From Acidobacteriota bacterium (GTDB taxonomy: Bacteria > Acidobacteriota > Terriglobia > Terriglobales > SCQP01), in contig DAHUYO010000007.1 in assembly GCA_027315185.1 (NCBI GenBank), forward strand, positions 1,725 through 65,724: a DNA stretch of 64,000 nt. The letters are read 5' to 3'. A program made the position numbers and the translations under genes. Within the stretch, counting starts at the first letter, position 1. Every line of letters starts with the position of its first letter. The notes below the pieces were generated by a model. The model did not search any database. It was not told the origin of the DNA and saw only the letters and a list, made by a program, of their open reading frames with translations. Below, one piece after another: positions 1 through 64,000 of the stretch.

Positions 1-2
1 CG

Positions 3-254
3 GTGGAGCTGGGCAAGGAGGGCATCAACGCCAACACGCTCTCCGCCGGACCGGTGGATACCGACGCGCTGCGGCTGTTTTCCACCTATGGCCAAATGAA
101 AGAAGCCTGCGAGACGCTCTCCCCGGCCGGGCGCATCGGCACGGTGGAGGACGTGGCGGAGGTAGCGGTGTTTCTCTGCTCGGACGCCGCCAATTGGATC
201 TACGGGCAGACGATTATCGCCGATGGGGGCCTGTCCCTCATGAGCTTGCGCTAG
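3..254 (+). CDS. Enoyl-ACP reductase-like SDR (FabL/FabI family), 5'-truncated by window edge
   Basis: SDR C-terminus 'NTLSAGPVDTDAL...GRIG..EDVA..FL.S...W.YGQTIIADGG'; the 'VDTDAL' motif resembles FabL; lies in the FAS-like cluster. Confidence 0.7.
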   Translation: MELGKEGINANTLSAGPVDTDALRLFSTYGQMKEACETLSPAGRIGTVEDVAEVAVFLCSDAANWIYGQTIIADGGLSLMSLR

Positions 255-304
255 GCGGGCCGCGACGCCGCCAGCGACATTGAGAAACGGAAGGAAATAC
301 GCAA

Positions 305-787
305 ATGCCGCCAGTCAATAGCGCCGAGGAAGTTCTACAAATCCGGGAGACCGCCGACCGCGTGTTGGCCAGCCGCCATGATGAGATTCTGGCCACGGTG
401 CAAGCCGCGATCGCCGAGGTGCTCGGATGCGAGGTGGAAGAGGTGAAACCCAACTCCAGCCTGATGACCGATCTGCACGCGGAATCACTGGACTTTTTGG
501 ATCTGCTGTTCCGGTTGGAGTCGGCGTTTGGCATCAAGATTCCGCGCGGCGGGATCCAGAAGGCCACGCAGGGCTCGCTGAAGGAAAGCGAGTTCCAGCA
601 AAACGGCGTGCTGACCGAAGCGGCGCTGGAGCGGCTGCGGCTGCTGATGCCGGAGGTGGATCCGCAGCGACTGCATCCGGGGCTGACGTCGCGGGAAATC
701 CCGACGTTGTTTACCGCCGAAACGTTTACCCGCCTGGTGGCCTGGCGCCTGGGAGACGGCGAGGCGGCGAAGGCGCAAGTAGGGTAG
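305..787 (+). CDS. Acyl carrier protein with long internal insertion (160 aa)
   Basis: 'LMTDLHAESLDFLDLLFRLESAFGIKIP' with Ser at the phosphopantetheine site; about 45 extra residues before the last helix 'LFTAETFTRLV'; SD-like GGAAGGA upstream. Confidence 0.85.
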   Translation: MPPVNSAEEVLQIRETADRVLASRHDEILATVQAAIAEVLGCEVEEVKPNSSLMTDLHAESLDFLDLLFRLESAFGIKIPRGGIQKATQGSLKESEFQQNGVLTEAALERLRLLMPEVDPQRLHPGLTSREIPTLFTAETFTRLVAWRLGDGEAAKAQVG

Positions 788-791
788 CGCG

Positions 792-1325
792 GTGCGTTTC
801 CTGCTGATTGACCGGATCCTGGAATTGGAGCCGGGACGGTACGCGGTGGGCGTGAAGACGCCCAGCCTGGGCGAGGACTATTTCGCCGATCACTTTCCGG
901 GCTTCCCGGTGGTGCCCGGGGTGCTGCTGGTGGAGGCGATGGCGCAACTGGCCGGGCGGCTGATCGCGTACTCGGTGCGGGCGGAAAGCGGCGAGGTGGT
1001 GCTGCCGGTGCTGCTGGGCATCAGCCAGGCGCGGTTCCGGCGCTTTGTCCGCGCCGGGGACCGGGTGGTGATCCGCGCGGAACTGCTGGGGCTGACCGAC
1101 GGCGGCGGGCGCTGCAAGGCGGAGGCGCGGGTGGAGGAGCAGTTGGTGGCGGGAGCGGAAGTGATGCTGGGGTTCGACACCGGCCGGGGCGCCGGGGTGA
1201 TCCCGATGGCGGCACGCCAGAAGCTGGAATCGTGGGCCGATGACGTGAACCGGAATTTGCTCGGCGAGGAGCTGCACGCGCGGCTGACGGCGCCGCGGGC
1301 GCCGGCGCCGGAGGCGCAGGCGTGA
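792..1325 (+). CDS. 3-hydroxyacyl-ACP dehydratase FabZ/FabA-like
   Basis: 'RFLLIDRI' and 'YFADHFPGFPVVPGVLLVEAMAQ' with catalytic His and Glu. Confidence 0.9.
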   Translation: MRFLLIDRILELEPGRYAVGVKTPSLGEDYFADHFPGFPVVPGVLLVEAMAQLAGRLIAYSVRAESGEVVLPVLLGISQARFRRFVRAGDRVVIRAELLGLTDGGGRCKAEARVEEQLVAGAEVMLGFDTGRGAGVIPMAARQKLESWADDVNRNLLGEELHARLTAPRAPAPEAQA

Positions 1326-2662
1326 CGGCGGGGGGCAATGGAGCGGGCCGAAACGGTGCGGGACGCCGCCGCCGGGTGGTCATCACCGGGCTGGGCGCGG
1401 TCACGCCGGTGGGCCAAACGGTAGAGGAGACGTGGCGGTCGCTGCAAGCGGGGCGCTGCGGCATTGAACGCATCTCGGTCTTCGACGCCAGCACCTTCGA
1501 GACGCAGATCGGCGGCGAGGTGCGGGGATTTCGCTTCGACCGGCTGGGCGCGCCGGCGGCGCTGGCGGAGGTGCTGGACCGCAAGAACAGCTTTGGCTTC
1601 GCGGCGGCGCAGCAGGCGATGGTGGATGCCGGGCTGGCGCGGGCGGACGCGGCGCCGGGTCCTCCGTCGGAGGAGCTGGTGGAGCCGACACGGTTCGGCA
1701 TCAGCCTGGGCACGGAAGGGCGGCGGGACCGGCTATTGCCGGAGCTGCGCAGCCGCAAGCTGGCGCCGGCGGGCTTGGAGGCGCGGCGCCAGGCGCTGGC
1801 GGAAGTGCCCGGGGATGAATACCTGCGCTACTCGCCGTATGGGCTGGCGTACCTGCTGAGCGGGACGTGGGGCGCGCGGGGGCCGATCACGACCATTTCC
1901 ACCGCCTGCACGTCGAGTTCGCAGGCGCTCGGTTACGCGCTGGAGAAAATCCGCTACGGCGATGCGGACGTCATGTTGGCGGGCGGGGCGGAATGCCTGA
2001 TGGAGCCGACGATGGTGGCGAGTTTTATTTTGCTGGGCGCGCTGTCGAAGCGGAACGATTCGCCGCAAACGGCGTCCCGGCCGTTTGACGCCACGCGCGA
2101 CGGATTCGTGCTGGCGGAGGGAGCCGCGATGCTGGTGCTGGAGGATGCCTGGCACGCCTACCGGCGCGGGGCCCGCATTTACGGCGAGGTGGCGGGCTTC
2201 GGCTGCTCGATCAACGCCTACCGGATCACGGATTCGCCGCCGGACGGGGAAGGGCCGTTTTTGGCCATGCGGGCGGCATTGGAAGACGCCGGGATTCGCG
2301 CCGAGGACGTGGATTACGTCAACGCCCACGGCACTTCGACGGTGCAGAACGACGCCAGCGAGACGATGGCGATCAAGCGCTGCCTGGGCGGGTACGCCCA
2401 GCGGGTGCCGGTGAGCTCGACGAAATCCATGACCGGGCACATGGTGAATGCAGCCGGGGCGATCGAGGCGGTCATTTCGACGCTGGCGATTCGGGACGGT
2501 TACATTCCGCCAACGATCAATTACGAACATCCCGATCCGGCCTGCGATTTGGACTGCGTGCCCAACACCGGGCGGCGGCAGCCGGTGCGGACGGTGGTCT
2601 CGAACTCCTTCGGTTTTGGCGGGTCGAACGGCTCGCTGGTGATCCGGGCCTATGTCGCTTGA
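1322..2662 (+). CDS. Beta-ketoacyl-ACP synthase (FabF-like), catalytically intact (KS1)
   Basis: Cys in 'TISTACTSS', His in 'NAHGTST', His in 'KSMTGHM', terminal 'NSFGFGGSN'; GTGA overlap with fabZ. Confidence 0.92.
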   Translation: MTAGGNGAGRNGAGRRRRVVITGLGAVTPVGQTVEETWRSLQAGRCGIERISVFDASTFETQIGGEVRGFRFDRLGAPAALAEVLDRKNSFGFAAAQQAMVDAGLARADAAPGPPSEELVEPTRFGISLGTEGRRDRLLPELRSRKLAPAGLEARRQALAEVPGDEYLRYSPYGLAYLLSGTWGARGPITTISTACTSSSQALGYALEKIRYGDADVMLAGGAECLMEPTMVASFILLGALSKRNDSPQTASRPFDATRDGFVLAEGAAMLVLEDAWHAYRRGARIYGEVAGFGCSINAYRITDSPPDGEGPFLAMRAALEDAGIRAEDVDYVNAHGTSTVQNDASETMAIKRCLGGYAQRVPVSSTKSMTGHMVNAAGAIEAVISTLAIRDGYIPPTINYEHPDPACDLDCVPNTGRRQPVRTVVSNSFGFGGSNGSLVIRAYVA

Positions 2663-3986
2663 GATGGAGGCGGGAGTGAACGGGCGGGGTGGCGGACGGC
2701 GGGTGGTGCTCACGGGAGTGGGGCTGGTGTCGCCGCTAGGCAACGATGCCGAAACGTTGTGGCGCGAGCTGGCGGCGGGGCGGTCGGGGCTGGAGCGGGC
2801 GGAGGAGTTCGCCACCGGAGGGTTCCGCACGCAGGCCTGCGGCCGGGTCCGGGAGTTCAACCCGCGGAAACTGATCGCCGACGCCAAGACGCTGAAACTG
2901 ATGACCCGGCCGGTGCGGCTGGGGGTGGCGGCCTTGGAGCTGGCGGTGGCGGACGCGCGGCTGGATTTGAGCAACGTGGATCCGTTTCGCGTCGCCTCCT
3001 ACGTGGGTTCGCCGGGGCACGCGGGCGACCGCGACGAGCTGCTGCCGGCGCTGGAGCGGGCCAGCCGCGGAGGGGACAGCGGGTTGGATTTGCAGGCGTT
3101 TGGCGCCGAAGGCATCGCCACGATCAACCCACTGTGGCTGCTGAAGAGCCTGGCCAACATCGTGCTGTATTTCGTCAGCATGAAGGTGGGGGCGCAGGGA
3201 CCGAACGGCAACATCTGCATGAGCGGCGCCGGCGGCGTGATGGCCATCGGGGAGGCGTTCCGCTGCTTGCGGCGGGGGGCGGCGGACATCGCGGTGGCGG
3301 GGGGATACGAATCGCTGCTGGAAGAGGAGCGGCTGGAGAGCTTCGAGCCGTCCGGGCTGCTGTACCTGGGCAATGGAGTGGCGGCGCAGGCCAGCCGGCC
3401 GTTTGATCGCGACCGCGCGGGGTTCGTGCCGGCGGAGGGCGCGGCGTTCGTGGTGCTGGAGGAACGCGAGGCGGCGCTACGGCGCGGCGCGCGCATCTAC
3501 GGCGAGGTCACCGGCTACGGGCTGGGCAGCCCCGGCTGCGTGGGACGGCCGAGCGAAACCGCGGAGGCCTTCCTCGGCGCGATGCAGGCGGCGGTGGCGG
3601 ACGCGCGCCGCGATCCGTGGGAACTGGACGCGATTTCGGCCTACGGGCTGGGGACGGTGCAGAGCGACCGGGCGGAGGCCGAGGCGCTGAAGGCGTTGCT
3701 GACGGCGCGGGCGGCGTATGTGCCGGTGACGGCGGTGAAATCCGCGACGGGCAATTTTTCCGCGGGCTCCGGACCGCTGGAAGTGATCGCCGGCTGCGGC
3801 GTGTTGCAGGGGGCGATGCCGGGATTACCGGCGATCTTGAACTGCGAGCATCCCGATCCGGATCTGGGGCTGGATTACGTGCGCGACCGGCCGCGGGCGG
3901 GCAGCTATCGCCGCCTGTTGGTCAATTCCGCCAGCCTGTCCGGGGCCGCCGCCAGCGTGGTGCTGGAAAGCGGCGATCCGGCCTAG
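2652..3986 (+). CDS. Catalytically inactive ketosynthase homolog (chain-length-factor-like), full length
   Basis: KS motifs (RPFDRDRAGFVPAEGA) are present, but Cys>Gly ('GPNGNICMSGAGG'), His>Tyr ('SAYGLGT') and His>Asn ('KSATGNF'); start may be 2664. Confidence 0.85.
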   Translation: MSLEMEAGVNGRGGGRRVVLTGVGLVSPLGNDAETLWRELAAGRSGLERAEEFATGGFRTQACGRVREFNPRKLIADAKTLKLMTRPVRLGVAALELAVADARLDLSNVDPFRVASYVGSPGHAGDRDELLPALERASRGGDSGLDLQAFGAEGIATINPLWLLKSLANIVLYFVSMKVGAQGPNGNICMSGAGGVMAIGEAFRCLRRGAADIAVAGGYESLLEEERLESFEPSGLLYLGNGVAAQASRPFDRDRAGFVPAEGAAFVVLEEREAALRRGARIYGEVTGYGLGSPGCVGRPSETAEAFLGAMQAAVADARRDPWELDAISAYGLGTVQSDRAEAEALKALLTARAAYVPVTAVKSATGNFSAGSGPLEVIAGCGVLQGAMPGLPAILNCEHPDPDLGLDYVRDRPRAGSYRRLLVNSASLSGAAASVVLESGDPA

Positions 3987-4049
3987 CGCCGCCGCGGGCG
4001 GCGCCGCGGGGGCGGGAGCCAATTGGGAATGGGAGCAAATGGGCAAGGC

Positions 4050-4796
4050 ATGAACCGCTTACAAGGCAAATTCGCATTGGTCACCGGGGGCAGCCGGGGC
4101 ATCGGGCGGGCCGTGGCCTTGCGCTTGGCGCAGGAAGGCGCGCGGGTGGCGGTCAACTATCGGGCCAACGCCGGGGCCGCGGAGGAGGTCGTGGCAGCCA
4201 TCACCGCCGGCGGCGGCCAGGGACAAGCCTTTGCCGGCGATGTCAGCCAGCCGGAAGCGGCGAAAGCCCTGGTGGAAGGGGTGGCGCGGGAGTTCGGGCG
4301 GTTGGACATATTGGTGAACAACGCCGGCATGGTGCGCGACGGTCTGCTGCTGACGATGGATGACGCGCAGTGGCGGGAGGTGCTGGCGACCAATTTGGAC
4401 GGGGTGTTCTATTGCTGCCGGACGGCGGCGCGGATCATGTTGCGGCAGCGCTATGGGCGCATCGTCAACATGTCCTCGGTCGCGGGGGACACGCCCAACC
4501 GCGGGCAGGTGAATTATGCCGCCTCCAAGGGGGGCATCAATGCGCTGACGAAGGCCTTGGCGCAGGAGCTGGCCAGCAAGAACATCACGGTGAACGCGGT
4601 GGCGCCGGGAATGATCGAGACCGAAATGAGCCAGGAGGTGCGGGAACTGGCGGGGGCGGAAATTCTGAAGCATATCGCCCTGAAGCGCTACGGAAAACCG
4701 GAGGAGATCGCCGCGGCGGTGGCGTTTTTGGCTTCGCCGGACGCGGACTACATCACCGGCCAAGTATTGCGCGTGGACGGGGGCCTAGCCGGGTGA
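4050..4796 (+). CDS. fabG: 3-oxoacyl-ACP reductase
   Basis: TGGSRGIG Rossmann motif, NNAG, 'GQVNYAASKGG' YxxxK; start placed at ATG 4050. Confidence 0.9.
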   Translation: MNRLQGKFALVTGGSRGIGRAVALRLAQEGARVAVNYRANAGAAEEVVAAITAGGGQGQAFAGDVSQPEAAKALVEGVAREFGRLDILVNNAGMVRDGLLLTMDDAQWREVLATNLDGVFYCCRTAARIMLRQRYGRIVNMSSVAGDTPNRGQVNYAASKGGINALTKALAQELASKNITVNAVAPGMIETEMSQEVRELAGAEILKHIALKRYGKPEEIAAAVAFLASPDADYITGQVLRVDGGLAG

Positions 4797-5584
4797 AGGT
4801 GGTGGCGGAGCGGGAACGCGAAGCGGTGGTGACGGGCAGCGGCGTGCTCCTGCCGTGGGGCGTGGGGCCGGCGGCGCTGGCGGCGACGGGTGCGGCGGGC
4901 CGCATCAGCAGCTTCAATCCGCGCGAGTACATTCACAATGCCAAGGCGCTGCGGGCCATGCATCGCGGCTTCCAGTTGACGGCGGCGGCGGCGGCGATGG
5001 CCCTGAGCGCCGCGGGATTGGGCGGCGACGCGGAGGGACTGGCGGCAGCCGGGCTAGACCCGGAACGCGCCGGGGTGGTGATCGCGGCGGCGGACATCCA
5101 GCCGGTGACGCCGGATTTGCTGGCGGTGCTGGCGGCGCAGGAGGACAGCAGCGAACCGGCGGGATGGGGGGAGGCGGCGCTGCACGGGTTGCACCCTTTT
5201 CGGCGGCTGCACCTCCTATCGAACATGGCGGCGGCGCATGTGTCCATTTTGTTCAATTTCCAAGGCCCGAGCTTAACGCTGACCAGCGGGGCGGAGGCCG
5301 GGGCGCAGGCGCTGGAGGAAGCGGCAGGGCTGCTGGCCGAGGGGCGCGCGGACCTGGTGCTCTGCGCGGCCAGCGACTGCCCGGAACAAACCCTGACGCC
5401 GGGGGAGGGGGAAGCGGCGGTGGCGTTGGTGCTGGAGGCGCGCGGCGTGGCGCAGCGGCGCGGCGTGCGCGGCGCGCAAGACTGGCGGGGCGGAGACCAG
5501 GGCGCGCCGTGGGCGCAAGGGTGGCCGCAGTGCGCCGCGTTATTGACGGCGTCGCGCGCCGCCGCACGGGTGGAGGCGGGGTAA
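4793..5584 (+). CDS. Truncated inactive ketosynthase N-terminal-domain protein (short CLF-like, 263 aa)
   Basis: GTGA overlap with fabG stop; KS N-domain motifs 'VVTGSG', 'LSNMAAAHVSI..NFQGPSLTLTSGAEAGAQAL' (Cys>Ala), 'GEAAVALVLE'; no C-terminal His motifs. Confidence 0.75.
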   Translation: MKVVAEREREAVVTGSGVLLPWGVGPAALAATGAAGRISSFNPREYIHNAKALRAMHRGFQLTAAAAAMALSAAGLGGDAEGLAAAGLDPERAGVVIAAADIQPVTPDLLAVLAAQEDSSEPAGWGEAALHGLHPFRRLHLLSNMAAAHVSILFNFQGPSLTLTSGAEAGAQALEEAAGLLAEGRADLVLCAASDCPEQTLTPGEGEAAVALVLEARGVAQRRGVRGAQDWRGGDQGAPWAQGWPQCAALLTASRAAARVEAG

Positions 5585-5586
5585 GG

Positions 5587-6834
5587 ATGGCGGGCAAGCG
5601 GGAGGTCTGGATCAGCGGCGTGGGGGTGGTGAGCGCGCTGGGCGTGGGCGTGGCTGCGCACCGCGCGGCGCTGGCGGCAGGCCGGGGAGGCATCAACTGG
5701 ATCCGGCATTTTCCCAGCAGCGGTTTTCCGGTGCGCATCGCCGGCGAAGCGCCGGCCGCGGGGCTGCCACCGGGTCCGGGGCGGCTGCACTATTTCGCCG
5801 CGGTGGCGCTGGCGGAGGCGCTGGACCAGGCGGCGCTGCCACGGCCCGAAGGGGGCGACGACGCGGCGCGAGCGGTGGTCTGGGCGGTGGGCAAGCCGGC
5901 GCTGCCGGTGGACGAAGTGCGCGGCTGGGCGGCGGCGGGAAAGGGATGGGATTGGGGCGAACTGCGGCGGCGGTACATCACCAGCCTGGAGGACAAACAA
6001 CTCACCCCAGCCGATCTGCTGAAGCGATTGGCGCGCGCCGGCGGGGCCGGGGGGCGGCGGGTGGCGTGCTACACCGCCTGCGCGTCGGGCAACGACGCGC
6101 TGGGCATGGGCAAGCGGATGATCGAGCGCGGCGAGGCCGAGGTGGTGCTGGCCGGCGGAGCGGACTCCCAGGTGGACCCATTGAGTTTGCTGGAATTTGA
6201 ACTATTGGCGGCGCTGGCCCATCCCGCGCCGGGCGAGGATCCGGCGACGGTGTGCCGGCCGTTCGACCAGCGGCGCAGCGGTTTCGTGGTGGGCGAGGGC
6301 GCCGGAGCGCTGGTGTTGGAATCGGAGGATCACTTGCGCCGCCGCGGTGGGGCGCCGCTGGCGCGGCTGGCGGGGTATGGCAGTTCGCTGGACGCCTTTG
6401 GCCTCACCAAATGCCATCCGGAGGGCCGGGGCGCGGCGGCGGCGATGCGCGCGGCGCTGGCCGACGCGGGCGAACCTCCCGCGGCTGTGGATTATATCAA
6501 CGCGCACGGCACGGGAACGGTGCTGAACGACCGCGCCGAGGCGGCGGCGATCCATCGGGTGTTTGGCGCCGCGGCGCGGGAGGTGGCGATCAGCAGCACC
6601 AAGGCGATGACCGGGCATTTGATCGCTGCGGCTTCGGCGGTGGAGGCGGTGTTGTCGGTGCTGGGGTTGGAGGACGGCTTCATTCCGCCCTCGCTCAACT
6701 ATCGCGACCCGGATCCGGAATGCGACCTGAACGTGGTCACCGGCGCCGGGCGGCGGGGGGCGGTGCGGATGGTGCTATCGAATGGGTTTGGATTTGGCGG
6801 ACAGAACGCCTGCGTGGTGCTGGCCAGGGCATGA
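5587..6834 (+). CDS. Second intact beta-ketoacyl-ACP synthase (KS2)
   Basis: 'YTACASG', 'INAHGTGT', 'KAMTGHLIAA', 'NGFGFGGQN'; start ATG 5587 after TAAGG. Confidence 0.9.
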   Translation: MAGKREVWISGVGVVSALGVGVAAHRAALAAGRGGINWIRHFPSSGFPVRIAGEAPAAGLPPGPGRLHYFAAVALAEALDQAALPRPEGGDDAARAVVWAVGKPALPVDEVRGWAAAGKGWDWGELRRRYITSLEDKQLTPADLLKRLARAGGAGGRRVACYTACASGNDALGMGKRMIERGEAEVVLAGGADSQVDPLSLLEFELLAALAHPAPGEDPATVCRPFDQRRSGFVVGEGAGALVLESEDHLRRRGGAPLARLAGYGSSLDAFGLTKCHPEGRGAAAAMRAALADAGEPPAAVDYINAHGTGTVLNDRAEAAAIHRVFGAAAREVAISSTKAMTGHLIAAASAVEAVLSVLGLEDGFIPPSLNYRDPDPECDLNVVTGAGRRGAVRMVLSNGFGFGGQNACVVLARA

Positions 6835-6922
6835 ACGCGAGAAACCATGGGACCGCGGGCCGGACGCGCGGCGCGGGCGGGAGCGCGGCCGGGGCGAGGT
6901 ATGCCATTGTGGAGGAAGGGCC

Positions 6923-8260
6923 ATGCTAGAGGGCATTTTTGATTTTCTCGACCGCCGCTTCCTGCGCACGCCGGAAAACCGGCTGTGGATGGCACAGCGG
7001 CTGCCGCCGGGGTTGATTACGCGCTTGCAGGCGGGCAAGTTCGCCGACACGGTGCGCTATGTGGCGAAGCATTCGCGGTTTTACCGGGAAAAGTTCCGCG
7101 AGCACGGTATTGACCCGGCCCAGGTGCGCACCCATGCGGATCTGGGCGACTTCTTCACGACGCCGGAGGACTTGCGGGAACGGCCGGTGGAGGATTTTCT
7201 CTGCGCCAAGCCGGAGTTCGGTTTCGAAACCACCGGAACCTCGATGGGGATCAACAAGCGCGTGTATTTCTCCTACCAGGAGATGTTCGATTACGGCCGC
7301 GACGGGGCGGTGGGGTTGTACAACCTGGGGCTGCGCCCGGAGGACGTGGTGGCGGACGGGTTTGACTACTCGTTTTGGAACGCGCCGTTCACCGCCTATT
7401 ACTCGATCATGGCCATCGGCGCGTTTCACGTCATCGGCGCCTTCGTCGAACCGCAGGAGTTTTACGACCGCATCAAGGTGTACAAGCCGAACGTGATCAT
7501 GGGCGTGCCGACGCACCTGGTGCGCGTGACCGAGGTGGCGGAACGCTGCGGTACCTGGCCGGTGAAGCTGGTGTTCCTGGGCGGCGAGAACCTGAGCGAG
7601 CGCACGCGACAGTACATGGAGGGTGTCTGGCGCGGGGCGAAAGTGCATCTGAGCTACGGCCAGACCGAAGCCTTCGGCATGAACGGGGTGGAATGCCCGG
7701 AAAAGGGCGGCTATCACCTCGGCGCCTTGGCGCTGACCAGCGAGATCTTGAACCCGGATGAGGAAGGCTATGGGGAGCTGGCGTACACGACGCTGAACCG
7801 CACGGTCATGCCGCTGATTCGCTACCGGTCGGCCGACATCACGCGCTGGGCCAGTGACGGGGAATGCCACTGCGGGCTGCGGATCATGCCGCGGATCGGC
7901 AAGATCATCGGCCGCAGCGACGAGCTGATCAACTGCTCGATGGGCAACATCAGCCCGTACTGGTTCGAGGAGATGCTGCGCGGAGTTCCGGAGGTGACCG
8001 ATGACTGGCAGGTATTCGTGCGGCGGGGCGACCGCGACGACCGCATCGAGTTCCATTTGGAGCTTGTCAACGGTGCGTCTCCGGAGGAAGTGAAAAATCT
8101 CATTTTCCGCAATATCGAAAGCCGGTTTCCGGATTGCTGGCGGTATTATCAGAAGCGATTTTTCGAATTCGATTTCCAGTTTCACGCGCCGCGGACGATT
8201 AGCGAAGGCCGCAAACTGAAGCGGTTGATTGACGCGCGGCGGGATGCGTGGAATCAATAA
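6923..8260 (+). CDS. Phenylacetate-CoA ligase (PaaK)/F390 synthetase-like adenylate-forming enzyme
   Basis: 'FETTGTSMGINKRV' P-loop, 'SYGQTEA', 'MPLIRYRSADI', 'IGRSDE'; SD GGAGG upstream of ATG 6923. Confidence 0.8.
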   Translation: MLEGIFDFLDRRFLRTPENRLWMAQRLPPGLITRLQAGKFADTVRYVAKHSRFYREKFREHGIDPAQVRTHADLGDFFTTPEDLRERPVEDFLCAKPEFGFETTGTSMGINKRVYFSYQEMFDYGRDGAVGLYNLGLRPEDVVADGFDYSFWNAPFTAYYSIMAIGAFHVIGAFVEPQEFYDRIKVYKPNVIMGVPTHLVRVTEVAERCGTWPVKLVFLGGENLSERTRQYMEGVWRGAKVHLSYGQTEAFGMNGVECPEKGGYHLGALALTSEILNPDEEGYGELAYTTLNRTVMPLIRYRSADITRWASDGECHCGLRIMPRIGKIIGRSDELINCSMGNISPYWFEEMLRGVPEVTDDWQVFVRRGDRDDRIEFHLELVNGASPEEVKNLIFRNIESRFPDCWRYYQKRFFEFDFQFHAPRTISEGRKLKRLIDARRDAWNQ

Positions 8261-8313
8261 GTGGAGCCGCCGTCGGCCGGGGCTCACCAATTGCCAGGAA
8301 AGGCGGAGAGATC

Positions 8314-9630
8314 ATGCCCACACTAGCCCAGAATGGCGGCGCCCGCGCCGTGCCCGCGAATGCGGCCAAGACCTATTGGCCGGTGGTCACGCCGGAGGAC
8401 AAGCGCGCCGTGGCCGCGGTGCTGGACCGCAACGTGTTGTGGGCGATGACGACGCTGGAAGGGCTGCGGTGCCCGGAGCAGGATGCGCTGGAGCGCGAGT
8501 TCGCGGCCTTCCTGGGAGCGCGGCACGCGATCGCGGTGAACGGCGGCACGGCCGGCCTGCATATGGCATTGGTGGCCAGCGGGGTGCAGGCGGGCGACGA
8601 GGTGATCACCAGCGCGTATTCCTTCCTGGCGACGCCGGCGGCGATCTTGCACGCGGGCGCGATTCCGGTGTTCGTGGATATTGACCCGCGGACCTTCAAT
8701 TTGGATCCGGGCAAGATCGAGGCCAAGATCACGCCCCGCACGCGGGCCATCCTGCCGGTGGACATTCACGGGCTGTGCGCGGATTACGACGCCATCGAGG
8801 CCATCGCCAAACGGCATGGCCTGCTGGTGGTGGAGGACGCCTGCCAGGCGCCAGGAGCGACGTATCACGGCCGCGGAGCGGGGCGGCTGGGCCGGGCGGC
8901 CGGCTTCAGCGTCAACGGGACCAAGAACTTCTCCGTGGGCGAAGGCGGCTTCATGGTCACCGACGACGACGAGGTGTACTACCGGGGCAATTGGCTGAAG
9001 CAGGTAGGCGAAACGTTACCGGCGGACGATCCCACCATGCGGCAGCAACACTTGCTGGCGTGGAACTACCGGGTGCAGGAGATGCCCTGCGCGCTGGCGC
9101 GCGTGCAGCTGCGCCGCCTGGCTGAGGTGAATGAACGGGGACGGCGCAACGCGGCGATTCTGGATGGATATCTCAAAGACATCCCGGGCCTGCGGGCGCC
9201 GTACATTCCCGCGGGTTGCGTTTCCGTGTATCACAAATACCGGGTGACGCTGGAGCCGGAGGCGTTGGACACGCCGCAGCGCGGACAAGCGCTGCGCGAC
9301 GCGTTCATGGCGGCCTTGACCGCGGAAGGCGTGGACGTGGACCTGTGGGGTACGGCGCCGCTGCCGGCGCATCCGATGATCCGCGCCCGCCACGGCTTTG
9401 GCCGGGGCCTGCCCTGGAGCTTGCATCCGGAGGTGGACTATAGCGACAGCGCCGAGCAATACCCGGTCACGCAGCGCATGTTCGCCGAGTCCTTTTGCCT
9501 CAGCAACGATGAGTATCCGATCTTCGCCCAGAGTGAGAGCCTCATGCACGCCTACGGCGAAGCCTTGCGCAAGGTCGCCCGGCATGCGGGCGAGTTGCAC
9601 GCCGCGGCGGCCTGGCAAACCGCGACCTAG
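8314..9630 (+). CDS. DegT/DnrJ/EryC1/StrS family PLP aminotransferase
   Basis: 'NGGTAGLH', 'GDEVI', 'VEDACQAPGA', PLP Lys in 'FSVNGTKNFSVGEGG', 'WNYR'. Confidence 0.9.
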   Translation: MPTLAQNGGARAVPANAAKTYWPVVTPEDKRAVAAVLDRNVLWAMTTLEGLRCPEQDALEREFAAFLGARHAIAVNGGTAGLHMALVASGVQAGDEVITSAYSFLATPAAILHAGAIPVFVDIDPRTFNLDPGKIEAKITPRTRAILPVDIHGLCADYDAIEAIAKRHGLLVVEDACQAPGATYHGRGAGRLGRAAGFSVNGTKNFSVGEGGFMVTDDDEVYYRGNWLKQVGETLPADDPTMRQQHLLAWNYRVQEMPCALARVQLRRLAEVNERGRRNAAILDGYLKDIPGLRAPYIPAGCVSVYHKYRVTLEPEALDTPQRGQALRDAFMAALTAEGVDVDLWGTAPLPAHPMIRARHGFGRGLPWSLHPEVDYSDSAEQYPVTQRMFAESFCLSNDEYPIFAQSESLMHAYGEALRKVARHAGELHAAAAWQTAT

Positions 9631-9727
9631 GCCGGCAGCATACGGTGCGGCCGCGGCGGGACCGGGCCGGCGCCGGGAATTGCAACGCCGCGGGCCAGGG
9701 CTTCATCTCCTTATTAGGAGTATCGCC

Positions 9728-10771
9728 ATGGCCAGTCCCGCCCGCGTGCCCTTGAACCCGCAGCGGCGTGGACCGCAGGCCGAACGGCTGTACGCCGCGC
9801 TGCAAAAGCGCATCGTGGGCCAAGATGCCGCCCTGGGTCCGGTGGTGGACGCCGTACAAACGTTTTTGGCGGGAATGCAGGCGCAAACCCGGCCGGTGGC
9901 CAACTTTTTATTTTTGGGGCCAACGGGAACGGGCAAAACGCACGTGGTGGAGTCGCTCGCCGCCGCGCTGTTTCAACACCCACGGGCGGCGATCAAGGTG
10001 GACTGCGGAGAATTCCAGCACGGCCATGAGATCGCCAAGCTGATTGGCTCGCCGCCGGGATACCTGGGACACCGCGAAACGCATCCGGTGTTGACGCAAG
10101 AAGCGCTGAACCAGCACCACGCGGCGGAAATGCCGCTTTCGCTGGTGCTGTTCGATGAAATCGAAAAGGCCTCCGATGCGCTGTGGCAGTTGCTGCTGGG
10201 GATTTTGGATAAGGCGACACTGACGCTGGGCGACAATCGCCGCACCTCGTTCGCCCAAGCCTTGATCTTCATGACCAGCAACCTGGGAGCGGCGGAGATG
10301 AGCCAATTGCTGACACCCGGACTGGGCTTCGCGCCGCCGGGACGGGGCGACCTGGAACGGCGGCTGGCGACGGTGGCGACCGAGGCGGCGCGGCGAAAAT
10401 TTTCTCCGGAGTTCTTTAACCGGCTCGATTCGGTGGTGGTGTTCCATCCCTTGGACGGCGGGCAGCTGGAACGAGTGCTGGATTTGGAACTGGAGTGGGT
10501 ACGGGAACGGCTGGGCCACGCGGGCTCGCCGGCGGCGTTCCCCTTTCGCTGCACCGCGGCGGCCAGGGAGCTGCTATTGCGCGATGGCGCCGACCGCAAA
10601 TACGGGGCGCGGCATTTGAAACGGGCGATCGAGCGGTTGCTGGTGCATCCGCTGGCGAATTTGATCGCCACGCGGCAGGTTTTGCCGCAGGACGTGCTGG
10701 TCGTGGATGTGGATGAGACGCGGACGGCGCTGGCCTTTGCACGGGAGCAGGCCGCGCGGCAGCGCGGGTAA
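9728..10771 (+). CDS. Single-domain ClpA/ClpB/ClpC-type AAA+ ATPase (NBD2 only)
   Basis: 'IVGQD', Walker A GPTGTGKT, pore loop 'LIGSPPGYLG', Walker B 'LFDEIEKA', 'MTSN', 'PEFFNRLD', 'YGARHLKR'; SD TAGGAG. Confidence 0.88.
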   Translation: MASPARVPLNPQRRGPQAERLYAALQKRIVGQDAALGPVVDAVQTFLAGMQAQTRPVANFLFLGPTGTGKTHVVESLAAALFQHPRAAIKVDCGEFQHGHEIAKLIGSPPGYLGHRETHPVLTQEALNQHHAAEMPLSLVLFDEIEKASDALWQLLLGILDKATLTLGDNRRTSFAQALIFMTSNLGAAEMSQLLTPGLGFAPPGRGDLERRLATVATEAARRKFSPEFFNRLDSVVVFHPLDGGQLERVLDLELEWVRERLGHAGSPAAFPFRCTAAARELLLRDGADRKYGARHLKRAIERLLVHPLANLIATRQVLPQDVLVVDVDETRTALAFAREQAARQRG

Positions 10772-10783
10772 GGCATCCGCGGC

Positions 10784-12709
10784 TTACTGGATTGGGATGT
10801 AGGTGACCGCGCCGGCGGCGTTCACTTGGTTGCTATCGGCAGGGCTGGATGGCGCCGAAGCCTGCTCCATGGCGGCGAGGTCCACGCGGGCCAAATACTT
10901 GCCATCGCCGCGCAGCGCCAAGCCATAGATGGTGCTGTTGAGACCGATCATGACCGTTTCGGCTTGCGGGGCGGTGGCATTGGACCAATCCACGCCATCC
11001 GGTCCGGCGCCGAGCTGCGCCCAGCGAATGGCGGCCGGCGCCGCCGGGGAGCCGGCGAAGGGGGCGCTGGGCAGGGTCGCCACCGCCAGACAGCCGCCGG
11101 AGTTGCCCAACCACGCCAAATGGCTGCTGGGCTCCAATTGCGCGGCGCGCCAGCCTCCGCTACAGGCGCTGGTGACGCTGAACTGGGCCGCCGGGGCGGT
11201 GATGCTGCCGCCGGACGCGGTGGCGGCGTTAAAGTTAATGGCCGTGTATTCGCCGCTGGCGGCATCGGCCAGCAGACCGAGCGAAGTGCTGGGATCAAAG
11301 GCGGCAGCGGTCAATTCCGACCCCAAAGTGAACCCAGCGGTGCTGGGCAGGGAATACGACTGGACGGCGCCGGTGGCGAGATTGATGACATTGAGGCCGG
11401 AGCCGCTGGAGGTGAAGTACGGAGCGAAGATGCGCTGGGTGGCGGAGTCGTAGGCGAAGTTTTCCGCCGCGGGAGCGGCGATGGGGGTGGAGGCGGCGCC
11501 GGTGGCGAGATTCAGGGTCAGATAGCCGGACGCGGTGTCGAGAATCGCCTCATTGCGGCTGGCGTCCACCACGGCGCCGCAGACGCCGCAGGTGAAGCCG
11601 TCACTGAAGGTCGTGGTGGCGCTGTTCGGGATGGCGTAGGTATTGGTGACGGTGTCGTTGGTTGCGTCCACCAGCACCAAGCTGTTGGTAGTGGCGCTGG
11701 TGACCGCGACGGTGTTGGTCTGGGGGTCAGCCGCCGCCGCGGTAGGAGCGAAGCCGCTGGGCATGGCGATGTCCACCGGCGTTCCACCGCTGCTCAGTTG
11801 CTGTCCGGTGTCGCCGTTGACCACCGCGACATGGTTGGCGCCGGCCAGGGGCACATAGACCTTATTGGCGAGAATGGGCGCGCCGCTGGAGTTGGCGCCG
11901 ACGGATTCGATCAGATCCGCCAATGCGGACGAGGCCGCGGGGCTGTCCGGTTCCACCACGACGTTCACCGGATTGGCGGGCGTGCTGTTGGGGCTGGTGA
12001 TTCCGATCTGAGTCAAACCGGCGGCGTTCACCGTGACCGGGACGGTTAACGACTGGAAGGGCGCGGTAGCGCCGGTGGGGGCGACGACCGCGCCGGCGGC
12101 GCCGCTGCTGATGGTGGCGACGGAATTGGAATATAGGAACTGGCCGTGCAACGTAAGGGTATAGCTGTTGCCCTGGACCATGGCCGGAACCGATTGCGGA
12201 TTGCTGCCGCTGGTCTGCAGCGTGACCGAGGTCAGCACCGGCGCCGGGGTGGTCAGTTGCACCTGGGCTTGGGCGTGCGCCGAACTCAAAGCCTGGGCGC
12301 TGACGGTGACGACAAAGATGTCGTGGGCCGGTGGGAGGGCAGGCGCGGTGTAAAGACCGGTGGAATCAATGGTGCCGTAGGGTGCAGAGCCGTCCGGCTC
12401 CTTGCCGCCAGGCAGGTCGTTGCCGCTCACCGGGTCCACGATGGACCAACTGACTTTGTGATCGGGGCTGTAGTAGACCGCAGCCTTAAACTGTTGCGTT
12501 CCCGGCGAAATCTTCCCGCTGCTGTCCTCGGTGGCCAACGGAATGACCACGGGACCAAACCCGATCGGGCCAGCGGAGGGGTTTATGGTCACCGAGGGTT
12601 GGGGCGGCGGAATATAGTAATTCTGGCATCCGGCCAACAGCGCCGCGAACGCCAAGGTGGACAGGCAAAGGAGAAGTGGGCGCGGACGCGGAAAGGGCAA
12701 AAGCACCAT
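10784..12709 (-). CDS. Ser/Thr/Ala-rich lipoprotein with Ig-like and probable beta-propeller domains
   Basis: Lipobox 'LLAGC'; 'GTIDSTGLYTAP' Ig-like motif; propeller-like blades (VYV..., AAADP..., FAYD..., AAFDP...). Confidence 0.7.
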   Translation of the reverse strand: MVLLPFPRPRPLLLCLSTLAFAALLAGCQNYYIPPPQPSVTINPSAGPIGFGPVVIPLATEDSSGKISPGTQQFKAAVYYSPDHKVSWSIVDPVSGNDLPGGKEPDGSAPYGTIDSTGLYTAPALPPAHDIFVVTVSAQALSSAHAQAQVQLTTPAPVLTSVTLQTSGSNPQSVPAMVQGNSYTLTLHGQFLYSNSVATISSGAAGAVVAPTGATAPFQSLTVPVTVNAAGLTQIGITSPNSTPANPVNVVVEPDSPAASSALADLIESVGANSSGAPILANKVYVPLAGANHVAVVNGDTGQQLSSGGTPVDIAMPSGFAPTAAAADPQTNTVAVTSATTNSLVLVDATNDTVTNTYAIPNSATTTFSDGFTCGVCGAVVDASRNEAILDTASGYLTLNLATGAASTPIAAPAAENFAYDSATQRIFAPYFTSSGSGLNVINLATGAVQSYSLPSTAGFTLGSELTAAAFDPSTSLGLLADAASGEYTAINFNAATASGGSITAPAAQFSVTSACSGGWRAAQLEPSSHLAWLGNSGGCLAVATLPSAPFAGSPAAPAAIRWAQLGAGPDGVDWSNATAPQAETVMIGLNSTIYGLALRGDGKYLARVDLAAMEQASAPSSPADSNQVNAAGAVTYIPIQ

Positions 12710-12767
12710 CCAGGCTGGATTTTGCGGCGCCGCCCCTGATTCCCGGGCGGCCCAGCGGGTAAAAGGG

Positions 12768-12773
12768 ATTATA
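12768..12773 (-). promoter_or_regulatory. -10 element (TATAAT) upstream of lipoprotein gene
   Basis: Perfect TATAAT on minus strand about 60 nt upstream of the start, in a locally AT-rich patch. Confidence 0.45.
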
Positions 12774-12953
12774 CAAGAGGGCTGGGCAACAAGGCAGAGG
12801 GCAAATGCCGGAGTTGTGGGCTAAAAAGCGCAATCACGGCATTGGAGGCGAACCCGCCTTCCCAAAGGGGCGAATGCGGGGCGGCTTTGCTGGTCGGGTG
12901 GGATGCTGCCCGGCGCAACGCGCCGCGGCGACAGGCCTGGTTCGCCGGGCTCG

Positions 12954-13490
12954 CTAGGCGGCGCGGCGGCGGCGCGGCGCTTCGCTGGCCGCGTCCTCGG
13001 CCATGCCCTCGGTCCAGTGCAGCTTACTCGCCTTCAGCAGTTCCAGCACGAGCTTGGCGGTTTCCTGCTCTTCACGCAGAGTTTCCCGCAGCAGGCGGGC
13101 CGCATCCCGATGGCCCATTTGCTGCGCCAAAAAGCTGAGGGTCTCGTAGGCGGAGGTTTCGTAGCGCTCGATTTGCAGGGCCGCGAGCAGGGTGTTGAGA
13201 TCGCGCAATTCGGGATTGAGGCCCTCGACCACGGCGCTGTGCTTCTCCGCCATCAACCCGTCCAAGCCGGGGCAAGCCGTTTCCCGGGACTCGGCGCCGA
13301 TGGCATGAAAGACCGCCTCCAAGCGTTGGAGATGACCTTCGGTCTGCTTGCGGTGGCGCGCGAAGGCGCGCTTGGCGTCGCCGCGTTGGGTGTCGCGCTC
13401 GGCGTCGGAGAGGACGGCGAGCAGCTGTTTTTCGGTGCTTTGGAGATGCTGAAGTTGATGGATCAAGAACTCATGCGCGGTTTGCATCAT
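12954..13490 (-). CDS. YciF/DUF892 ferritin-like stress protein
   Basis: 'TEKQL', 'HRKQTEGHLQRLEAVF', 'CPGLDGL', 'QIERYETSAYETL', 'TLREEQET'; SD GGAGG. Confidence 0.85.
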   Translation of the reverse strand: MMQTAHEFLIHQLQHLQSTEKQLLAVLSDAERDTQRGDAKRAFARHRKQTEGHLQRLEAVFHAIGAESRETACPGLDGLMAEKHSAVVEGLNPELRDLNTLLAALQIERYETSAYETLSFLAQQMGHRDAARLLRETLREEQETAKLVLELLKASKLHWTEGMAEDAASEAPRRRRAA

Positions 13491-13552
13491 CGCCCTCCAG
13501 GCATGGCGGCCAGCGAGGTTGGATGCGCCGGCCCGGGGCCGCGGCCACGCGC

Positions 13553-14869
13553 TTAGCGGCCGGAAGCCAGGGTTGGCGGCCGAAGGTGAAGCACGGCGTC
13601 GGCGGGCAGCGGCAGCGCCTGTAGGGCACCCAGCCAACGACGGCAGCGGGCGGCGAAAGCGGCCCGGGCGGAGGCCGGAACCGGCGCCGCCGGGGGCAGC
13701 TTGCGCCGCAGCTGCTGGAAGTTTTCGAAGCGCCCGAAATGGGTGATGCGGAAATCCAAGTGCGGCCCGGTAGCCATGCCGGTCATGCCTACCCGGCCGA
13801 TGGTTTGGCCCTGGCGGACGCGCTGGCCCACGTGCACCAGAATCTTCGAAAGGTGCAGATAGAGCGTCTGATAGCCGCTGGCGTGACGCAGCCTAATCAT
13901 ATTGCCGCCTTCACCATCCCAACCGGCAAAGATGACGCGGCCATTGCCGAGGGCTTGCACTGGGGTGCCCATCGGGGCGCCGTAATCCACGCCCAAATGC
14001 GGACGCCAGATCTTCAAAATGGGATGGAAGCGGTCGTAGCTAAACGGGCTGGTGACCCGTAGGCGGACAAACTTCAGCGGCGAGCGCAAGAACTCCCGCC
14101 GCAGCGGCCGGCCGTCGGGACGGTAATAGGCGGGCAGGCCGGCGGCATCGGTAAAGCGCACGGCGCGATAGGCGTGGCCCGCGTTCACGTACTCCGCGGC
14201 GAGGATGGGGCCATAGCCGCCAAAGTGGCCATGGCGGAGGCGTTTCTCCACGAGCACGCGGAAAGTGTCACCGGGGCGGGTATCGGTGTAGAAATCAAGG
14301 TCCCAGCCGAAGATTTGCGCTAACTGAAGGGCCAGAACGTCGCGCTCGCCGGCGGTTTCCACGGCGGCGAACAACGAATGGCGCACCGTGCTGCTGACGC
14401 CGACCAACTCGGTTTGGAAATGCAGGCGGCGCAGCTGGGCATTCCAATCGCTGGCGGGAGCGCCCGCGGCACGGGTCAGCACCAGGGCGTGCCGGCGGTC
14501 CACGCGATAGCGCAGCCGGCGCGGGGCGCCACTCGGGGCGGTCCAGAGAGTCAAGCGGCGCCCGGCGCGGATGTGACCCACGTCAAACACCGGACGGGCG
14601 GCGGCGGCCATGGCGCGGGCTTCGGCGTTGGGCAGGCTCCAAGTGGAGTGCAGGAACGCTACCCAGGTGGCGCCGGGACGCAGGGAGGCCTGATGCCGTA
14701 TCTCGGCTGGGGGCTGGGGGTGGAGAGCGTGGGTTGCAGAGCGGGAAGGCGTCGCCGCTTCGGTATGGCAGGCGGCGCCAGCCAAGGCCAAAGCCAAGGC
14801 CAGGGCCAGGGAAATCGAGTCGGTACGAGCGGCTGGCCGCAGGCGGGGCGTGAGTCGCATCCAGCGCAC
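13553..14869 (-). CDS. M23 family peptidoglycan endopeptidase (MepM-like)
   Basis: Signal or lipoprotein N-terminus; 'WRPHLGVDYGAP' HxxxD, 'YLHLS', 'TGPHLDF' variant HxH. Confidence 0.88.
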   Translation of the reverse strand: MRWMRLTPRLRPAARTDSISLALALALALAGAACHTEAATPSRSATHALHPQPPAEIRHQASLRPGATWVAFLHSTWSLPNAEARAMAAAARPVFDVGHIRAGRRLTLWTAPSGAPRRLRYRVDRRHALVLTRAAGAPASDWNAQLRRLHFQTELVGVSSTVRHSLFAAVETAGERDVLALQLAQIFGWDLDFYTDTRPGDTFRVLVEKRLRHGHFGGYGPILAAEYVNAGHAYRAVRFTDAAGLPAYYRPDGRPLRREFLRSPLKFVRLRVTSPFSYDRFHPILKIWRPHLGVDYGAPMGTPVQALGNGRVIFAGWDGEGGNMIRLRHASGYQTLYLHLSKILVHVGQRVRQGQTIGRVGMTGMATGPHLDFRITHFGRFENFQQLRRKLPPAAPVPASARAAFAARCRRWLGALQALPLPADAVLHLRPPTLASGR

Positions 14870-15029
14870 GGAGGCATTGTAGCCGCGTCGCGCCTATGCG
14901 AGCGACGGCTTTTTTACCGCAATGTCCGGCAGTACTGCCTTTCAGCCGAGCGGGGCAGTGGTGGATGGGACTGGCGGGCGCCGTTGCTTGCGGGGAGCGG
15001 AATCGCCGCCGGGCAAACGGAGGATGGGT

Positions 15030-15161
15030 TCAGGAGCGCTTCTGCGCGGCGCGCAGCGTACGGCCCATGCCCGCAATGACCAGCTTGGTGGCCAAGAAGC
15101 CAAGGGAGGTGGTAAAGCCCGCCGCCAGCACTCCCGCCGTAACTTGCAAAACGCCTGACAT
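15030..15161 (-). CDS. Putative 43-aa single-pass membrane peptide (absent from ORF track)
   Basis: Hand translation MSGVLQVTAGVLAAGFTTSLGFLATKLVIAGMGRTLRAAQKRS*; hydrophobic core with basic tail; GAAGG SD; sigma-54 promoter upstream. Confidence 0.65.
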   Translation of the reverse strand: MSGVLQVTAGVLAAGFTTSLGFLATKLVIAGMGRTLRAAQKRS

Positions 15162-15194
15162 GATGCCTTCGCCGAATTCGAACGCAATTTATTC

Positions 15195-15210
15195 AGCAAG
15201 TCGGTTGCCA
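15195..15210 (-). promoter_or_regulatory. Sigma-54 (-24/-12) promoter
   Basis: Minus strand TGGCAACCGACTTGCT matches TGGCA-N6-TTGCW with exact GG-N10-GC spacing. Confidence 0.7.
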
Positions 15211-15416
15211 TGTTGGTGCGATAGCCGACAGGGCGGAGATTTTCCGCGCCGGCTTGGCGTCCGAGCGCATGGAGCCCGAAATGGGCGGCATTGGGGCAGG
15301 CGGGTAGTGGCGCCAAGCGGGTTCTTTTTACCCGTTTCACGGCAAGGATTACCAAGCGGCTGCGGAATCCGGGGCGATCCCAGTGGCCCGGGCCGCTGGC
15401 GGATTAAAATGGTGCC

Positions 15417-16043
15417 GTGGATGCGCCGGCGACATGGGGCCCGCCGTCTGCTCCGGCGCGCTGGAGCGACTGGCTGACGCCCGCCAACCTGGTGACCGAG
15501 TTGCGCCTGCTGAGCGTGCCGGTCATCATTGCCGCCGTATTGGACAGGGCGTTCGGTTGGGCGCTGTTATTGGCCGTTGCCGCGGGGGTTAGCGATGGGC
15601 TGGATGGCTGGCTGGCGCGGCATCGCCACGCGGCGGCGGTGTCCAAGTTGGGCGAGTATCTGGATCCGATTGCCGACAAGGTGCTGCTGAGTTCGCTGTT
15701 CGTGGCCCTGGCGCTGACCGGGGCGCTGCCTTGGGTATTGACCCTGTTGGTGTTTACCCGGGATTTAACCATCGTGGGCGTGGCGTTGACGGTATATCTG
15801 CGCACCGGATTTCGCGATTTCCGGCCCACCTACCTGGGCAAGGCGAATACGGTGGCGCAGATCGCCACCGTGGCATTGGCATTGCTGAATCACTTCCATT
15901 CGGCGGCGTGGAGTTTGCGGCTGGAATGGCTGGGCTGGGGCACGGTGTTTGTCTTGGCCTATGGGTCCGGGATTCACTATGCCTTCGTCGGCGCACGCAG
16001 GTACCACGCATGGCGGGGACAGCCCCGCCGGCTCGCCGCCTAG
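15417..16043 (+). CDS. CDP-alcohol phosphatidyltransferase (PgsA/cardiolipin synthase-like)
   Basis: 'PANLVT.LR', 'SDGLDGWLAR...SKLGEYLDPIADK' signature. Confidence 0.9.
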   Translation: MDAPATWGPPSAPARWSDWLTPANLVTELRLLSVPVIIAAVLDRAFGWALLLAVAAGVSDGLDGWLARHRHAAAVSKLGEYLDPIADKVLLSSLFVALALTGALPWVLTLLVFTRDLTIVGVALTVYLRTGFRDFRPTYLGKANTVAQIATVALALLNHFHSAAWSLRLEWLGWGTVFVLAYGSGIHYAFVGARRYHAWRGQPRRLAA

Positions 16044-16053
16044 GCAGAGGCGC

Positions 16054-16082
16054 GGGGGAACCAGCCGTGGGGGAACCAGCCG
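16054..16082. repeat. Tandem direct repeat GGGGGAACCAGCCG x2 (period 15)
   Basis: Exact 14-bp copies at 16054-16067 and 16069-16082. Confidence 0.85.
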
Positions 16083-16112
16083 ATTGCGGCCGCCCGGCAT
16101 CCAACGCCGATA

Positions 16113-16391
16113 ATGGCGCCGATTCCGAGTGCGGCCGGGTCCGTTGGTGGGCGGGCGCAGGCCCGGGCCCAGGGCTCCGGGCGCAAGCTAGAGGCAGGGA
16201 TACGCGAATTCCAGCGCCAGCTGGAAGGGTTGCGAGCCGAGGGGCGGGAATGGCTGCGGCTGGGGCGGCGATTCCTGCGCCAGGTCCAGGAGCCTGGGGG
16301 CCGCCAGCACCAGATCTTGCTGTTGCTGGCGGTGGCCGCTGGCGCGGGTTGGTTAGCCGGCTTTCTGACCGGAGGGCGCCGGGAAGGGTAA
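16113..16391 (+). CDS. Small tail-anchored membrane protein (ElaB/YqjD/DUF883-like)
   Basis: Coiled helix plus C-terminal TM 'LLLLAVAAGAGWLAGFLTGGRR'. Confidence 0.55.
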   Translation: MAPIPSAAGSVGGRAQARAQGSGRKLEAGIREFQRQLEGLRAEGREWLRLGRRFLRQVQEPGGRQHQILLLLAVAAGAGWLAGFLTGGRREG

Positions 16392-16397
16392 GCGATC

Positions 16398-16610
16398 ATG
16401 AGCACGTTACCGCTTTCCAGCCAAGAACTGGCCGCGGAGATGAACCAGCAGCGGGAGGCGATCGGCGACACCGTGGACCGGCTGCGCCTGCGGCTGCGGC
16501 GGGAGTTGAACCTGCCGCGGCAGTTGGCGGAGCATTCCGGCGTGGCGCTGACGGCGGCGGCGGTACTGGGCTTCGTGGCCGGACGCCTGATGCGGCGAAT
16601 GCTAGCCTGA
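16398..16610 (+). CDS. DUF3618/YqjK-like small membrane protein
   Basis: 'EMNQQREAIGDTVDRL' coiled coil plus C-terminal TM. Confidence 0.6.
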   Translation: MSTLPLSSQELAAEMNQQREAIGDTVDRLRLRLRRELNLPRQLAEHSGVALTAAAVLGFVAGRLMRRMLA

Positions 16611-16702
16611 GGGTTCCTGCGTCGGCGCCGGCGGGAGCCGCCGCCCAGCGCGGGAGCGCTGCGTGACCGCCCGGAGGCTGCGCCCGCGGCGCGCCACCCG
16701 CG

Positions 16703-17227
16703 ATGCCGCGCTCGCCGCCGAACTTCAGCCGCATGGACCGCTCCGCCGACAATGGCCTTGCCGCGACATTGCGTCCAGCCCGCCGGGAGGACCGGGAAAA
16801 GCTATGGACATTGGATCAAGCCTGCTTTGATGCCCAGCTCGCATACACCCGCGACGAGTTGGAAGCCTACCTAGACTCCCCCGGCGCTTTCGCCCTGGTG
16901 CTGGAAACGGAAGCGGGAAGCCCGGCCGCATTTGTGCTCGCCAGCGTAGGGCGGCGCGGCCAGGGCCACATTGTCACGCTGGACGTGCTCCCGGCGTTTC
17001 GCCGCCGCGGTTGGGGGCGGCGCTTGCTGCTGGCCGCCGAGCAGCGGCTGCGCGCCGCCGGCTGCCGCGAGGTGCGGCTGGAAGCGGCGGTGAACAATGC
17101 CGCCGCCCTGGCGCTGTATGGGCGCCTGGGCTATCGCGTGCGGCGCGTGCTGCGCGGCTATTACCACGGCGGGCTGGACGCCTTGTCGCTGGCCAAGCTG
17201 TTTTCCGGCGGCCACGGTGGGCCATAA
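16703..17227 (+). CDS. RimI-like GNAT acetyltransferase (start uncertain, possibly 16733)
   Basis: 'HIVTLDVLPAFRRRGWG', 'LEAAVNNAAALALY..LGY', 'GYY..G.DA'. Confidence 0.85.
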   Translation: MPRSPPNFSRMDRSADNGLAATLRPARREDREKLWTLDQACFDAQLAYTRDELEAYLDSPGAFALVLETEAGSPAAFVLASVGRRGQGHIVTLDVLPAFRRRGWGRRLLLAAEQRLRAAGCREVRLEAAVNNAAALALYGRLGYRVRRVLRGYYHGGLDALSLAKLFSGGHGGP

Positions 17228-17257
17228 TGGAAGTTCCCATCGCAAGGACAATTCGAA

Positions 17258-17821
17258 ATGGCGATTTCCGCGAACCAGTTGCGTTCCGGCATGGTGATTC
17301 TCCATGACAAGGAACTGTTTTCCGTTTTCAGCATCACCCACCGCACGCCGGGCAATCTGCGTGCCTTCGTGCAAGCCAAACTCCGCAACCTGCGCACCGG
17401 GGCGATGATCGAGCACCGCTTCCGCTCCGAGGACCGGGTAGACCGGGCCGTGCTGGATGAGACGGAGATGGAGTACTTGTACAGCGATGGCGGCGACCAC
17501 CACTTCATGAACACGGAAACCTTCGAGCAGATTCACCTCTCCGCCGACACGCTCGGCGACGCGGTGCAATATCTGCTCCCCAACCTGCGCATCAAGGTGG
17601 AGTTTTACGAGGGCAATCCGGTTTCCATCGAGCTGCCGGCGACGGTGGATCTGGAGGTGGTGGAAACCGAACCTGGACTGAAAGGCGCGACGGTGTCGAA
17701 CGTGACGAAACCGGCGACGTTGGAGACCGGACTGGTCGTCCAGGTGCCGTCGTTCATTGACATCGGGGAACGGATTCGCGTGGATACCACCGAGGGCAAT
17801 TACCTGGAGCGCGTGAAGTAG
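17258..17821 (+). CDS. efp: Elongation factor P (PGN-loop variant)
   Basis: '[18 protein letters not shown]', 'YLYSDG', 'TKPATLETG...VP.FI..GE.IRVDT..G.Y..R'. Confidence 0.95.
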
Positions 17822-18015
17822 GCCGGCGGCGGCCTCCCACTCGATCTTGGCGTTCCTGCGCGCCGGCGGCGAACGCGTGGGGCCGCCGCCACCGGCCGGC
17901 CGGACCGTATCCGCGGCGGCAAGTGCCTGACCGGCCGGTTGCTTGCCCCCCGGGCCCAATACGCCCACAATATCGCTAGGCGCATGGAGGCCGTAGCGCC
18001 GGGGGAGGCGATGCG

Positions 18016-19608
18016 ATGCAGAGTTTAGCCAACGCCGCAGGTCTGGACCTGCTTGACGAACTCCAAATCGTATCCAAACAGCTCCGCCGCGATCAGCCGG
18101 CGGCGGTGCTGGCCGAGGAGTCGCTGCGCCGGGGGGAAACGACCTTGGCGGCAAACGGGGCGCTTTGCGCCGAGACGGGCCGCTACACGGGACGGTCGCC
18201 GCGGGACCGGTTCATCGTGCGCGACAACTCCACGGAAGGGCAGGTGGACTGGGGCAGCATCAACCAGCCGCTGGATCCCCATCATTTCGACCAGATTCTG
18301 CGCAAGGTGGAGCGGTACGCCCGCGGGCGCGAGCTGTTCGAGCAGCGGCTCTACGCGGGCGCCGATCCGGAGCAGCAACTGTCCGTGCGCGTGGTTACCG
18401 AGCGGGCTTGGCACGCGTTGTTCGCGCACCAACTGTTGCGGCGGCCCAGCGCGGCGCAGCGGGAGCGTTTCGAGCCGGAGATGACGGTGATGGTTCTGCC
18501 CGGCTGCATGGCGGCGGGTCCGGAGGACGGGCTGCGGTCGGAAGCCTTCGTGCTGCTGAACTTCGAGCGCCGCGTGGTCCTGATCGGCGGCACGGAATAT
18601 GCCGGCGAGATCAAGAAATCGGTATTTTCCGCATTGAATTTTCTGCTGCCGCCGCGCGGCGTGCTGCCCATGCATTGCTCGGCCAATATCGGCGCCGCGG
18701 GGGATTCGGCGCTGTTTTTCGGCCTGTCGGGCACGGGCAAGACGACGCTGTCGGCGGATCCGGAACGGCGCCTGATCGGCGACGACGAGCATGGCTGGGG
18801 CCCGCGCGGCATTTACAACTTCGAAGGCGGCTGTTACGCGAAATGCATTCGCCTGTCGGAGGCCAGCGAACCGCAGATTTGGCGGGCGATCCGCTTCGGC
18901 GCGGTGCTGGAGAACGTAGTGCTGGATGCCGCGACGCGCGAACCCCGCTATGACGACGCCCGGCTGACGGAAAACACACGCGCCGCCTATCCGCTGGACT
19001 TCATCGAGACGGCGGTGCCGTCGGGCTGCGGTCCGCGTCCGGAGCACGTGGTCTTCCTCACCGCGGACGCCTTCGGCGTGCTGCCGCCGGTGGCGCGGCT
19101 GACGCCGGAGCAAGCCATGTATCACTTTCTGTCCGGCTACACCGCCAAGGTGGCGGGCACCGAAGCCGGAGTCCGGGAGCCGCAGGCGACCTTCAGCACA
19201 GGGTTCGGCGCGCCGTTCCTGCCGCTTTCGCCGCTGGTCTACGCGCGCATGCTGGGCGAACGCCTGGCGGCGCATCGGGTGCCCTGCTGGTGGATCAACA
19301 CCGGCTGGACGGGCGGCGGCTACGGCGAGGGAAGGCGGATTCCGCTGGAACAGACCCGCGCCATCGTGCGGGCGGCGCTGGCGGGAGAGCTGAACGACGT
19401 GGCCTGTGCCGTGGATCCGGTGTTCGGCGTGGCGGTGCCGGAGGCGGCGCCGGGCGTCCCCCGCGAGCTCCTTCGGCCACGGACCACTTGGCGCGACCCG
19501 GCCGCTTATGACGCCAAGGCGCGCGAACTGGCGGGGCGTTTCGCGGCCAACTTCGAGCAATTCGGCGCCGTGGCGGAAAGCATCCGCGCGGCGGGACCGG
19601 CGCGATAA
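18016..19608 (+). CDS. pckA: Phosphoenolpyruvate carboxykinase (ATP)
   Basis: 'TGRSPRDRF', 'YAGEIKK', 'FFGLSGTGKTTLS', 'LIGDDEHGW', 'FEGGCYAK', 'TENTR'. Confidence 0.97.
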   Translation: MQSLANAAGLDLLDELQIVSKQLRRDQPAAVLAEESLRRGETTLAANGALCAETGRYTGRSPRDRFIVRDNSTEGQVDWGSINQPLDPHHFDQILRKVERYARGRELFEQRLYAGADPEQQLSVRVVTERAWHALFAHQLLRRPSAAQRERFEPEMTVMVLPGCMAAGPEDGLRSEAFVLLNFERRVVLIGGTEYAGEIKKSVFSALNFLLPPRGVLPMHCSANIGAAGDSALFFGLSGTGKTTLSADPERRLIGDDEHGWGPRGIYNFEGGCYAKCIRLSEASEPQIWRAIRFGAVLENVVLDAATREPRYDDARLTENTRAAYPLDFIETAVPSGCGPRPEHVVFLTADAFGVLPPVARLTPEQAMYHFLSGYTAKVAGTEAGVREPQATFSTGFGAPFLPLSPLVYARMLGERLAAHRVPCWWINTGWTGGGYGEGRRIPLEQTRAIVRAALAGELNDVACAVDPVFGVAVPEAAPGVPRELLRPRTTWRDPAAYDAKARELAGRFAANFEQFGAVAESIRAAGPAR

Positions 19609-19624
19609 ACCGCTCCGGCCCGTT

Positions 19625-19653
19625 CGCCGCGCCCGTGCGGCGCGGGCGCGGCG
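19625..19653. terminator. 11-bp GC hairpin between convergent pckA and AIM24-family gene
   Basis: CGCCGCGCCCG / CGGGCGCGGCG perfect inverted repeat; no U-tract. Confidence 0.5.
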
Positions 19654-19668
19654 CTGCGCGCGCCGCGG

Positions 19669-20559
19669 CTACCAGCCGCCTTGCGCGCCCCCTCCCTGGC
19701 CGCCCAGCACGCCGCCGAGTATCCCTCCCAGCGCGCCCATGCCCATCGCGGCGCCGCCGCCGCCGCTAGTCCCGGCTTGCGCGGCGATACGGCTGACCAG
19801 GCGATCAAAGGACAGGGTTTGCAGGATGACGTCGCCTGGGCCGGTGAGCACGATGAAGAACAATCCCTCGCCGCCGAACAGCACGTTTTTGAAGCCTTTG
19901 ACGAACTCGATGTCGTAGCTCATCCCGGCGTCGAACGCCACCACCGTGCCGGTGTCAATCCGGATCTGTTCGCCCGGCGCCAGGGTCTTGCGGATGAAAT
20001 GCCCGCCGGCGTGCACCAGCGCCGCGCCGTTGCCGGTCAGCTTTTGCAGAATGAATCCCTCGCCGGCGAACATGCCGTAGCCCAGGCGGCGGGTGAAGGC
20101 CACGCTGACCTCCACCCCCGGGCTACAGCAGAGAAACGAATGCCGCTGGCAGAGCCATTCCTTGGTTCCCACCGGCAGGGGATGAATGGTGCCGGGATAG
20201 GGGGCGGCGAAGCACACTTCGCCGCCGCCGCTGGTGCTGGTGAAGCCGGAAAGAAAGAAGGAGGCGCCGGCCAGGGCGCGCTTGAAACCGGCGAACATGC
20301 CGCCGCCGGTATTGGTCTGCATCTGGACGTCGCCATGCATGTACAGCAGCGATCCGGGTTCAGCCAGCACACCTTGTCCGGCGGCAAGCGAAAACACCGC
20401 CGCCTGCATTTCATAGCCGACCACGCTGTAGGGGACACCGGCCAATTGCCCGGCGGCGCCGGCCGTGGCGGGTGCGGCGGCGAGCGGCGCGCCGCAGCGC
20501 GGGCAAAAGCGGGCTTCATCGGAAAGGGCGGTGGCGTGGCAGGCAGGGCAGGTAGACAT
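19669..20559 (-). CDS. AIM24/TIGR00266 family protein with N-terminal zinc ribbon
   Basis: CxxC...FCxxCG; 'GEGFILQKLTG.G', 'FGGEGLF..LTGPG.V.LQT'. Confidence 0.88.
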   Translation of the reverse strand: MSTCPACHATALSDEARFCPRCGAPLAAAPATAGAAGQLAGVPYSVVGYEMQAAVFSLAAGQGVLAEPGSLLYMHGDVQMQTNTGGGMFAGFKRALAGASFFLSGFTSTSGGGEVCFAAPYPGTIHPLPVGTKEWLCQRHSFLCCSPGVEVSVAFTRRLGYGMFAGEGFILQKLTGNGAALVHAGGHFIRKTLAPGEQIRIDTGTVVAFDAGMSYDIEFVKGFKNVLFGGEGLFFIVLTGPGDVILQTLSFDRLVSRIAAQAGTSGGGGAAMGMGALGGILGGVLGGQGGGAQGGW

Positions 20560-20679
20560 GCCCCCACTGTAGCGCGGTTAGGATTTTCTTAGTCGTTAGG
20601 ACAGTCTCTCGCTTATAACCGCCGCGCGCGCCAACCAGCTTGATCGCTCTCCGCCGCCAGGCCACCATGGGGTTGACCC

Positions 20680-22680
20680 GTGCCCAACCTCAACCAACCC
20701 CCAGCGCCCGCCGACCCAGGAGCGGCGGGGGCAAAATCCGTCGCCCGGCTGGAAGCGCTGCTGCGCTCCGCCTGGCGGGAGCCGCGCCACCTGGATGAGG
20801 CGCTGGACTCATTGGCCGCCGCGCACGGATTATCGGCCGCGGGTTTGTATCAAGCCGACGGGTTGGATTTTGTGCGTCATGCGGCCGGCGGCGCGGAGCA
20901 CGGCCGGTTGCCGGCGCGAGTCGCCGTTCAGAGTGGCGGATTGTGGGCCGATGCGCTGCGCCACGGCGCGCCGCGCTTCTTGGCGCCCGGCGCCGAAGAC
21001 GCCGCCGCGCAAGCGCGGGCTGCCTTCCCCGCCAAAGTCAGCCAGCCGCATGTGCCGGCGGCGGAATGGGTGTTGTACGCCGAGTCGCCGCGGGAGCTGG
21101 CGTTGGATGCCCGTCATGCGCTGCGCGGTTGGGCGGAGGCGCTGGCGGAAGCCGGGCAGAACCGTATGGCTCTGGCCGCCGCCCGGGCCGTCGGGCAAAA
21201 TTGGGCGGGACTGTTTCGCGATTCTCCCGTGTGGTGCCACACCGAGCACTCCGACGGCGCCATTGCCGAAATCAATCGCGCCGGGTTGGAGGTGCTGGGC
21301 CGGGAGCGGGACGAAGTCATTGGCCACCGGCTGGCGGAGTTTTGCGTGCCGCGCACGCCAGTGCCGCCGGCTGCCGCCGAAGTCCCGGCGGGCGGCGGCG
21401 GGGCGCTGACCCCGGTCGAGGTGCAGATCCTGCCCAACCACGGGACCCCCGTGACCATGCACGTATATCAGCAGCCGGCTTATGTGGACGGGGTGCTGAC
21501 CGGGGGACGCAGCGTACTGCTCAACGTCACCTCGGAGCGGGAGATGGAGCGCCAGTTGGTGGAGGCGCAGAAGATGCAGGCGGTGGGCACGCTAACCGCC
21601 GGCATCGCCCATGATTTTAATAATCTTTTGACCACGGTGCTGGGGCAGATCGAGTTGTTGCGCCTGCGCCACGCCCGCACCCTGCCGGATGACGCGGTGG
21701 AGCGGCTGGGCCGGATGGAGAAGGCGGGGCGGCGGGCGGCAGGCCTGGTCAGCCAACTATTGGTCTTTTCCCGGCATGATCCGCAGCAAATGGGGCCGGT
21801 GGAGATTTGGGCGGCGGTGCTGGCCACGGTCGAACTGTTGCGTCACGGGCTGCCGGAAAATATCGAGATCCGCCGCGACAGCCAACTGCCGGCGGCGCGG
21901 ATTTGGGGCAGCCTGGGGCAACTCCAGCAGGCGCTGGTGAACGTCGCGGCCAATTCCTTGGCGGCGATGCCCGAGGGCGGAGCGCTCAGCCTGGCATTGT
22001 CGCTGGCCCCGGCGCCGCCCCGCGCCGGCCGGTCCGCGCCGGATGCGCCGGGATGGGCGGTGCTGAGCATCAGCGACACCGGGTTCGGCATGACCGAGGC
22101 GGTGCGGCAGCGGGCCTTCGAGCCGTTTTTCACCACCAAGCCTTCCAGCGAGAACAGCGGCCTGGGCCTAGCCATCGTGTATGGCATCGTGCAGGCGCAC
22201 CGCGGCCATGTCGAGATTGAAAGCGCTCCCGGCCATGGCACCACCCTGCGCATGTATTTCCCCCTGCTGCCCGCCAGCCAAGCTAGCGCGCCCCCGCAGG
22301 TGGCCGAACCCGGCGGCGGCGAGCGGATTCTGCTGGTCGAGGACGACGCCGCCGTCGCCGACACCACGGCGCAGATGCTGGGCAGCGCCGGCTATCGCGT
22401 GGTGACCGCCCACCGTCCCACGCAGGCCTTGGAGTTGCTGCGCGCCGCGGCCGAACCCTTCGATTTGATGCTGACCGACGTCACCATGCCGGAGATGACC
22501 GGCTACCAACTCGCCGATCGGGTACAAGCCGAGTTTGGTCCCATCCGCACCGTCTTCGTCACGGGCTATGATTTCCAGTCCACCCCGGGTTCCAGTTCCC
22601 GCTTCTTGCTGCAAAAGCCCATCAATTTGCGGGACCTCGCCGCGGCGGTCCGGCAAGCCTTGGCGGCGGAACTGCCATGA
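20680..22680 (+). CDS. Hybrid PAS-HisKA-HATPase-REC sensor kinase (CckA-like)
   Basis: 'GTLTAGIAHDFNNLL', 'SDTGFGM', 'FEPFFTTK', 'GLGL'; REC 'LLVEDD..TDVTMP..TG..KP'. Confidence 0.9.
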   Translation: MPNLNQPPAPADPGAAGAKSVARLEALLRSAWREPRHLDEALDSLAAAHGLSAAGLYQADGLDFVRHAAGGAEHGRLPARVAVQSGGLWADALRHGAPRFLAPGAEDAAAQARAAFPAKVSQPHVPAAEWVLYAESPRELALDARHALRGWAEALAEAGQNRMALAAARAVGQNWAGLFRDSPVWCHTEHSDGAIAEINRAGLEVLGRERDEVIGHRLAEFCVPRTPVPPAAAEVPAGGGGALTPVEVQILPNHGTPVTMHVYQQPAYVDGVLTGGRSVLLNVTSEREMERQLVEAQKMQAVGTLTAGIAHDFNNLLTTVLGQIELLRLRHARTLPDDAVERLGRMEKAGRRAAGLVSQLLVFSRHDPQQMGPVEIWAAVLATVELLRHGLPENIEIRRDSQLPAARIWGSLGQLQQALVNVAANSLAAMPEGGALSLALSLAPAPPRAGRSAPDAPGWAVLSISDTGFGMTEAVRQRAFEPFFTTKPSSENSGLGLAIVYGIVQAHRGHVEIESAPGHGTTLRMYFPLLPASQASAPPQVAEPGGGERILLVEDDAAVADTTAQMLGSAGYRVVTAHRPTQALELLRAAAEPFDLMLTDVTMPEMTGYQLADRVQAEFGPIRTVFVTGYDFQSTPGSSSRFLLQKPINLRDLAAAVRQALAAELP

Positions 22681-23432
22681 CCGGGGCCGCACTACCCGGC
22701 GCGACGGGCGAGCCCATGCGCCTGCTGATCTATGCGCCCCAGCCGCTGCTGGCGCGGTTGCTGGCCGAATCGCTGGCCGCGCGCGGCTACCATACCCAGG
22801 TGGAGACCGACCTTACCGCGCTGGCCGCGGCCGATGAGCGGCTGCCGGCCGGAGCCTTGCTGATCACCAGTTCGGACGCGGCCCATGTCTGGCTCTCCGC
22901 CCAGCCGCCGGTGCTGCGGCGCAAATGTCTGGTGCTGGGCGACGGCGATTTGGACCGGTTCGCCGACCTGGATTGCCGCCTGGTTTCGCCCGCCGACAGC
23001 TTGGAGCGCATCGAAACCGAACTGCGCCATCTCGCCCCGGCCGAATCCGAGCCGCGGCAGAAGCTTCTGATCGTGGATGACGACCCCGACACCCGCGCCA
23101 CCATCCGGGAATATTTTCAGGCGCTGGGCTACGACTGCCGCAGCGCCGCCAACGGCGCCGAGGCGCTGGCCCGCATCCGCGAGGAGACGCCGCAGGTCAT
23201 TCTCCTCGACCTCAACATGCCGGAACTCGGCGGGCTGGATTTTCTCAAGATGGTCCGCCGCCTGGACAGCAGCTTCGGCATCGTGGTGGTGACCGCGCTG
23301 CACGACCCGCGCGTCGCCGCCCGCGCCGTCGCCGCCGGCGCCTTCGACGTGATCGAAAAGCCGATCAACTTCCAGCACCTCGCCTATCTGGTGCGGATCC
23401 AAATTTCCTACCGCGAAATGCGCGCCCGCTAG
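22677..23432 (+). CDS. Response regulator (degenerate N-domain plus REC, no output domain)
   Basis: 'LIVDDD', 'LLDLNMP', 'VTA', 'EKP'; ATGA overlap with kinase. Confidence 0.85.
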   Translation: MTGAALPGATGEPMRLLIYAPQPLLARLLAESLAARGYHTQVETDLTALAAADERLPAGALLITSSDAAHVWLSAQPPVLRRKCLVLGDGDLDRFADLDCRLVSPADSLERIETELRHLAPAESEPRQKLLIVDDDPDTRATIREYFQALGYDCRSAANGAEALARIREETPQVILLDLNMPELGGLDFLKMVRRLDSSFGIVVVTALHDPRVAARAVAAGAFDVIEKPINFQHLAYLVRIQISYREMRAR

Positions 23433-23553
23433 GCCGTGTCGCTGCTCGCCGGCGGCGCAGCCGCCGGAAACGGCCCGCGGAATCAGGCGCGGCTGTGCCG
23501 ATCTCCCGGCCAGCGGCGCAGCGCGCGCCGTTAACGGCTCGCCGGCGGAGCAG

Positions 23554-24735
<1,182 letters not shown>

Positions 24736-24808
24736 TTCCGCACCTCTTTTCCCAGTATAGGCGCGGGGGTCTGCGCCGCCCGCGCGGCGTGAATGCTATG
24801 GTAACGGG

Positions 24809-25646
24809 ATGGCTGCGGTGGAGTTATTGAAGCGGTTTCGCCACGCCTTCGCCGCGCGTTCGGCGGAGGCGGGCGAGCGGCTGCTGCCGCTGGAAGGTCC
24901 GCGGCTGATCGCCGAGGCGCTGCGCGCCGGCGCGCGCGTCGAGGCGGTGCTGTTCAGTCCCGCCGGCCAGGCCCAATTCGCCGCCGCGATCCGGCCCCAG
25001 CTGTCCAAACACTGCCGGGTGGAAACCGCCGGAGAACGGGACTTTCGCGCCGCCATGGATGCCGAGCATCCGCCGGGCGTGGCGGCGCTGGTGCGCTGGC
25101 GGGAGCGGACGGCGGAGGACCTGCTGCCTCCCCCGCCGGTTGGCGGCGCGGCGCCGCGGCTGCTGCTGGCCGCCGCGGGCCTGCAAGATCCCGGCAACTT
25201 GGGCACGTTGATCCGCGCCGCTGACGCCTTCGGCGCCGATGGCGTGGCGGTGCTGGCCGGTTCGGTCAATCCGTTCCATCCCAAGGTGCTGCGCGCGGCC
25301 GCGGGGTCGCATTTTCACCTGCCCGTGGCCGCGGAAGTGGATCCCGGCGAATGGATCGCGCTCTGCCGCCGCCATGGCGTGGTGCTGGCCGCGGCCGCGG
25401 CGCATGCCAAGCTATCCGCCCCGGACGCCGATCTGCGCCGCTCCCTGTGCTGGCTGATCGGCCAGGAGGCGCATGGCCTGCCGCGAGCGTTGCAGCGGGC
25501 AGCGGAGTTGACCGTGGCGATTCCCATGGCGCGGCAGGTGGACTCGCTCAACGCGGGCGTCGCCGGGGCCATCTTGTTGTATGAAGCGCGCCGCCAGCGC
25601 GCCGCGGCGCCGCGCCGGGAACTCAGCCCCGAAGGATCCCAGCCGC

Positions 25647-25666
<20 letters not shown>
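24809..25666 (+). CDS. TrmH/SpoU family RNA methyltransferase
   Basis: 'QDPGNLGTLIR', 'GQEAHGL', 'IPM..VDSLNA'. Confidence 0.9.
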
Positions 25667-27008
<1,342 letters not shown>

Positions 27009-27101
27009 CCGCCCGCGCCTTTCGCTTTGCCGTGTGCCGGGGCGGGACCGGGCGGCGGCCCGCGGCGGCTCAGCCGCCCGCCCCGCTATAATCCTGCCCT
27101 G

Positions 27102-28634
27102 ATGGCCTACTCCGACCTGCGGGAGTTCATCGCCGCCCTGGAAGCGGCGGGCGAGCTGCGGCGCATCTCCGCCGCGGTGGATCCGGTGCTGGAAATCGCC
27201 GAGGTCGCCGACCGCGTTAGCAAGCGCGTGGGCCCGGCGCTGCTGTTCGAAAATCCCACCGGCTATTCTCGCCGCCCCTTGCTCATCAATCAATTCGGTT
27301 CACCCCGCCGCATGGCCCTGGCCTTGGGCGTGGATTCTGTGGACGACATCGCCGCCCGCATCCGCAAATTCCTGGACCTGAAACCGGCGCCCGGGCTGCT
27401 GGACAAGCTGAAAATGCTGCCGCTGCTGGCTGAAGCCGGGTCGTTTTTTCCCCGCACCGTCCGCACCGGCCCCTGCCAGGAGGTGGTGAAGCGGGGCAAC
27501 TTTTCCGTTTTGGATTTCCCCATTCTCCAGTGCTGGCCGGAGGACGGCGGCCGCTACATTACCTTGCCCTGCGTTTTCACCCGCGATCCCCGCACCGGCC
27601 GGCGCAATGCCGGCATGTACCGCCTCCAGGTCTTCGACGGCCAAACCCTCGGCATGCACTGGCAGATCCACAAGCATGGCGCCGAACACATGCGCGAACA
27701 CATCCGCGCCGCCTCCGGCGCGGAGGCCGAGGATTTCCTGGGCCGCGCCCATGCGCTGCCCACGGTCGCCCGCCCCGATGCCGCCGCCCCGCCCCTCGGC
27801 CGCATCGAGGTGGCGGTGGCCATCGGCGCCGATCCCGCCACCACCTTCAGCGCCATCTGCCCCGCGCCGCCCGGTGTGGATGAAATGGTGCTGGCCGGCT
27901 TTCTGCGGCAAAAGGCCGTGGACATGGTGCGCTGCCAAACCGTGGATCTGGAAGTCCCGGCGAGCGCGGAGATCGTGTTGGAAGGCTACGTGGATTTGGC
28001 CGAGCGCCGCCGCGAAGGCCCCTTCGGCGATCACACCGGCTTTTATTCGCTCGCTGACGATTATCCGGTCCTGCACCTGACTTGCCTCACTCACCGCCGC
28101 GATCCCATCTACGCCACCACCATCGTCGGCGCGCCCCCCATGGAGGACGGCTACATGGGCCAGGCGGTAGGGCGAATCTTTTTGCCCCTGATGCAAATGC
28201 AGTTCCCCGAAATCGTGGACGTGCATTGGCCGTTGGAAGGCGTTTTCCACAACCTCCTGCTGGTCTCCATCCGCAAGTCCTACCCCGGCCATGCGCGCAA
28301 AATCATGAACGGTATTTGGAGCCTGGGCCAGGCCATGTTCACCAAATGCGTCGTCGTGGTGGATGAAACCGTGGATGTGCGGGATCCGGCGCAAGTGGCG
28401 TTGCATGCCTTCAACAACGTGGATCCCGAGCGTGACATCCAGTTCACCCTGGGTCCCGTGGACGCGCTCGATCATGCCTCCCGCTTGCCCAACTTCGGTT
28501 CCAAGATGGGCGTGGATGCCACCCGAAAATGGCCCAGCGAAGGCTTCCAGCGGCCCTGGCCAAAGTTCATTCGCATGGACTCGCAAACCCGCCGGCGCGT
28601 GGATGCGCTTTGGTCCAGCCTGGGGCTGGACTGA
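27102..28634 (+). CDS. UbiD family decarboxylase (menaquinone futalosine-pathway type)
   Basis: 'GPALLFE', 'NAGMYRLQ', 'EGPFGDHTGFY', 'KSYPGHARK', 'LDHAS..GSKMGVDAT'. Confidence 0.9.
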   Translation: MAYSDLREFIAALEAAGELRRISAAVDPVLEIAEVADRVSKRVGPALLFENPTGYSRRPLLINQFGSPRRMALALGVDSVDDIAARIRKFLDLKPAPGLLDKLKMLPLLAEAGSFFPRTVRTGPCQEVVKRGNFSVLDFPILQCWPEDGGRYITLPCVFTRDPRTGRRNAGMYRLQVFDGQTLGMHWQIHKHGAEHMREHIRAASGAEAEDFLGRAHALPTVARPDAAAPPLGRIEVAVAIGADPATTFSAICPAPPGVDEMVLAGFLRQKAVDMVRCQTVDLEVPASAEIVLEGYVDLAERRREGPFGDHTGFYSLADDYPVLHLTCLTHRRDPIYATTIVGAPPMEDGYMGQAVGRIFLPLMQMQFPEIVDVHWPLEGVFHNLLLVSIRKSYPGHARKIMNGIWSLGQAMFTKCVVVVDETVDVRDPAQVALHAFNNVDPERDIQFTLGPVDALDHASRLPNFGSKMGVDATRKWPSEGFQRPWPKFIRMDSQTRRRVDALWSSLGLD

Positions 28635-28831
28635 AGTTCGCTGGGAGGCGGCCGGGCTGGCGCCGGACCGGCGCGGGAAGCCAATTTCGGCCGCCGGCGA
28701 CTCTACCTTAACGGCAACGGCGGAAACGTGGAGATGCCCGGGATCCGGGCGCGCCTGCGTTGCCGGCCGCCGCAGCTGGGCCATTCAGATCCGAACGGCT
28801 GCGCCGCCGGCGCCGAGAGAAGGGCTGGCCG

Positions 28832-29587
28832 ATGTCCCCTCCGGAGCCACGCATCGGTTGTTCCGGTTTTTCGTACCCCCATTGGCGGGGCGGGGTGTTC
28901 TATGCTCCGCGCTGGCCGGTGAAGCAGGAACTGGAGTTTTACGCTCAGCGGTTCGACACCGTCGAACTGAACAGTCTCTTCTACCGCCTGCCCAGCGCGG
29001 CGACTTTCCGCCGCTGGGCCGCGGGCACGCCGCCTGGATTCAAGTTCGCCGTCAAGGCCAGTCGTTATATCACCCACATGCTCCATCTGCGCGGCGCCGC
29101 CCCAGCGTTGCGGACGTTTCTGCAACGCGCGCGGCAGTTGGGCCCAAAGTTGGGCCCGGTGCTGTTCCAATTTCCCTCGTCCTGGGGCGTGCATCTCGAC
29201 CGGCTGGAGGTGTTTTTGCCGGCTCTGCCCACGGGCTATCACTTTGCCTTCGAGTTCCGCCATGCCGCATGGTTCACGCCGCCCGTCTACGCAGCGCTGC
29301 AACGGCGCGGCGCGGCTTTGTGCTGGGCCGTCCATCCCGGCCTGCCCCCGCCGCCGCTCGTCGCCACCGCCTCCTTCGTCTATCTGCGTCTCCACGCCGG
29401 CCGTGCGCGCGATGGCGGTTTCACGCCGGCGGAACTGCGGCATTGGGCCAAGGTGCTGTCGCAACAGCGCGCGGCGGGCCGCGCCGTCTACGCGTATTTC
29501 AATAACGATTCGCGGGGCTGTGCCGTGCGCAACGCACGCTCCCTGCGGCGGCTCCTGTCCAACCACCAGCATCGGCGGCGGGCGTAA
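28832..29587 (+). CDS. DUF72 (YecE-like) protein
   Basis: 'IGCSGFSY.HW', 'TVELNSLFY', 'AVKASRYITH', 'FEFRH', 'YLRLH', 'YFNND'. Confidence 0.9.
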   Translation: MSPPEPRIGCSGFSYPHWRGGVFYAPRWPVKQELEFYAQRFDTVELNSLFYRLPSAATFRRWAAGTPPGFKFAVKASRYITHMLHLRGAAPALRTFLQRARQLGPKLGPVLFQFPSSWGVHLDRLEVFLPALPTGYHFAFEFRHAAWFTPPVYAALQRRGAALCWAVHPGLPPPPLVATASFVYLRLHAGRARDGGFTPAELRHWAKVLSQQRAAGRAVYAYFNNDSRGCAVRNARSLRRLLSNHQHRRRA

Positions 29588-29795
29588 GCTCGCTCCCGCG
29601 CGCGATCGCGGGGCTGCGCTGCAACCCCGCATCCGGTGCGGTCAATTCCGCTACAATCAACTGGCGGGAGCAATGGCGCGCGGTGTGTTGCAGCGTACAT
29701 CTCGTGGGCGTCAGTTCGCCGTTGCATCTTAACGTCGCGCTTCCGCGCGATCTGGTTTAGCGCCGTTTAATGCCGTAGAGGCCGGCGTTTGCCGG

Positions 29796-29812
29796 TCGGC
29801 GCCATTTTTGCT
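29796..29812 (+). promoter_or_regulatory. Possible sigma-54 promoter of the export operon
   Basis: TCGGCGCCATTTTTGCT, GG-N10-GC with TTGCT; -24 half imperfect. Confidence 0.35.
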
Positions 29813-29857
29813 GTAGCTTTTTCGTTGGCAATACGTTCTTACGCTAGAGGGAGCTTT

Positions 29858-31114
29858 GTGTTGCGCCGTTGGACATTTTGGGGGGCGAGCCTGCTGTTGA
29901 TTCTCGGGCTGGCATGGGCCGCCAGCCGGGGCGCCGTCTCGGTTCGGGCTCAGGCGCCCGCGCAGCCTTCTGGCGCCAGCAGCTACATCGCCACCGCAAA
30001 GATGGGGCGGCTGGTGCGCAAGTTGCGCGTGACGGGCACTACGGAAGCGTTGCACTCGCTGACCATCCGCGTACCCCACTTCCCGGGTCCCGGCGGCGCC
30101 CTGACTCTCACCTATCTCGTCAACAGCGGCGCCAAAGTGCAAAAAGGGCAGGTTCTGGCGCGCTTCGATAGCACCGCGGAGCTGTTGGCGGAACGCAACG
30201 CCTTGGCGCAATACGAAAACCTCCAGCGCCAAGCCGAGGACAAGGTCGCCCAGAACGCCAGCGCCACCGCCACCTTGGACTCCAATTTCCAGGCCGCCCA
30301 GGCGGCGCTAGGAACAGCGCGCTTGGAATTGCGCAAGGCGCCCGTGCTCAGCCACATCCAGGCGGAGATTGACCAGGTCAGCGTCAATGATGCCAAAGCC
30401 CAGATCGCCAGCCTCAAAGTCTCCAATCACGACCAGGAAGTAGCCAACGTCGCGGCGCTTAGGATTTTGCAATTGCAGGCCGACCAGCAAAAAGAAGAAT
30501 GGCAACGGAACCGCGATGCGGTCAGCAAGATGACCATGCAGGCGCCTTTATCCGGCATGGTTGCGCTGTTGCCCTCCTGGAACAACGGAACCTTCGCCCC
30601 GGCGCAAGTGGGCGACACGCTCTACGGCCGTCATCCGTTGCTAGAGATCTTCGATCCCACCCGGATGGAGGTCAAGGCCGAGGTCAGCGAAGCGGACGGC
30701 GCGGTGTTGACGCCGCGCATGGCGGCCAATGTGTACCTCGACGCGTATCCCCACGCCAAGTTCACCGCCCACCTGATGACCGTGGATCCGGTGGCGACCG
30801 CGGCCATGGGCAGTCCGGTGCGGAGCTTCGCCGCACGCTTCAAAATGGACAAGGCCGACCCGCGCATTCTGCCGGATCTCTCCGCCGCCGTGGACATCAT
30901 CGTGCAAACGGGAGAGCGCCGCTTGCTGGTCCCGCGGGGCGCGGTGCATTTTCGCCAGGGCGCGGCCTACGTCATTCAGGTGCTGCCGGATGGCAGCCAC
31001 CGCCAGCGGACGGTGCAGTTAGGCGAATTTGACGCCACCAACATCGTCATTATCCACGGGCTGAAAGCGGGCGATCGGGTGCTGGTGCTGCCACCAGGAG
31101 GTTCGGCGGCATGA
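29858..31114 (+). CDS. Periplasmic adaptor/membrane fusion protein 1 (MacA-like)
   Basis: N-terminal TM, lipoyl halves 'G.KVQKGQVLARFD' and 'APLSGMV', coiled hairpin, 'LLVPRGAV'; SD GAGGGAG before GTG. Confidence 0.88.
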   Translation: MLRRWTFWGASLLLILGLAWAASRGAVSVRAQAPAQPSGASSYIATAKMGRLVRKLRVTGTTEALHSLTIRVPHFPGPGGALTLTYLVNSGAKVQKGQVLARFDSTAELLAERNALAQYENLQRQAEDKVAQNASATATLDSNFQAAQAALGTARLELRKAPVLSHIQAEIDQVSVNDAKAQIASLKVSNHDQEVANVAALRILQLQADQQKEEWQRNRDAVSKMTMQAPLSGMVALLPSWNNGTFAPAQVGDTLYGRHPLLEIFDPTRMEVKAEVSEADGAVLTPRMAANVYLDAYPHAKFTAHLMTVDPVATAAMGSPVRSFAARFKMDKADPRILPDLSAAVDIIVQTGERRLLVPRGAVHFRQGAAYVIQVLPDGSHRQRTVQLGEFDATNIVIIHGLKAGDRVLVLPPGGSAA

Positions 31115-32376
31115 TCTCCCCGGCGCGCAAGCGCTCCCGTTGGCTGGCCATCGCCGCCGCCACGGCGGCGGTTATGGTTCTTGTTGCCGTGGCCTTGCCC
31201 CGTACCGCGCGGGCCGCCAGCCGCAAGATTCCCACCGCCGTCACCCGCGAGGGCCGGTTTCTGGTCACCGTGACAGCGCACGGCGCCTTGGTGGCGCGCA
31301 AGTCGGTCAATTTGGCGGCTCCCCGGGTCCCCGGATTGACCATTACCTGGCTGGCGCCGCCGGGTAGCCGCGTCAAACCCGGCGACCCTATCGTCCGTTT
31401 TGACGCCAGCAGCACCCGGGCCGATTTCAAGGCCAAGCTGGCGGCGCAGGAGCAAGCCGCCGCGACCGTGCGCCAAACGGAAGCCCAAGCCAAGATCACC
31501 GCCCAAACCGATCAGCTAACCGAGGCCGAAGACCGCGCCGCGGTGCAGACCGCCAAGCTGACCGTCATCAAGGATTCCATTCTGGGCCAGATCCAGGGCG
31601 AGGAGGCCAAGATCGCTCTCCAGACGGCGCGAGAACAGTTGAAGGTCCAGGAGGCGAAGACGCACCTGGATGCCACCTCCAACGCCGCCAAAATCGCCGG
31701 CGCCAAGCGTTTGTTGGCGCAGGCCGCCTTCCTTACGGATCTGGACCGAACCTATCTTTCCCACATGGTGTTGCGGACCCCTAGTGCGGGCATCGTCACC
31801 CTGATGATGAATCGCTCCGGGGGCTGGATGAATGAACAGCCATTTCAGGTCGGCGATTCGGTCTGGCCCGGCGCGGTCATCGCCCAAATCCCCGATCTGC
31901 ACAGCATCGCGATGGAAGGCCAGTTGAAGGAATTGGATCGGGGCCGCGTCGTGGTCGGCCAGCCGGTGCGCATTCATGTGGATGCACTGCCGGAACATGC
32001 CATCCCGGGCCGGCTGATCGCACTTTCGCAGCTTACCGAGGTGGACTTCAGCGGTGGCTGGCCGCCAAAACGAAACTTCCACGCCTGGGGCGAACCCGTC
32101 GCTTTCAATCCCGCTTTGCGCCCCGGCATGAATGGCTCGCTGGATATCGTCGTCAAGGAAATCCCCAACGCCGTCAGCATTCCCGCCCAGGCGCTATTTA
32201 CACTCAACACCAAGCCGGTCGTGTATGTGCAAAGCGGCGGTGGCTTTCAGCCGCATGTCGTCAAGGTGCTGGCCCGCAATCCCGGCTATATCGCCGTGAG
32301 CGGTATCCCTTCCGGCGTCAGCGTTGCTTTGGTCAACCCCAATCACCACGCCGCCCATTCCTCGGGCGGCCGCTAG
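31111..32376 (+). CDS. Periplasmic adaptor/membrane fusion protein 2
   Basis: 'GSRVKPGDPIVRFD', 'RTPSAGIV', 'LRPGMNG', 'SIPAQAL'; ATGA overlap. Confidence 0.88.
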   Translation: MISPARKRSRWLAIAAATAAVMVLVAVALPRTARAASRKIPTAVTREGRFLVTVTAHGALVARKSVNLAAPRVPGLTITWLAPPGSRVKPGDPIVRFDASSTRADFKAKLAAQEQAAATVRQTEAQAKITAQTDQLTEAEDRAAVQTAKLTVIKDSILGQIQGEEAKIALQTAREQLKVQEAKTHLDATSNAAKIAGAKRLLAQAAFLTDLDRTYLSHMVLRTPSAGIVTLMMNRSGGWMNEQPFQVGDSVWPGAVIAQIPDLHSIAMEGQLKELDRGRVVVGQPVRIHVDALPEHAIPGRLIALSQLTEVDFSGGWPPKRNFHAWGEPVAFNPALRPGMNGSLDIVVKEIPNAVSIPAQALFTLNTKPVVYVQSGGGFQPHVVKVLARNPGYIAVSGIPSGVSVALVNPNHHAAHSSGGR

Positions 32377-32389
32377 CTAACTGATACTG

Positions 32390-34054
32390 ATGGCCGTCCT
32401 CGCCCCCCAAACCGCCTTACCCCCGCCGGTGCACCGCCGCCGCCATTGGCTGCCGCTGGTGGTCAAGGGCGTCGTCGTGTTGGCCGTGCTCGCGGGATTG
32501 GCTTGGCTGGCGGAATGGGGCTACAACCAGATCACCAATCCCGCCGCCTCCATCATTCCCACCGCGCGGGTGCGGCGCGGCACCGTGACCATGAGGGTGT
32601 ACGCCCACGGGCCGCTCCAGGGCAGCCGCACCGAGGAATTGACCGCGCCCCATGTCGCCGGCGGCCAGTTGAGCATCACTACACTCCTGCCCCCGGGCAC
32701 TTTGGTCAAGCCCGGCGAAGTCGTCGTCGCTTTCGACACCTCCCAGCAGCAATACAACCTGGAGGTGGCCGAAAATAGCCTCGCCATCGCCCAGCAGAAC
32801 GTCATTGAGGCCAAGGCCAACGCCGCCGCCACCGAACAGGAAGACCATTACGCCATCGTCGCCGCCAAGGACAATGTCCGCAAGGCGGCATTGACCGTGC
32901 AGCAGGATCCGATCCTGGCCAAAATTGACGCCGAAACCAATGTGCTAGCGCTCGGTACCGCGAAGGCCACTCTCGCCCAGCTCGAGCACAACTTCGGCAG
33001 CCAGCAATCCACCGATCAGGCCACCATCGCGATCCAGCAAGCCGCCGTCCGCGCCGCCAGCGTGCAGGCACAGATCGCCCGCCGCAACATCGCGGCCATG
33101 ACCCTGCGCGCGAAACAAGGCGGCTACATGCAGATCATGCCCAACACCATGGAGCGGATGTTTTTCCAGGGCATGCCGCTTCCCGATTGGCAAGTGGGCG
33201 ACACTCCTCATCCCGGCATGATGATCGCCGAGATCCCTGATACCCAGCATTGGCAGGTCATGGCCACCATCAATGACCTGGATGTCGGCCATCTCCGTCC
33301 CGGCCAGCCCGCTCGTATCCAGTTCGTCGGCCTGCCCGGCCGAGTCTTTCGCGGGCGCATGATGTACCTCGGCGGCATGAGTGGTCCCCCATGGGATCGC
33401 CATGTGGATGCGGCCATTCAACTGCTCGGGAATTCGCCGCAACTGCACGCCGGCATGACCGCCAAGGTGATTGTCACCACCGCCGTGCTGCACAACGTCC
33501 TCTGGGTGCCGGCACAAGCCGTGTTTCATGTGCAAGGCGGCGGCTTTGCCACCGCCCCCGGTCGGGGCGGTAAGCCCGGTGCGCATGGCAAGTTCCATTT
33601 CCCCGGCGCTGCCGGCGGCGGATTTCATCCCGGCGGCGGTGCCCAGGCCTTCTCCACTCCGCGCGGGGGATTCAAGCCGGGCGCGGCGGGGGCCAAGTCC
33701 TTTTTCGCCAAGCGCGGCGGATTCAAGCCTGGCGCCGCCGGAGCGGGCGGCAAGAACGCCCGGTTCCATGGCCCCATGCATGTTGGCGCTGGCCGCCCTG
33801 GTTTGCCGTTCGCGCCGGCGCAACAGCATGCGCCGGGCAGCGATTACGTCTATCTCAAAACCAGCAACGGCTTCGTCCGCCATAACGTGACGATCTTGCG
33901 GGAAAGCGAGAGCAAGGTGGTGCTCTCCGGCGTGCATGTCGGTGATGTCATCGCGTTGGCCAACCCGGAGCAGAACGGCGGTTCCGGCACGGCCAAAAAG
34001 AAACCGGCCAGCGCCATGCAAGCCATTAGCGGCGCGCGCGGAGGCCGCCCGTGA
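32390..34054 (+). CDS. Periplasmic adaptor/membrane fusion protein 3 with Gly/Phe/Lys-rich insertion
   Basis: 'GTLVKPGEVVVAFD', 'LHAGMTA', 'WVPAQAVF'; about 100-aa low-complexity insert. Confidence 0.88.
   Translation: MAVLAPQTALPPPVHRRRHWLPLVVKGVVVLAVLAGLAWLAEWGYNQITNPAASIIPTARVRRGTVTMRVYAHGPLQGSRTEELTAPHVAGGQLSITTLLPPGTLVKPGEVVVAFDTSQQQYNLEVAENSLAIAQQNVIEAKANAAATEQEDHYAIVAAKDNVRKAALTVQQDPILAKIDAETNVLALGTAKATLAQLEHNFGSQQSTDQATIAIQQAAVRAASVQAQIARRNIAAMTLRAKQGGYMQIMPNTMERMFFQGMPLPDWQVGDTPHPGMMIAEIPDTQHWQVMATINDLDVGHLRPGQPARIQFVGLPGRVFRGRMMYLGGMSGPPWDRHVDAAIQLLGNSPQLHAGMTAKVIVTTAVLHNVLWVPAQAVFHVQGGGFATAPGRGGKPGAHGKFHFPGAAGGGFHPGGGAQAFSTPRGGFKPGAAGAKSFFAKRGGFKPGAAGAGGKNARFHGPMHVGAGRPGLPFAPAQQHAPGSDYVYLKTSNGFVRHNVTILRESESKVVLSGVHVGDVIALANPEQNGGSGTAKKKPASAMQAISGARGGRP
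33662..33745 (+). repeat. Coding repeat RGGFKPGAAGA x2 (51-nt period)
   Basis: Copies at 33662-33694 and 33713-33745 encode identical peptides. Confidence 0.9.
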
Positions 34055-34211
34055 GCGCGGCGATCAGCCTTTCCGGCAGCGCTGGTCGGCGCCGCTCGGC
34101 GGCCGCAAGCACCGAACACCGCGCGTTGCTCCTAGCCGCTTCCCGTCGCTGTTCCGCTTCCAGCCGGGCTGCGAGGCCGATGGCCGCCCGCCGCCAGAGA
34201 GGTTTCCGCCG

Positions 34212-35519
34212 TTGAGTTCCCTGACCGCGCTGCCGCCGCCTGCCCGTCCGCGCCGCCGTGAGCCCATCTGGCGCCGCTATCTTGCCGATTGGGTGCTGGC
34301 CGCCGCCAATCTGCGCTCGCAGAAGACCCGGACGCTGCTCACCGCTCTGGGCATGATCTTCGGCGTTGGCGCGGTCATCGGCATGCTCGCCATCGGCGCG
34401 GGCGCCAAACAGCAGTCCCTGGCGTTCATTGAGCGCCTCGGGGTGCGCAACCTCCTGATCCAATCCATCCCCGCCACCAGCCAGCAGGCGATGCAGCAGC
34501 GCCGGCAGATATCCCCCGGCCTGACCATGCGCGACGTGCGCATCATTGAGGCGAACGTCGCCGGCATCCAAGCCCTTTCGCCCCGCCGCGACCTGACCCC
34601 CTCTGCAACCTTGCCGCAAGCCACGGGGCAGGTTCCCACGCTGTACGGTGTTCTGCCCTCCTATCAGAAGATTCACGATCTGGTGCCGCGCGAGGGACGC
34701 TTCTTCGATGCCCTGGATAACGCCGCCAGCGCGCCCGTCTGCGTGCTCGGCGAGTCCGCCAAGGTCAGCCTGCTTGGCTACGGCCGGGCAGTCGGGAAAT
34801 ACATCAAGATTGACAGCACCTGGCTGCGCGTCATCGGCGTGCTCGGCCAGGAATTGTCCGCCTCCGCCGCCGGCGGCGCGGGCTCCTCGGCTCCCGGCGT
34901 GAACAATGTCGTCTACATTCCCCTGAATACCTTCGACTATCGCTTTTACGACCAAAGCATGCAGCTGAAGGATCAGTTGGATGGCGTGGATATCCGCTTG
35001 CAGCCCGGCGTCAGCAGCGTCGAGACCGCCAAGGTCGTCAACGCCATCCTTACCTCGACCCACCATGGCGAGCACGACTATCATGTGCTGGTACCCGCCG
35101 ACCTGCTGGCGCAGGAGCAGCAAACCCAGCGCATCTTCACTTTCGTCATGGTGGCCATCGCCGGCATTTCCTTGCTGGTCGGCGGCATCGGCATCATGAA
35201 CATCGTCTTGGCCACGGTGCTGGAACGGACGCGCGAGATCGGCGTCCGCCGCGCCATTGGCGCCCGCCGCGGCGACATCATGCGGCAGTTCCTCACCGAG
35301 TCGGTGCTGATTTCGCTCTCCGGCGGTGTTTTGGGAATTGTTTTCGGTTATCTGTTGTCCTGGACCATTGCCAAGGCGGCGGCCTGGACCACCATCGTCA
35401 CTACCGGCTCCATCGTGGTGGCCTTCGGCGTTTCCGTGGCGGTCGGCGTGATTTTTGGCATTTATCCCGCTCGCAAGGCTTCACGGATTGACCCCATCGA
35501 AGCCCTGCGCTACGAATAG
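34212..35519 (+). CDS. MacB/FtsX-family ABC permease (no fused ATPase)
   Basis: 'RTLLTALGMIFGV', 'SLLVGGIGIMNI...ERTREIGVRRAIGA', 'YPARKASRIDPIEALRYE'; start placed at TTG 34212 after AGAGAGG. Confidence 0.9.
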   Translation: MSSLTALPPPARPRRREPIWRRYLADWVLAAANLRSQKTRTLLTALGMIFGVGAVIGMLAIGAGAKQQSLAFIERLGVRNLLIQSIPATSQQAMQQRRQISPGLTMRDVRIIEANVAGIQALSPRRDLTPSATLPQATGQVPTLYGVLPSYQKIHDLVPREGRFFDALDNAASAPVCVLGESAKVSLLGYGRAVGKYIKIDSTWLRVIGVLGQELSASAAGGAGSSAPGVNNVVYIPLNTFDYRFYDQSMQLKDQLDGVDIRLQPGVSSVETAKVVNAILTSTHHGEHDYHVLVPADLLAQEQQTQRIFTFVMVAIAGISLLVGGIGIMNIVLATVLERTREIGVRRAIGARRGDIMRQFLTESVLISLSGGVLGIVFGYLLSWTIAKAAAWTTIVTTGSIVVAFGVSVAVGVIFGIYPARKASRIDPIEALRYE

Positions 35520-35563
35520 CTGTTCGGCCGGTCGCCCGCGGCGGCCCAGAGTCTTTCCTCGAT

Positions 35564-37189
35564 ATGCGACACCGAGTCTTCGGCAGCCTGCTGATCCTTT
35601 CGTCGGCCCTCTTTTGTCTGGCCCCAGCGGCCCAGTGCCAGTGGGTTCACCATTTCCATGCGCCCGCTCCGCGCATTCAGCCGGTCCAGAGTCTGAAGTC
35701 CTACATCTCCGGTGGCAAGCTCCAGCTTCGTCTCAAGGCGTTTCTCCGCCTGGCCCTGTTGAATGACACTAGTATCCACATTGACAAGCTGAGCATGTAT
35801 TCCGCCGAGGCTGGCATCCTTAGCGCACGTTCGCCATTCGATCCCACCTTCACCATGGGGTTCGGCGCCACCCGCGATGTCACGCCCCAATCCTCCCAAA
35901 TCAGTGGCGCCCAAACCCTGAGCAATCTCTCGCAGAACGGCAATATCGGCTATAGCCAAGCTCTGTCGACTGGCCAGGATTTCACCGTCGGCTTTAGTTC
36001 CAATCGCCAGTCCACCAACAACGCTTTCAGCTTCTTGAATCCGAGCATCGCCACGGGCCTCAACTTCAGCCTTACGATGCCGCTGCTGGAAAACCGCGGC
36101 AACATTCAATACCGCACGCCTCTGGAACAAGCCCAGATCGGTTACATGGTCACCACTGACCAGACCGACGCCACCGTCGCCAACGAACTGGTTACCGATG
36201 CCGATCAATACTGGGCCACCGTGCTCGCTCGCGATGAAATCACGGTGCAGGAGCAGGCCCTGGCGTTGGCCGAGAAATCCTACCAGCACGATGCCCTGGC
36301 GCTAAAATTGGGAGCCCTGGCGCCCGGCTCGATCTACCAAGACGAATCCCAAGTCGCCGCCGACAAAGTAAGCCTGGTGCAGGCCCAATCCCGCTACCAG
36401 CAGCAGCTGGTCCTGTTGCGCCGCATCATCGGCGCCGACCTAAACCCGGTGACGCGCAGCATGCCGGTGGTATTGGAGGAGAACCCCGCCGAGCTGCCCG
36501 TGACGCCGCCGCCGATGCCGGTCAGCCAGGCCGTCGCCCTCGCCCTGCGCCGCCGCCCGGAATTGATTGCCCTGCGCCGCCAGGCGGTCTCCGACCAAAT
36601 GGGCGTGCAGATGGCTCATAACGCCCTCCTGCCCCAGCTCAACCTCACCGGTTCGTACGGCGCTTCCGGACTGGGCGGCGATCAGATCCCGGTCACCAGC
36701 AGCCTGGGCACCTCAGGCCAGTTCGTTCCCGGCGGCCTGATGAACTCGTTCCGCCAGTTATTCGGTTTCAGCTATCCCACCTACGGCTTCAACCTCCAGT
36801 TCACGCTGCCCATCGGCAACAGCGCCAATGAGGCCCGCCTGACCAACAACCTGGTTTCCGTCGCCCATGACCGCTACAGCATTCGCCAGGAGCGGCAGCA
36901 GGTTATCCAAGACGTGCGCCTGGCGGATACCCAATTGAGCATGGCCGTCAAGCAGGTCAACTCCGCCAAGATTGCCCTTTCGCTCTCAAAAAAGAACGTC
37001 GCCGCCCAACAGCAAGCCTACCTGCTCGGCACCACGACGATCTTCGAGTTGTTGCAAGCCCAACTGCAGATGGCGCAAGCCCAAGACAGCCTGCTCAGTT
37101 CCTACATTTCCTATCAGGAATACAAGATCGCCTACCAGCGCGCCAACTGGACCCTCCTCAGCCACCTCCACCTGGCCATCTCTCATTAG
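35564..37189 (+). CDS. TolC-family outer membrane channel
   Basis: Signal peptide, two OMF repeats, 'AL.RRPEL', 'LLPQLNL', 'YLLGTTTIFELLQAQ'. Confidence 0.88.
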   Translation: MRHRVFGSLLILSSALFCLAPAAQCQWVHHFHAPAPRIQPVQSLKSYISGGKLQLRLKAFLRLALLNDTSIHIDKLSMYSAEAGILSARSPFDPTFTMGFGATRDVTPQSSQISGAQTLSNLSQNGNIGYSQALSTGQDFTVGFSSNRQSTNNAFSFLNPSIATGLNFSLTMPLLENRGNIQYRTPLEQAQIGYMVTTDQTDATVANELVTDADQYWATVLARDEITVQEQALALAEKSYQHDALALKLGALAPGSIYQDESQVAADKVSLVQAQSRYQQQLVLLRRIIGADLNPVTRSMPVVLEENPAELPVTPPPMPVSQAVALALRRRPELIALRRQAVSDQMGVQMAHNALLPQLNLTGSYGASGLGGDQIPVTSSLGTSGQFVPGGLMNSFRQLFGFSYPTYGFNLQFTLPIGNSANEARLTNNLVSVAHDRYSIRQERQQVIQDVRLADTQLSMAVKQVNSAKIALSLSKKNVAAQQQAYLLGTTTIFELLQAQLQMAQAQDSLLSSYISYQEYKIAYQRANWTLLSHLHLAISH

Positions 37190-37208
37190 GCGGCGGCCGG
37201 CCGGCATC

Positions 37209-38072
37209 TCAACTCCCGCGCCGCGCCTCCAGGCCGCTGAGCGCCCACAGCAAACCAAACCCGACCACCAGCGCCAGCGCCGCCACCGGCAGCGCCGCGC
37301 CCAAGCCGTAGGTGGCGAAGCGGTCATACAGCAAAATGGAGATCACGCGCGGGTTGTAGGCCAGGATGATCAGCGCTCCGAATTCGCTGACCGCGCGGGC
37401 GAACATCATCACCGCCCCGCTGACGATGGGTCCCCGCGCGAGCGGCAAGCTGACGCGCCAAAACACCGCTCCCGGCCGCCGTCCCAGCGTCCGCGCCAGC
37501 TGTTCGTGCCGCGGATCCACCGCCAGGAACCCGTCGCGGCAAGCATGGATCAGATAGGGGCAGGCCACGAACACCATCGCCGCGGTAATGCCCGCCGCCG
37601 TGCCCACCAAGTGCAGCCGCACAACTGCCAGCGCCCGTCCCGCCAAGGTCTCCCGCGCGAAGACGAGCAATAGCGCGATGCCGACCACCGGATGGGGGAT
37701 CACTAGCGGCAGGTCCAGGAACGCCCGCAGCGCCCGCTGTCCCCAAAACCGCCGCCGCGCCAACAGGTATCCCAGGGGCGTGGCCAGCAGCAGCCCCATC
37801 CCCGTCGCCGCCGCGGCGGTCAGCAGCGTGATCAGCAACGACCGTTGCACCGCCGGCGCCAGCAAAGCCCCTGCCAATCCTGGCGCTCCGGCCCACAGCA
37901 GGCGCAGCACCGGAAAGGCCAAATACAGCACCAGAATCGCCGCCGGCAGAACCATCCAGCGCAGCGGCAATCCCGCCGTGGACGCGGTCCGCCGCGCCGG
38001 CCAGGCGGGGGCCGCGCTTGCCGGCGCTGGTCCCGGCGCGCTTACCGGCATCGGGGCCATTGCCGCAGCCAT
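37209..38072 (-). CDS. Molybdate/tungstate ABC permease (ModB/WtpB)
   Basis: 'DLPLVIPHPVVGIALL', 'EQLARTLG', 'ARAVSEFGA', 'AYNP'. Confidence 0.9.
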   Translation of the reverse strand: MAAAMAPMPVSAPGPAPASAAPAWPARRTASTAGLPLRWMVLPAAILVLYLAFPVLRLLWAGAPGLAGALLAPAVQRSLLITLLTAAAATGMGLLLATPLGYLLARRRFWGQRALRAFLDLPLVIPHPVVGIALLLVFARETLAGRALAVVRLHLVGTAAGITAAMVFVACPYLIHACRDGFLAVDPRHEQLARTLGRRPGAVFWRVSLPLARGPIVSGAVMMFARAVSEFGALIILAYNPRVISILLYDRFATYGLGAALPVAALALVVGFGLLWALSGLEARRGS

Positions 38073-39223
38073 CGCCGCACGCCCCGCGGCGCGCGTGCCA
38101 AAGCCCCGCCCCGGCAGGGCGGGTGCAATGCGGTTTGGTCGCTTGCCGCCAGTACCGCAAGTCCCGCGGGCGAAGCCAGCTGTCGTAGGAAGGCCAGCGC
38201 CCCGGGGATGTCCCGCGCGGTCGCGGGAATCGTGATGGCATAGCGGATCGGCCGTCCCCGCTGCCGCACCGTCTCCCCCGGCGCCTTCCCCGCCACCCGC
38301 ACGCTCGCCCGCGCGTATGCCGCCGCATCTTGCGCCGAGCCCAAATTGACCGCCGCCGGCAGTCGCACGTATTCCAATCCGTGCTGCCGCGCCACCGACC
38401 GGTATTCCCAGGCGTAATCAATCTCCCCAGCTTCCAGCAGCGCCAGCAATGCCACCGACTGCGGCCGCTCCACCCCGCCGGGCGCCGTCCGCAGCCGCCG
38501 GTATAACCCGGGCTGGTGGTCGAGCCGCGCCGTCAGCTTCCACGCCAGCAAAGCGTTATAGCCCTCCGGATCGAGATTGGGATCGGCGTAGCCGAATCGT
38601 ACCCCCGGCCGGAGCAAGATCTGGGGCCAGTTTTCCGCGTTGAGCTGCCCGGCATACCGCGACCGCGGCGTATACGCCAGCACCAGTTGGTTGCCGGCGA
38701 ACTCCAGCCACCAGCCGATTCGCCGCTCATGCGCCGCGAACAATCCCGCGTCCGCCACCGCCAGCAGATCGAACCGGGCGTGCAGGCTGAGCAGCTTGCG
38801 CAGCAGAAATCGGCTGCCCGCGCTTTGCTGCCGGAATCGCCATCCCGGCAGCTTCCCCGCCAGCCGGTCGAACGGCACGGTCAGCGTCGCCGCCCGTCCC
38901 ACCACGACCGTCCTCCCTCTCGCCCCGCGCGGCGCCGCCGTCCCGAGCAACCCCGGCGCCGCCATATTGGGCGGGACCCGGGAAGCGGCGCGAGCCGGCC
39001 GTGGGCCCAGGAGCGCCAAACCACAGGCCGCAACGGCAGCGGCAGCCACGCGGGCATGTCCCGCCCAACCGCGGCCGCCAAAAACAAGGCCGCGCGATGG
39101 GGAACTCGAACGGGTGCTTCGGGGTGGTGGCGGCACAAGCGCCGCCGTTCCAAAACGCCCTGACGAAGAGCCGAGGTCCCGGTGCCGCCATTCCCCGCGA
39201 CGCCTTTCGCACCGCCCATTCAT
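38042..39223 (-). CDS. WtpA/ModA-type tungstate/molybdate substrate-binding protein (start uncertain)
   Basis: 'TLTVPF', 'SAGS', 'LAVAD', 'FAGNQLVLAYT', 'GYADPNLDPEGY', 'DYAWEYRSVARQHGL..LP..VNL', 'G.PI.YAITIP'. Confidence 0.85.
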   Translation of the reverse strand: MNGRCERRRGEWRHRDLGSSSGRFGTAALVPPPPRSTRSSSPSRGLVFGGRGWAGHARVAAAAVAACGLALLGPRPARAASRVPPNMAAPGLLGTAAPRGARGRTVVVGRAATLTVPFDRLAGKLPGWRFRQQSAGSRFLLRKLLSLHARFDLLAVADAGLFAAHERRIGWWLEFAGNQLVLAYTPRSRYAGQLNAENWPQILLRPGVRFGYADPNLDPEGYNALLAWKLTARLDHQPGLYRRLRTAPGGVERPQSVALLALLEAGEIDYAWEYRSVARQHGLEYVRLPAAVNLGSAQDAAAYARASVRVAGKAPGETVRQRGRPIRYAITIPATARDIPGALAFLRQLASPAGLAVLAASDQTALHPPCRGGALARAPRGVRRWLRQWPRCR

Positions 39224-39603
39224 CGCATCACCATCACTTCCGTCGCTTTAATCAGCGCCGTTGCCGTCATGCCGTCGATCAGCCCCAGCGCGTCCACGGC
39301 CTCGGTGGTAATCACCGCCTGAATTTTCTGGTCCCCGATCGCCAGGGTTACCGCCGCCAGCAGCCCATCGCGCCGAATTCCCGTGATCACGCCCCGCAGT
39401 TGGTTGCGCCCGCTCACCTGCACCCTCATGCCCGCCGTCTGGCCTCGTTCCGCGCCCCAACGCTCCAGCTCCGCCGGCGCAATGCGGTAATGGCCTCCGG
39501 GCGTTTTCACCGCCCGCAGTTGGCCCCGATAAATCCATTGCTTGACTGCGGGATAGGACACCCCCAACTGGGCTGCCGCCTGCCGTGGCGTCAATAGGTT
39601 CAT
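39220..39603 (-). CDS. Excisionase-type HTH plus TOBE (molybdate-sensing) regulator
   Basis: 'LLTPRQAA..LGVS...KQWI..G.L..KTPGGHYRI' plus Mop/TOBE 'SGRNQLRG...IT...LGL..G...ALIKATEVM'. Confidence 0.9.
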   Translation of the reverse strand: MNLLTPRQAAAQLGVSYPAVKQWIYRGQLRAVKTPGGHYRIAPAELERWGAERGQTAGMRVQVSGRNQLRGVITGIRRDGLLAAVTLAIGDQKIQAVITTEAVDALGLIDGMTATALIKATEVMVMR

Positions 39604-39610
39604 GATGGCT

Positions 39611-39639
39611 AGTTTATGCGTCTATATGCGTTTGTACAT
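39611..39639. promoter_or_regulatory. Promoter/operator of the Mo/W operon
   Basis: Minus-strand -10 TAAACT (39611-39616); direct repeat TATGCGT at 39615 and 39625; TATAT-N7-TACAT at 39623-39639. Confidence 0.55.
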
Positions 39640-39677
39640 CACAAAAACGCTGGAATCGCCTACGGGTCTGGATCAGA

Positions 39678-39724
39678 ATTGACAAATGCTCGCTCATATT
39701 TTCCTTGACAAAGGAACGCTCAAT
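39678..39724 (+). promoter_or_regulatory. Two HAIR-like HspR operators overlapping TTGACA -35 boxes
   Basis: ATTGACA-N7-GCTCATA (39678-39698) and CTTGACA-N7-GCTCAAT (39704-39724) vs consensus CTTGAGT-N7-ACTCAAG; hspR is in the operon. Confidence 0.7.
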
Positions 39725-39762
39725 GAAGCATAAAGGTAGCGTACCCGTCAGGGTGAACTCCT

Positions 39763-41700
39763 ATGAGCAAAATCATCGGCATTGATCTCGGCACCACCAA
39801 CAGCGTTGTGGCGGTGATGGAAAACGGCGAGCCCAAGGTTCTGCCCAACTCCGAAGGCGGGCGCACCACCCCCTCGGTCGTGGCCTTCACCAAGGCCGGA
39901 GAACGCCTCGTCGGCCAAGTCGCCAAGCGCCAAGCCATTACCAATCCGGAGAACACCGTTTACTCCATCAAGCGCTTCATGGGCCGCCGCTACAACGAGG
40001 TCAATGAGGAGATGAAAATGGTCCCCTACAAGGTCGAGCAGGCCGGGGATCACGTCGTGGTCGTCGCCGGCGGCAAGAAATACACCCCGCCCGAGATCAG
40101 CGCCTTCATCCTGCAAAAACTGAAACAAGCCGCCGAGGATTATCTCGGCGAGAAGGTCACCGACGCGGTGATCACCGTTCCCGCTTACTTCAACGACGCC
40201 CAGCGCCAGGCCACGAAGGACGCGGGCAGAATCGCCGGATTGGACGTCAAGCGGATCGTCAATGAGCCGACGGCCGCCGCCTTGGCCTACGGCCTAGACA
40301 AGAAGAAGGACCAGACCATCGCCGTCTATGACTTCGGCGGCGGCACCTTCGACATCTCCATCCTGGAAGTCGGCGAGGGCGTGGTCGAAGTCAAATCCAC
40401 CAACGGCGATACCCACCTCGGCGGCGACAACATTGACCAGCGCCTGGTGGATTGGCTGGTGGATGAGTTCAAAAAGGAAGAAGGCATTGACCTCCGCTCC
40501 CGCGGCAACGAGATGGCCTTGCAGCGCCTCAAGGATGCCGCCGAAAAAGCCAAGATGGAGCTCTCCACGACGGTGGAAACCGAGATCAACCTGCCCTTCA
40601 TCACCGCCGACGCCAACGGACCCAAGCATCTGCTGAAAAAGCTCGGCCGCGCCCAGTTCGAGCGCATGGTGGAGGACATTTTGCAGCGCACCGTCGGCCC
40701 TTGCAAGCAGGCTTTGCAGGACGCCGGCGTCGGCGCCGACAAGATTCATGAAGTCGTCCTGGTCGGCGGCAGCACGCGAATTCCCCGCGTGCAGCAGATC
40801 GTCAAGGATTTGTTCGGCCGGGAACCCAACCGCAGCGTCAACCCCGACGAGGTGGTGGCCGTGGGCGCGGCGGTGCAAGCCGGCGTGCTCGCCGGCGAGG
40901 TCAAGGACCTGCTGCTGCTCGACGTGACCCCGCTCTCCCTGGGCATTGAAACCATGGGCGGCGTGTTCACCAAGCTGATTGACCGCAACACCACCATCCC
41001 GACGCGCAAAAGCGAGATCTTCTCGACCGCCAGCGACAATCAGACCTCGGTCGAGGTGCATGTGCTCCAAGGCGAACGCGCCATGGCGGCGCAGAATCGC
41101 ACCTTGGGCCGCTTCCATCTCGACGGGCTGCCGCCCGCGCCGCGCGGCCTGCCGCAGATCGAAGTGACGTTTGACATTGACGCCAACGGCATGGTCAATG
41201 TCAGCGCGCTGGACAAGGGTACCGGCAAGGAGCAGAAAATCACCATCACCAGCTCCAGCGGCCTGTCCAAGGAAGAGGTCGAGCGCATGACCCAGGACGC
41301 CAAGGCGCACGAGGCCGAGGACAAACAGCAGCGCGACTCGGTGGAGGCCAAAAACCAGCTCGACAGCCTGGTCTATAACTCCGACAAGCTGTTGAAGGAA
41401 AATCGCGAGAAGATTTCCGCCGACGACGCCCGCGCCATTGACGAAGCCTTGGCCGAGGCCCGGCAGGCGTTGGAAAAGAACGACGTCGCGGCCATGACCG
41501 CGGCCCGGGACAAGCTCACCAGCGCCACCCACAAATTGGCCGAGGCCATGTACCGCCAATCGGGTCCGCCTCCGGGCGCGGCCGGGGCCGCGCCCGGCGC
41601 CGATGCGGGCCAGGCCGCGCCGCCTCCGGAAGGCAACGGCCAGGCCAAGGGCGACGTCATTGACGCCGAATACGTGGACGTGGACAACGAGAAGAAATAG
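39763..41700 (+). CDS. dnaK: Chaperone DnaK
   Basis: '[11 protein letters not shown]', '[14 protein letters not shown]', 'DFGGGTFD', 'VGGSTRIP'. Confidence 0.99.
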
Positions 41701-41779
41701 CGCTGCCGCGGGCAGCAGCCGGGGATCCGGCGGCGGGCAGGCGCGCGCGCCTGCTTCGCCGCCTGTACACTGAACTCGC

Positions 41780-42955
41780 ATGGCGATCGCCGCCAAAGAC
41801 TATTACGCCGTCCTCGGCGTCAAGCGTGATGCTGGCGCCGAGGAGATCCGTAAGGCCTACCGCCGCCTCGCCCGCAAGCTGCATCCCGACGTCAACCCCA
41901 ACAACAAAGCCGCCGAGGAACGCTTCAAGGACGTGCAGGAAGCCTATGACGTGCTCGGCGACCCCAAGAAGCGCGAGTTCTTCGATCGCGTCGGTTTCTA
42001 TTCCGATCAGGCGTTTCAGCAAGGCGCCGCCGGCTTCGAGCCCCCGCCCAGCCCCGGCGGACAGGGGCGCCGTCCTCCGCCCGGCTTCGATTTTGGCGGT
42101 TTCGATTTCGACCCCGCCGCCGCCGGCGGCGGCCGCCGCGGGGGCGCCAGTTTCCGCGACATCTTCTCTACCCTCTTCCGCGGCCAGGCCGAGGAGCCGG
42201 AAATCGCCGCCAGCGATCTCGAGTTCCAGGCCACCATCGGCTTTTGGGACGCCATCCGTGGCGGTGTGGTCCGCCTGCCCATCACCCGCCAGGACAAGTG
42301 CCCGCAATGCGGCGGCAGCGGCGTCGGCGCCGGCCGTGGAGTCTGCCCGGAATGCGGCGGCAAAGGCCAAGTGACGCAAAGCGCCGGCGGCATGAAGTTC
42401 AATCTCCGCTGCGCCAGTTGCGGCGGCAGCGGCAAGGCCGGCGCCGTCTGTCCGCGCTGCCACGGCGAGGGCCGGGTGCCGGTCAGCGAAACGCTGGAAA
42501 CCCGCATCCGTCCCGGCACGCGCGAAGGCGCCCGCCTGCGCATTCCCGGCAAGGGCAACTGGGGTCCGAACGGCCCCGGCGACTTGTACCTCGTCATCCA
42601 CATCCAGCCGCATCCGCTCTTCCACCGCCGCGGGAACGACATCCATATCCAAGTGCCCGTCACGCTGACCGAAGCCGCCTTGGGCGCCACGATCGCCGTG
42701 CCCACCATTGACGGCCGCGCGCTGTTGAAGCTGCCTGCCGGCACGCAAAACGGCCAGCGCCTGCGCCTGGCCGAGCGCGGCGTGGCCAGCAGCCAGCATG
42801 CCGGCGTCCGCGGCGATCAGTATGTCGAGGTGCAGGTGCAGGTTCCCAAGGTTACCGATGAGCGCGCCCGCGAGTTGCTGCGCGAATTCGAGCGCCTCCA
42901 CCCCGAGGACGTGCGCGCCCAAATTCTCAGCGCCGGCGCCGAGGGGGCGCGATGA
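41780..42955 (+). CDS. dnaJ: Chaperone DnaJ
   Basis: J-domain HPD, G/F region, four CxxCxGxG motifs. Confidence 0.95.
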
Positions 42956-43356
42956 GAAAGCGGGGCCGCGGCGCCTACATGATCTCCGCCGTTGCCGAGC
43001 AGTACGGCGTGCATCCGCAGACCCTCCGCTTGTATGAGCGCGAAGGCTTGCTCAAGCCCTCCCGCACCGAGGGCAACACCCGCCTCTATACCGACGAGGA
43101 TCTCAAGCGCCTGGAGATGATCCTGGTCCTTACCCGCGATATGGGCGTCAACCTCGCTGGGGTCGAAGTGGTGTTGGACCTGCGCCAAAAGATCGAGGCG
43201 TTGCAGGACCACATGCGCCAGCGGGAAGAGGATATGCATCGCCAGATGCAAGCCTTCGTGGATTTCGTCCAGCGCGAAATGCTCACCCGCGCCCCGCAAT
43301 CCGGCCCCAGTGAAGCCCTCATCCCCCTCCGCCGTCCCCTCGCCCGCAAACCCTAA
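42952..43356 (+). CDS. hspR: Heat-shock repressor HspR (MerR family)
   Basis: '[36 protein letters not shown]...GVNLAGV'; follows dnaK-dnaJ. Confidence 0.9.
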
Positions 43357-43436
43357 TCCGCCTGGCCGCCGCTCCGCCCTGGCCGCTAGGCCCCGGAGAG
43401 CGCCGGCATTCCGCCGGCGTGCTCCCTCGGCCCGCC

Positions 43437-43624
43437 TCCGGTGAGAGCGCCGCCATCGCGGCGAGTATTCTCCGTGCCGCCACCCCGCCCGCGCCCAAGT
43501 CCGCGAGAGCTTGATCGCCGCCGCCTGTTTCGTCGCGCCGGCGATCGAAGCGGGCGGCGAATGGGTCGCCATTGATGGCGACTACGCCCGCATTCCCGGC
43601 CTGCGCCGGCGCCGGCCATTCTGA
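43437..43624 (+). pseudogene. Decayed VapC (PIN-domain toxin) C-terminal remnant
   Basis: Frame ending TGA 43622-43624 reads 'AQVRESLIAAACFVAPAIEAGGEWVAIDGDYARIPGLRRRRPF', resembling VapC C-termini ('GNLVPDAWFAALAIESGCEW...D.DYARFPGLRW..P'); no start or N-terminus. Confidence 0.55.
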
Positions 43625-43648
43625 ACGGCCCGCCAGTAAAATGGAGCC

Positions 43649-44215
43649 ATGCCGCCTCCCGGGCCATCGGCGCCGCCGGCAAACACCGCGTTGCCGCGGG
43701 CGGAGAAGCGATCCATCCGTATCGCCGCCGCTCCCTATCCCCGCGACGCCGGCATTCTCGAGCAAGTCCAATATCTGTGCGCCATCGGCGGTCCCATTGG
43801 CTTCATTCCCTGGGTTCCGGCCACCTGGGCTTCGCTGGTCACGGCGCTGCTCTGGTGGTGGCATCCCTTGGCGCCGGCCGGTGTTGCCGTCTTTACCGCC
43901 GCCGCGCTGTTGCTGGGCGGCGTCTGTTGTGGCGCCGCCGAGCGCCTGGAGGGCGTGGGCGACCCGCGCAACGTGGTTTGGGATGAAATCACTGGCCAAA
44001 CCCTCACATTTCTCCTGGTCGCGCCCCAGAACGGACTTCTGGCGCTGGCCGGCTTCGCGCTGTTTCGCATCTTCGATATCTTCAAGCCCTTTCCCGCCCG
44101 TCGCCTGGAACACCTTCCCGGCGGCTGGGGAGTCATGCTGGACGATGTAGCCAGCGGCTTGTGGGCCGCCTTGGCGCTCTGGTTGCTGCACGCCGCCCTG
44201 CCGCATGGCTTCTGA
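43649..44215 (+). CDS. pgpA: Phosphatidylglycerophosphatase A
   Basis: 'PATWAS', 'GDPRNVVWDEITG', 'LFRIFDIFKPFP', 'GGWGVMLDD'. Confidence 0.9.
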   Translation: MPPPGPSAPPANTALPRAEKRSIRIAAAPYPRDAGILEQVQYLCAIGGPIGFIPWVPATWASLVTALLWWWHPLAPAGVAVFTAAALLLGGVCCGAAERLEGVGDPRNVVWDEITGQTLTFLLVAPQNGLLALAGFALFRIFDIFKPFPARRLEHLPGGWGVMLDDVASGLWAALALWLLHAALPHGF

Positions 44216-45595
44216 ATGCGAGGTTCCATGCCCGCCCCCGCCCCCGCTTCCCCCGCCCCCGTAGCCCAAGACCGGTCGCGCTGGGATGATCCGTATGGGG
44301 CGGCCAACGACCCGCGCGTGCTCATCATCGGCGCCGGCTTCGCGGGCCTCTACGCCGCTCTGCGCCTGCGCCACGCCCGCGCCCGGGTCACCCTGGTGGA
44401 CCGCCGCAATCACCATCTATTTCAACCCCTGCTTTATCAGGTCGCTACCGCAGGTCTCTCGCCCGGCGACATCGCCTATCCCATCCGCGCCATCCTGCGC
44501 CGCCAAGACAATACCCGCGTGCTGTTGGCCGAGGTCACGCAAGTGGACCTCGACGCCCGTCAGGTCCATCTCCGTGACGGCGTTCTCGACTATGACTACC
44601 TGATCCTGGCGGCGGGCTCCAGCCACAAGTATTTTGGCCATTCCGAGTGGGAACCGCTCGCACCCAGCCTGAAATCATTGGAAGACGCGCTGGAAATTCG
44701 CCGCCGCATCCTCCTCGCTTTCGAACGCGCCGAACGCGAGCCGGACCCCGGCCGCCGCATGATGCTGCTGACCTTCGTGGTCATCGGCGCCGGCCCTACC
44801 GGAGTCGAATTGGCCGGGGCTATTGCCGAAATCGCCCGCGACGTGATGGTTCGCGACTTCCGCCACATTGATCCCCGCGAGGCCCGTGTCATCTTGGTCG
44901 AGGCTGGTCCCCGCATTCTGCCCGCGTTTCCCCCCGATCTCGCCGCCAAAGCCGGCGCCGAACTCCAGGCCAAGGGCGTCGAGATCCGGACCGGCGCCGT
45001 GGTCACCGCCGTCGAGCCGCAACAAGTCTGGATCCGCGGCGCCGCCTCTTCCCCGGATTGCATTCCCACTGCCACCGCTCTCTGGGCCGCCGGCGTGGCC
45101 GCCTCGCCCTTGGGCCGCCAAGTCCATGGCCATCCCGCGCCGGAACTCGACCGCGCCGGCCGGATCGTGGTCCATCCCGATCTGACGTTGCCGGGCCATT
45201 GCGAGGTCTTTGTCATCGGCGACCTGGCCGCCTGCCATGACGCCCGCGGCCGCCTCCTGCCGGGGTTGGCGCCGGTGGCGATGCAGCAAGGCAGGGCCGC
45301 CGCGGACAATATCCGCCGCGCCAGCCTCGGCCGCTCCCTCCGCCCCTTCACCTACCGCGACAAAGGCCAATTGGCCACCATCGGCCGCGGCGCAGCGATC
45401 GCCGAGATCGGCCCCTTGCACTTTTCCGGAGTGCTGGGATGGTGGATCTGGGCCACCGTCCACATCCTCTATCTGATCGGCTTTCGCAACCGCTTCGTCG
45501 TCGCCTTCGAATGGGGCTGGTCCTACCTCAACTTCTCCCGCGGCGCACGCCTCATCACCGGCCGCCTGGAACCCGAGCCCGGCGAACGGCGCTAG
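44216..45595 (+). CDS. ndh: Type II NADH dehydrogenase
   Basis: 'IIGAGFAG', 'HLFQPLLYQVAT', 'IGAGPTGVELAG', 'IGD', 'YRDKGQLATIGR'. Confidence 0.92.
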   Translation: MRGSMPAPAPASPAPVAQDRSRWDDPYGAANDPRVLIIGAGFAGLYAALRLRHARARVTLVDRRNHHLFQPLLYQVATAGLSPGDIAYPIRAILRRQDNTRVLLAEVTQVDLDARQVHLRDGVLDYDYLILAAGSSHKYFGHSEWEPLAPSLKSLEDALEIRRRILLAFERAEREPDPGRRMMLLTFVVIGAGPTGVELAGAIAEIARDVMVRDFRHIDPREARVILVEAGPRILPAFPPDLAAKAGAELQAKGVEIRTGAVVTAVEPQQVWIRGAASSPDCIPTATALWAAGVAASPLGRQVHGHPAPELDRAGRIVVHPDLTLPGHCEVFVIGDLAACHDARGRLLPGLAPVAMQQGRAAADNIRRASLGRSLRPFTYRDKGQLATIGRGAAIAEIGPLHFSGVLGWWIWATVHILYLIGFRNRFVVAFEWGWSYLNFSRGARLITGRLEPEPGERR

Positions 45596-45623
45596 CCGGC
45601 GCGCCGCTGCTATGCTCAAGTTC

Positions 45624-46529
45624 ATGCTGGCCCTCGTGGCGCAAGGCGCGATGCCTAGCGGCCAAGTCCTGCGCGGATTTGGCGGCCAATCGCTGGGCGT
45701 CTGGCTCTGGGCCCACGGGCTGCGGGTGCTGATCATCGCCATCGTCGCGCTCCTGCTGATCTGGATGCTGCGCCTGATGAGCCGCCGTATCGCCACCGTG
45801 GCCGCCGGTTCCGCCGGCCACAACGGCAGCGGCCGCGAGCAGCAGATCCACACCTTGGTCGCGGTGCTGGACGGCGCCTTCACCACCGCCATCGTCATCA
45901 TCGCCCTGTTCCAAATCCTGGAGCAGTTGGGCATTGCCATCGGCCCGCTGCTGGCCGGCGCCGGCGTCGCCGGTTTGGCCATAGGTTTCGGCGCGCAAAC
46001 GCTGGTCAAGGACCTGATCACGGGATTTTTCATCTTGCTGGACGACCAATACCGCGTCGGCGATTCCATCAAAGCCGCCTCCGTCCAGGGCAAGGTCGAG
46101 CGCTTGACGCTCCGCCGCACCGTCCTGCGGGATACCGACGGCACCTTGCATTTCATTCCCAACAGCGCCATTCAGGTGGTCAGCAACCTGACCCGCGACT
46201 GGAATGTCGCCGTGCTGCGCGTCGCCGTGCACTACCGCGAGGATAGCGACCGCGTCATCGCCGCCCTGCGTGCCGCCGGCGATGAGGTCTGCCAGTTGCC
46301 GGCGGTTCACGATCGCGTCCTCGGGGAGGTGGCCGTGCCGGGCATTGACCGCATCAGCGGGGACGAGGTGGATTACCTACTTCAGTTGCGGACCCTCCCC
46401 GGCGCTCAAGCGGATGTCCTCCGCGCCCTCCGTGCCGCCGTCAAGCGCCGCCTTTCTAGTGCGGGAATTGAGGCCTGGTATCCGCAAATCAACCTCCCCA
46501 CCGCCAGCGCCGCCGCCGGCAGCGCCTAG
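45624..46529 (+). CDS. MscS family mechanosensitive channel (YbiO-like)
   Basis: 'LAGAGVAGLAIGFGAQTLVKDLITG', 'YRVGD', 'IPNS'; start moved from 45612 to ATG 45624 because TATGCT 45611-45616 looks like the -10 box. Confidence 0.88.
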   Translation: MLALVAQGAMPSGQVLRGFGGQSLGVWLWAHGLRVLIIAIVALLLIWMLRLMSRRIATVAAGSAGHNGSGREQQIHTLVAVLDGAFTTAIVIIALFQILEQLGIAIGPLLAGAGVAGLAIGFGAQTLVKDLITGFFILLDDQYRVGDSIKAASVQGKVERLTLRRTVLRDTDGTLHFIPNSAIQVVSNLTRDWNVAVLRVAVHYREDSDRVIAALRAAGDEVCQLPAVHDRVLGEVAVPGIDRISGDEVDYLLQLRTLPGAQADVLRALRAAVKRRLSSAGIEAWYPQINLPTASAAAGSA

Positions 46530-46556
46530 CCGCACGGGTCGGCTAAACTAGTAGGG

Positions 46557-47945
46557 ATGTTCGATAGCCTTTCCGATCGCCTCCAGCGCGTTTTCAAGAA
46601 CTTACGCGGCGAAGGCAAGCTCACCGAGGCCAACATGGCCGAGACCCTCGGGGAGATCCGCATCGCATTGCTGGAGGCCGACGTCCACCATCAAATCGTG
46701 GATCAGATGGTCGCGGCGGTGCGGGAAAAGGCTCTGGGACAAGAGGTTATGGCCTCCCTGTCCCCGGCGGAACAGGTCATCAAGATTCTCCGCGATGAGC
46801 TGTTGGCGGTCCTCGGCGGTGGCGACGCCGCCCGCTTCAACGCCAAAAGCTCCCAGCCGCCGGCCATCGTCCTGATGGCAGGCTTGCAGGGTTCCGGCAA
46901 GACCACCACCAGTGCCAAGCTGGCCCTGTTGCTGCGCAAACGGGGCCATCGCCCCATGCTGGTGTCGGTGGATGTCTACCGTCCCGCCGCTCGCGAGCAG
47001 TTGGCCATTCTTGCCAAGGATGTGCAAACGCCCATCTTCGCCGGCGAGGACATCATGGCCGCCGCCGGCGCCAAGGCGGGCAGCGGCGCCGTATGGGCGC
47101 TCGCCAAAGGAGCGCGGCGCGACGCCTACAATGCCGGCTGCGACGTGCTGATCGTGGACACTGCCGGCCGCCTGCACCTGGATGAAGAACTGATGGCGGA
47201 GATGCGCCAGCTCAAAAAGGAACTCGCCCCCGCCGAGATCCTGTTTGTCGCCGACGCCATGACCGGCCAGGACGCCGTCAACTCCGCCGCCGAATTCCAC
47301 CGTCAGCTCAGCATCACCGGCGTGGTCCTGACCAAGATGGACGGCGATACCCGCGGTGGCGCCGCCCTTTCCATCCGCCGCATCACCGGCCAGCCGATCA
47401 AGTTCATGGGCACCAGCGAGCGCCCCGACGGGCTGGAGGTCTTTCATCCCGATCGCATCGTCGGCCGCATTCTCGGCATGGGCGACATCCTCAGCCTGAT
47501 TGAGCGCGCCGAGGAGACCGTGGACCGCCAGAAGATGGCGGAGCTGGACAAGAAGATTCGCGGCGATGGCTTCAGCCTGGCCGATTTCCGCGATCAGTTG
47601 CGCCAGGTCCGCAAAATGGGCCCCCTGGACAGCCTGATGAAAATGATGCCCAAGGTAGGGCCCTTCCAGAATCTGCGCCAGGCGCGGCCGGATGTGGACG
47701 AAAAGGAATTGACCAAGGTCGAGGCCATCATCAACTCGATGACCGAGAAGGAGCGGCTGCATCATCAGCTCATCAACGGCAGCCGCCGCAAGCGCATCGC
47801 GCGCGGCAGCGGCACCTCGGTGCAGGAAGTCAATCAAGTGCTCAAGCAGTACATTCAAATGCGGAAGATGTTCAAATCCGTCGCCGCTTCGCCGTTCATG
47901 GCCAAGCGGTTGATGAACATGAAGCTGCCGCAGGAAAAAGCCTAG
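46557..47945 (+). CDS. ffh: Signal recognition particle protein
   Basis: 'ALLEADV', 'GLQGSGKTT', 'DTAGR', 'TKMDGD', 'RILGMGD', 'RRKRIARGSG'. Confidence 0.98.
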   Translation: MFDSLSDRLQRVFKNLRGEGKLTEANMAETLGEIRIALLEADVHHQIVDQMVAAVREKALGQEVMASLSPAEQVIKILRDELLAVLGGGDAARFNAKSSQPPAIVLMAGLQGSGKTTTSAKLALLLRKRGHRPMLVSVDVYRPAAREQLAILAKDVQTPIFAGEDIMAAAGAKAGSGAVWALAKGARRDAYNAGCDVLIVDTAGRLHLDEELMAEMRQLKKELAPAEILFVADAMTGQDAVNSAAEFHRQLSITGVVLTKMDGDTRGGAALSIRRITGQPIKFMGTSERPDGLEVFHPDRIVGRILGMGDILSLIERAEETVDRQKMAELDKKIRGDGFSLADFRDQLRQVRKMGPLDSLMKMMPKVGPFQNLRQARPDVDEKELTKVEAIINSMTEKERLHHQLINGSRRKRIARGSGTSVQEVNQVLKQYIQMRKMFKSVAASPFMAKRLMNMKLPQEKA

Positions 47946-47953
47946 GAGAACCT

Positions 47954-48268
47954 ATGTTGGCGATTCGTTTGTCCCGGGTGGGGGCGAAAAAGAACCCCCA
48001 TTACCGGCTGGTGGTCTTGGAAAAGAGTGCGGCGCGCGACGGCCGAGCGCTGGAGATTTTGGGACGCTACAATCCTTCCCCCAGTCCGGCGGAAATCGCG
48101 ATCAACCGCGAGCGCGTGGAGTATTGGGTCAGCCGCGGCGCGCAAGTTTCCGCTACCGTCGCGCATTTGCTGCGCCGCCAGGGCGAGCGCGCCGCCGCGG
48201 CCCCGGTGGCGGCAGCCGAGGCTGCTCCCGCCGCGGCCGCGGAACCGGCCGCGCCGGCCGAGGCCTAA
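47954..48268 (+). CDS. rpsP: 30S ribosomal protein S16
   Basis: 'IRL.R.GAKK.P.YR.V....ARDG...E.LG.YNP'. Confidence 0.96.
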   Translation: MLAIRLSRVGAKKNPHYRLVVLEKSAARDGRALEILGRYNPSPSPAEIAINRERVEYWVSRGAQVSATVAHLLRRQGERAAAAPVAAAEAAPAAAAEPAAPAEA

Positions 48269-48271
48269 GCC

Positions 48272-48508
48272 ATGGGCGAACTCATGGCGGCCCTGGCGCG
48301 GATGATCGTCTCCGATCCCTCCGCGGTGCAGGTCGCCGCGGTTCGGGAGGGAGGCACGACCGTACTGGAAATGCGCGTGGCCCCGGACGACGTGGGCCGC
48401 ATCATCGGCCGCCAGGGCCGCACGGTGCGCGCCTTGCGCCAGGTATTGGCCGCGGCCTCGCGCCAGCAACCCGAGCCGCACCAGTTGGAGATCCTGGAAG
48501 AGGATTAG
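48272..48508 (+). CDS. khpA: KH-domain RNA-binding protein
   Basis: 'DVGRIIGRQGRT'; conserved position between rpsP and rimM. Confidence 0.88.
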   Translation: MGELMAALARMIVSDPSAVQVAAVREGGTTVLEMRVAPDDVGRIIGRQGRTVRALRQVLAAASRQQPEPHQLEILEED

Positions 48509-48515
48509 GCGGCCC

Positions 48516-49088
48516 ATGCCGCAGCAGCTGGAACCCGCCGCAACGCAGGGCGATTGGGTCGTGCTGGCCCGCATCGTCAAGCCCCAGGGCCGCCATGGCG
48601 AGATGGCGGCCGAACTGTTCACCGACAGCGTCGAACGCTTCTCCCAACTCCAGCGTGTCGTGTTATTTCCGCTCACGGGCGCCCCGGAGGCATTCCCGCT
48701 TGAGCGTGCCTGGCCGCATCAGGGGCGCGTGGTGCTGGCGCTGGCCGGCATCCGCGACATGGACGCGGCGCGCCGCTGGGTGGGCGCGGAGGTCCGGATT
48801 CCTCGCGCCGAGCGCATCGTTCCCGCTCCCGGTCGGTATTTCATCAGCGATTTGCGGGGCTGCGCCGTCTACGATCATGGCCGCGCCCTAGGCGAGGTCA
48901 GCGGATGGACGGAGTTGCCGGGTGCGGCGCCCCTGTTGGAAGTCGCCGGTCCGGACGGCGAAATCCTGATCCCCTTCGCCGCCGCCTATCTCCGCCGGGT
49001 GGACCTCACCGCCCGCCGCATTGATATGGACCTGCCCGCCGGCATGGCGGAGGTGAACCAGCCCGATCCTCCGGCGGCCGGGGAATAG
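48516..49088 (+). CDS. rimM: 16S rRNA processing protein RimM
   Basis: 'KPQGRHGE', 'YFISDLRG', 'LIPF'. Confidence 0.92.
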   Translation: MPQQLEPAATQGDWVVLARIVKPQGRHGEMAAELFTDSVERFSQLQRVVLFPLTGAPEAFPLERAWPHQGRVVLALAGIRDMDAARRWVGAEVRIPRAERIVPAPGRYFISDLRGCAVYDHGRALGEVSGWTELPGAAPLLEVAGPDGEILIPFAAAYLRRVDLTARRIDMDLPAGMAEVNQPDPPAAGE

Positions 49089-49125
49089 ATTTCGACCGCC
49101 GTCAGCCCATCAGAAAGCCAGCCGC

Positions 49126-49854
49126 GTGCGTTTCGACCTCCTCACCATTTTTCCCGAGTTCTTCCACGGCCCACTGGAGTTCGGCGTGGTTTCCCGCGCC
49201 GCCCGCTCCGGCGCCATCACCGTCGCCGTCCATGACCTTCGCGCCTACGCCTCCGACGTACACCGCACGACCGACGACCGGCCATTCGGGGGCGGCGAAG
49301 GCATGGTCATGAAACCGGAGCCCATCGCCGCCTGTCTGGATGACCTGCTGGGCGATGCCGCCCGCCCCCACGGCCCCGCGGATGCAGTGATTTTGCTGTC
49401 GGCTCAGGGCCGGCGCTTTGATCAGGCCGCCGCCCGCCGCTTTGCCGGTTACCAGCGGCTGGTGCTCATCTGTGGCCGCTATGAAGGCGTGGATGAGCGC
49501 GTCGCCGAGTTTATGGCCGATGAAGAGCTCTCCATCGGCGACTTCGTCCTCAGCGGGGGCGAGTTGGCGGCGGCCATCGTCATGGACGTCATCGCCCGCC
49601 TCCAGCCGGGAGTCCTCGGCCATGAGCAATCCGCCGTGAATGAGTCCTTCAGCGCTGCCGAGAGCGCCGGCCGGGAGACCCTGTTGGATTATCCCCACTA
49701 CACCCGTCCGGCCGAATTCCGCGGTTGGGGCACGCCGGAGGTGCTGCGCGGCGGTGACCACGCCGCCATCGCCCGTTGGCGCAGTGACGCTGCCCGCGCC
49801 AAAACACTCCGCAACCGCCCCGACCTGCTGGCGCCCGTTGCACGCCAGGAGTAA
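49126..49854 (+). CDS. trmD: tRNA (guanine37-N1)-methyltransferase
   Basis: 'DDRPFGGGEGMV', 'CGRYEGVDER', 'SIGDFVLSGGE', 'YTRP'. Confidence 0.97.
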   Translation: MRFDLLTIFPEFFHGPLEFGVVSRAARSGAITVAVHDLRAYASDVHRTTDDRPFGGGEGMVMKPEPIAACLDDLLGDAARPHGPADAVILLSAQGRRFDQAAARRFAGYQRLVLICGRYEGVDERVAEFMADEELSIGDFVLSGGELAAAIVMDVIARLQPGVLGHEQSAVNESFSAAESAGRETLLDYPHYTRPAEFRGWGTPEVLRGGDHAAIARWRSDAARAKTLRNRPDLLAPVARQE

Positions 49855-49975
49855 GCCCCAGAGTGTTCGTTCCGGCTAGCACGGCCGCTCGGGCCCGCCG
49901 ACGGCTGCCATGGACGCTGAATGCCGGTATTTGACAGAAAAAGAGACTTGTAAGATTAGAATCGGCCAACACGGC

Positions 49976-50030
49976 GGGAATGGCCACCGCACGTGCTCTG
50001 CACCACCGCCCGTGCCGCTTGGCCATTCCC
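49976..50030. other. Long stem-loop between convergent trmD and SGNH gene (terminator or sRNA)
   Basis: GGGAATGGCCA (49976-49986) / TGGCCATTCCC (50020-50030) plus inner GCACG/CGTGC. Confidence 0.55.
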
Positions 50031-50044
50031 TGTGTAATCAGTGG

Positions 50045-50812
50045 CTATTCGTGCAGTGCTGTTTGAATGCACCGTTCCGCCACCGGCGCCAGTAGGGCAA
50101 ATCCCTTGGCGTTCGGGTGCAGGCCGTCAATGGAATAGCCGCGGCGGAAATAGCCGTGCGCGTCCACCACGGCATGGTAGTAATCGCAATACACCGCCCC
50201 GGTCCGGCGCGCGTAGCTTTGGATCCAGCGATTGAGCCGCAAAATATCCGCCGGCGGCCGGTCGGTGGTTTGCACGATGCCGACGTAGTTGCTCACCGGC
50301 GTCAGCGAACACAGGATCACCCGGATGTGGTGCAGCTTCGCCAGCTCGGCGATGGCCTGAATGTTTTGTTCCACCATCCGCGCCGTCTGCGGCCCGGTGT
50401 TGCCGGCGATGTCGTTGGTCCCGCCCAGAAAGACCATCGCCGCGGGGTGCACGTCAATGACGTCGGGGAACATCCGCGCCAGCATTTGCGCGGTGGTCTG
50501 GCCATCAATGCCCCGGTTGACGTAGGGCTTGCCGGGAAAATACTTGGCTAGTTGCCAGATGTCGGTGATCGAATCGCCCAGGAATACGACCCGACCGGGC
50601 ACGGGCGGCGCCGCTTCGAGCCGCAGATCGTCGGCATGGTAACGGGAAAGCTGGTTGAAGTCCGTCAGCTCGTGGGTAAAATGCTGCGCCTGAAAGAGCA
50701 GGCAGCATCCCGCTTTGATGGGCTTATAGGTCTTGACCAACTGAGCCGAAGCGCCGAGGGCCAGCAGGGCCGTCAGCGCCAGGACCGAGAACAGAAGCCG
50801 AAGTGCACGCAA
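50045..50812 (-). CDS. Secreted SGNH/GDSL hydrolase
   Basis: 'VFLGDSITD', 'NRGIDGQTT', 'GGTND', 'DGLHP'; TTG start after GGAGG; signal peptide. Confidence 0.9.
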   Translation of the reverse strand: MRALRLLFSVLALTALLALGASAQLVKTYKPIKAGCCLLFQAQHFTHELTDFNQLSRYHADDLRLEAAPPVPGRVVFLGDSITDIWQLAKYFPGKPYVNRGIDGQTTAQMLARMFPDVIDVHPAAMVFLGGTNDIAGNTGPQTARMVEQNIQAIAELAKLHHIRVILCSLTPVSNYVGIVQTTDRPPADILRLNRWIQSYARRTGAVYCDYYHAVVDAHGYFRRGYSIDGLHPNAKGFALLAPVAERCIQTALHE

Positions 50813-50907
50813 GGCAGTTCCTCCGGCCAGGAATATACCACGCTGGTCTGGCTTCCGGAGGTCCGTTCCGCAGCGTCGGGGAGCGGCAGCCGGCCGCAGC
50901 GCCGGGG

Positions 50908-51210
50908 TTAGCGGCGGCCCTTGCGGTGTTTCTTGGCGGACGGCACGCTGGCGCGCGGCTTGGGGGCTGCGGGCGAGGCGGCCAGTGCTGGGCTTGGGGT
51001 GGGCGGCTCCGTTACCGGCTCCGGCACGCTGGGCGCGGTGCGCAGCGCCGGGGCTCCTGGAGCCGTGGCGTGCAGGTCTTCCCAGGCCAGCCAGGCAATG
51101 CCGATGCCGAACATGCCGTCCGGTATGGCGACCCACCACTGGCTTTCCTTGGCGAGTACTACCGCCAGGACAAAAGTAAGAATGCCGAGGCCGACGAGGA
51201 TCCAACGCAT
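50908..51210 (-). CDS. Small hypothetical membrane protein (2 TM, Pro-rich, basic tail)
   Basis: Two hydrophobic segments, then Pro/Ala-rich linker and KKHRKGRR. Confidence 0.55.
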   Translation of the reverse strand: MRWILVGLGILTFVLAVVLAKESQWWVAIPDGMFGIGIAWLAWEDLHATAPGAPALRTAPSVPEPVTEPPTPSPALAASPAAPKPRASVPSAKKHRKGRR

Positions 51211-51272
51211 GACGATATCGGTCTATTTTCGCACGTCGCGCGGGAACAAGAAACCCGTGTTCACCGGTTGGG

Positions 51273-52478
51273 CTAATGCTGGGATTTGCCCCGCAGCCGG
51301 AAGCGCACCCGCCACAATACGTTCCCGTTAGCGCGGCTGAAGGCCACCAGCCGGCCGCCATCCCAGGCCAGTACCGCTGGGCCGGTCAGCGCAGCGGGCT
51401 CATAGCCGCCGGCGTGTTGCCACCACCGCACCTGGCCGCTCGCTCCGTCCAGCCACAATAGATCGCGGGGCGCAAACAGCGCCAGTCCCGGCGCCTCAGC
51501 CGCTGGTCCAGGATCCATCATCGCGGCCACTACGCGCACGGGCAGCCGGCGGCGAAAGCGCAGACGCCCGTGCGCTAGGCCGAATAGAGTCAATAACGTG
51601 CCTTTCTGTTCCCGCTGCCAAACGATCACGGAGCGCCCGAACAAGCGCAAGGTGGGGTCGCCCTTCATGGCATGGGACCAGACCGCGCCTTCATACTGGC
51701 CGCCACTGATCCGCTGTTGGCGCCCGCGCGCTTGGCTCACGGCGAATCCCCAGCGGTTGGTGACTGCATCTGGGAAGCTGCCTGGATCCGCCGCCGGCGT
51801 AGGGGCCGGAGCGGCAGCGCCGAGCGGGTTGATGAACCGCCCGGCCTGCGGCGCATACCAGAGCACGCCGGCGCCCGGCCCATGAAAGGCAAAGATGATC
51901 CGGGCAAACTGCTTGACGACCACCCGCTTCATGGCCAGGGAAAATGCCCACAGCCGGCTGCGCCGCGGTTGCGCCGTGAACACCGCGACCCCGTTGCCGG
52001 GCAGCGCGACCATCTCTCCATCGGGCGTGCTGCCCAGGCTATGGAGATGACGGCCGCTGCGGGCATCGTAGAGGTCCACGTGTTCCGGCTGCTGGATGTA
52101 CAGCAGCTTGCCGCTGGCCGACAGCTTGGCGCCCAGCGCGTCCAAGGCGTCGGCGCACCACCGCGGACGGCCGTTGGCCGCGCGCAGGCGGCAATACCGT
52201 GTCCAGCGCCAAGAAAAACTGGAGTCTTGTTCGCGGTGAATGACCGCCAGATAGGAAACGATCAGCAGGCCGCGCCGGTTGCTGAGCACCTGGCCGCCAT
52301 AACGCGGCGTCCGCCACTGCACCTTGCCGGTCGCTGCGTTCAGCGCCACGCCGGCCTGCGGCAGGTACACCAGATCCGGGTTGACCACCACCAGGGATTG
52401 TTGCGCCGCCGCCGGCGCTGCCGCCAGCATTAGCCAGAGCAACGCGGCCATGGCCCGCGCGGAACCGCTCCACCGCAC
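51273..52478 (-). CDS. Secreted PQQ-like beta-propeller protein
   Basis: Signal peptide; repeated 'A.D/N..TG...W' blades. Confidence 0.65.
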   Translation of the reverse strand: MRWSGSARAMAALLWLMLAAAPAAAQQSLVVVNPDLVYLPQAGVALNAATGKVQWRTPRYGGQVLSNRRGLLIVSYLAVIHREQDSSFSWRWTRYCRLRAANGRPRWCADALDALGAKLSASGKLLYIQQPEHVDLYDARSGRHLHSLGSTPDGEMVALPGNGVAVFTAQPRRSRLWAFSLAMKRVVVKQFARIIFAFHGPGAGVLWYAPQAGRFINPLGAAAPAPTPAADPGSFPDAVTNRWGFAVSQARGRQQRISGGQYEGAVWSHAMKGDPTLRLFGRSVIVWQREQKGTLLTLFGLAHGRLRFRRRLPVRVVAAMMDPGPAAEAPGLALFAPRDLLWLDGASGQVRWWQHAGGYEPAALTGPAVLAWDGGRLVAFSRANGNVLWRVRFRLRGKSQH

Positions 52479-52533
52479 CCCTCACCTCGCGGCACCAGCT
52501 TACGCTTCCGGCTTCCGCTAAGCAAGCGGCGCG

Positions 52534-53382
52534 TCAGCGCGCGTAGTGGTAGAAGCCACGGCCCGTTTTCCGTCCCAGCCAGCCGGCCGCCACCATCTGC
52601 CGCAGCAGCGGGCAGGGGCGGTACTTGGGGTCGTTGAAGCCGCGCAGCAGCACTTCCATGATGTCCAGGCAAACGTCCAGGCCGATAAAGTCCGCCAGCG
52701 CCAGCGGGCCCATGGGATGGTTCATGCCCAGCTTCAGCACCGTGTCCACCGCCTCGGGTTCGGCCACGCCCTCGAAGACACAAAAAATGGCCTCGTTGAT
52801 CAGCGGCATCAGCACCCGATTGGAGACGAAACCGGGAAAGTCGCGCGCCTCGACCGGCGTCTTGTCCAGCCGCGTCGCCAGATCCCGCACCGCGGCCACG
52901 GTGGCGTCGGAGGTCGCCGCGCCCCGCACTACCTCCACCAGTCTCATCACCGGCACGGGGTTCATGAAGTGCATGCCGATGAACTGTTCCGGCCGCTTGG
53001 TCGCGGCCGCCAATTCGGTAATCGAGATCGAGGAGGTATTGCTGGCGAACAGCGTCGCGGGCGGCGCCAAGCTGTCCAGCTGCGCGAACAGGGAGGTTTT
53101 CAACTCCCGGCGTTCGGGGATGGCTTCGATCACCAGTTCCGCCTGCGCCGCGGCCGCCAGTTGCGTGGTGGGACGAATGCGCTCCAACGCCAGCCGCGCC
53201 GCCTCGGCGTCCAGCTTCTGGGCGTTGACCTCGCGCTGGAGGTTCTTTTCAATGGCGCCGCGGGCGCGCTGCAGCAAGGGCTCGCTCACTTCGCAGAGCG
53301 TAACCTCCAGTCCATGCCTGGCCAGGACGTGGGCGATGCCATTGCCCATCGTGCCACCGCCGATCACCGCGACGTTTTGCAT
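52534..53382 (-). CDS. hbd: 3-hydroxybutyryl-CoA dehydrogenase
   Basis: 'GGGTMGNGIA', 'ASNTSS', 'GMHFMNP', 'PGFVSNR', 'HPMGPL.LAD.IGLD', 'GRKTGRGFY'. Confidence 0.93.
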   Translation of the reverse strand: MQNVAVIGGGTMGNGIAHVLARHGLEVTLCEVSEPLLQRARGAIEKNLQREVNAQKLDAEAARLALERIRPTTQLAAAAQAELVIEAIPERRELKTSLFAQLDSLAPPATLFASNTSSISITELAAATKRPEQFIGMHFMNPVPVMRLVEVVRGAATSDATVAAVRDLATRLDKTPVEARDFPGFVSNRVLMPLINEAIFCVFEGVAEPEAVDTVLKLGMNHPMGPLALADFIGLDVCLDIMEVLLRGFNDPKYRPCPLLRQMVAAGWLGRKTGRGFYHYAR

Positions 53383-53508
53383 ACTGCCATCGTATCGCGG
53401 GGACCGCGCCGGCTCTAGGGAGTGCGGGACGCCCCGCCGCGGGCGGGGCTGGGGGCCGCGCCGATCAACGCCCGCCGCCGTGGGACCGGCGGCGGACGAA
53501 TCGCGCGA

Positions 53509-53976
53509 CTACGCCTCGGCGGGCGTAGCCTCCCGTTTGACCTCGACCTGCAACTCGGCCGTGACGCCCTGCTGCAAATGTACCGGCACCTTGACCGTAC
53601 CCAACGCCTTGATCGGCTCCGGCAGCGCGATCTTGCGCCGGTCCAGCTCGACACCCTGCCGCGCCAGCTCCTCGCCGATATCCATCGAGGTCACCGAGCC
53701 GAACAAGGTGTCCTTTTCTCCGGCGCGGCGGGCGAAGACCAATTGCAGCGCGTTCAACTTCGCCGCCAGTTCCTGGGCCGAAGCCCGGTCGCGCTCCTGC
53801 TTGCGCCCGGCCGCCGCGCGCATCTGCTCGATATTGTTGCGGTTGCCCGGCGTCGCCACAATCGCCAACTTGCGCGGCAATAGGTAATTGCGGGCGAAGC
53901 CGTCGGCCACCTTCACCACATCGCCCTTGCGGCCCAGCTTGGCCACGTCGTCTTTAAGGATGATTTCCATGGCCAT
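53509..53976 (-). CDS. rplI: 50S ribosomal protein L9
   Basis: 'LGRKGDVVKVADGFARNYLLP', 'LFGSVT'. Confidence 0.97.
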   Translation of the reverse strand: MAMEIILKDDVAKLGRKGDVVKVADGFARNYLLPRKLAIVATPGNRNNIEQMRAAAGRKQERDRASAQELAAKLNALQLVFARRAGEKDTLFGSVTSMDIGEELARQGVELDRRKIALPEPIKALGTVKVPVHLQQGVTAELQVEVKREATPAEA

Positions 53977-53979
53977 GGG

Positions 53980-54321
53980 CTATACCTCCGCCGCGAAGGG
54001 CAGTAGCGCGATGTTGCGCGCCTGCTTGATCGCCCGGCACAGCCGCCGCTGGTGCTGCGGGCAGGCGCCGCTGATGCGCCGGGGAATGATCCGGCCGCGC
54101 TCGGCCACGAACTGTTGCAGCAGCCGCGTGTCCTTGTAATCAATGCGGTCGATTTTTTCCGCGCAGAATTTGCAGACCTTGCGGCGGCGGAAATAGGGGC
54201 GCTTGCCGCCGCGGGAATCCCCGCCGCGCGGTCCGGAGTGCGGGCGCCGTCCTTCTGGACGGCCCTCGCCGCGGCTCTCGCCGCCGCCCTCGTGTTTGGT
54301 TTCTTTGACTGGATCGGCCAT
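53980..54321 (-). CDS. rpsR: 30S ribosomal protein S18 (Zn-binding form)
   Basis: 'CKFC', 'IDYKD', 'RRISG.C..HQR', 'AR.IALLPF'. Confidence 0.97.
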
Positions 54322-54342
54322 CGTATTTACCTCGTAATCTCG

Positions 54343-54780
54343 CTAGCTGGCATCGGAAACTGGGCCCGCCGCCTCGGCCGCAGGCAGGGATTCGGCGCTG
54401 CTCGCTTCGCTCCCGGCGGAAGCGGCGGCAGGCGCCGGTTTGCGCGCGGCGCGGCGTTCGCGGCGGCGCTGGTCGCGGCGGAAGCGCCGCTCGATTTCGT
54501 CGGTGCGCACCACCAGGAACTTGATCACCGGCTCGGTGACGTGCAGCCGGTGCTGCAATTCATGGATCGGCTCGGCGCCGCCCTCCAAATCCAAGCGCAC
54601 ATAAGTGCCATCGGCGAAGCCGCGCACCCGATACGCCAGCCGCCGCCGTCCCATCCGGTCGGTGTGGCGCAACTGCGCCCCCGCCTGCGTCGCCGCCGCT
54701 TCCAGACCGGAGATCAGCTTTTCGCTCTCCTCTTCCGGCAGGTCCGGACGGAGAATGAACATCACTTCATAAGTCCGCAT
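54343..54780 (-). CDS. rpsF: 30S ribosomal protein S6
   Basis: 'MRTYEVMFILRP', 'GRRRLAY'; GGGAG SD before ATG 54780. Confidence 0.95.
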   Translation of the reverse strand: MRTYEVMFILRPDLPEEESEKLISGLEAAATQAGAQLRHTDRMGRRRLAYRVRGFADGTYVRLDLEGGAEPIHELQHRLHVTEPVIKFLVVRTDEIERRFRRDQRRRERRAARKPAPAAASAGSEASSAESLPAAEAAGPVSDAS

Positions 54781-54816
54781 GTTGGCTCCCATTCAATTTC
54801 CTCTTCGCCGCCGGCC

Positions 54817-55398
54817 TCAGCCGCCGGCCTCCGCGCCGGGCCGCGCGTTGTAGACCGACATCGCCTTGGCCATGCCCTCGCGCGGAATCATCTCCAGCGC
54901 GTCGGCGGCGCGGTCCAGAACTCCGGCCACGACCTCCAACTCCTTCTGTTTCCACGGCGTCAGCACGAACCGTTCCGCCGCGCCCCGCGCCGGCCCAATG
55001 CCCAGTCGCAGGCGGGGATACTCGCCCGTGCCCATCGCGCCGGTAACCGAGCGCAGCCCGTTGTGCGTGCCCGGCGAACCGTGCTCCCGCAGCCGCAGGG
55101 TTCCCAACGGCAGGTCCAAGTCGTCACAGGCGACCAATACGTCGGCTGGTTCGTAGCCGTACTTGGCCATCAGCTCCCGCACCGCCACGCCGCTCAGGTT
55201 CATAAAGGTCTCGGGCTTGGCCAGGCGCACCTCCGTGCCGGCCAAGACGGTGCGAGCCGTGAGCGCTTGGCATTCCCGCACGCGGAAGCGCGCATGGCCG
55301 CGGTTGGCCAGTTCGTCCAGCAGCAGAAAGCCGAAGTTGTGCGGGGTAAACGCATATTCGATACCCGGATTGCCAAGGCCCACGATCAGTTTCAGCAT
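54817..55398 (-). CDS. pth: Peptidyl-tRNA hydrolase
   Basis: 'LIVGLGNPG', 'HNFGF', 'KPETFMNLSG', 'DDLDLP', 'HNGLRS'. Confidence 0.95.
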   Translation of the reverse strand: MLKLIVGLGNPGIEYAFTPHNFGFLLLDELANRGHARFRVRECQALTARTVLAGTEVRLAKPETFMNLSGVAVRELMAKYGYEPADVLVACDDLDLPLGTLRLREHGSPGTHNGLRSVTGAMGTGEYPRLRLGIGPARGAAERFVLTPWKQKELEVVAGVLDRAADALEMIPREGMAKAMSVYNARPGAEAGG

Positions 55399-55439
55399 GC
55401 CCAGCGTCAACCTGACGACGCACCGCCCGGGCGGAACGC

Positions 55440-56147
55440 CTAGGCCTTCTTCTTGCCCTCCTTGGCAGGGGGCGCCTCTTCGGCCGGAGCCGCTTCGCCC
55501 TTGCCCTTCTTCGCCACTTCCGGTTCGGCGGGCGCCGCCGCCACCGCCGCGGCCTCCACCGGAGTCGGCGCCACTTCTTCCCGCACCGACACCACGTGCG
55601 CCACCACCCGGTCGGGCGCGGTCACGACGCGGATCCCGGCGGCCAGTTTCAGGTCGCCCACGCGCAGGTTCTGGCCGATGCCCAGTTCGGAAACGTCCAC
55701 CACGATGTGATCCGGAATTTGGTCCGGCAGGCACTCCAGCTCGATTTCGCGCGTGACCACGTCCAGCACGCCGCCTTGCACCTTCACCCCGACCGGATCG
55801 CCCTGGCTGCGGATCGGCGCCTTGACGCGGATGCGCTGATCCATGGAGATGCGCTTCAAATCCACGTGCAGCAGGCTGCCGCGCACCGGGTCGCGCTGCC
55901 AATCCACGATCATGACGGCGGCCTTTTCGCCCCCATCGCCGTCCATCACCACCTCGAAGACGGTGTTGTGTCCGGTTTCGGAGCGCAATATAGCAGCCAG
56001 CGCCTTGGGATCAATGGACAGCGCCACGGCCTCCTTCTTGCCACCGTACAACACGGCGGGCACCTGGCCGGCGCGGCGCAGCCGCCCGGCGGCTTCTTTG
56101 CCCAAGCCGGTGCGGCGGGCGGCGGGAACGGAAATTTGCAATGCCAT
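55440..56147 (-). CDS. rplY: 50S ribosomal protein L25/Ctc
   Basis: 'RLRRAGQVPAVLYG', 'LHVD', 'GVKVQGG', 'EPEV'. Confidence 0.95.
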   Translation of the reverse strand: MALQISVPAARRTGLGKEAAGRLRRAGQVPAVLYGGKKEAVALSIDPKALAAILRSETGHNTVFEVVMDGDGGEKAAVMIVDWQRDPVRGSLLHVDLKRISMDQRIRVKAPIRSQGDPVGVKVQGGVLDVVTREIELECLPDQIPDHIVVDVSELGIGQNLRVGDLKLAAGIRVVTAPDRVVAHVVSVREEVAPTPVEAAAVAAAPAEPEVAKKGKGEAAPAEEAPPAKEGKKKA

Positions 56148-56166
56148 AAGTCCTCGAATCTCTGCC

Positions 56167-57219
56167 TTACAAGAACAGCGAGCTAACCGAAGTCTCCTCG
56201 TGAATGGAGCGGATCGCCGCTGCCAGCAGTCCGGCGATGCTGCGCACCTGAATCCGCGCTTCGGCGCGGGCGGCGGCCGAAAGCGGAATCGAATCCGTCA
56301 CCACCACCTGCTCCAGCGGGCTGGCGGCGATGCGTTCCAGCGCCGGCCCGCTCAGCACCGGGTGGCTGGCGCAGGCCAGCACCCGCCGCGCGCCATGGTT
56401 CACCAGCGCCTCGGCGGTCTTCACCAGCGTGCCCGCGGTGTCAATGATGTCGTCCAAAATGACCGCCGTCCGCCCCTCGACGTCGCCAATGACGTTCATG
56501 ACCTCACTGACGTCCATGGCCACGCGCCGCTTATCAATGATCGCCAGCGCGCTGTCCATCTTCTTGGCGAAGAAGCGCGCCCGCTCCACGCCGCCCGCGT
56601 CGGGCGAAACCACGGTCAGGTCCGGCAGGTCCAGCTTGTGGAAATAGTCCACCAGCACCGGCGAGGCGAACAAGTGGTCCACGGGAATGTTGAAGAACCC
56701 TTGAATTTGCGGCGCATGCAGGTCCACCACCAAGGCCCGGTTGACCCCGGCGGTGGTCAGGATGTCGGCCACCAGCTTGGCGGAAATCGGCACCCGCGGC
56801 TTGTCCTTGCGGTCCTGCCGGGCATAGCCGAAGTAGGGCATGACGGCGGTGATGCGCCGCGCCGACGCCCGCTTCAGCGCGTCGGTCAGCAGCAGCAGGT
56901 CCACCAGATGCCGGTCCACCGGATCGCAGGTCGGCTGCACGATGAACACGTCGGCGCCGCGCACGTTTTCCAGAATCTGCACGTAGCTTTCGCCGTCGGA
57001 GAAGCGCGTAAGCTGGCACTGCGCCTTGGGCTGGCCCAAGTGGCGGCAGATGTCCTCGGTCAGCTGCTGGTTGGCGCCGCCACAGAAGACCTTGAGCCGT
57101 GGATCGGGCCGCGCGGTGCGCGTCCGCGCCATCGGATTCGACTCCGGCGTGGCCGTGGCGCTGCCTTCCCCGGCGCCGCTGGCGGCGCGTCCCTTGGTGC
57201 GGATTGCGGTGCTGGCCAT
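56167..57219 (-). CDS. prs: Ribose-phosphate pyrophosphokinase (start 57219 or 57132)
   Basis: 'FSDGE', 'PYFGYARQDRK', 'DLHAPQIQGFF', 'SPDAGG', 'DDIIDTAGT'. Confidence 0.96.
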   Translation of the reverse strand: MASTAIRTKGRAASGAGEGSATATPESNPMARTRTARPDPRLKVFCGGANQQLTEDICRHLGQPKAQCQLTRFSDGESYVQILENVRGADVFIVQPTCDPVDRHLVDLLLLTDALKRASARRITAVMPYFGYARQDRKDKPRVPISAKLVADILTTAGVNRALVVDLHAPQIQGFFNIPVDHLFASPVLVDYFHKLDLPDLTVVSPDAGGVERARFFAKKMDSALAIIDKRRVAMDVSEVMNVIGDVEGRTAVILDDIIDTAGTLVKTAEALVNHGARRVLACASHPVLSGPALERIAASPLEQVVVTDSIPLSAAARAEARIQVRSIAGLLAAAIRSIHEETSVSSLFL

Positions 57220-57287
57220 GCCCGTTCCCTCTCCCACTACCCATTCCGGCCGGCCAACGCCGCACCGGCTTGCCGGCCCCGAATGGC

Positions 57288-57361
57288 TGGCTGGGGCGTC
57301 AGGACTCGAACCTGAATACCGTGCTCCAAAGGCACGTGTCCTACCGTTGGACGACGCCCCA
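57288..57361 (-). tRNA. tRNA-Gln(UUG)
   Basis: TGGGGCG acceptor stem, anticodon arm CGTGC-CTTTGGA-GCACG, GGTTCGAGTCC T-arm, encoded CCA; 74 nt. Confidence 0.97.
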
Positions 57362-57364
57362 TTC

Positions 57365-58378
57365 CTAAAACTCGTCTCTCGGACCGACAAACCGCGCCGT
57401 CCAGGCGTGCGCGCTCGCGGGCAAGACTGCCCGCGCCGCCTCCGCCGCCGCGCGGCTGGTGAACAAACCATACTGCGCCGCGCCACTGCCGCTCAGGCTG
57501 ACCCAAACGGCGCCGGCGCGTCCCAAGGCACGGCGAATGGAGAGAAAGTCCGGAGAAAGAGGGAAGACGGCTTCGTGGAAGTCGTTTTCGATTCCGGCTC
57601 GGACTCTCGGCTCCGCCTGCGCTGGGCCGCGGTCCCGCCTGGGGCGGGACGCCGGGGCGGCCCGCTTGCGCGAACCGCCGACGTAAGCTCGGCGAACCGA
57701 ACCTACGGCATAGGTTCGCCGCAGCGAACCCAGCAAGCAATCAATGCTAACGGAGTTTTCCTCCGCGGTCAAACCGGCCGACCGGCCGGCATGCAGCCGA
57801 TCCCAGCGCGCATACGCCTCCGCCGTCGCTACCGCCACCCCGGCTGGCGCCGCCAGCAGGCAATACCAGGCGGGGAGATCCGGCAAGCGATAGCATTCCT
57901 CGCCCCGGCCCAGCGCCAGCACGGTGCCCCCCAACAGCAGAGCCGGCACGTCGGAACCGAGTGCCGCGGCGAGGCGGCACAACGCCGCCGCCGGCGGCGG
58001 ACGCCGTGCCCGGGCCGCGGCTACCCGCAGCACCGCCGCGGCATCCGCCGAACCGCCGCCCAGCCCCGCTCCCAACGGGATGCGTTTATGGATGGCCACG
58101 CCGATCTGCCCCCGCAGCCCGAACTCCTCCCGCGCCAGCAGCGCCGCCCGCACCGCCAAGTTCTGCCCGTCGGCCAGTTCCGGCCAGCACACGCCTGGCG
58201 ACGCCCGCACCGCCTCCAGCCGCACGCCCCGGCCCGGCCGGAAGGTCAGCGTCAGCGTGTCGGCCAGGGAAATGGTTTGCAAGACCGAACGCAGTTCATG
58301 GAAGCCATCACTGCGCCGCCGCAAGATCCGCAGGCCCAGGTTGAGCTTGGCGAAGGCGCGGGCGCGAACGGTGGTCAT
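57365..58378 (-). CDS. ispE: 4-diphosphocytidyl-2-C-methyl-D-erythritol kinase
   Basis: 'AKLNLGL', 'KRIPLGAGLGGGSADAA', 'GSDVP', 'END', 'LSGSG'. Confidence 0.93.
   Translation of the reverse strand: MTTVRARAFAKLNLGLRILRRRSDGFHELRSVLQTISLADTLTLTFRPGRGVRLEAVRASPGVCWPELADGQNLAVRAALLAREEFGLRGQIGVAIHKRIPLGAGLGGGSADAAAVLRVAAARARRPPPAAALCRLAAALGSDVPALLLGGTVLALGRGEECYRLPDLPAWYCLLAAPAGVAVATAEAYARWDRLHAGRSAGLTAEENSVSIDCLLGSLRRTYAVGSVRRAYVGGSRKRAAPASRPRRDRGPAQAEPRVRAGIENDFHEAVFPLSPDFLSIRRALGRAGAVWVSLSGSGAAQYGLFTSRAAAEAARAVLPASAHAWTARFVGPRDEF
57744..57772 (-). promoter_or_regulatory. Internal sigma-70 promoter inside ispE, pointing at tRNA-Gln-prs-rplY
   Basis: TTGACC-17 nt-TAGCAT on the minus strand, in an AT-rich patch. 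Confidence 0.7.
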
Positions 58379-58419
58379 GGGGTTGCGGGGTGGGGCGCGG
58401 CCCCGGCTGGCGCCGTAGC

Positions 58420-59853
58420 TCAGTGGCCGCCGGATACGGAACGCGCCAGCTCCGCCAGCACATCCAGCAGGGCCGGTTCTTGCTCCTCGGCCACGGTGCG
58501 TGGGTCCAATAATACCCGGCCTGCGTGAATACGGGCGATCACTGGCGGGGTGGCGGCGCGCAGCCGCGCCTCCAGTTCATCCGCGGTCCATTCCTCCGGC
58601 GCCAGCGCCACGGCAAACGTCGCCAAACTTTGGCCCGGCGTCGAACCGCCGCCGACCACCGATTCCGCGGCCACCACCTCCGCCCGCCAAAACCCGTCTT
58701 GCGCCGCGTCCAGCGCCGCCGCCCAGCGCCGTGCGCGGGCCTCCAGGTCGCCGGCGAAGATCATCCGCAGCGCCGGAATGTCCGCATACCGCTGCCGCGC
58801 GTAGGCGCGCAGCGTCGCCTCCAAGGCGGCATAGGTCAGCCGGTCCACGCGCAGCGCGCGAAACAGCGGGTTGGCCCGCAACCGGTCGAGAATCGCCCGC
58901 CGTCCGCTCAGCAGCCCGGCCTGCGGCCCGCCGAGCAGCTTGTCACCGCTATAAGTGACCACGGCCACGCCCGCCGCCAGGCTATCGCCCACCAGCGGCT
59001 CGCGCGGCAACCCCGCCGGCGACAGATCGAGCAGGCAGCCGCTGCCCAGGTCCTCGGCCACGGGGACGCCCGTTTCCGCGCCTAGGGCGCACAGCTCCGC
59101 CAGCGCCGGCTGTTCAATAAACCCGCGCATTTCGAAGTTGCTGCGGTGTACGCGCAAGATCAGCCGTGTCGCCGGCGTGATCGCGCGGCGGTAGTCTCCA
59201 ATCCGCGTGCGGTTCGTCGCCCCCACTTCCACCAGCCGTGCCCCGCCCCGCGCCAGCACCTCCGGAATCCGGAACGAACCACCGATTTCCACCAACTCCC
59301 CGCGAGAAACCAGCACCTCGCCCGGCACCTCACCGGGCGTCTCCGCCGCCGCCAGCGTGTTCACCACCAGCAGCACCGCCGCGGCGTTGTTGTTCACCAC
59401 CAGCGTGCGTTCTGCTCCGGTCAATTCGCAGGCCAGCGCTTCCGCATGCACGTCCCGCCGCCCCCGCCGCCCCGTCGCGAGATCGAACTCCAGGTTGGAA
59501 TAGCCAACGGCCAGCTCCGCGACCCGCGCCGCCGCCTCCGCGCTCAGCGGCGCCCGTCCCAGGTTGGTGTGCAGAATGGTCCCGGTGGCGTTGATCACCG
59601 GGCGCAGCGACCACGCCAGCCGCGCCGCCCCGCGCGCCCGCAACTCCGCCGCGATCGGCTCGGTCGTCCCGCCCCCGCCCTGCCGCCAGTCCCGCCGCCG
59701 CGCCTCCAACGCTTCCCGAATCACCGCCCGCGCCCAGGCCGGCCCCAGCGCCTCCCACAGCGCCGCCAACTCCGGCGCGCGCAGCAGTTCATCCACGGAG
59801 GGCAGCGCGGGCATGGTCTGCGAAGGCGCCGCCGCCTGGCGTTCGGCTTTCAC
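58420..59853 (-). CDS. selA: L-seryl-tRNA(Sec) selenium transferase
   Basis: 'INATGTILHTNLGRAP', 'NNNAAAV', 'SRGELVEIGGSFRIP', 'EDLGSG', 'SGDKLLGGPQAG'. Confidence 0.95.
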   Translation of the reverse strand: MKAERQAAAPSQTMPALPSVDELLRAPELAALWEALGPAWARAVIREALEARRRDWRQGGGGTTEPIAAELRARGAARLAWSLRPVINATGTILHTNLGRAPLSAEAAARVAELAVGYSNLEFDLATGRRGRRDVHAEALACELTGAERTLVVNNNAAAVLLVVNTLAAAETPGEVPGEVLVSRGELVEIGGSFRIPEVLARGGARLVEVGATNRTRIGDYRRAITPATRLILRVHRSNFEMRGFIEQPALAELCALGAETGVPVAEDLGSGCLLDLSPAGLPREPLVGDSLAAGVAVVTYSGDKLLGGPQAGLLSGRRAILDRLRANPLFRALRVDRLTYAALEATLRAYARQRYADIPALRMIFAGDLEARARRWAAALDAAQDGFWRAEVVAAESVVGGGSTPGQSLATFAVALAPEEWTADELEARLRAATPPVIARIHAGRVLLDPRTVAEEQEPALLDVLAELARSVSGGH

Positions 59854-59918
59854 GCAAGCTTCCTCATGGGGTCACGAACCGCCGGAATCACGCCGGCGGT
59901 CGCGGCGCGCCGCCGGGC

Positions 59919-61001
59919 TTAGGCCTTGACCGGCTCGGCAGCCGCTTCTTTCAATTTTTCCGCCTGGTCGTTCGCCGCCAGCGCGTCCACGATCTCGTCC
60001 AACCGCCCGTCCATCACCTCCGCCAGCCGGTGCAGCGTCAGCCCGATGCGATGGTCGGTGACGCGGTTCTGCGGAAAGTTGTAGGTGCGGATCTTTTCGC
60101 TGCGCTCGCCGCTGCCCACCTGGGAGCGCCGCTCCGCCGCGATCTGCTCGTGCTGCTTCTGCTGTTCGATCTCCAGCAGCCGCGACCGCAGCACCCGCTC
60201 CGCCTTGGCCCGGTTCTTGATCTGCGATTTCTCGTCCTGGCAGGACACCACCAGTCCGGTTGGCAGATGCGTGATGTGCACCGCCGAATAGGTGGTGTTC
60301 ACCGACTGTCCGCCCGGGCCGGAGGAACAGAAGGTGTCGATGCGAATGTCCTTGGGGTCAATCTTGACGTCCACTTCCTCCGCTTCCGGCAGCACCGCCA
60401 CCGTCACGGTCGAGGTGTGCACGCGTCCCTGCTGTTCCGTCTGCGGCACGCGCTGCACGCGGTGCACGCCGCTCTCATATTTCAGCCGGCTGTAGGCCCC
60501 TTTGCCCTCGACGATGGCCACCACTTCCTTCAGTCCATGCACGCCGCTCTCGCTGGACGACATGATCTCCACCCGCCACCGCCGCTGCTCCGCGTAACGC
60601 GTGTACATGCGGAACATTTCCGCCGCGAACAAGCTGGCCTCGTCCCCGCCGGTCCCGGCCCGCAACTCCAGCACCACGTTCTTTTCGTCGTTCGGGTCTT
60701 TCGGCAGCAGCAGGCGTTTTAGGTCCTCTTCCACCTCGCCGCGGCGCCGCTCCAAGGCGGCGAGTTCCTCCTCCGCCAGTTGCCGCATTTCGCCCTCCGC
60801 CCCTTGCAGGATTTCCTGCGTGTCGGCGATGGACTGGCGAATCTGCCGGTATTCCCGGTACCGCTCCACCGTCTCCATCAGCTCGGAATGCGCCTTCGCC
60901 ACCTTGGGGTAGCGCGCGGAGTCGGCCAGCAGTTCCGCCGAGGCGAGCTGTTTCGTCAGTTCCTCGTACTGGGCTTCGATGTGTTCCAAACGCTCAAACA
61001 T
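59919..61001 (-). CDS. prfA: Peptide chain release factor 1
   Basis: 'GTGGDEA', PxT motif 'VPQTE', 'GPGGQSVN', 'RTYNFPQNR'. Confidence 0.97.
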
Positions 61002-61121
61002 GGCTTCCTCGGCCGCGCCGCTCGCGGCTCTTCTTGCCGATCTTGGCCTCTGGGCCGGGTTCTAGCGCCGTGCGGCGCGAACTCGCGCCGGCGCCTGCCC
61101 CCAGCGCGGGCCGCACCGGGG

Positions 61122-62171
61122 TCACGCGATCACCAACTCCCCGCCTTTGGCTTTCTCCAGCTCCATGGTCTCCTCCAGCGCGCGGATGGCGCAGGCCAGT
61201 TGCCCGGCGTCCGGCTCCCGCGTGGTGATCCGTTGCAGCCACAGGCCCGGCCGCGCCAGCAAGGCGAACAGCGACCGGCCATGCCGCGCCGAGAAGCGGA
61301 TCATCTCATACCCGCCGCCCACCAGCAGCGGCAGCAGCGCCAGCCGCAGTCCCAGCTTCAGCCAAAATCCATCCAGCGGCAGGAACATGTACACCACGAT
61401 CGCCAGCAGCAAAATCACCACCATGAAGCTGGTGCCGCAGCGCGGGTGCAGCCGCCCGCAGCGCCGCGCGTTCTCCACCGTCACCGGCGCGCCGGACTCA
61501 TAGTTGAACACCACTTTATGTTCGGCGCCATGGTATTCATAGACGCGGCGAATATCCGGCAGCAGCGCCAAGACGGCGATGAAGCCGACGAACAGCGCCA
61601 GGCGGATCAGCCCGTCGGCCAGGTTGAAGGCCCATTGGCTGCGAAACGCCGGCGAGAGCCGCTCCAATTCCGTCGCCGCCAGGAGCGGCAAAAACTTGTA
61701 AAAGGCGATGAAGAAGGCCACCGAGGCGGCCACGCTGAGCCAGACGCCGATCGAGCTCTCGCTTTTCTTCTCCGTCGGCGGTTCCGCCGCCGGTTCCTCG
61801 CCCAGCGCCGCCTGCCCGCTGAAGCGCAGCGCCCGCACGCCCAGCGCCATGGCCTGGCCCAGAACCGCCAAGCCGCGCAGCACCGGCCAGCGCCAGAACC
61901 GCCGCTTCTCGCTGGGCCGCGACCAGGGTTGCCGCGTCGTCGCCAGCTCGCCATCCGGCCGCCGCACCGCAACCGCGTAGGCGTGCGGCGAGCGCATCAT
62001 CACGCCCTCGATCACCGCCTGCCCGCCGATCAAAAATTCGGCATCCGCCGCGTGCAGCCACGCCTGCAACAACAGCTGCTGCCGCAGGAGCCGGCGCACG
62101 CCGGCGCCCAGGGTGGAAAATCGCATGCCGGACATGGCGGTGATTGGCGGCGCGCCATGGGGCCGTAACAC
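61122..62171 (-). CDS. DUF1385 membrane protein (start uncertain)
   Basis: 'IGGQAVIEGVMMR', 'YHGAEHK', 'HPRCGTSF', 'LQRITTREP'. Confidence 0.9.
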   Translation of the reverse strand: MLRPHGAPPITAMSGMRFSTLGAGVRRLLRQQLLLQAWLHAADAEFLIGGQAVIEGVMMRSPHAYAVAVRRPDGELATTRQPWSRPSEKRRFWRWPVLRGLAVLGQAMALGVRALRFSGQAALGEEPAAEPPTEKKSESSIGVWLSVAASVAFFIAFYKFLPLLAATELERLSPAFRSQWAFNLADGLIRLALFVGFIAVLALLPDIRRVYEYHGAEHKVVFNYESGAPVTVENARRCGRLHPRCGTSFMVVILLLAIVVYMFLPLDGFWLKLGLRLALLPLLVGGGYEMIRFSARHGRSLFALLARPGLWLQRITTREPDAGQLACAIRALEETMELEKAKGGELVIA

Positions 62172-62373
62172 CGGGCCTTAGCGCCGCATTATCTTAGCTT
62201 TAAGGATAGCAGAGAGGCCAAGCCCGCGCGCTGCCGCCGCGCCCGGGCCGCAAGCGTCCGTGCTCACGCCACCGGCCCATCTTCCCGATCCACGGCGGCG
62301 CCACGCTCGACCCGAGCGATTCCCTAGGGCCGCGGAACGAAGCCTAGGCCCTATCGCCGGGCTCGCCGCGTGG

Positions 62374-63654
62374 TTAGCTGTAGCGCAGCCAGCGCATCAA
62401 CTCGGGCAGATTCGGCCGCTTGCCGGTCATCAAAATCCCCACCCGGTACAGTCGGCTGGTCACCTTCATGATGAGCCACACCGCCACCGCGCAGAGCGCC
62501 CAGGACAGCACGATTTGCCATAGCGGCGGGTTGGCGATGGGGATGCGCATCATCATCAGCACCGGCGCAAAGAAGGGGATCTCCGACAGCACCACCGCCA
62601 GAATCGAGTTCGGCGTGGTCAGCACCGTGAAGCCCATCAGCAGCGCCGCGACCAACAACAGCGTGATCGGCATCTGCGATTGCTGCGCTTCCTGTTCGCT
62701 GCTGACGATGGCTCCCACCGCGGCGTACAGGCTGGCGTAGACCAAAAAGCCCAGCAGGAACAGCACCACGAAGGAAACGTACACCATCGGCCCTAGGTGC
62801 GGCACCTGTTTCATCCAGCCCGCCTTGCCGGCGGCCAGCGATGCGGCCCCCGCATAGGCGGCGAACAGCGCCAGCGAGACCACCCAAACCAGCGCCTGCG
62901 TCAGCGCCGCCCCGGCCACGCCGATCACCTTGCCCATCAGCAGGCCGAACGCGTCCACCGACGCCAGCACGACCTCCGCCACCCGGTTGGTCTTTTCCTC
63001 CACCACGCTGCGCATGAAGGTCACGCCATTGATGATGAGCACGAAATAGAGCAGGAAGCCGAGAATATAGCCCAGCACCACGGCTCCGCCGGTATTCTTG
63101 CTCTCGCCGCTGGCGGTCACCTTCAGCTCGTGCAAATGAAAGGTAGCGAAGAACTGCGGCAACTGCGCCCCGGCGATGCCCGCGTTCTTCAGGCGCACGC
63201 GCGTCACCGCCGATTCCAGCCCGTGCTCCATGGTCCCGAGCAGGTTGAAATTCGCCACGTTCTTGGCGTGGTACTGCGCCAAGTTGGATTGCAGCACGTC
63301 GGCGGGAATCACGAGAAATCCGGTGAATTTTCCCGCCAGCACCTGCCGGCGCAGCCGCGCCTCGACCGCCGGCAGCGCCGCCGGCGTCGCCGCCACCTCC
63401 TCCAGCCGGAACTGCCGCTGCCCGTTCGGCAGCTTATCGCTCAGTTCATGGCGCAGCGCCGGGAAGACCTGGTGCGACAGGTCCACCACGGCCAGATGCG
63501 CCTTGGCGTTGGCCCCCGCCTTGCTGACCACCGCGACGATGAAGAAAATGTAGCCGCCGATGATCGCCGGCAGCAGCACCGTGAAGATGACGAATCCCTT
63601 GGTCCGTACCCGTTGCAGATATTCGCGCTTGGCGACGATCAGGGTCTTGTTCAT
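62374..63654 (-). CDS. ABC-2 type (NatB-like) permease
   Basis: 'AKREY..RVR.K.F', 'VVEEKTNRVAEV', 'GKVIG', 'IPFFAP', 'YRVGILMTGK.P'. Confidence 0.9.
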   Translation of the reverse strand: MNKTLIVAKREYLQRVRTKGFVIFTVLLPAIIGGYIFFIVAVVSKAGANAKAHLAVVDLSHQVFPALRHELSDKLPNGQRQFRLEEVAATPAALPAVEARLRRQVLAGKFTGFLVIPADVLQSNLAQYHAKNVANFNLLGTMEHGLESAVTRVRLKNAGIAGAQLPQFFATFHLHELKVTASGESKNTGGAVVLGYILGFLLYFVLIINGVTFMRSVVEEKTNRVAEVVLASVDAFGLLMGKVIGVAGAALTQALVWVVSLALFAAYAGAASLAAGKAGWMKQVPHLGPMVYVSFVVLFLLGFLVYASLYAAVGAIVSSEQEAQQSQMPITLLLVAALLMGFTVLTTPNSILAVVLSEIPFFAPVLMMMRIPIANPPLWQIVLSWALCAVAVWLIMKVTSRLYRVGILMTGKRPNLPELMRWLRYS

Positions 63655-63669
63655 GGCTGCCCCTTCCGG

Positions 63670-64000
63670 CTACCGCCCCTCGCGGCTGCCCGCGGCGGCC
63701 GGCGCCGCCGCTTCGCGTCCGCCCACGGCTTCCAAAAAGATTTGGTTCAATGTCGGCTCCTGGAGGGCGAAACCGGTGACTTCGATCCGCCCGGCCAAAT
63801 AGCGCAGCAGCACCGCCGCATCGGCGCCGGGCGCTAGCCGCACTTCGGCGTAATTGCCGTAATCGTCCACCTCCGCCACTCCCGGCGCGGTGCGCAACAC
63901 GCCGCCGTCGCCGCGGTAATCCACCCGCGCCGAGCTTTTCCCCGCCGCCGCCCGGATCGCCGCCAATTCGCCGTCCAGCACCTTTTCGCCGCGGTGGATC
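63670..64000 (-). CDS. ABC transporter ATPase C-terminal part (NatA-like), truncated by window edge
   Basis: 'IHRGEKVLDG', 'EPTLNQIF' tail; directly upstream of the ABC-2 permease. Confidence 0.8.
   Translation of the reverse strand, partial: IHRGEKVLDGELAAIRAAAGKSSARVDYRGDGGVLRTAPGVAEVDDYGNYAEVRLAPGADAAVLLRYLAGRIEVTGFALQEPTLNQIFLEAVGGREAAAPAAAGSREGR

Follow-up and report, generated by a model that had tools for sequence, protein, structure and literature searches.

What does an uncultured soil acidobacterium (genome GC 64-72%) make with a compact set of fatty-acid-like genes that runs straight into a ligase and an aminotransferase? The locus opens our window, the whole 64,000-nucleotide stretch of DNA analysed, whose base 1 is base 1725 of its contig. 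ORF calls with Pfam and NCBIfam searches bore out the tightly packed run of ten genes, from enoyl reductase to DegT aminotransferase, that an earlier note had described; all lie on the plus strand between 3 and 9630, each at the position previously assigned to it. Stop and start codons overlap at some junctions, with 4 nt shared by the dehydratase and the first ketosynthase (KS1), 11 nt by KS1 and its partner, and a GTGA in which the GTG start of a short dead ketosynthase overlaps the stop codon of the ketoreductase; a gap of 2 nt then separates this short gene from the second ketosynthase (KS2). The cluster does extend past the 5' end of the window, as the earlier note had proposed, and the same contig carries the remaining part of the reductase gene and a myo-inositol-phosphate synthase gene (INO1), the latter cut by the contig end. 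Also upstream in cluster order is a second ligase (LIG2), beside INO1. At the other end lies a gene for an AAA+ protein (9728..10771, plus strand) comprising a ClpB-D2-like module only (NCBIfam ClpB 231.5 bits, model positions 559-850 only); it follows the aminotransferase in 10 loci of related Terriglobales (type A), and its membership of the cluster is uncertain. The complete 11-gene order was found in 17 of 23 type A loci and the other six are collinear up to contig ends. Thus, the arrangement exceeds chance.

The acyl-chain genes begin in the window with the last 83 codons of a FabL-like enoyl-ACP reductase (3..254; full gene G000:C241:1211-1975). FabL is its top NCBIfam match (260.7 bits, cutoff 328), ahead of a runner-up at 188.7, as scored on the copy at locus L001, which is 100% identical by tblastn. 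An enlarged ACP of 160 aa (305..787; Pfam PP-binding 37 bits) and a FabZ-like 3-hydroxyacyl-ACP dehydratase (792..1325; Pfam FabA-like 65.2 bits; NCBIfam fabZ 107.6 bits, below cutoff) precede KS1 (1322..2662), a predicted active ketosynthase with an intact Cys-His-His triad (NF005589 446.7 bits, cutoff 387). KS1 adjoins CLF1 (2652..3986), a full-length dead KS homologue with Gly/Tyr/Asn in place of the triad; all six type A orthologues aligned have Gly at the first of these positions and Asn at the third, with Tyr, Gln or His at the second. After a FabG-type 3-oxoacyl-ACP reductase (4023..4796; TIGR01830 306.8 bits, above the cutoff of 297.75) come the short CLF (4793..5584) and KS2 (5587..6834), a KS1 paralogue also predicted to be active from its intact Cys-His-His. 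The short CLF, at 263 aa, corresponds to just the N-terminal half of a KS and lacks the Cys (Pfam ketoacyl-synt 42.4 bits); other genera also keep this ORF intact, and 73 of its aligned columns are invariant. In a quick tree, KS1 formed a clade separate from housekeeping FabF. A structural model of the KS2/short-CLF complex scored 0.95 versus 0.00 for the best of three controls, a pass at a threshold that 58 of 80 solved complexes attained, as did 2 of 110 mismatched pairs; three runs shared at least 97% of contacts and partner pLDDT was at least 85, although the pass may reflect mere resemblance to solved KS dimers. We infer that KS1/CLF1 and KS2/short-CLF pair as heterodimers. The earlier view, of a reducing type II FAS/PKS that is dissociated, specialised and equipped with two KS/dead-KS pairs, is supported. 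The cluster is not the primary FAS, because a canonical fabF (634.6 bits) and acpP (105.9 bits) pair is present on another contig (G000:C190); the check for such genes suggested in the earlier note thus sets it apart from housekeeping FAS.

The ACP is itself unusual. Its core spans residues 25-85, with the Ser within an ESLDFLD motif and additional helices inserted after helix III and ahead of the final one. An AlphaFold model (pLDDT 90.3) has 7 helices and, in Foldseek searches, aligned over just about 55 residues with ordinary ACPs; for RPA2022, a specialised ACP, the alignment spanned about 127 columns (E 2.5e-3). This enlarged family is kept in type A, B and C loci. An active KS adjoining a Cys-less homologue, with dedicated ACP, KR and DH, is also seen in highly reducing type II PKS (ishigamide Iga11/Iga12) and in anammox amxFabF2/amxFabFmut, for which assembly into a KS/CLF-like heterodimer has been demonstrated (bioRxiv 10.64898/2026.05.19.726425, in part). 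Unlike those systems, the present cluster has two pairs, one with a half-length partner, together with an enoyl reductase, an ACP double the ordinary size and a branch with inositol and aminotransferase genes, and no radical SAM or desaturase gene.

Two further genes close the run. LIG1 (6923..8260; Pfam AMP-binding and AMP-binding_C_2) is a PaaK-like adenylate-forming ligase whose nearest solved relative is phenylacetate-CoA ligase (PaaK; PDB 4r1l, 104.7 bits) and whose top NCBIfam match is the DVU_1553 family (134 bits, cutoff 300). The homologues listed, at least 120, all derive from metagenomes or MAGs and bear generic names only. LIG1 belongs to an uncharacterised PaaK-like family, and its previous description as an aryl-type ligase is not supported. 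The DegT/DnrJ/EryC1/StrS-family PLP aminotransferase (8314..9630; PF01041 287.9 bits) is a long form of 439 aa. It is closest to Fic25 among solved structures (8gyh/8gyj, 275.6 bits, full length), followed by perosamine synthetase (187.6 bits), glutamine--scyllo-inositol transaminase 7b0d (181.2 bits) and L-glutamine:2-deoxy-scyllo-inosose aminotransferase 5w70 (171.6 bits). Fic25 acts on a carrier-protein-bound keto-diol and, like the inosose transaminases that come after it, uses hydroxy-flanked ketones, not nucleotide sugars. Of 69 ligase loci, 57 also encode an aminotransferase, of the DegT type in 31 and of class III in 26, and the two types never occur together. In all arrangements the ligase adjoins genes of the cyclitol branch (LIG2-INO1, LIG1-AT, INO1|LIG and, at L032, INO1-LIG).

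Comparative loci suggest a place in the pathway for the upstream INO1. Its matches to Pfam NAD_binding_5 (273.5 bits) and Inos-1-P_synth (109 bits) and to PDB 7nwr (434.5 bits) identify it, at the sequence level, as a true MIPS. INO1 matches occur in 298 of 301 genomes overall. Genomes of the window's own family (f1, uncultured Terriglobales) mostly have two copies, of which the one in the cluster shows 70-100% identity and the other 57-60%, and those of a sister family (f2) have one; the cluster INO1 is an extra, dedicated paralogue. In other Acidobacteriota, eight type B loci (L023-L027, L037, L058, L064) are arranged INO1 | LIG-AT-ADH-IMPase, with the ADH in 8/8 and an inositol monophosphatase (IMPase, 215 bits) in 7/8. 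The ADH exceeds the cutoff of 450 for NF041097 (scyllo-inosose 3-dehydrogenase IolM) with 471.2 bits. The window's genome has counterparts of both genes outside the cluster, namely an IolM-type gene (486.6 bits) and an IMPase homologue (41% identity). The substrate that IolM is known to oxidise is scyllo-inosose rather than myo-inositol. The ligase family is present in 27/27 f1 and 0/273 f2 genomes, and the IolM-type gene shows a matching split (25/27 versus 0/93); this is a single phylogenetic contrast, and the co-occurrence is by itself a weak sign. Omnitrophota and Planctomycetia relatives hold the same ACP, ER, KS/CLF and ligase with a class III aminotransferase and a HAD phosphatase, and no INO1 was found within 10 kb of their clusters. 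Thus, the amine part is not universal.

Collectively, these data favor, with a probability of roughly 45%, a single operon that unites a dedicated reducing type II FAS/PKS-like line with an inositol-to-aminocyclitol branch. The two KS pairs, with FabG, the FabZ-like dehydratase and the FabL-like reductase, would extend and largely reduce a chain on the enlarged ACP, with malonyl loading (FabD) and phosphopantetheinylation left to housekeeping enzymes. The cluster INO1 would supply inositol phosphate, inositol monophosphatase and the IolM-type dehydrogenase (in-cluster in type B, encoded elsewhere here) would yield keto-inositol, and the DegT enzyme would convert it to inosamine. One or both PaaK-like ligases would adenylate a carboxylic acid. 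At slightly under even odds within this proposal, ligation would couple the acyl chain, once released, with the aminocyclitol to give an N-acyl-aminocyclitol lipid; with a distinctly smaller share, the ligases would instead prime the ACP with a non-acetate starter, in the manner of AmcH in the cispentacin pathway. The type A cluster lacks a thioesterase that could release the acid, and an MBL-fold protein is confined to types B and D. Omnitrophota and Planctomycetia loci hold a Pls/PosA-like hexapeptide protein that could perform the amide transfer, leaving the ligase as loader. A precedent for the cyclitol branch is hygromycin A (PMC10949010, in part), where MIPS (Hyg18), phosphatase (Hyg25), dehydrogenase (Hyg17) and aminotransferase (Hyg8) lead to an aminocyclitol. 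That system likewise unites MIPS and aminotransferase in one cluster; on our side, the phosphatase and cyclitol dehydrogenase are in-cluster in type B loci and encoded elsewhere in the window's genome. The hygromycin A dehydrogenase belongs to PF01408 (Gfo/Idh/MocA) whereas ours is Zn-dependent and IolM-type, and that system lacks the KS/CLF-derived acyl partner, the uncultured acidobacterial host and the presence in all family genomes searched. Incorporation of nitrogen, anticipated in the earlier note, is retained, but amination of the chain itself is not required, since the compared loci suggest entry through an inositol-derived aminocyclitol.

Chain amination is nonetheless the basis of a second explanation, to which we assign a modest chance, namely an amino fatty acid route with cispentacin/Fic25 logic. 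Here the ligase would load an unusual starter on the ACP, the KS pairs would extend it, and the DegT enzyme would aminate a carrier-bound ketone, with INO1 serving a separate head group or only co-regulated. In cispentacin synthesis, as set out in part of PMC10698177, AmcH adenylates 2-oxoglutarate and loads the ACP, a KS acts with the short KS-like AmcG, and the ketone, still bound to the ACP, is the substrate of a class III aminotransferase. This cispentacin/coronafacic acid system (AmcB-H) resembles ours in combining KS, short KS-like partner, hotdog protein, dedicated ACP, adenylate-forming enzyme and aminotransferase in one operon; a class III aminotransferase adjoins the ligase in type C and D relatives, and the likeness to Fic25, by analogy, would suit this route equally well. 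The short CLF matches AmcG weakly (18.9 bits, cutoff 80). However, the other equivalogs also fall far under their cutoffs (AmcF 207.9 and 210.6 versus 325; AmcE 44.1 versus 140), and a cispentacin cluster proper was rejected with every cutoff missed. AmcG, with 157 positions, carries no known motif, whereas the N-domain of a KS can be recognised in the short CLF, and our cluster differs further in its DegT aminotransferase, second full KS/CLF pair, KR, ER and INO1. The route leaves unexplained the dedicated INO1 paralogue, the type B LIG-AT-IolM-IMPase operon and the phosphatases alongside both kinds of aminotransferase.

Less probable still is an AcpXL-like system in which ACP, FabZ and two KSs elongate housekeeping chains to very-long-chain fatty acids for an outer-membrane lipid, and the DegT enzyme and ligase modify its amino sugar or head group. 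The order ACP-DH-KS-KS and the longer specialised ACP recall the Rhizobiales cluster acpXL-fabZXL-fabF1XL-fabF2XL-lpxXL (PMC5613085, in part). The longer RPA2022 alignment agrees with this, the aminotransferase also scores on ArnB (182.6 bits) and PseC (195.8 bits), and occurrence in all f1 genomes searched suits a structural lipid. PRK06501 is the sole top-ranked NCBIfam model to match KS1 and KS2 each in one unbroken stretch; the tie of PRK06501/PRK06508 to XL genes is, however, an assumption. Against this system, Pfam and NCBIfam found no LpxXL-type acyltransferase among the cluster genes, the long-form aminotransferase lies nearer to enzymes of non-nucleotide substrates, and INO1, IolM and IMPase are unexplained. 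Features that set our cluster apart from the AcpXL one also include the KR and ER, the second KS pair, the ligases and the aminotransferase.

An aryl-polyene, flexirubin or ladderane-type cluster, the probable label from automatic BGC callers, is very improbable: such systems do combine KS/CLF pairs, KR and DH with a PaaK-like ligase, but an enoyl reductase is present, the host is a GC-rich acidobacterium, and FlxB (266.6 bits, cutoff 340) and FlxY (105.6 bits, cutoff 520) miss their cutoffs, which led us to reject flexirubin. We rejected ladderanes because radical-SAM and phytoene-desaturase genes are absent from the cluster, and APE-type products because of the enoyl reductase and because no aryl-polyene export or lipid-anchoring genes were recognised in the following ORFs, as read from the ORF calls. 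Beyond ApeO-ApeC and ApeR, the aryl polyene gene set enters this comparison as general background. Aryl polyene clusters also have two ketosynthase kinds, one a KS-CLF heterodimer (ApeO-ApeC, plus ApeR; PMC8358021, in part), whereas in our cluster each KS is accompanied by a dead partner. The earlier note's statement that anammox candidate ladderane clusters contain FabF, mutated FabF and a PaaK-like gene was accurate, the last being annotated 'phenylacetyl-CoA ligase' (Rattray 2009, PMC2649909, in part).

Returning to the acyl chain and aminocyclitol proposal, the cluster product is probably a nitrogen-containing lipid of an undescribed kind. Because the cluster occurs in every genome of the family searched, its distribution suggests a lipid with a structural or envelope role in these uncultured Terriglobales rather than a sporadic antibiotic.

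The order of ten genes that the earlier note had read as one tightly packed run, all on the forward strand, was borne out by ORF listing and by Pfam and NCBIfam scans. The window opens within the 3' end of an SDR gene (3-254) whose product is most similar to FabL (260.7 bits); because this match is clear of the next family (188.7 bits), enoyl reductase is a fair name even though the score lies below the equivalog cutoff of 328. There follow genes for a 160-residue acyl carrier protein (ACP, 305-787), a FabZ-like dehydratase (792-1325), the ketosynthase KS1 (1322-2662), the full-length dead ketosynthase CLF1 (2652-3986), a FabG ketoreductase (4023-4796; TIGR01830, 306.8 bits versus a cutoff of 297.75), a half-length dead ketosynthase termed short CLF (4793-5584), a second ketosynthase, KS2 (5587-6834), the PaaK-like ligase LIG1 (6923-8260) and a DegT aminotransferase (8314-9630). 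Stop and start codons overlap at the dehydratase/KS1, KS1/CLF1 and ketoreductase/short CLF junctions.

Continuation of the cluster beyond the 5' edge of the window, also anticipated, was found in the 1724 contig bases that precede it, which hold the rest of the reductase gene and, immediately upstream, a myo-inositol-phosphate synthase (MIPS) gene, INO1, truncated by the contig end. The draft genome, G000, comprises 3.77 Mb in 263 contigs (GC 64-72%, 86% complete), and the window corresponds to G000:C241:1725-65724. A MAG with 99% identity has a complete INO1 on a contig of 194 kb (L001, on G001:C3), where it is preceded by LIG2, a second PaaK-like ligase gene whose product is 52% identical to LIG1; the LIG2 of the window's own genome sits on contig C234. 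In translations of the MAG contig, an MglA-like GTPase ORF (L070, 16625-17248) ends 48 bases before LIG2, followed outward by a TPR ORF and a divergent glmU-like gene, with flagellar genes further upstream. Given these upstream neighbors, the cluster probably begins at LIG2. On the 3' side, a forward-strand gene at 9728-10771 encodes a 349-residue AAA+ protein consisting only of a ClpB/ClpA D2-like module (ClpB model positions 559-850, 231.5 bits); it lies directly 3' of the aminotransferase gene in the window and in 10 loci of the layout designated type A below. Convergent to the cluster on the reverse strand is a 641-residue lipoprotein-like ORF (10784-12709) with a Cys-containing signal peptide and a Ser/Thr/Ala-rich sequence, kept at the same position in five loci (ORF cluster c22).

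The cluster is compact, covering about 12 kb of a single strand. The remainder of the window, judged from ORF starts, is housekeeping-like (dnaK, dnaJ, ffh, trmD, prfA and others); by the same evidence, dnaK-dnaJ followed by a small MerR/HspR-like ORF at 39763-43356 on the forward strand resembles an ordinary heat-shock operon. A promoter and terminator scan of positions 1-13000 gave nothing above shuffled controls (one promoter-like site versus a mean of 1.2; seven terminator-like sites versus a mean of 9.3), and operon boundaries are not derivable from it. Near-identical DNA occurs in runs from eight studies, labelled as metagenomes of mine drainage, soil and wastewater. Among the 21 runs listed, none was an RNA run.

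The earlier note had proposed a specialized system, a view its author would have given up had the genome no other fabF or acpP. Its own test does not refute it, since a canonical fabF adjoins acpP at G000:C190:34301-35767, both above cutoff (634.6 bits versus 493.75 and 105.9 bits versus 70.45, respectively). The cluster as primary FAS is therefore rejected. A third ACP and KS pair is encoded at G000:C197:7929-9476, with both proteins below cutoff (61.5 and 435.8 bits); this KS groups with the KS of L030, a locus of type D described below, in a quick tree (support 100).

Alignment of the four KS-type proteins revealed the Cys-His-His triad in both KS1 and KS2, Gly/Tyr/Asn at the corresponding positions of CLF1, and a short CLF devoid of both the Cys and the C-terminal half. 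The cluster therefore has what defines KS/CLF systems, an active KS beside a KS homologue without catalytic Cys. A quick maximum-likelihood tree with SH-aLRT support was built from 48 rows representing 21 of 69 ligase loci, the window and two other KSs of G000, after four short-CLF rows had been dropped. Cluster KSs of layouts A, B and C formed one clade (support 96) separate from housekeeping FabF. Within it, KS1 and KS2 each formed a clade spanning types A and B (support 99 for each), the two being sister groups with weaker support (87), and CLF1 formed its own clade (support 100). By sequence, the two KS pairs are thus paralogues of long standing, and their closest relative is the single type C pair.

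Short CLF does not have the features of a decaying gene, as judged from its sequence: the ORF is uninterrupted in other genera, and 73 alignment columns are invariant, among them an LHPFRRL...NMAAAH...QGPS stretch. A complex model of KS2 with short CLF scored 0.95 versus 0.00 for the best of three controls, a result that may be due to resemblance to known KS dimer structures; 58 of 80 solved complexes pass the mark applied, as do 2 of 110 mismatched pairs. Model runs agreed in at least 97% of contacts, with partner pLDDT of at least 85. The model lends support to a putative binding of KS2 to short CLF.

In the ACP shared by types A, B and C, the helix III region is separated from the last helix by approximately 50 additional residues, and the model displays seven helices (pLDDT 90.3, pTM 0.85). 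Ordinary ACPs aligned with this model by Foldseek over only about 55 residues, versus roughly 127 columns for the specialized ACP RPA2022 of Rhodopseudomonas palustris, which we take to be of the AcpXL type, at a weak E value of 2.5e-3. With this enlargement, the ACP could protect a chain that is long or bulky.

Aryl-polyene and ladderane systems, which the earlier note had brought in for comparison, differ from the cluster in gene content. Aryl-polyene clusters carry export and anchoring genes; Pfam and NCBIfam searches found none among the 12 cluster genes, and none was recognized by eye in the downstream ORFs. In addition, aryl polyenes and the polyenes of highly reducing type II PKSs are formed without enoyl reduction, whereas the first gene of the run encodes a FabL-like reductase. 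Aryl-polyene membership was rejected on this gene content. Candidate ladderane clusters of anammox bacteria, as described in Rattray 2009 and Granatino 2026, pair FabF and FabFmut with radical SAM or B12-radical SAM proteins and phytoene-desaturase homologues. Neither a radical SAM protein nor a phytoene desaturase is encoded between LIG2 and the AAA+ gene, where every gene was assigned otherwise, and ladderane membership was likewise rejected. NCBIfam model scores were used as a stand-in for the relatedness of the KSs to ApeO/ApeR, highly reducing type II PKS and anammox KSs. Flexirubin membership fell on FlxB (266.6 versus 340) and FlxY (105.6 versus 520, scored by the ligase). Cispentacin/CFA membership fell on AmcF (207.9 for KS1 and 210.6 for KS2, versus 325), AmcG (18.9 versus 80) and AmcE (44.1 versus 140).

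An envelope system making very-long-chain fatty acids on AcpXL would share the ACP-FabZ-FabF-FabF order of the cluster with rhizobia, in which the order acpXL-fabZXL-fabF1XL-fabF2XL is given in the excerpted text of PMC5613085. Pfam and NCBIfam searches found no LpxXL-type acyltransferase among the cluster genes, and because the ACP model had no Foldseek match at E ≤ 0.001, likeness to AcpXL is a lead only.

The ligase offers a handle on the wider family. LIG1 is predicted to be an adenylate-forming enzyme of the PaaK fold, remote in sequence from all named families: it fell below the cutoffs of the PaaK equivalog (TIGR02155, 103.6 versus 646.3), the haloarchaeal PaaK model (108.9 versus 700) and the DVU_1553 family (134.2 versus 300). 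All 120 homologues listed derive from metagenomes or MAGs and bear generic names, and the named hosts among them are Terriglobales or Acidobacteria with the exception of one Betaproteobacteria MAG. A scan of one genome per species, with gene presence scored by tblastn, identified 69 ligase loci of four layouts. The hit at L069 is weak and probably unrelated (37% identity over 105 residues). An aminotransferase gene accompanies the ligase at 57 of the 69 loci, 31 of the DegT family and 26 of class III, never both; the remaining 12 mostly have the relevant flank cut.

Type A, the layout of the window, comprises 23 loci of Terriglobales or Acidobacteria MAGs with the order [LIG2]-INO1-ER-ACP-DH-KS1-CLF1-KR-sCLF-KS2-LIG-AT-[AAA+], where ER is the enoyl reductase, sCLF the short CLF and AT the aminotransferase. 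Seventeen are complete and collinear, and the other six run off their contigs; this count takes in L013 and L019 from genomes flagged as unpublished (G002 and G003). In type B (L023-L027, L037, L058 and L064), found in other Acidobacteriota, including Vicinamibacterales, and in one Betaproteobacteria MAG, the FAS genes and INO1 occupy one strand and a divergent LIG-AT-ADH-IMPase run occupies the other. Type C, of Omnitrophota, uncultured Planctomycetia and one Eisenbacteria MAG, has one arm with GT2 and ER genes, divergent from an arm encoding a hexapeptide protein, hotdog protein, KR, long ACP, AcpS-like PPTase, DH, CLF, KS, MtnX-like HAD phosphatase, class III aminotransferase, LIG, LPG_synthase_TM protein, CDP-alcohol phosphatidyltransferase and PhnW-like aminotransferase. 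At L047 and other type C loci the membrane GT2 is HpnB/CruG-like, and the PhnW-like aminotransferase scores 352.9 bits versus a cutoff of 360.8. By sequence content type C may be a phosphonate- or amino-lipid locus. Type D (L030, L031 and L035 among the loci), from Terriglobia and one Blastocatellia MAG, is a smaller relative encoding an ACP, a single KS, an MBL-fold protein, LIG, a TPR protein, an MGDG-synthase-like glycosyltransferase, a HAD protein, a class III aminotransferase and a FabZ-like protein, a content that hints at a glycosylated product.

Within the window's order, to which this search was confined, the ligase family occurs in all 27 genomes searched from the window's family (seven genera) versus none of 273 searched from its sister family (E ≤ 1e-90), which appears from genome quality to hold the cultured genera. 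A gene for an IolM-type protein, considered below, divides in the same manner, being present in 25 of 27 window-family genomes (the two without it are 73% and 54% complete) versus 0 of 93 genomes of the other family. This family-level split of the two genes is one phylogenetic contrast. Tallies of the ligase, INO1 and IolM include genomes flagged as unpublished (G012, G022, G024, G026, G030, G034 and G040), as well as G090 and G235 for INO1.

Several observations point to an aminocyclitol as the source of nitrogen, on comparative sequence evidence. A MIPS gene within the cluster is a mark of myo-inositol-derived aminocyclitol pathways, and INO1 is securely assigned (PF07994, 273.5 bits; PF01658, 109 bits; PDB 7nwr, 434.5 bits). 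INO1 was found in 298 of 301 genomes of the order, and genomes of the window's family mostly have two, a cluster copy (70-100% identity) and a second (57-60%); the cluster INO1 is thus an extra copy. In all eight type B loci, the ligase-aminotransferase pair is followed within the cluster by a gene for a Zn-dependent dehydrogenase (ADH) that exceeds the cutoff of the NCBIfam equivalog scyllo-inosose 3-dehydrogenase IolM (471.2 versus 450 bits), and in seven of eight an inositol monophosphatase (IMPase) gene comes next. The window's genome has an IolM-type gene at G000:C227:7502-8677 (L071; 486.6 bits versus 450), unlinked to the cluster, and an IMPase homologue (41% identity) on yet another contig. 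A location of the IolM-type gene on the cluster's contig, 12-27 kb away, comes from G026 and G012 only. IolM as named acts on scyllo-inosose, a caveat to the aminocyclitol reading. The aminotransferase is a long-form DegT protein. Among solved structures it comes closest to Fic25 (275.6 bits over the full length; entry 8GYH, taken as Fic25 via 8GYJ, which belongs to the same sequence group and is named in PMC11726168), followed by perosamine synthetase and inosose transaminases at 171-188 bits (7b0d, 181.2; 5w70, 171.6). The route proposed for the hygromycin A aminocyclitol, in the part of PMC10949010 cited here, proceeds through MIPS, a phosphatase, a dehydrogenase and an aminotransferase. 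Together, the extra INO1, the IolM and IMPase genes of type B, the family-restricted IolM-type gene and the solved relatives of the aminotransferase point to this nitrogen source.

A route to an amino fatty acid akin to that of cispentacin would instead place the amine on the growing chain. Fic25 itself, according to excerpts of PMC11726168, aminates a hydroxyl-flanked ketone on a carrier-protein-bound chain, and its substrate fits amination of a carrier-bound chain here equally. The ligase is subject to a related alternative, in which it would load a starter onto the ACP as AmcH does in cispentacin synthesis (PMC10698177, in part). Type C encodes a hexapeptide protein with its best match to the Pls/PosA C-terminal domain (99.4 bits). 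That domain moves an acyl group from a carrier onto a free amine; especially because this protein could carry out the amide transfer, the ligase may instead load a starter.

In the aminocyclitol reading, the ligase would work on or with the amine product to form an amide. Some PaaK-like enzymes form esters or amides independently of CoA, and the solved ligase relatives 6siw and 6wuq presumably do so. In Acidobacteriota the ligase adjoins INO1, as LIG2-INO1 in type A and INO1/LIG in type B; INO1-LIG adjacency recurs at an Actinomycetota MAG locus (L032), and the type B ligase is co-oriented with the cyclitol-tailoring genes, opposite to the FAS genes. The neighborhood of INO1 and aminotransferase and the type B co-orientation are the reason for reading its role as amide formation. 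We infer both this role and the product.

Overall, the cluster operates like a KS/CLF type II system, with partial resemblance to the AcpXL, cispentacin and hygromycin-aminocyclitol pathways. The gene order of the earlier note is confirmed and its interpretation partly supported; to this are now added the inositol/aminocyclitol branch and family-wide conservation. The enzyme families are familiar, but no description was found of their combination here, with two KS/CLF pairs, a double-size ACP, a ligase family without a characterized member and an inositol-to-amine branch. Full-text searches turned up no literature that links inositol or inosamine to type II KS/CLF systems. Automatic tools probably file such clusters as 'ladderane' or 'arylpolyene', and soil-MAG surveys (PMC7298704) record 'ladderane' BGCs in bacteria other than anammox, with no function assigned. 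The amcG-containing BGC lists (Supplementary Data 1 and 2 of PMC10698177) could include relatives of the cluster.

We put at roughly one in four the chance that the product is a signature lipid, in which a chain built by the two KS/CLF pairs on the enlarged ACP is amide-linked by the PaaK-like ligase to an inositol-derived aminocyclitol, with analogues from the sister clusters. Such an 'inosamine lipid', ceramide-like but formed without the use of serine palmitoyltransferase, would mark the membranes of an uncultured Terriglobales family. As the ligase is in 27 of 27 genomes of that family versus 0 of 273 of its sister, the cluster is a candidate for supplying a lipid biomarker specific to the lineage in acidic-soil and mine-drainage habitats. 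A broader pathway family is suggested by the relatives in Omnitrophota and Planctomycetia. The sister clusters have the ACP, ER, KS/CLF and ligase in common with this one and carry a class III aminotransferase and HAD phosphatase instead; in other Acidobacteriota, Omnitrophota and uncultured Planctomycetia, their products would be N-acyl amino-polyol lipids of an analogous kind, and together these would constitute a widespread, undescribed class of bacterial amino-lipids.
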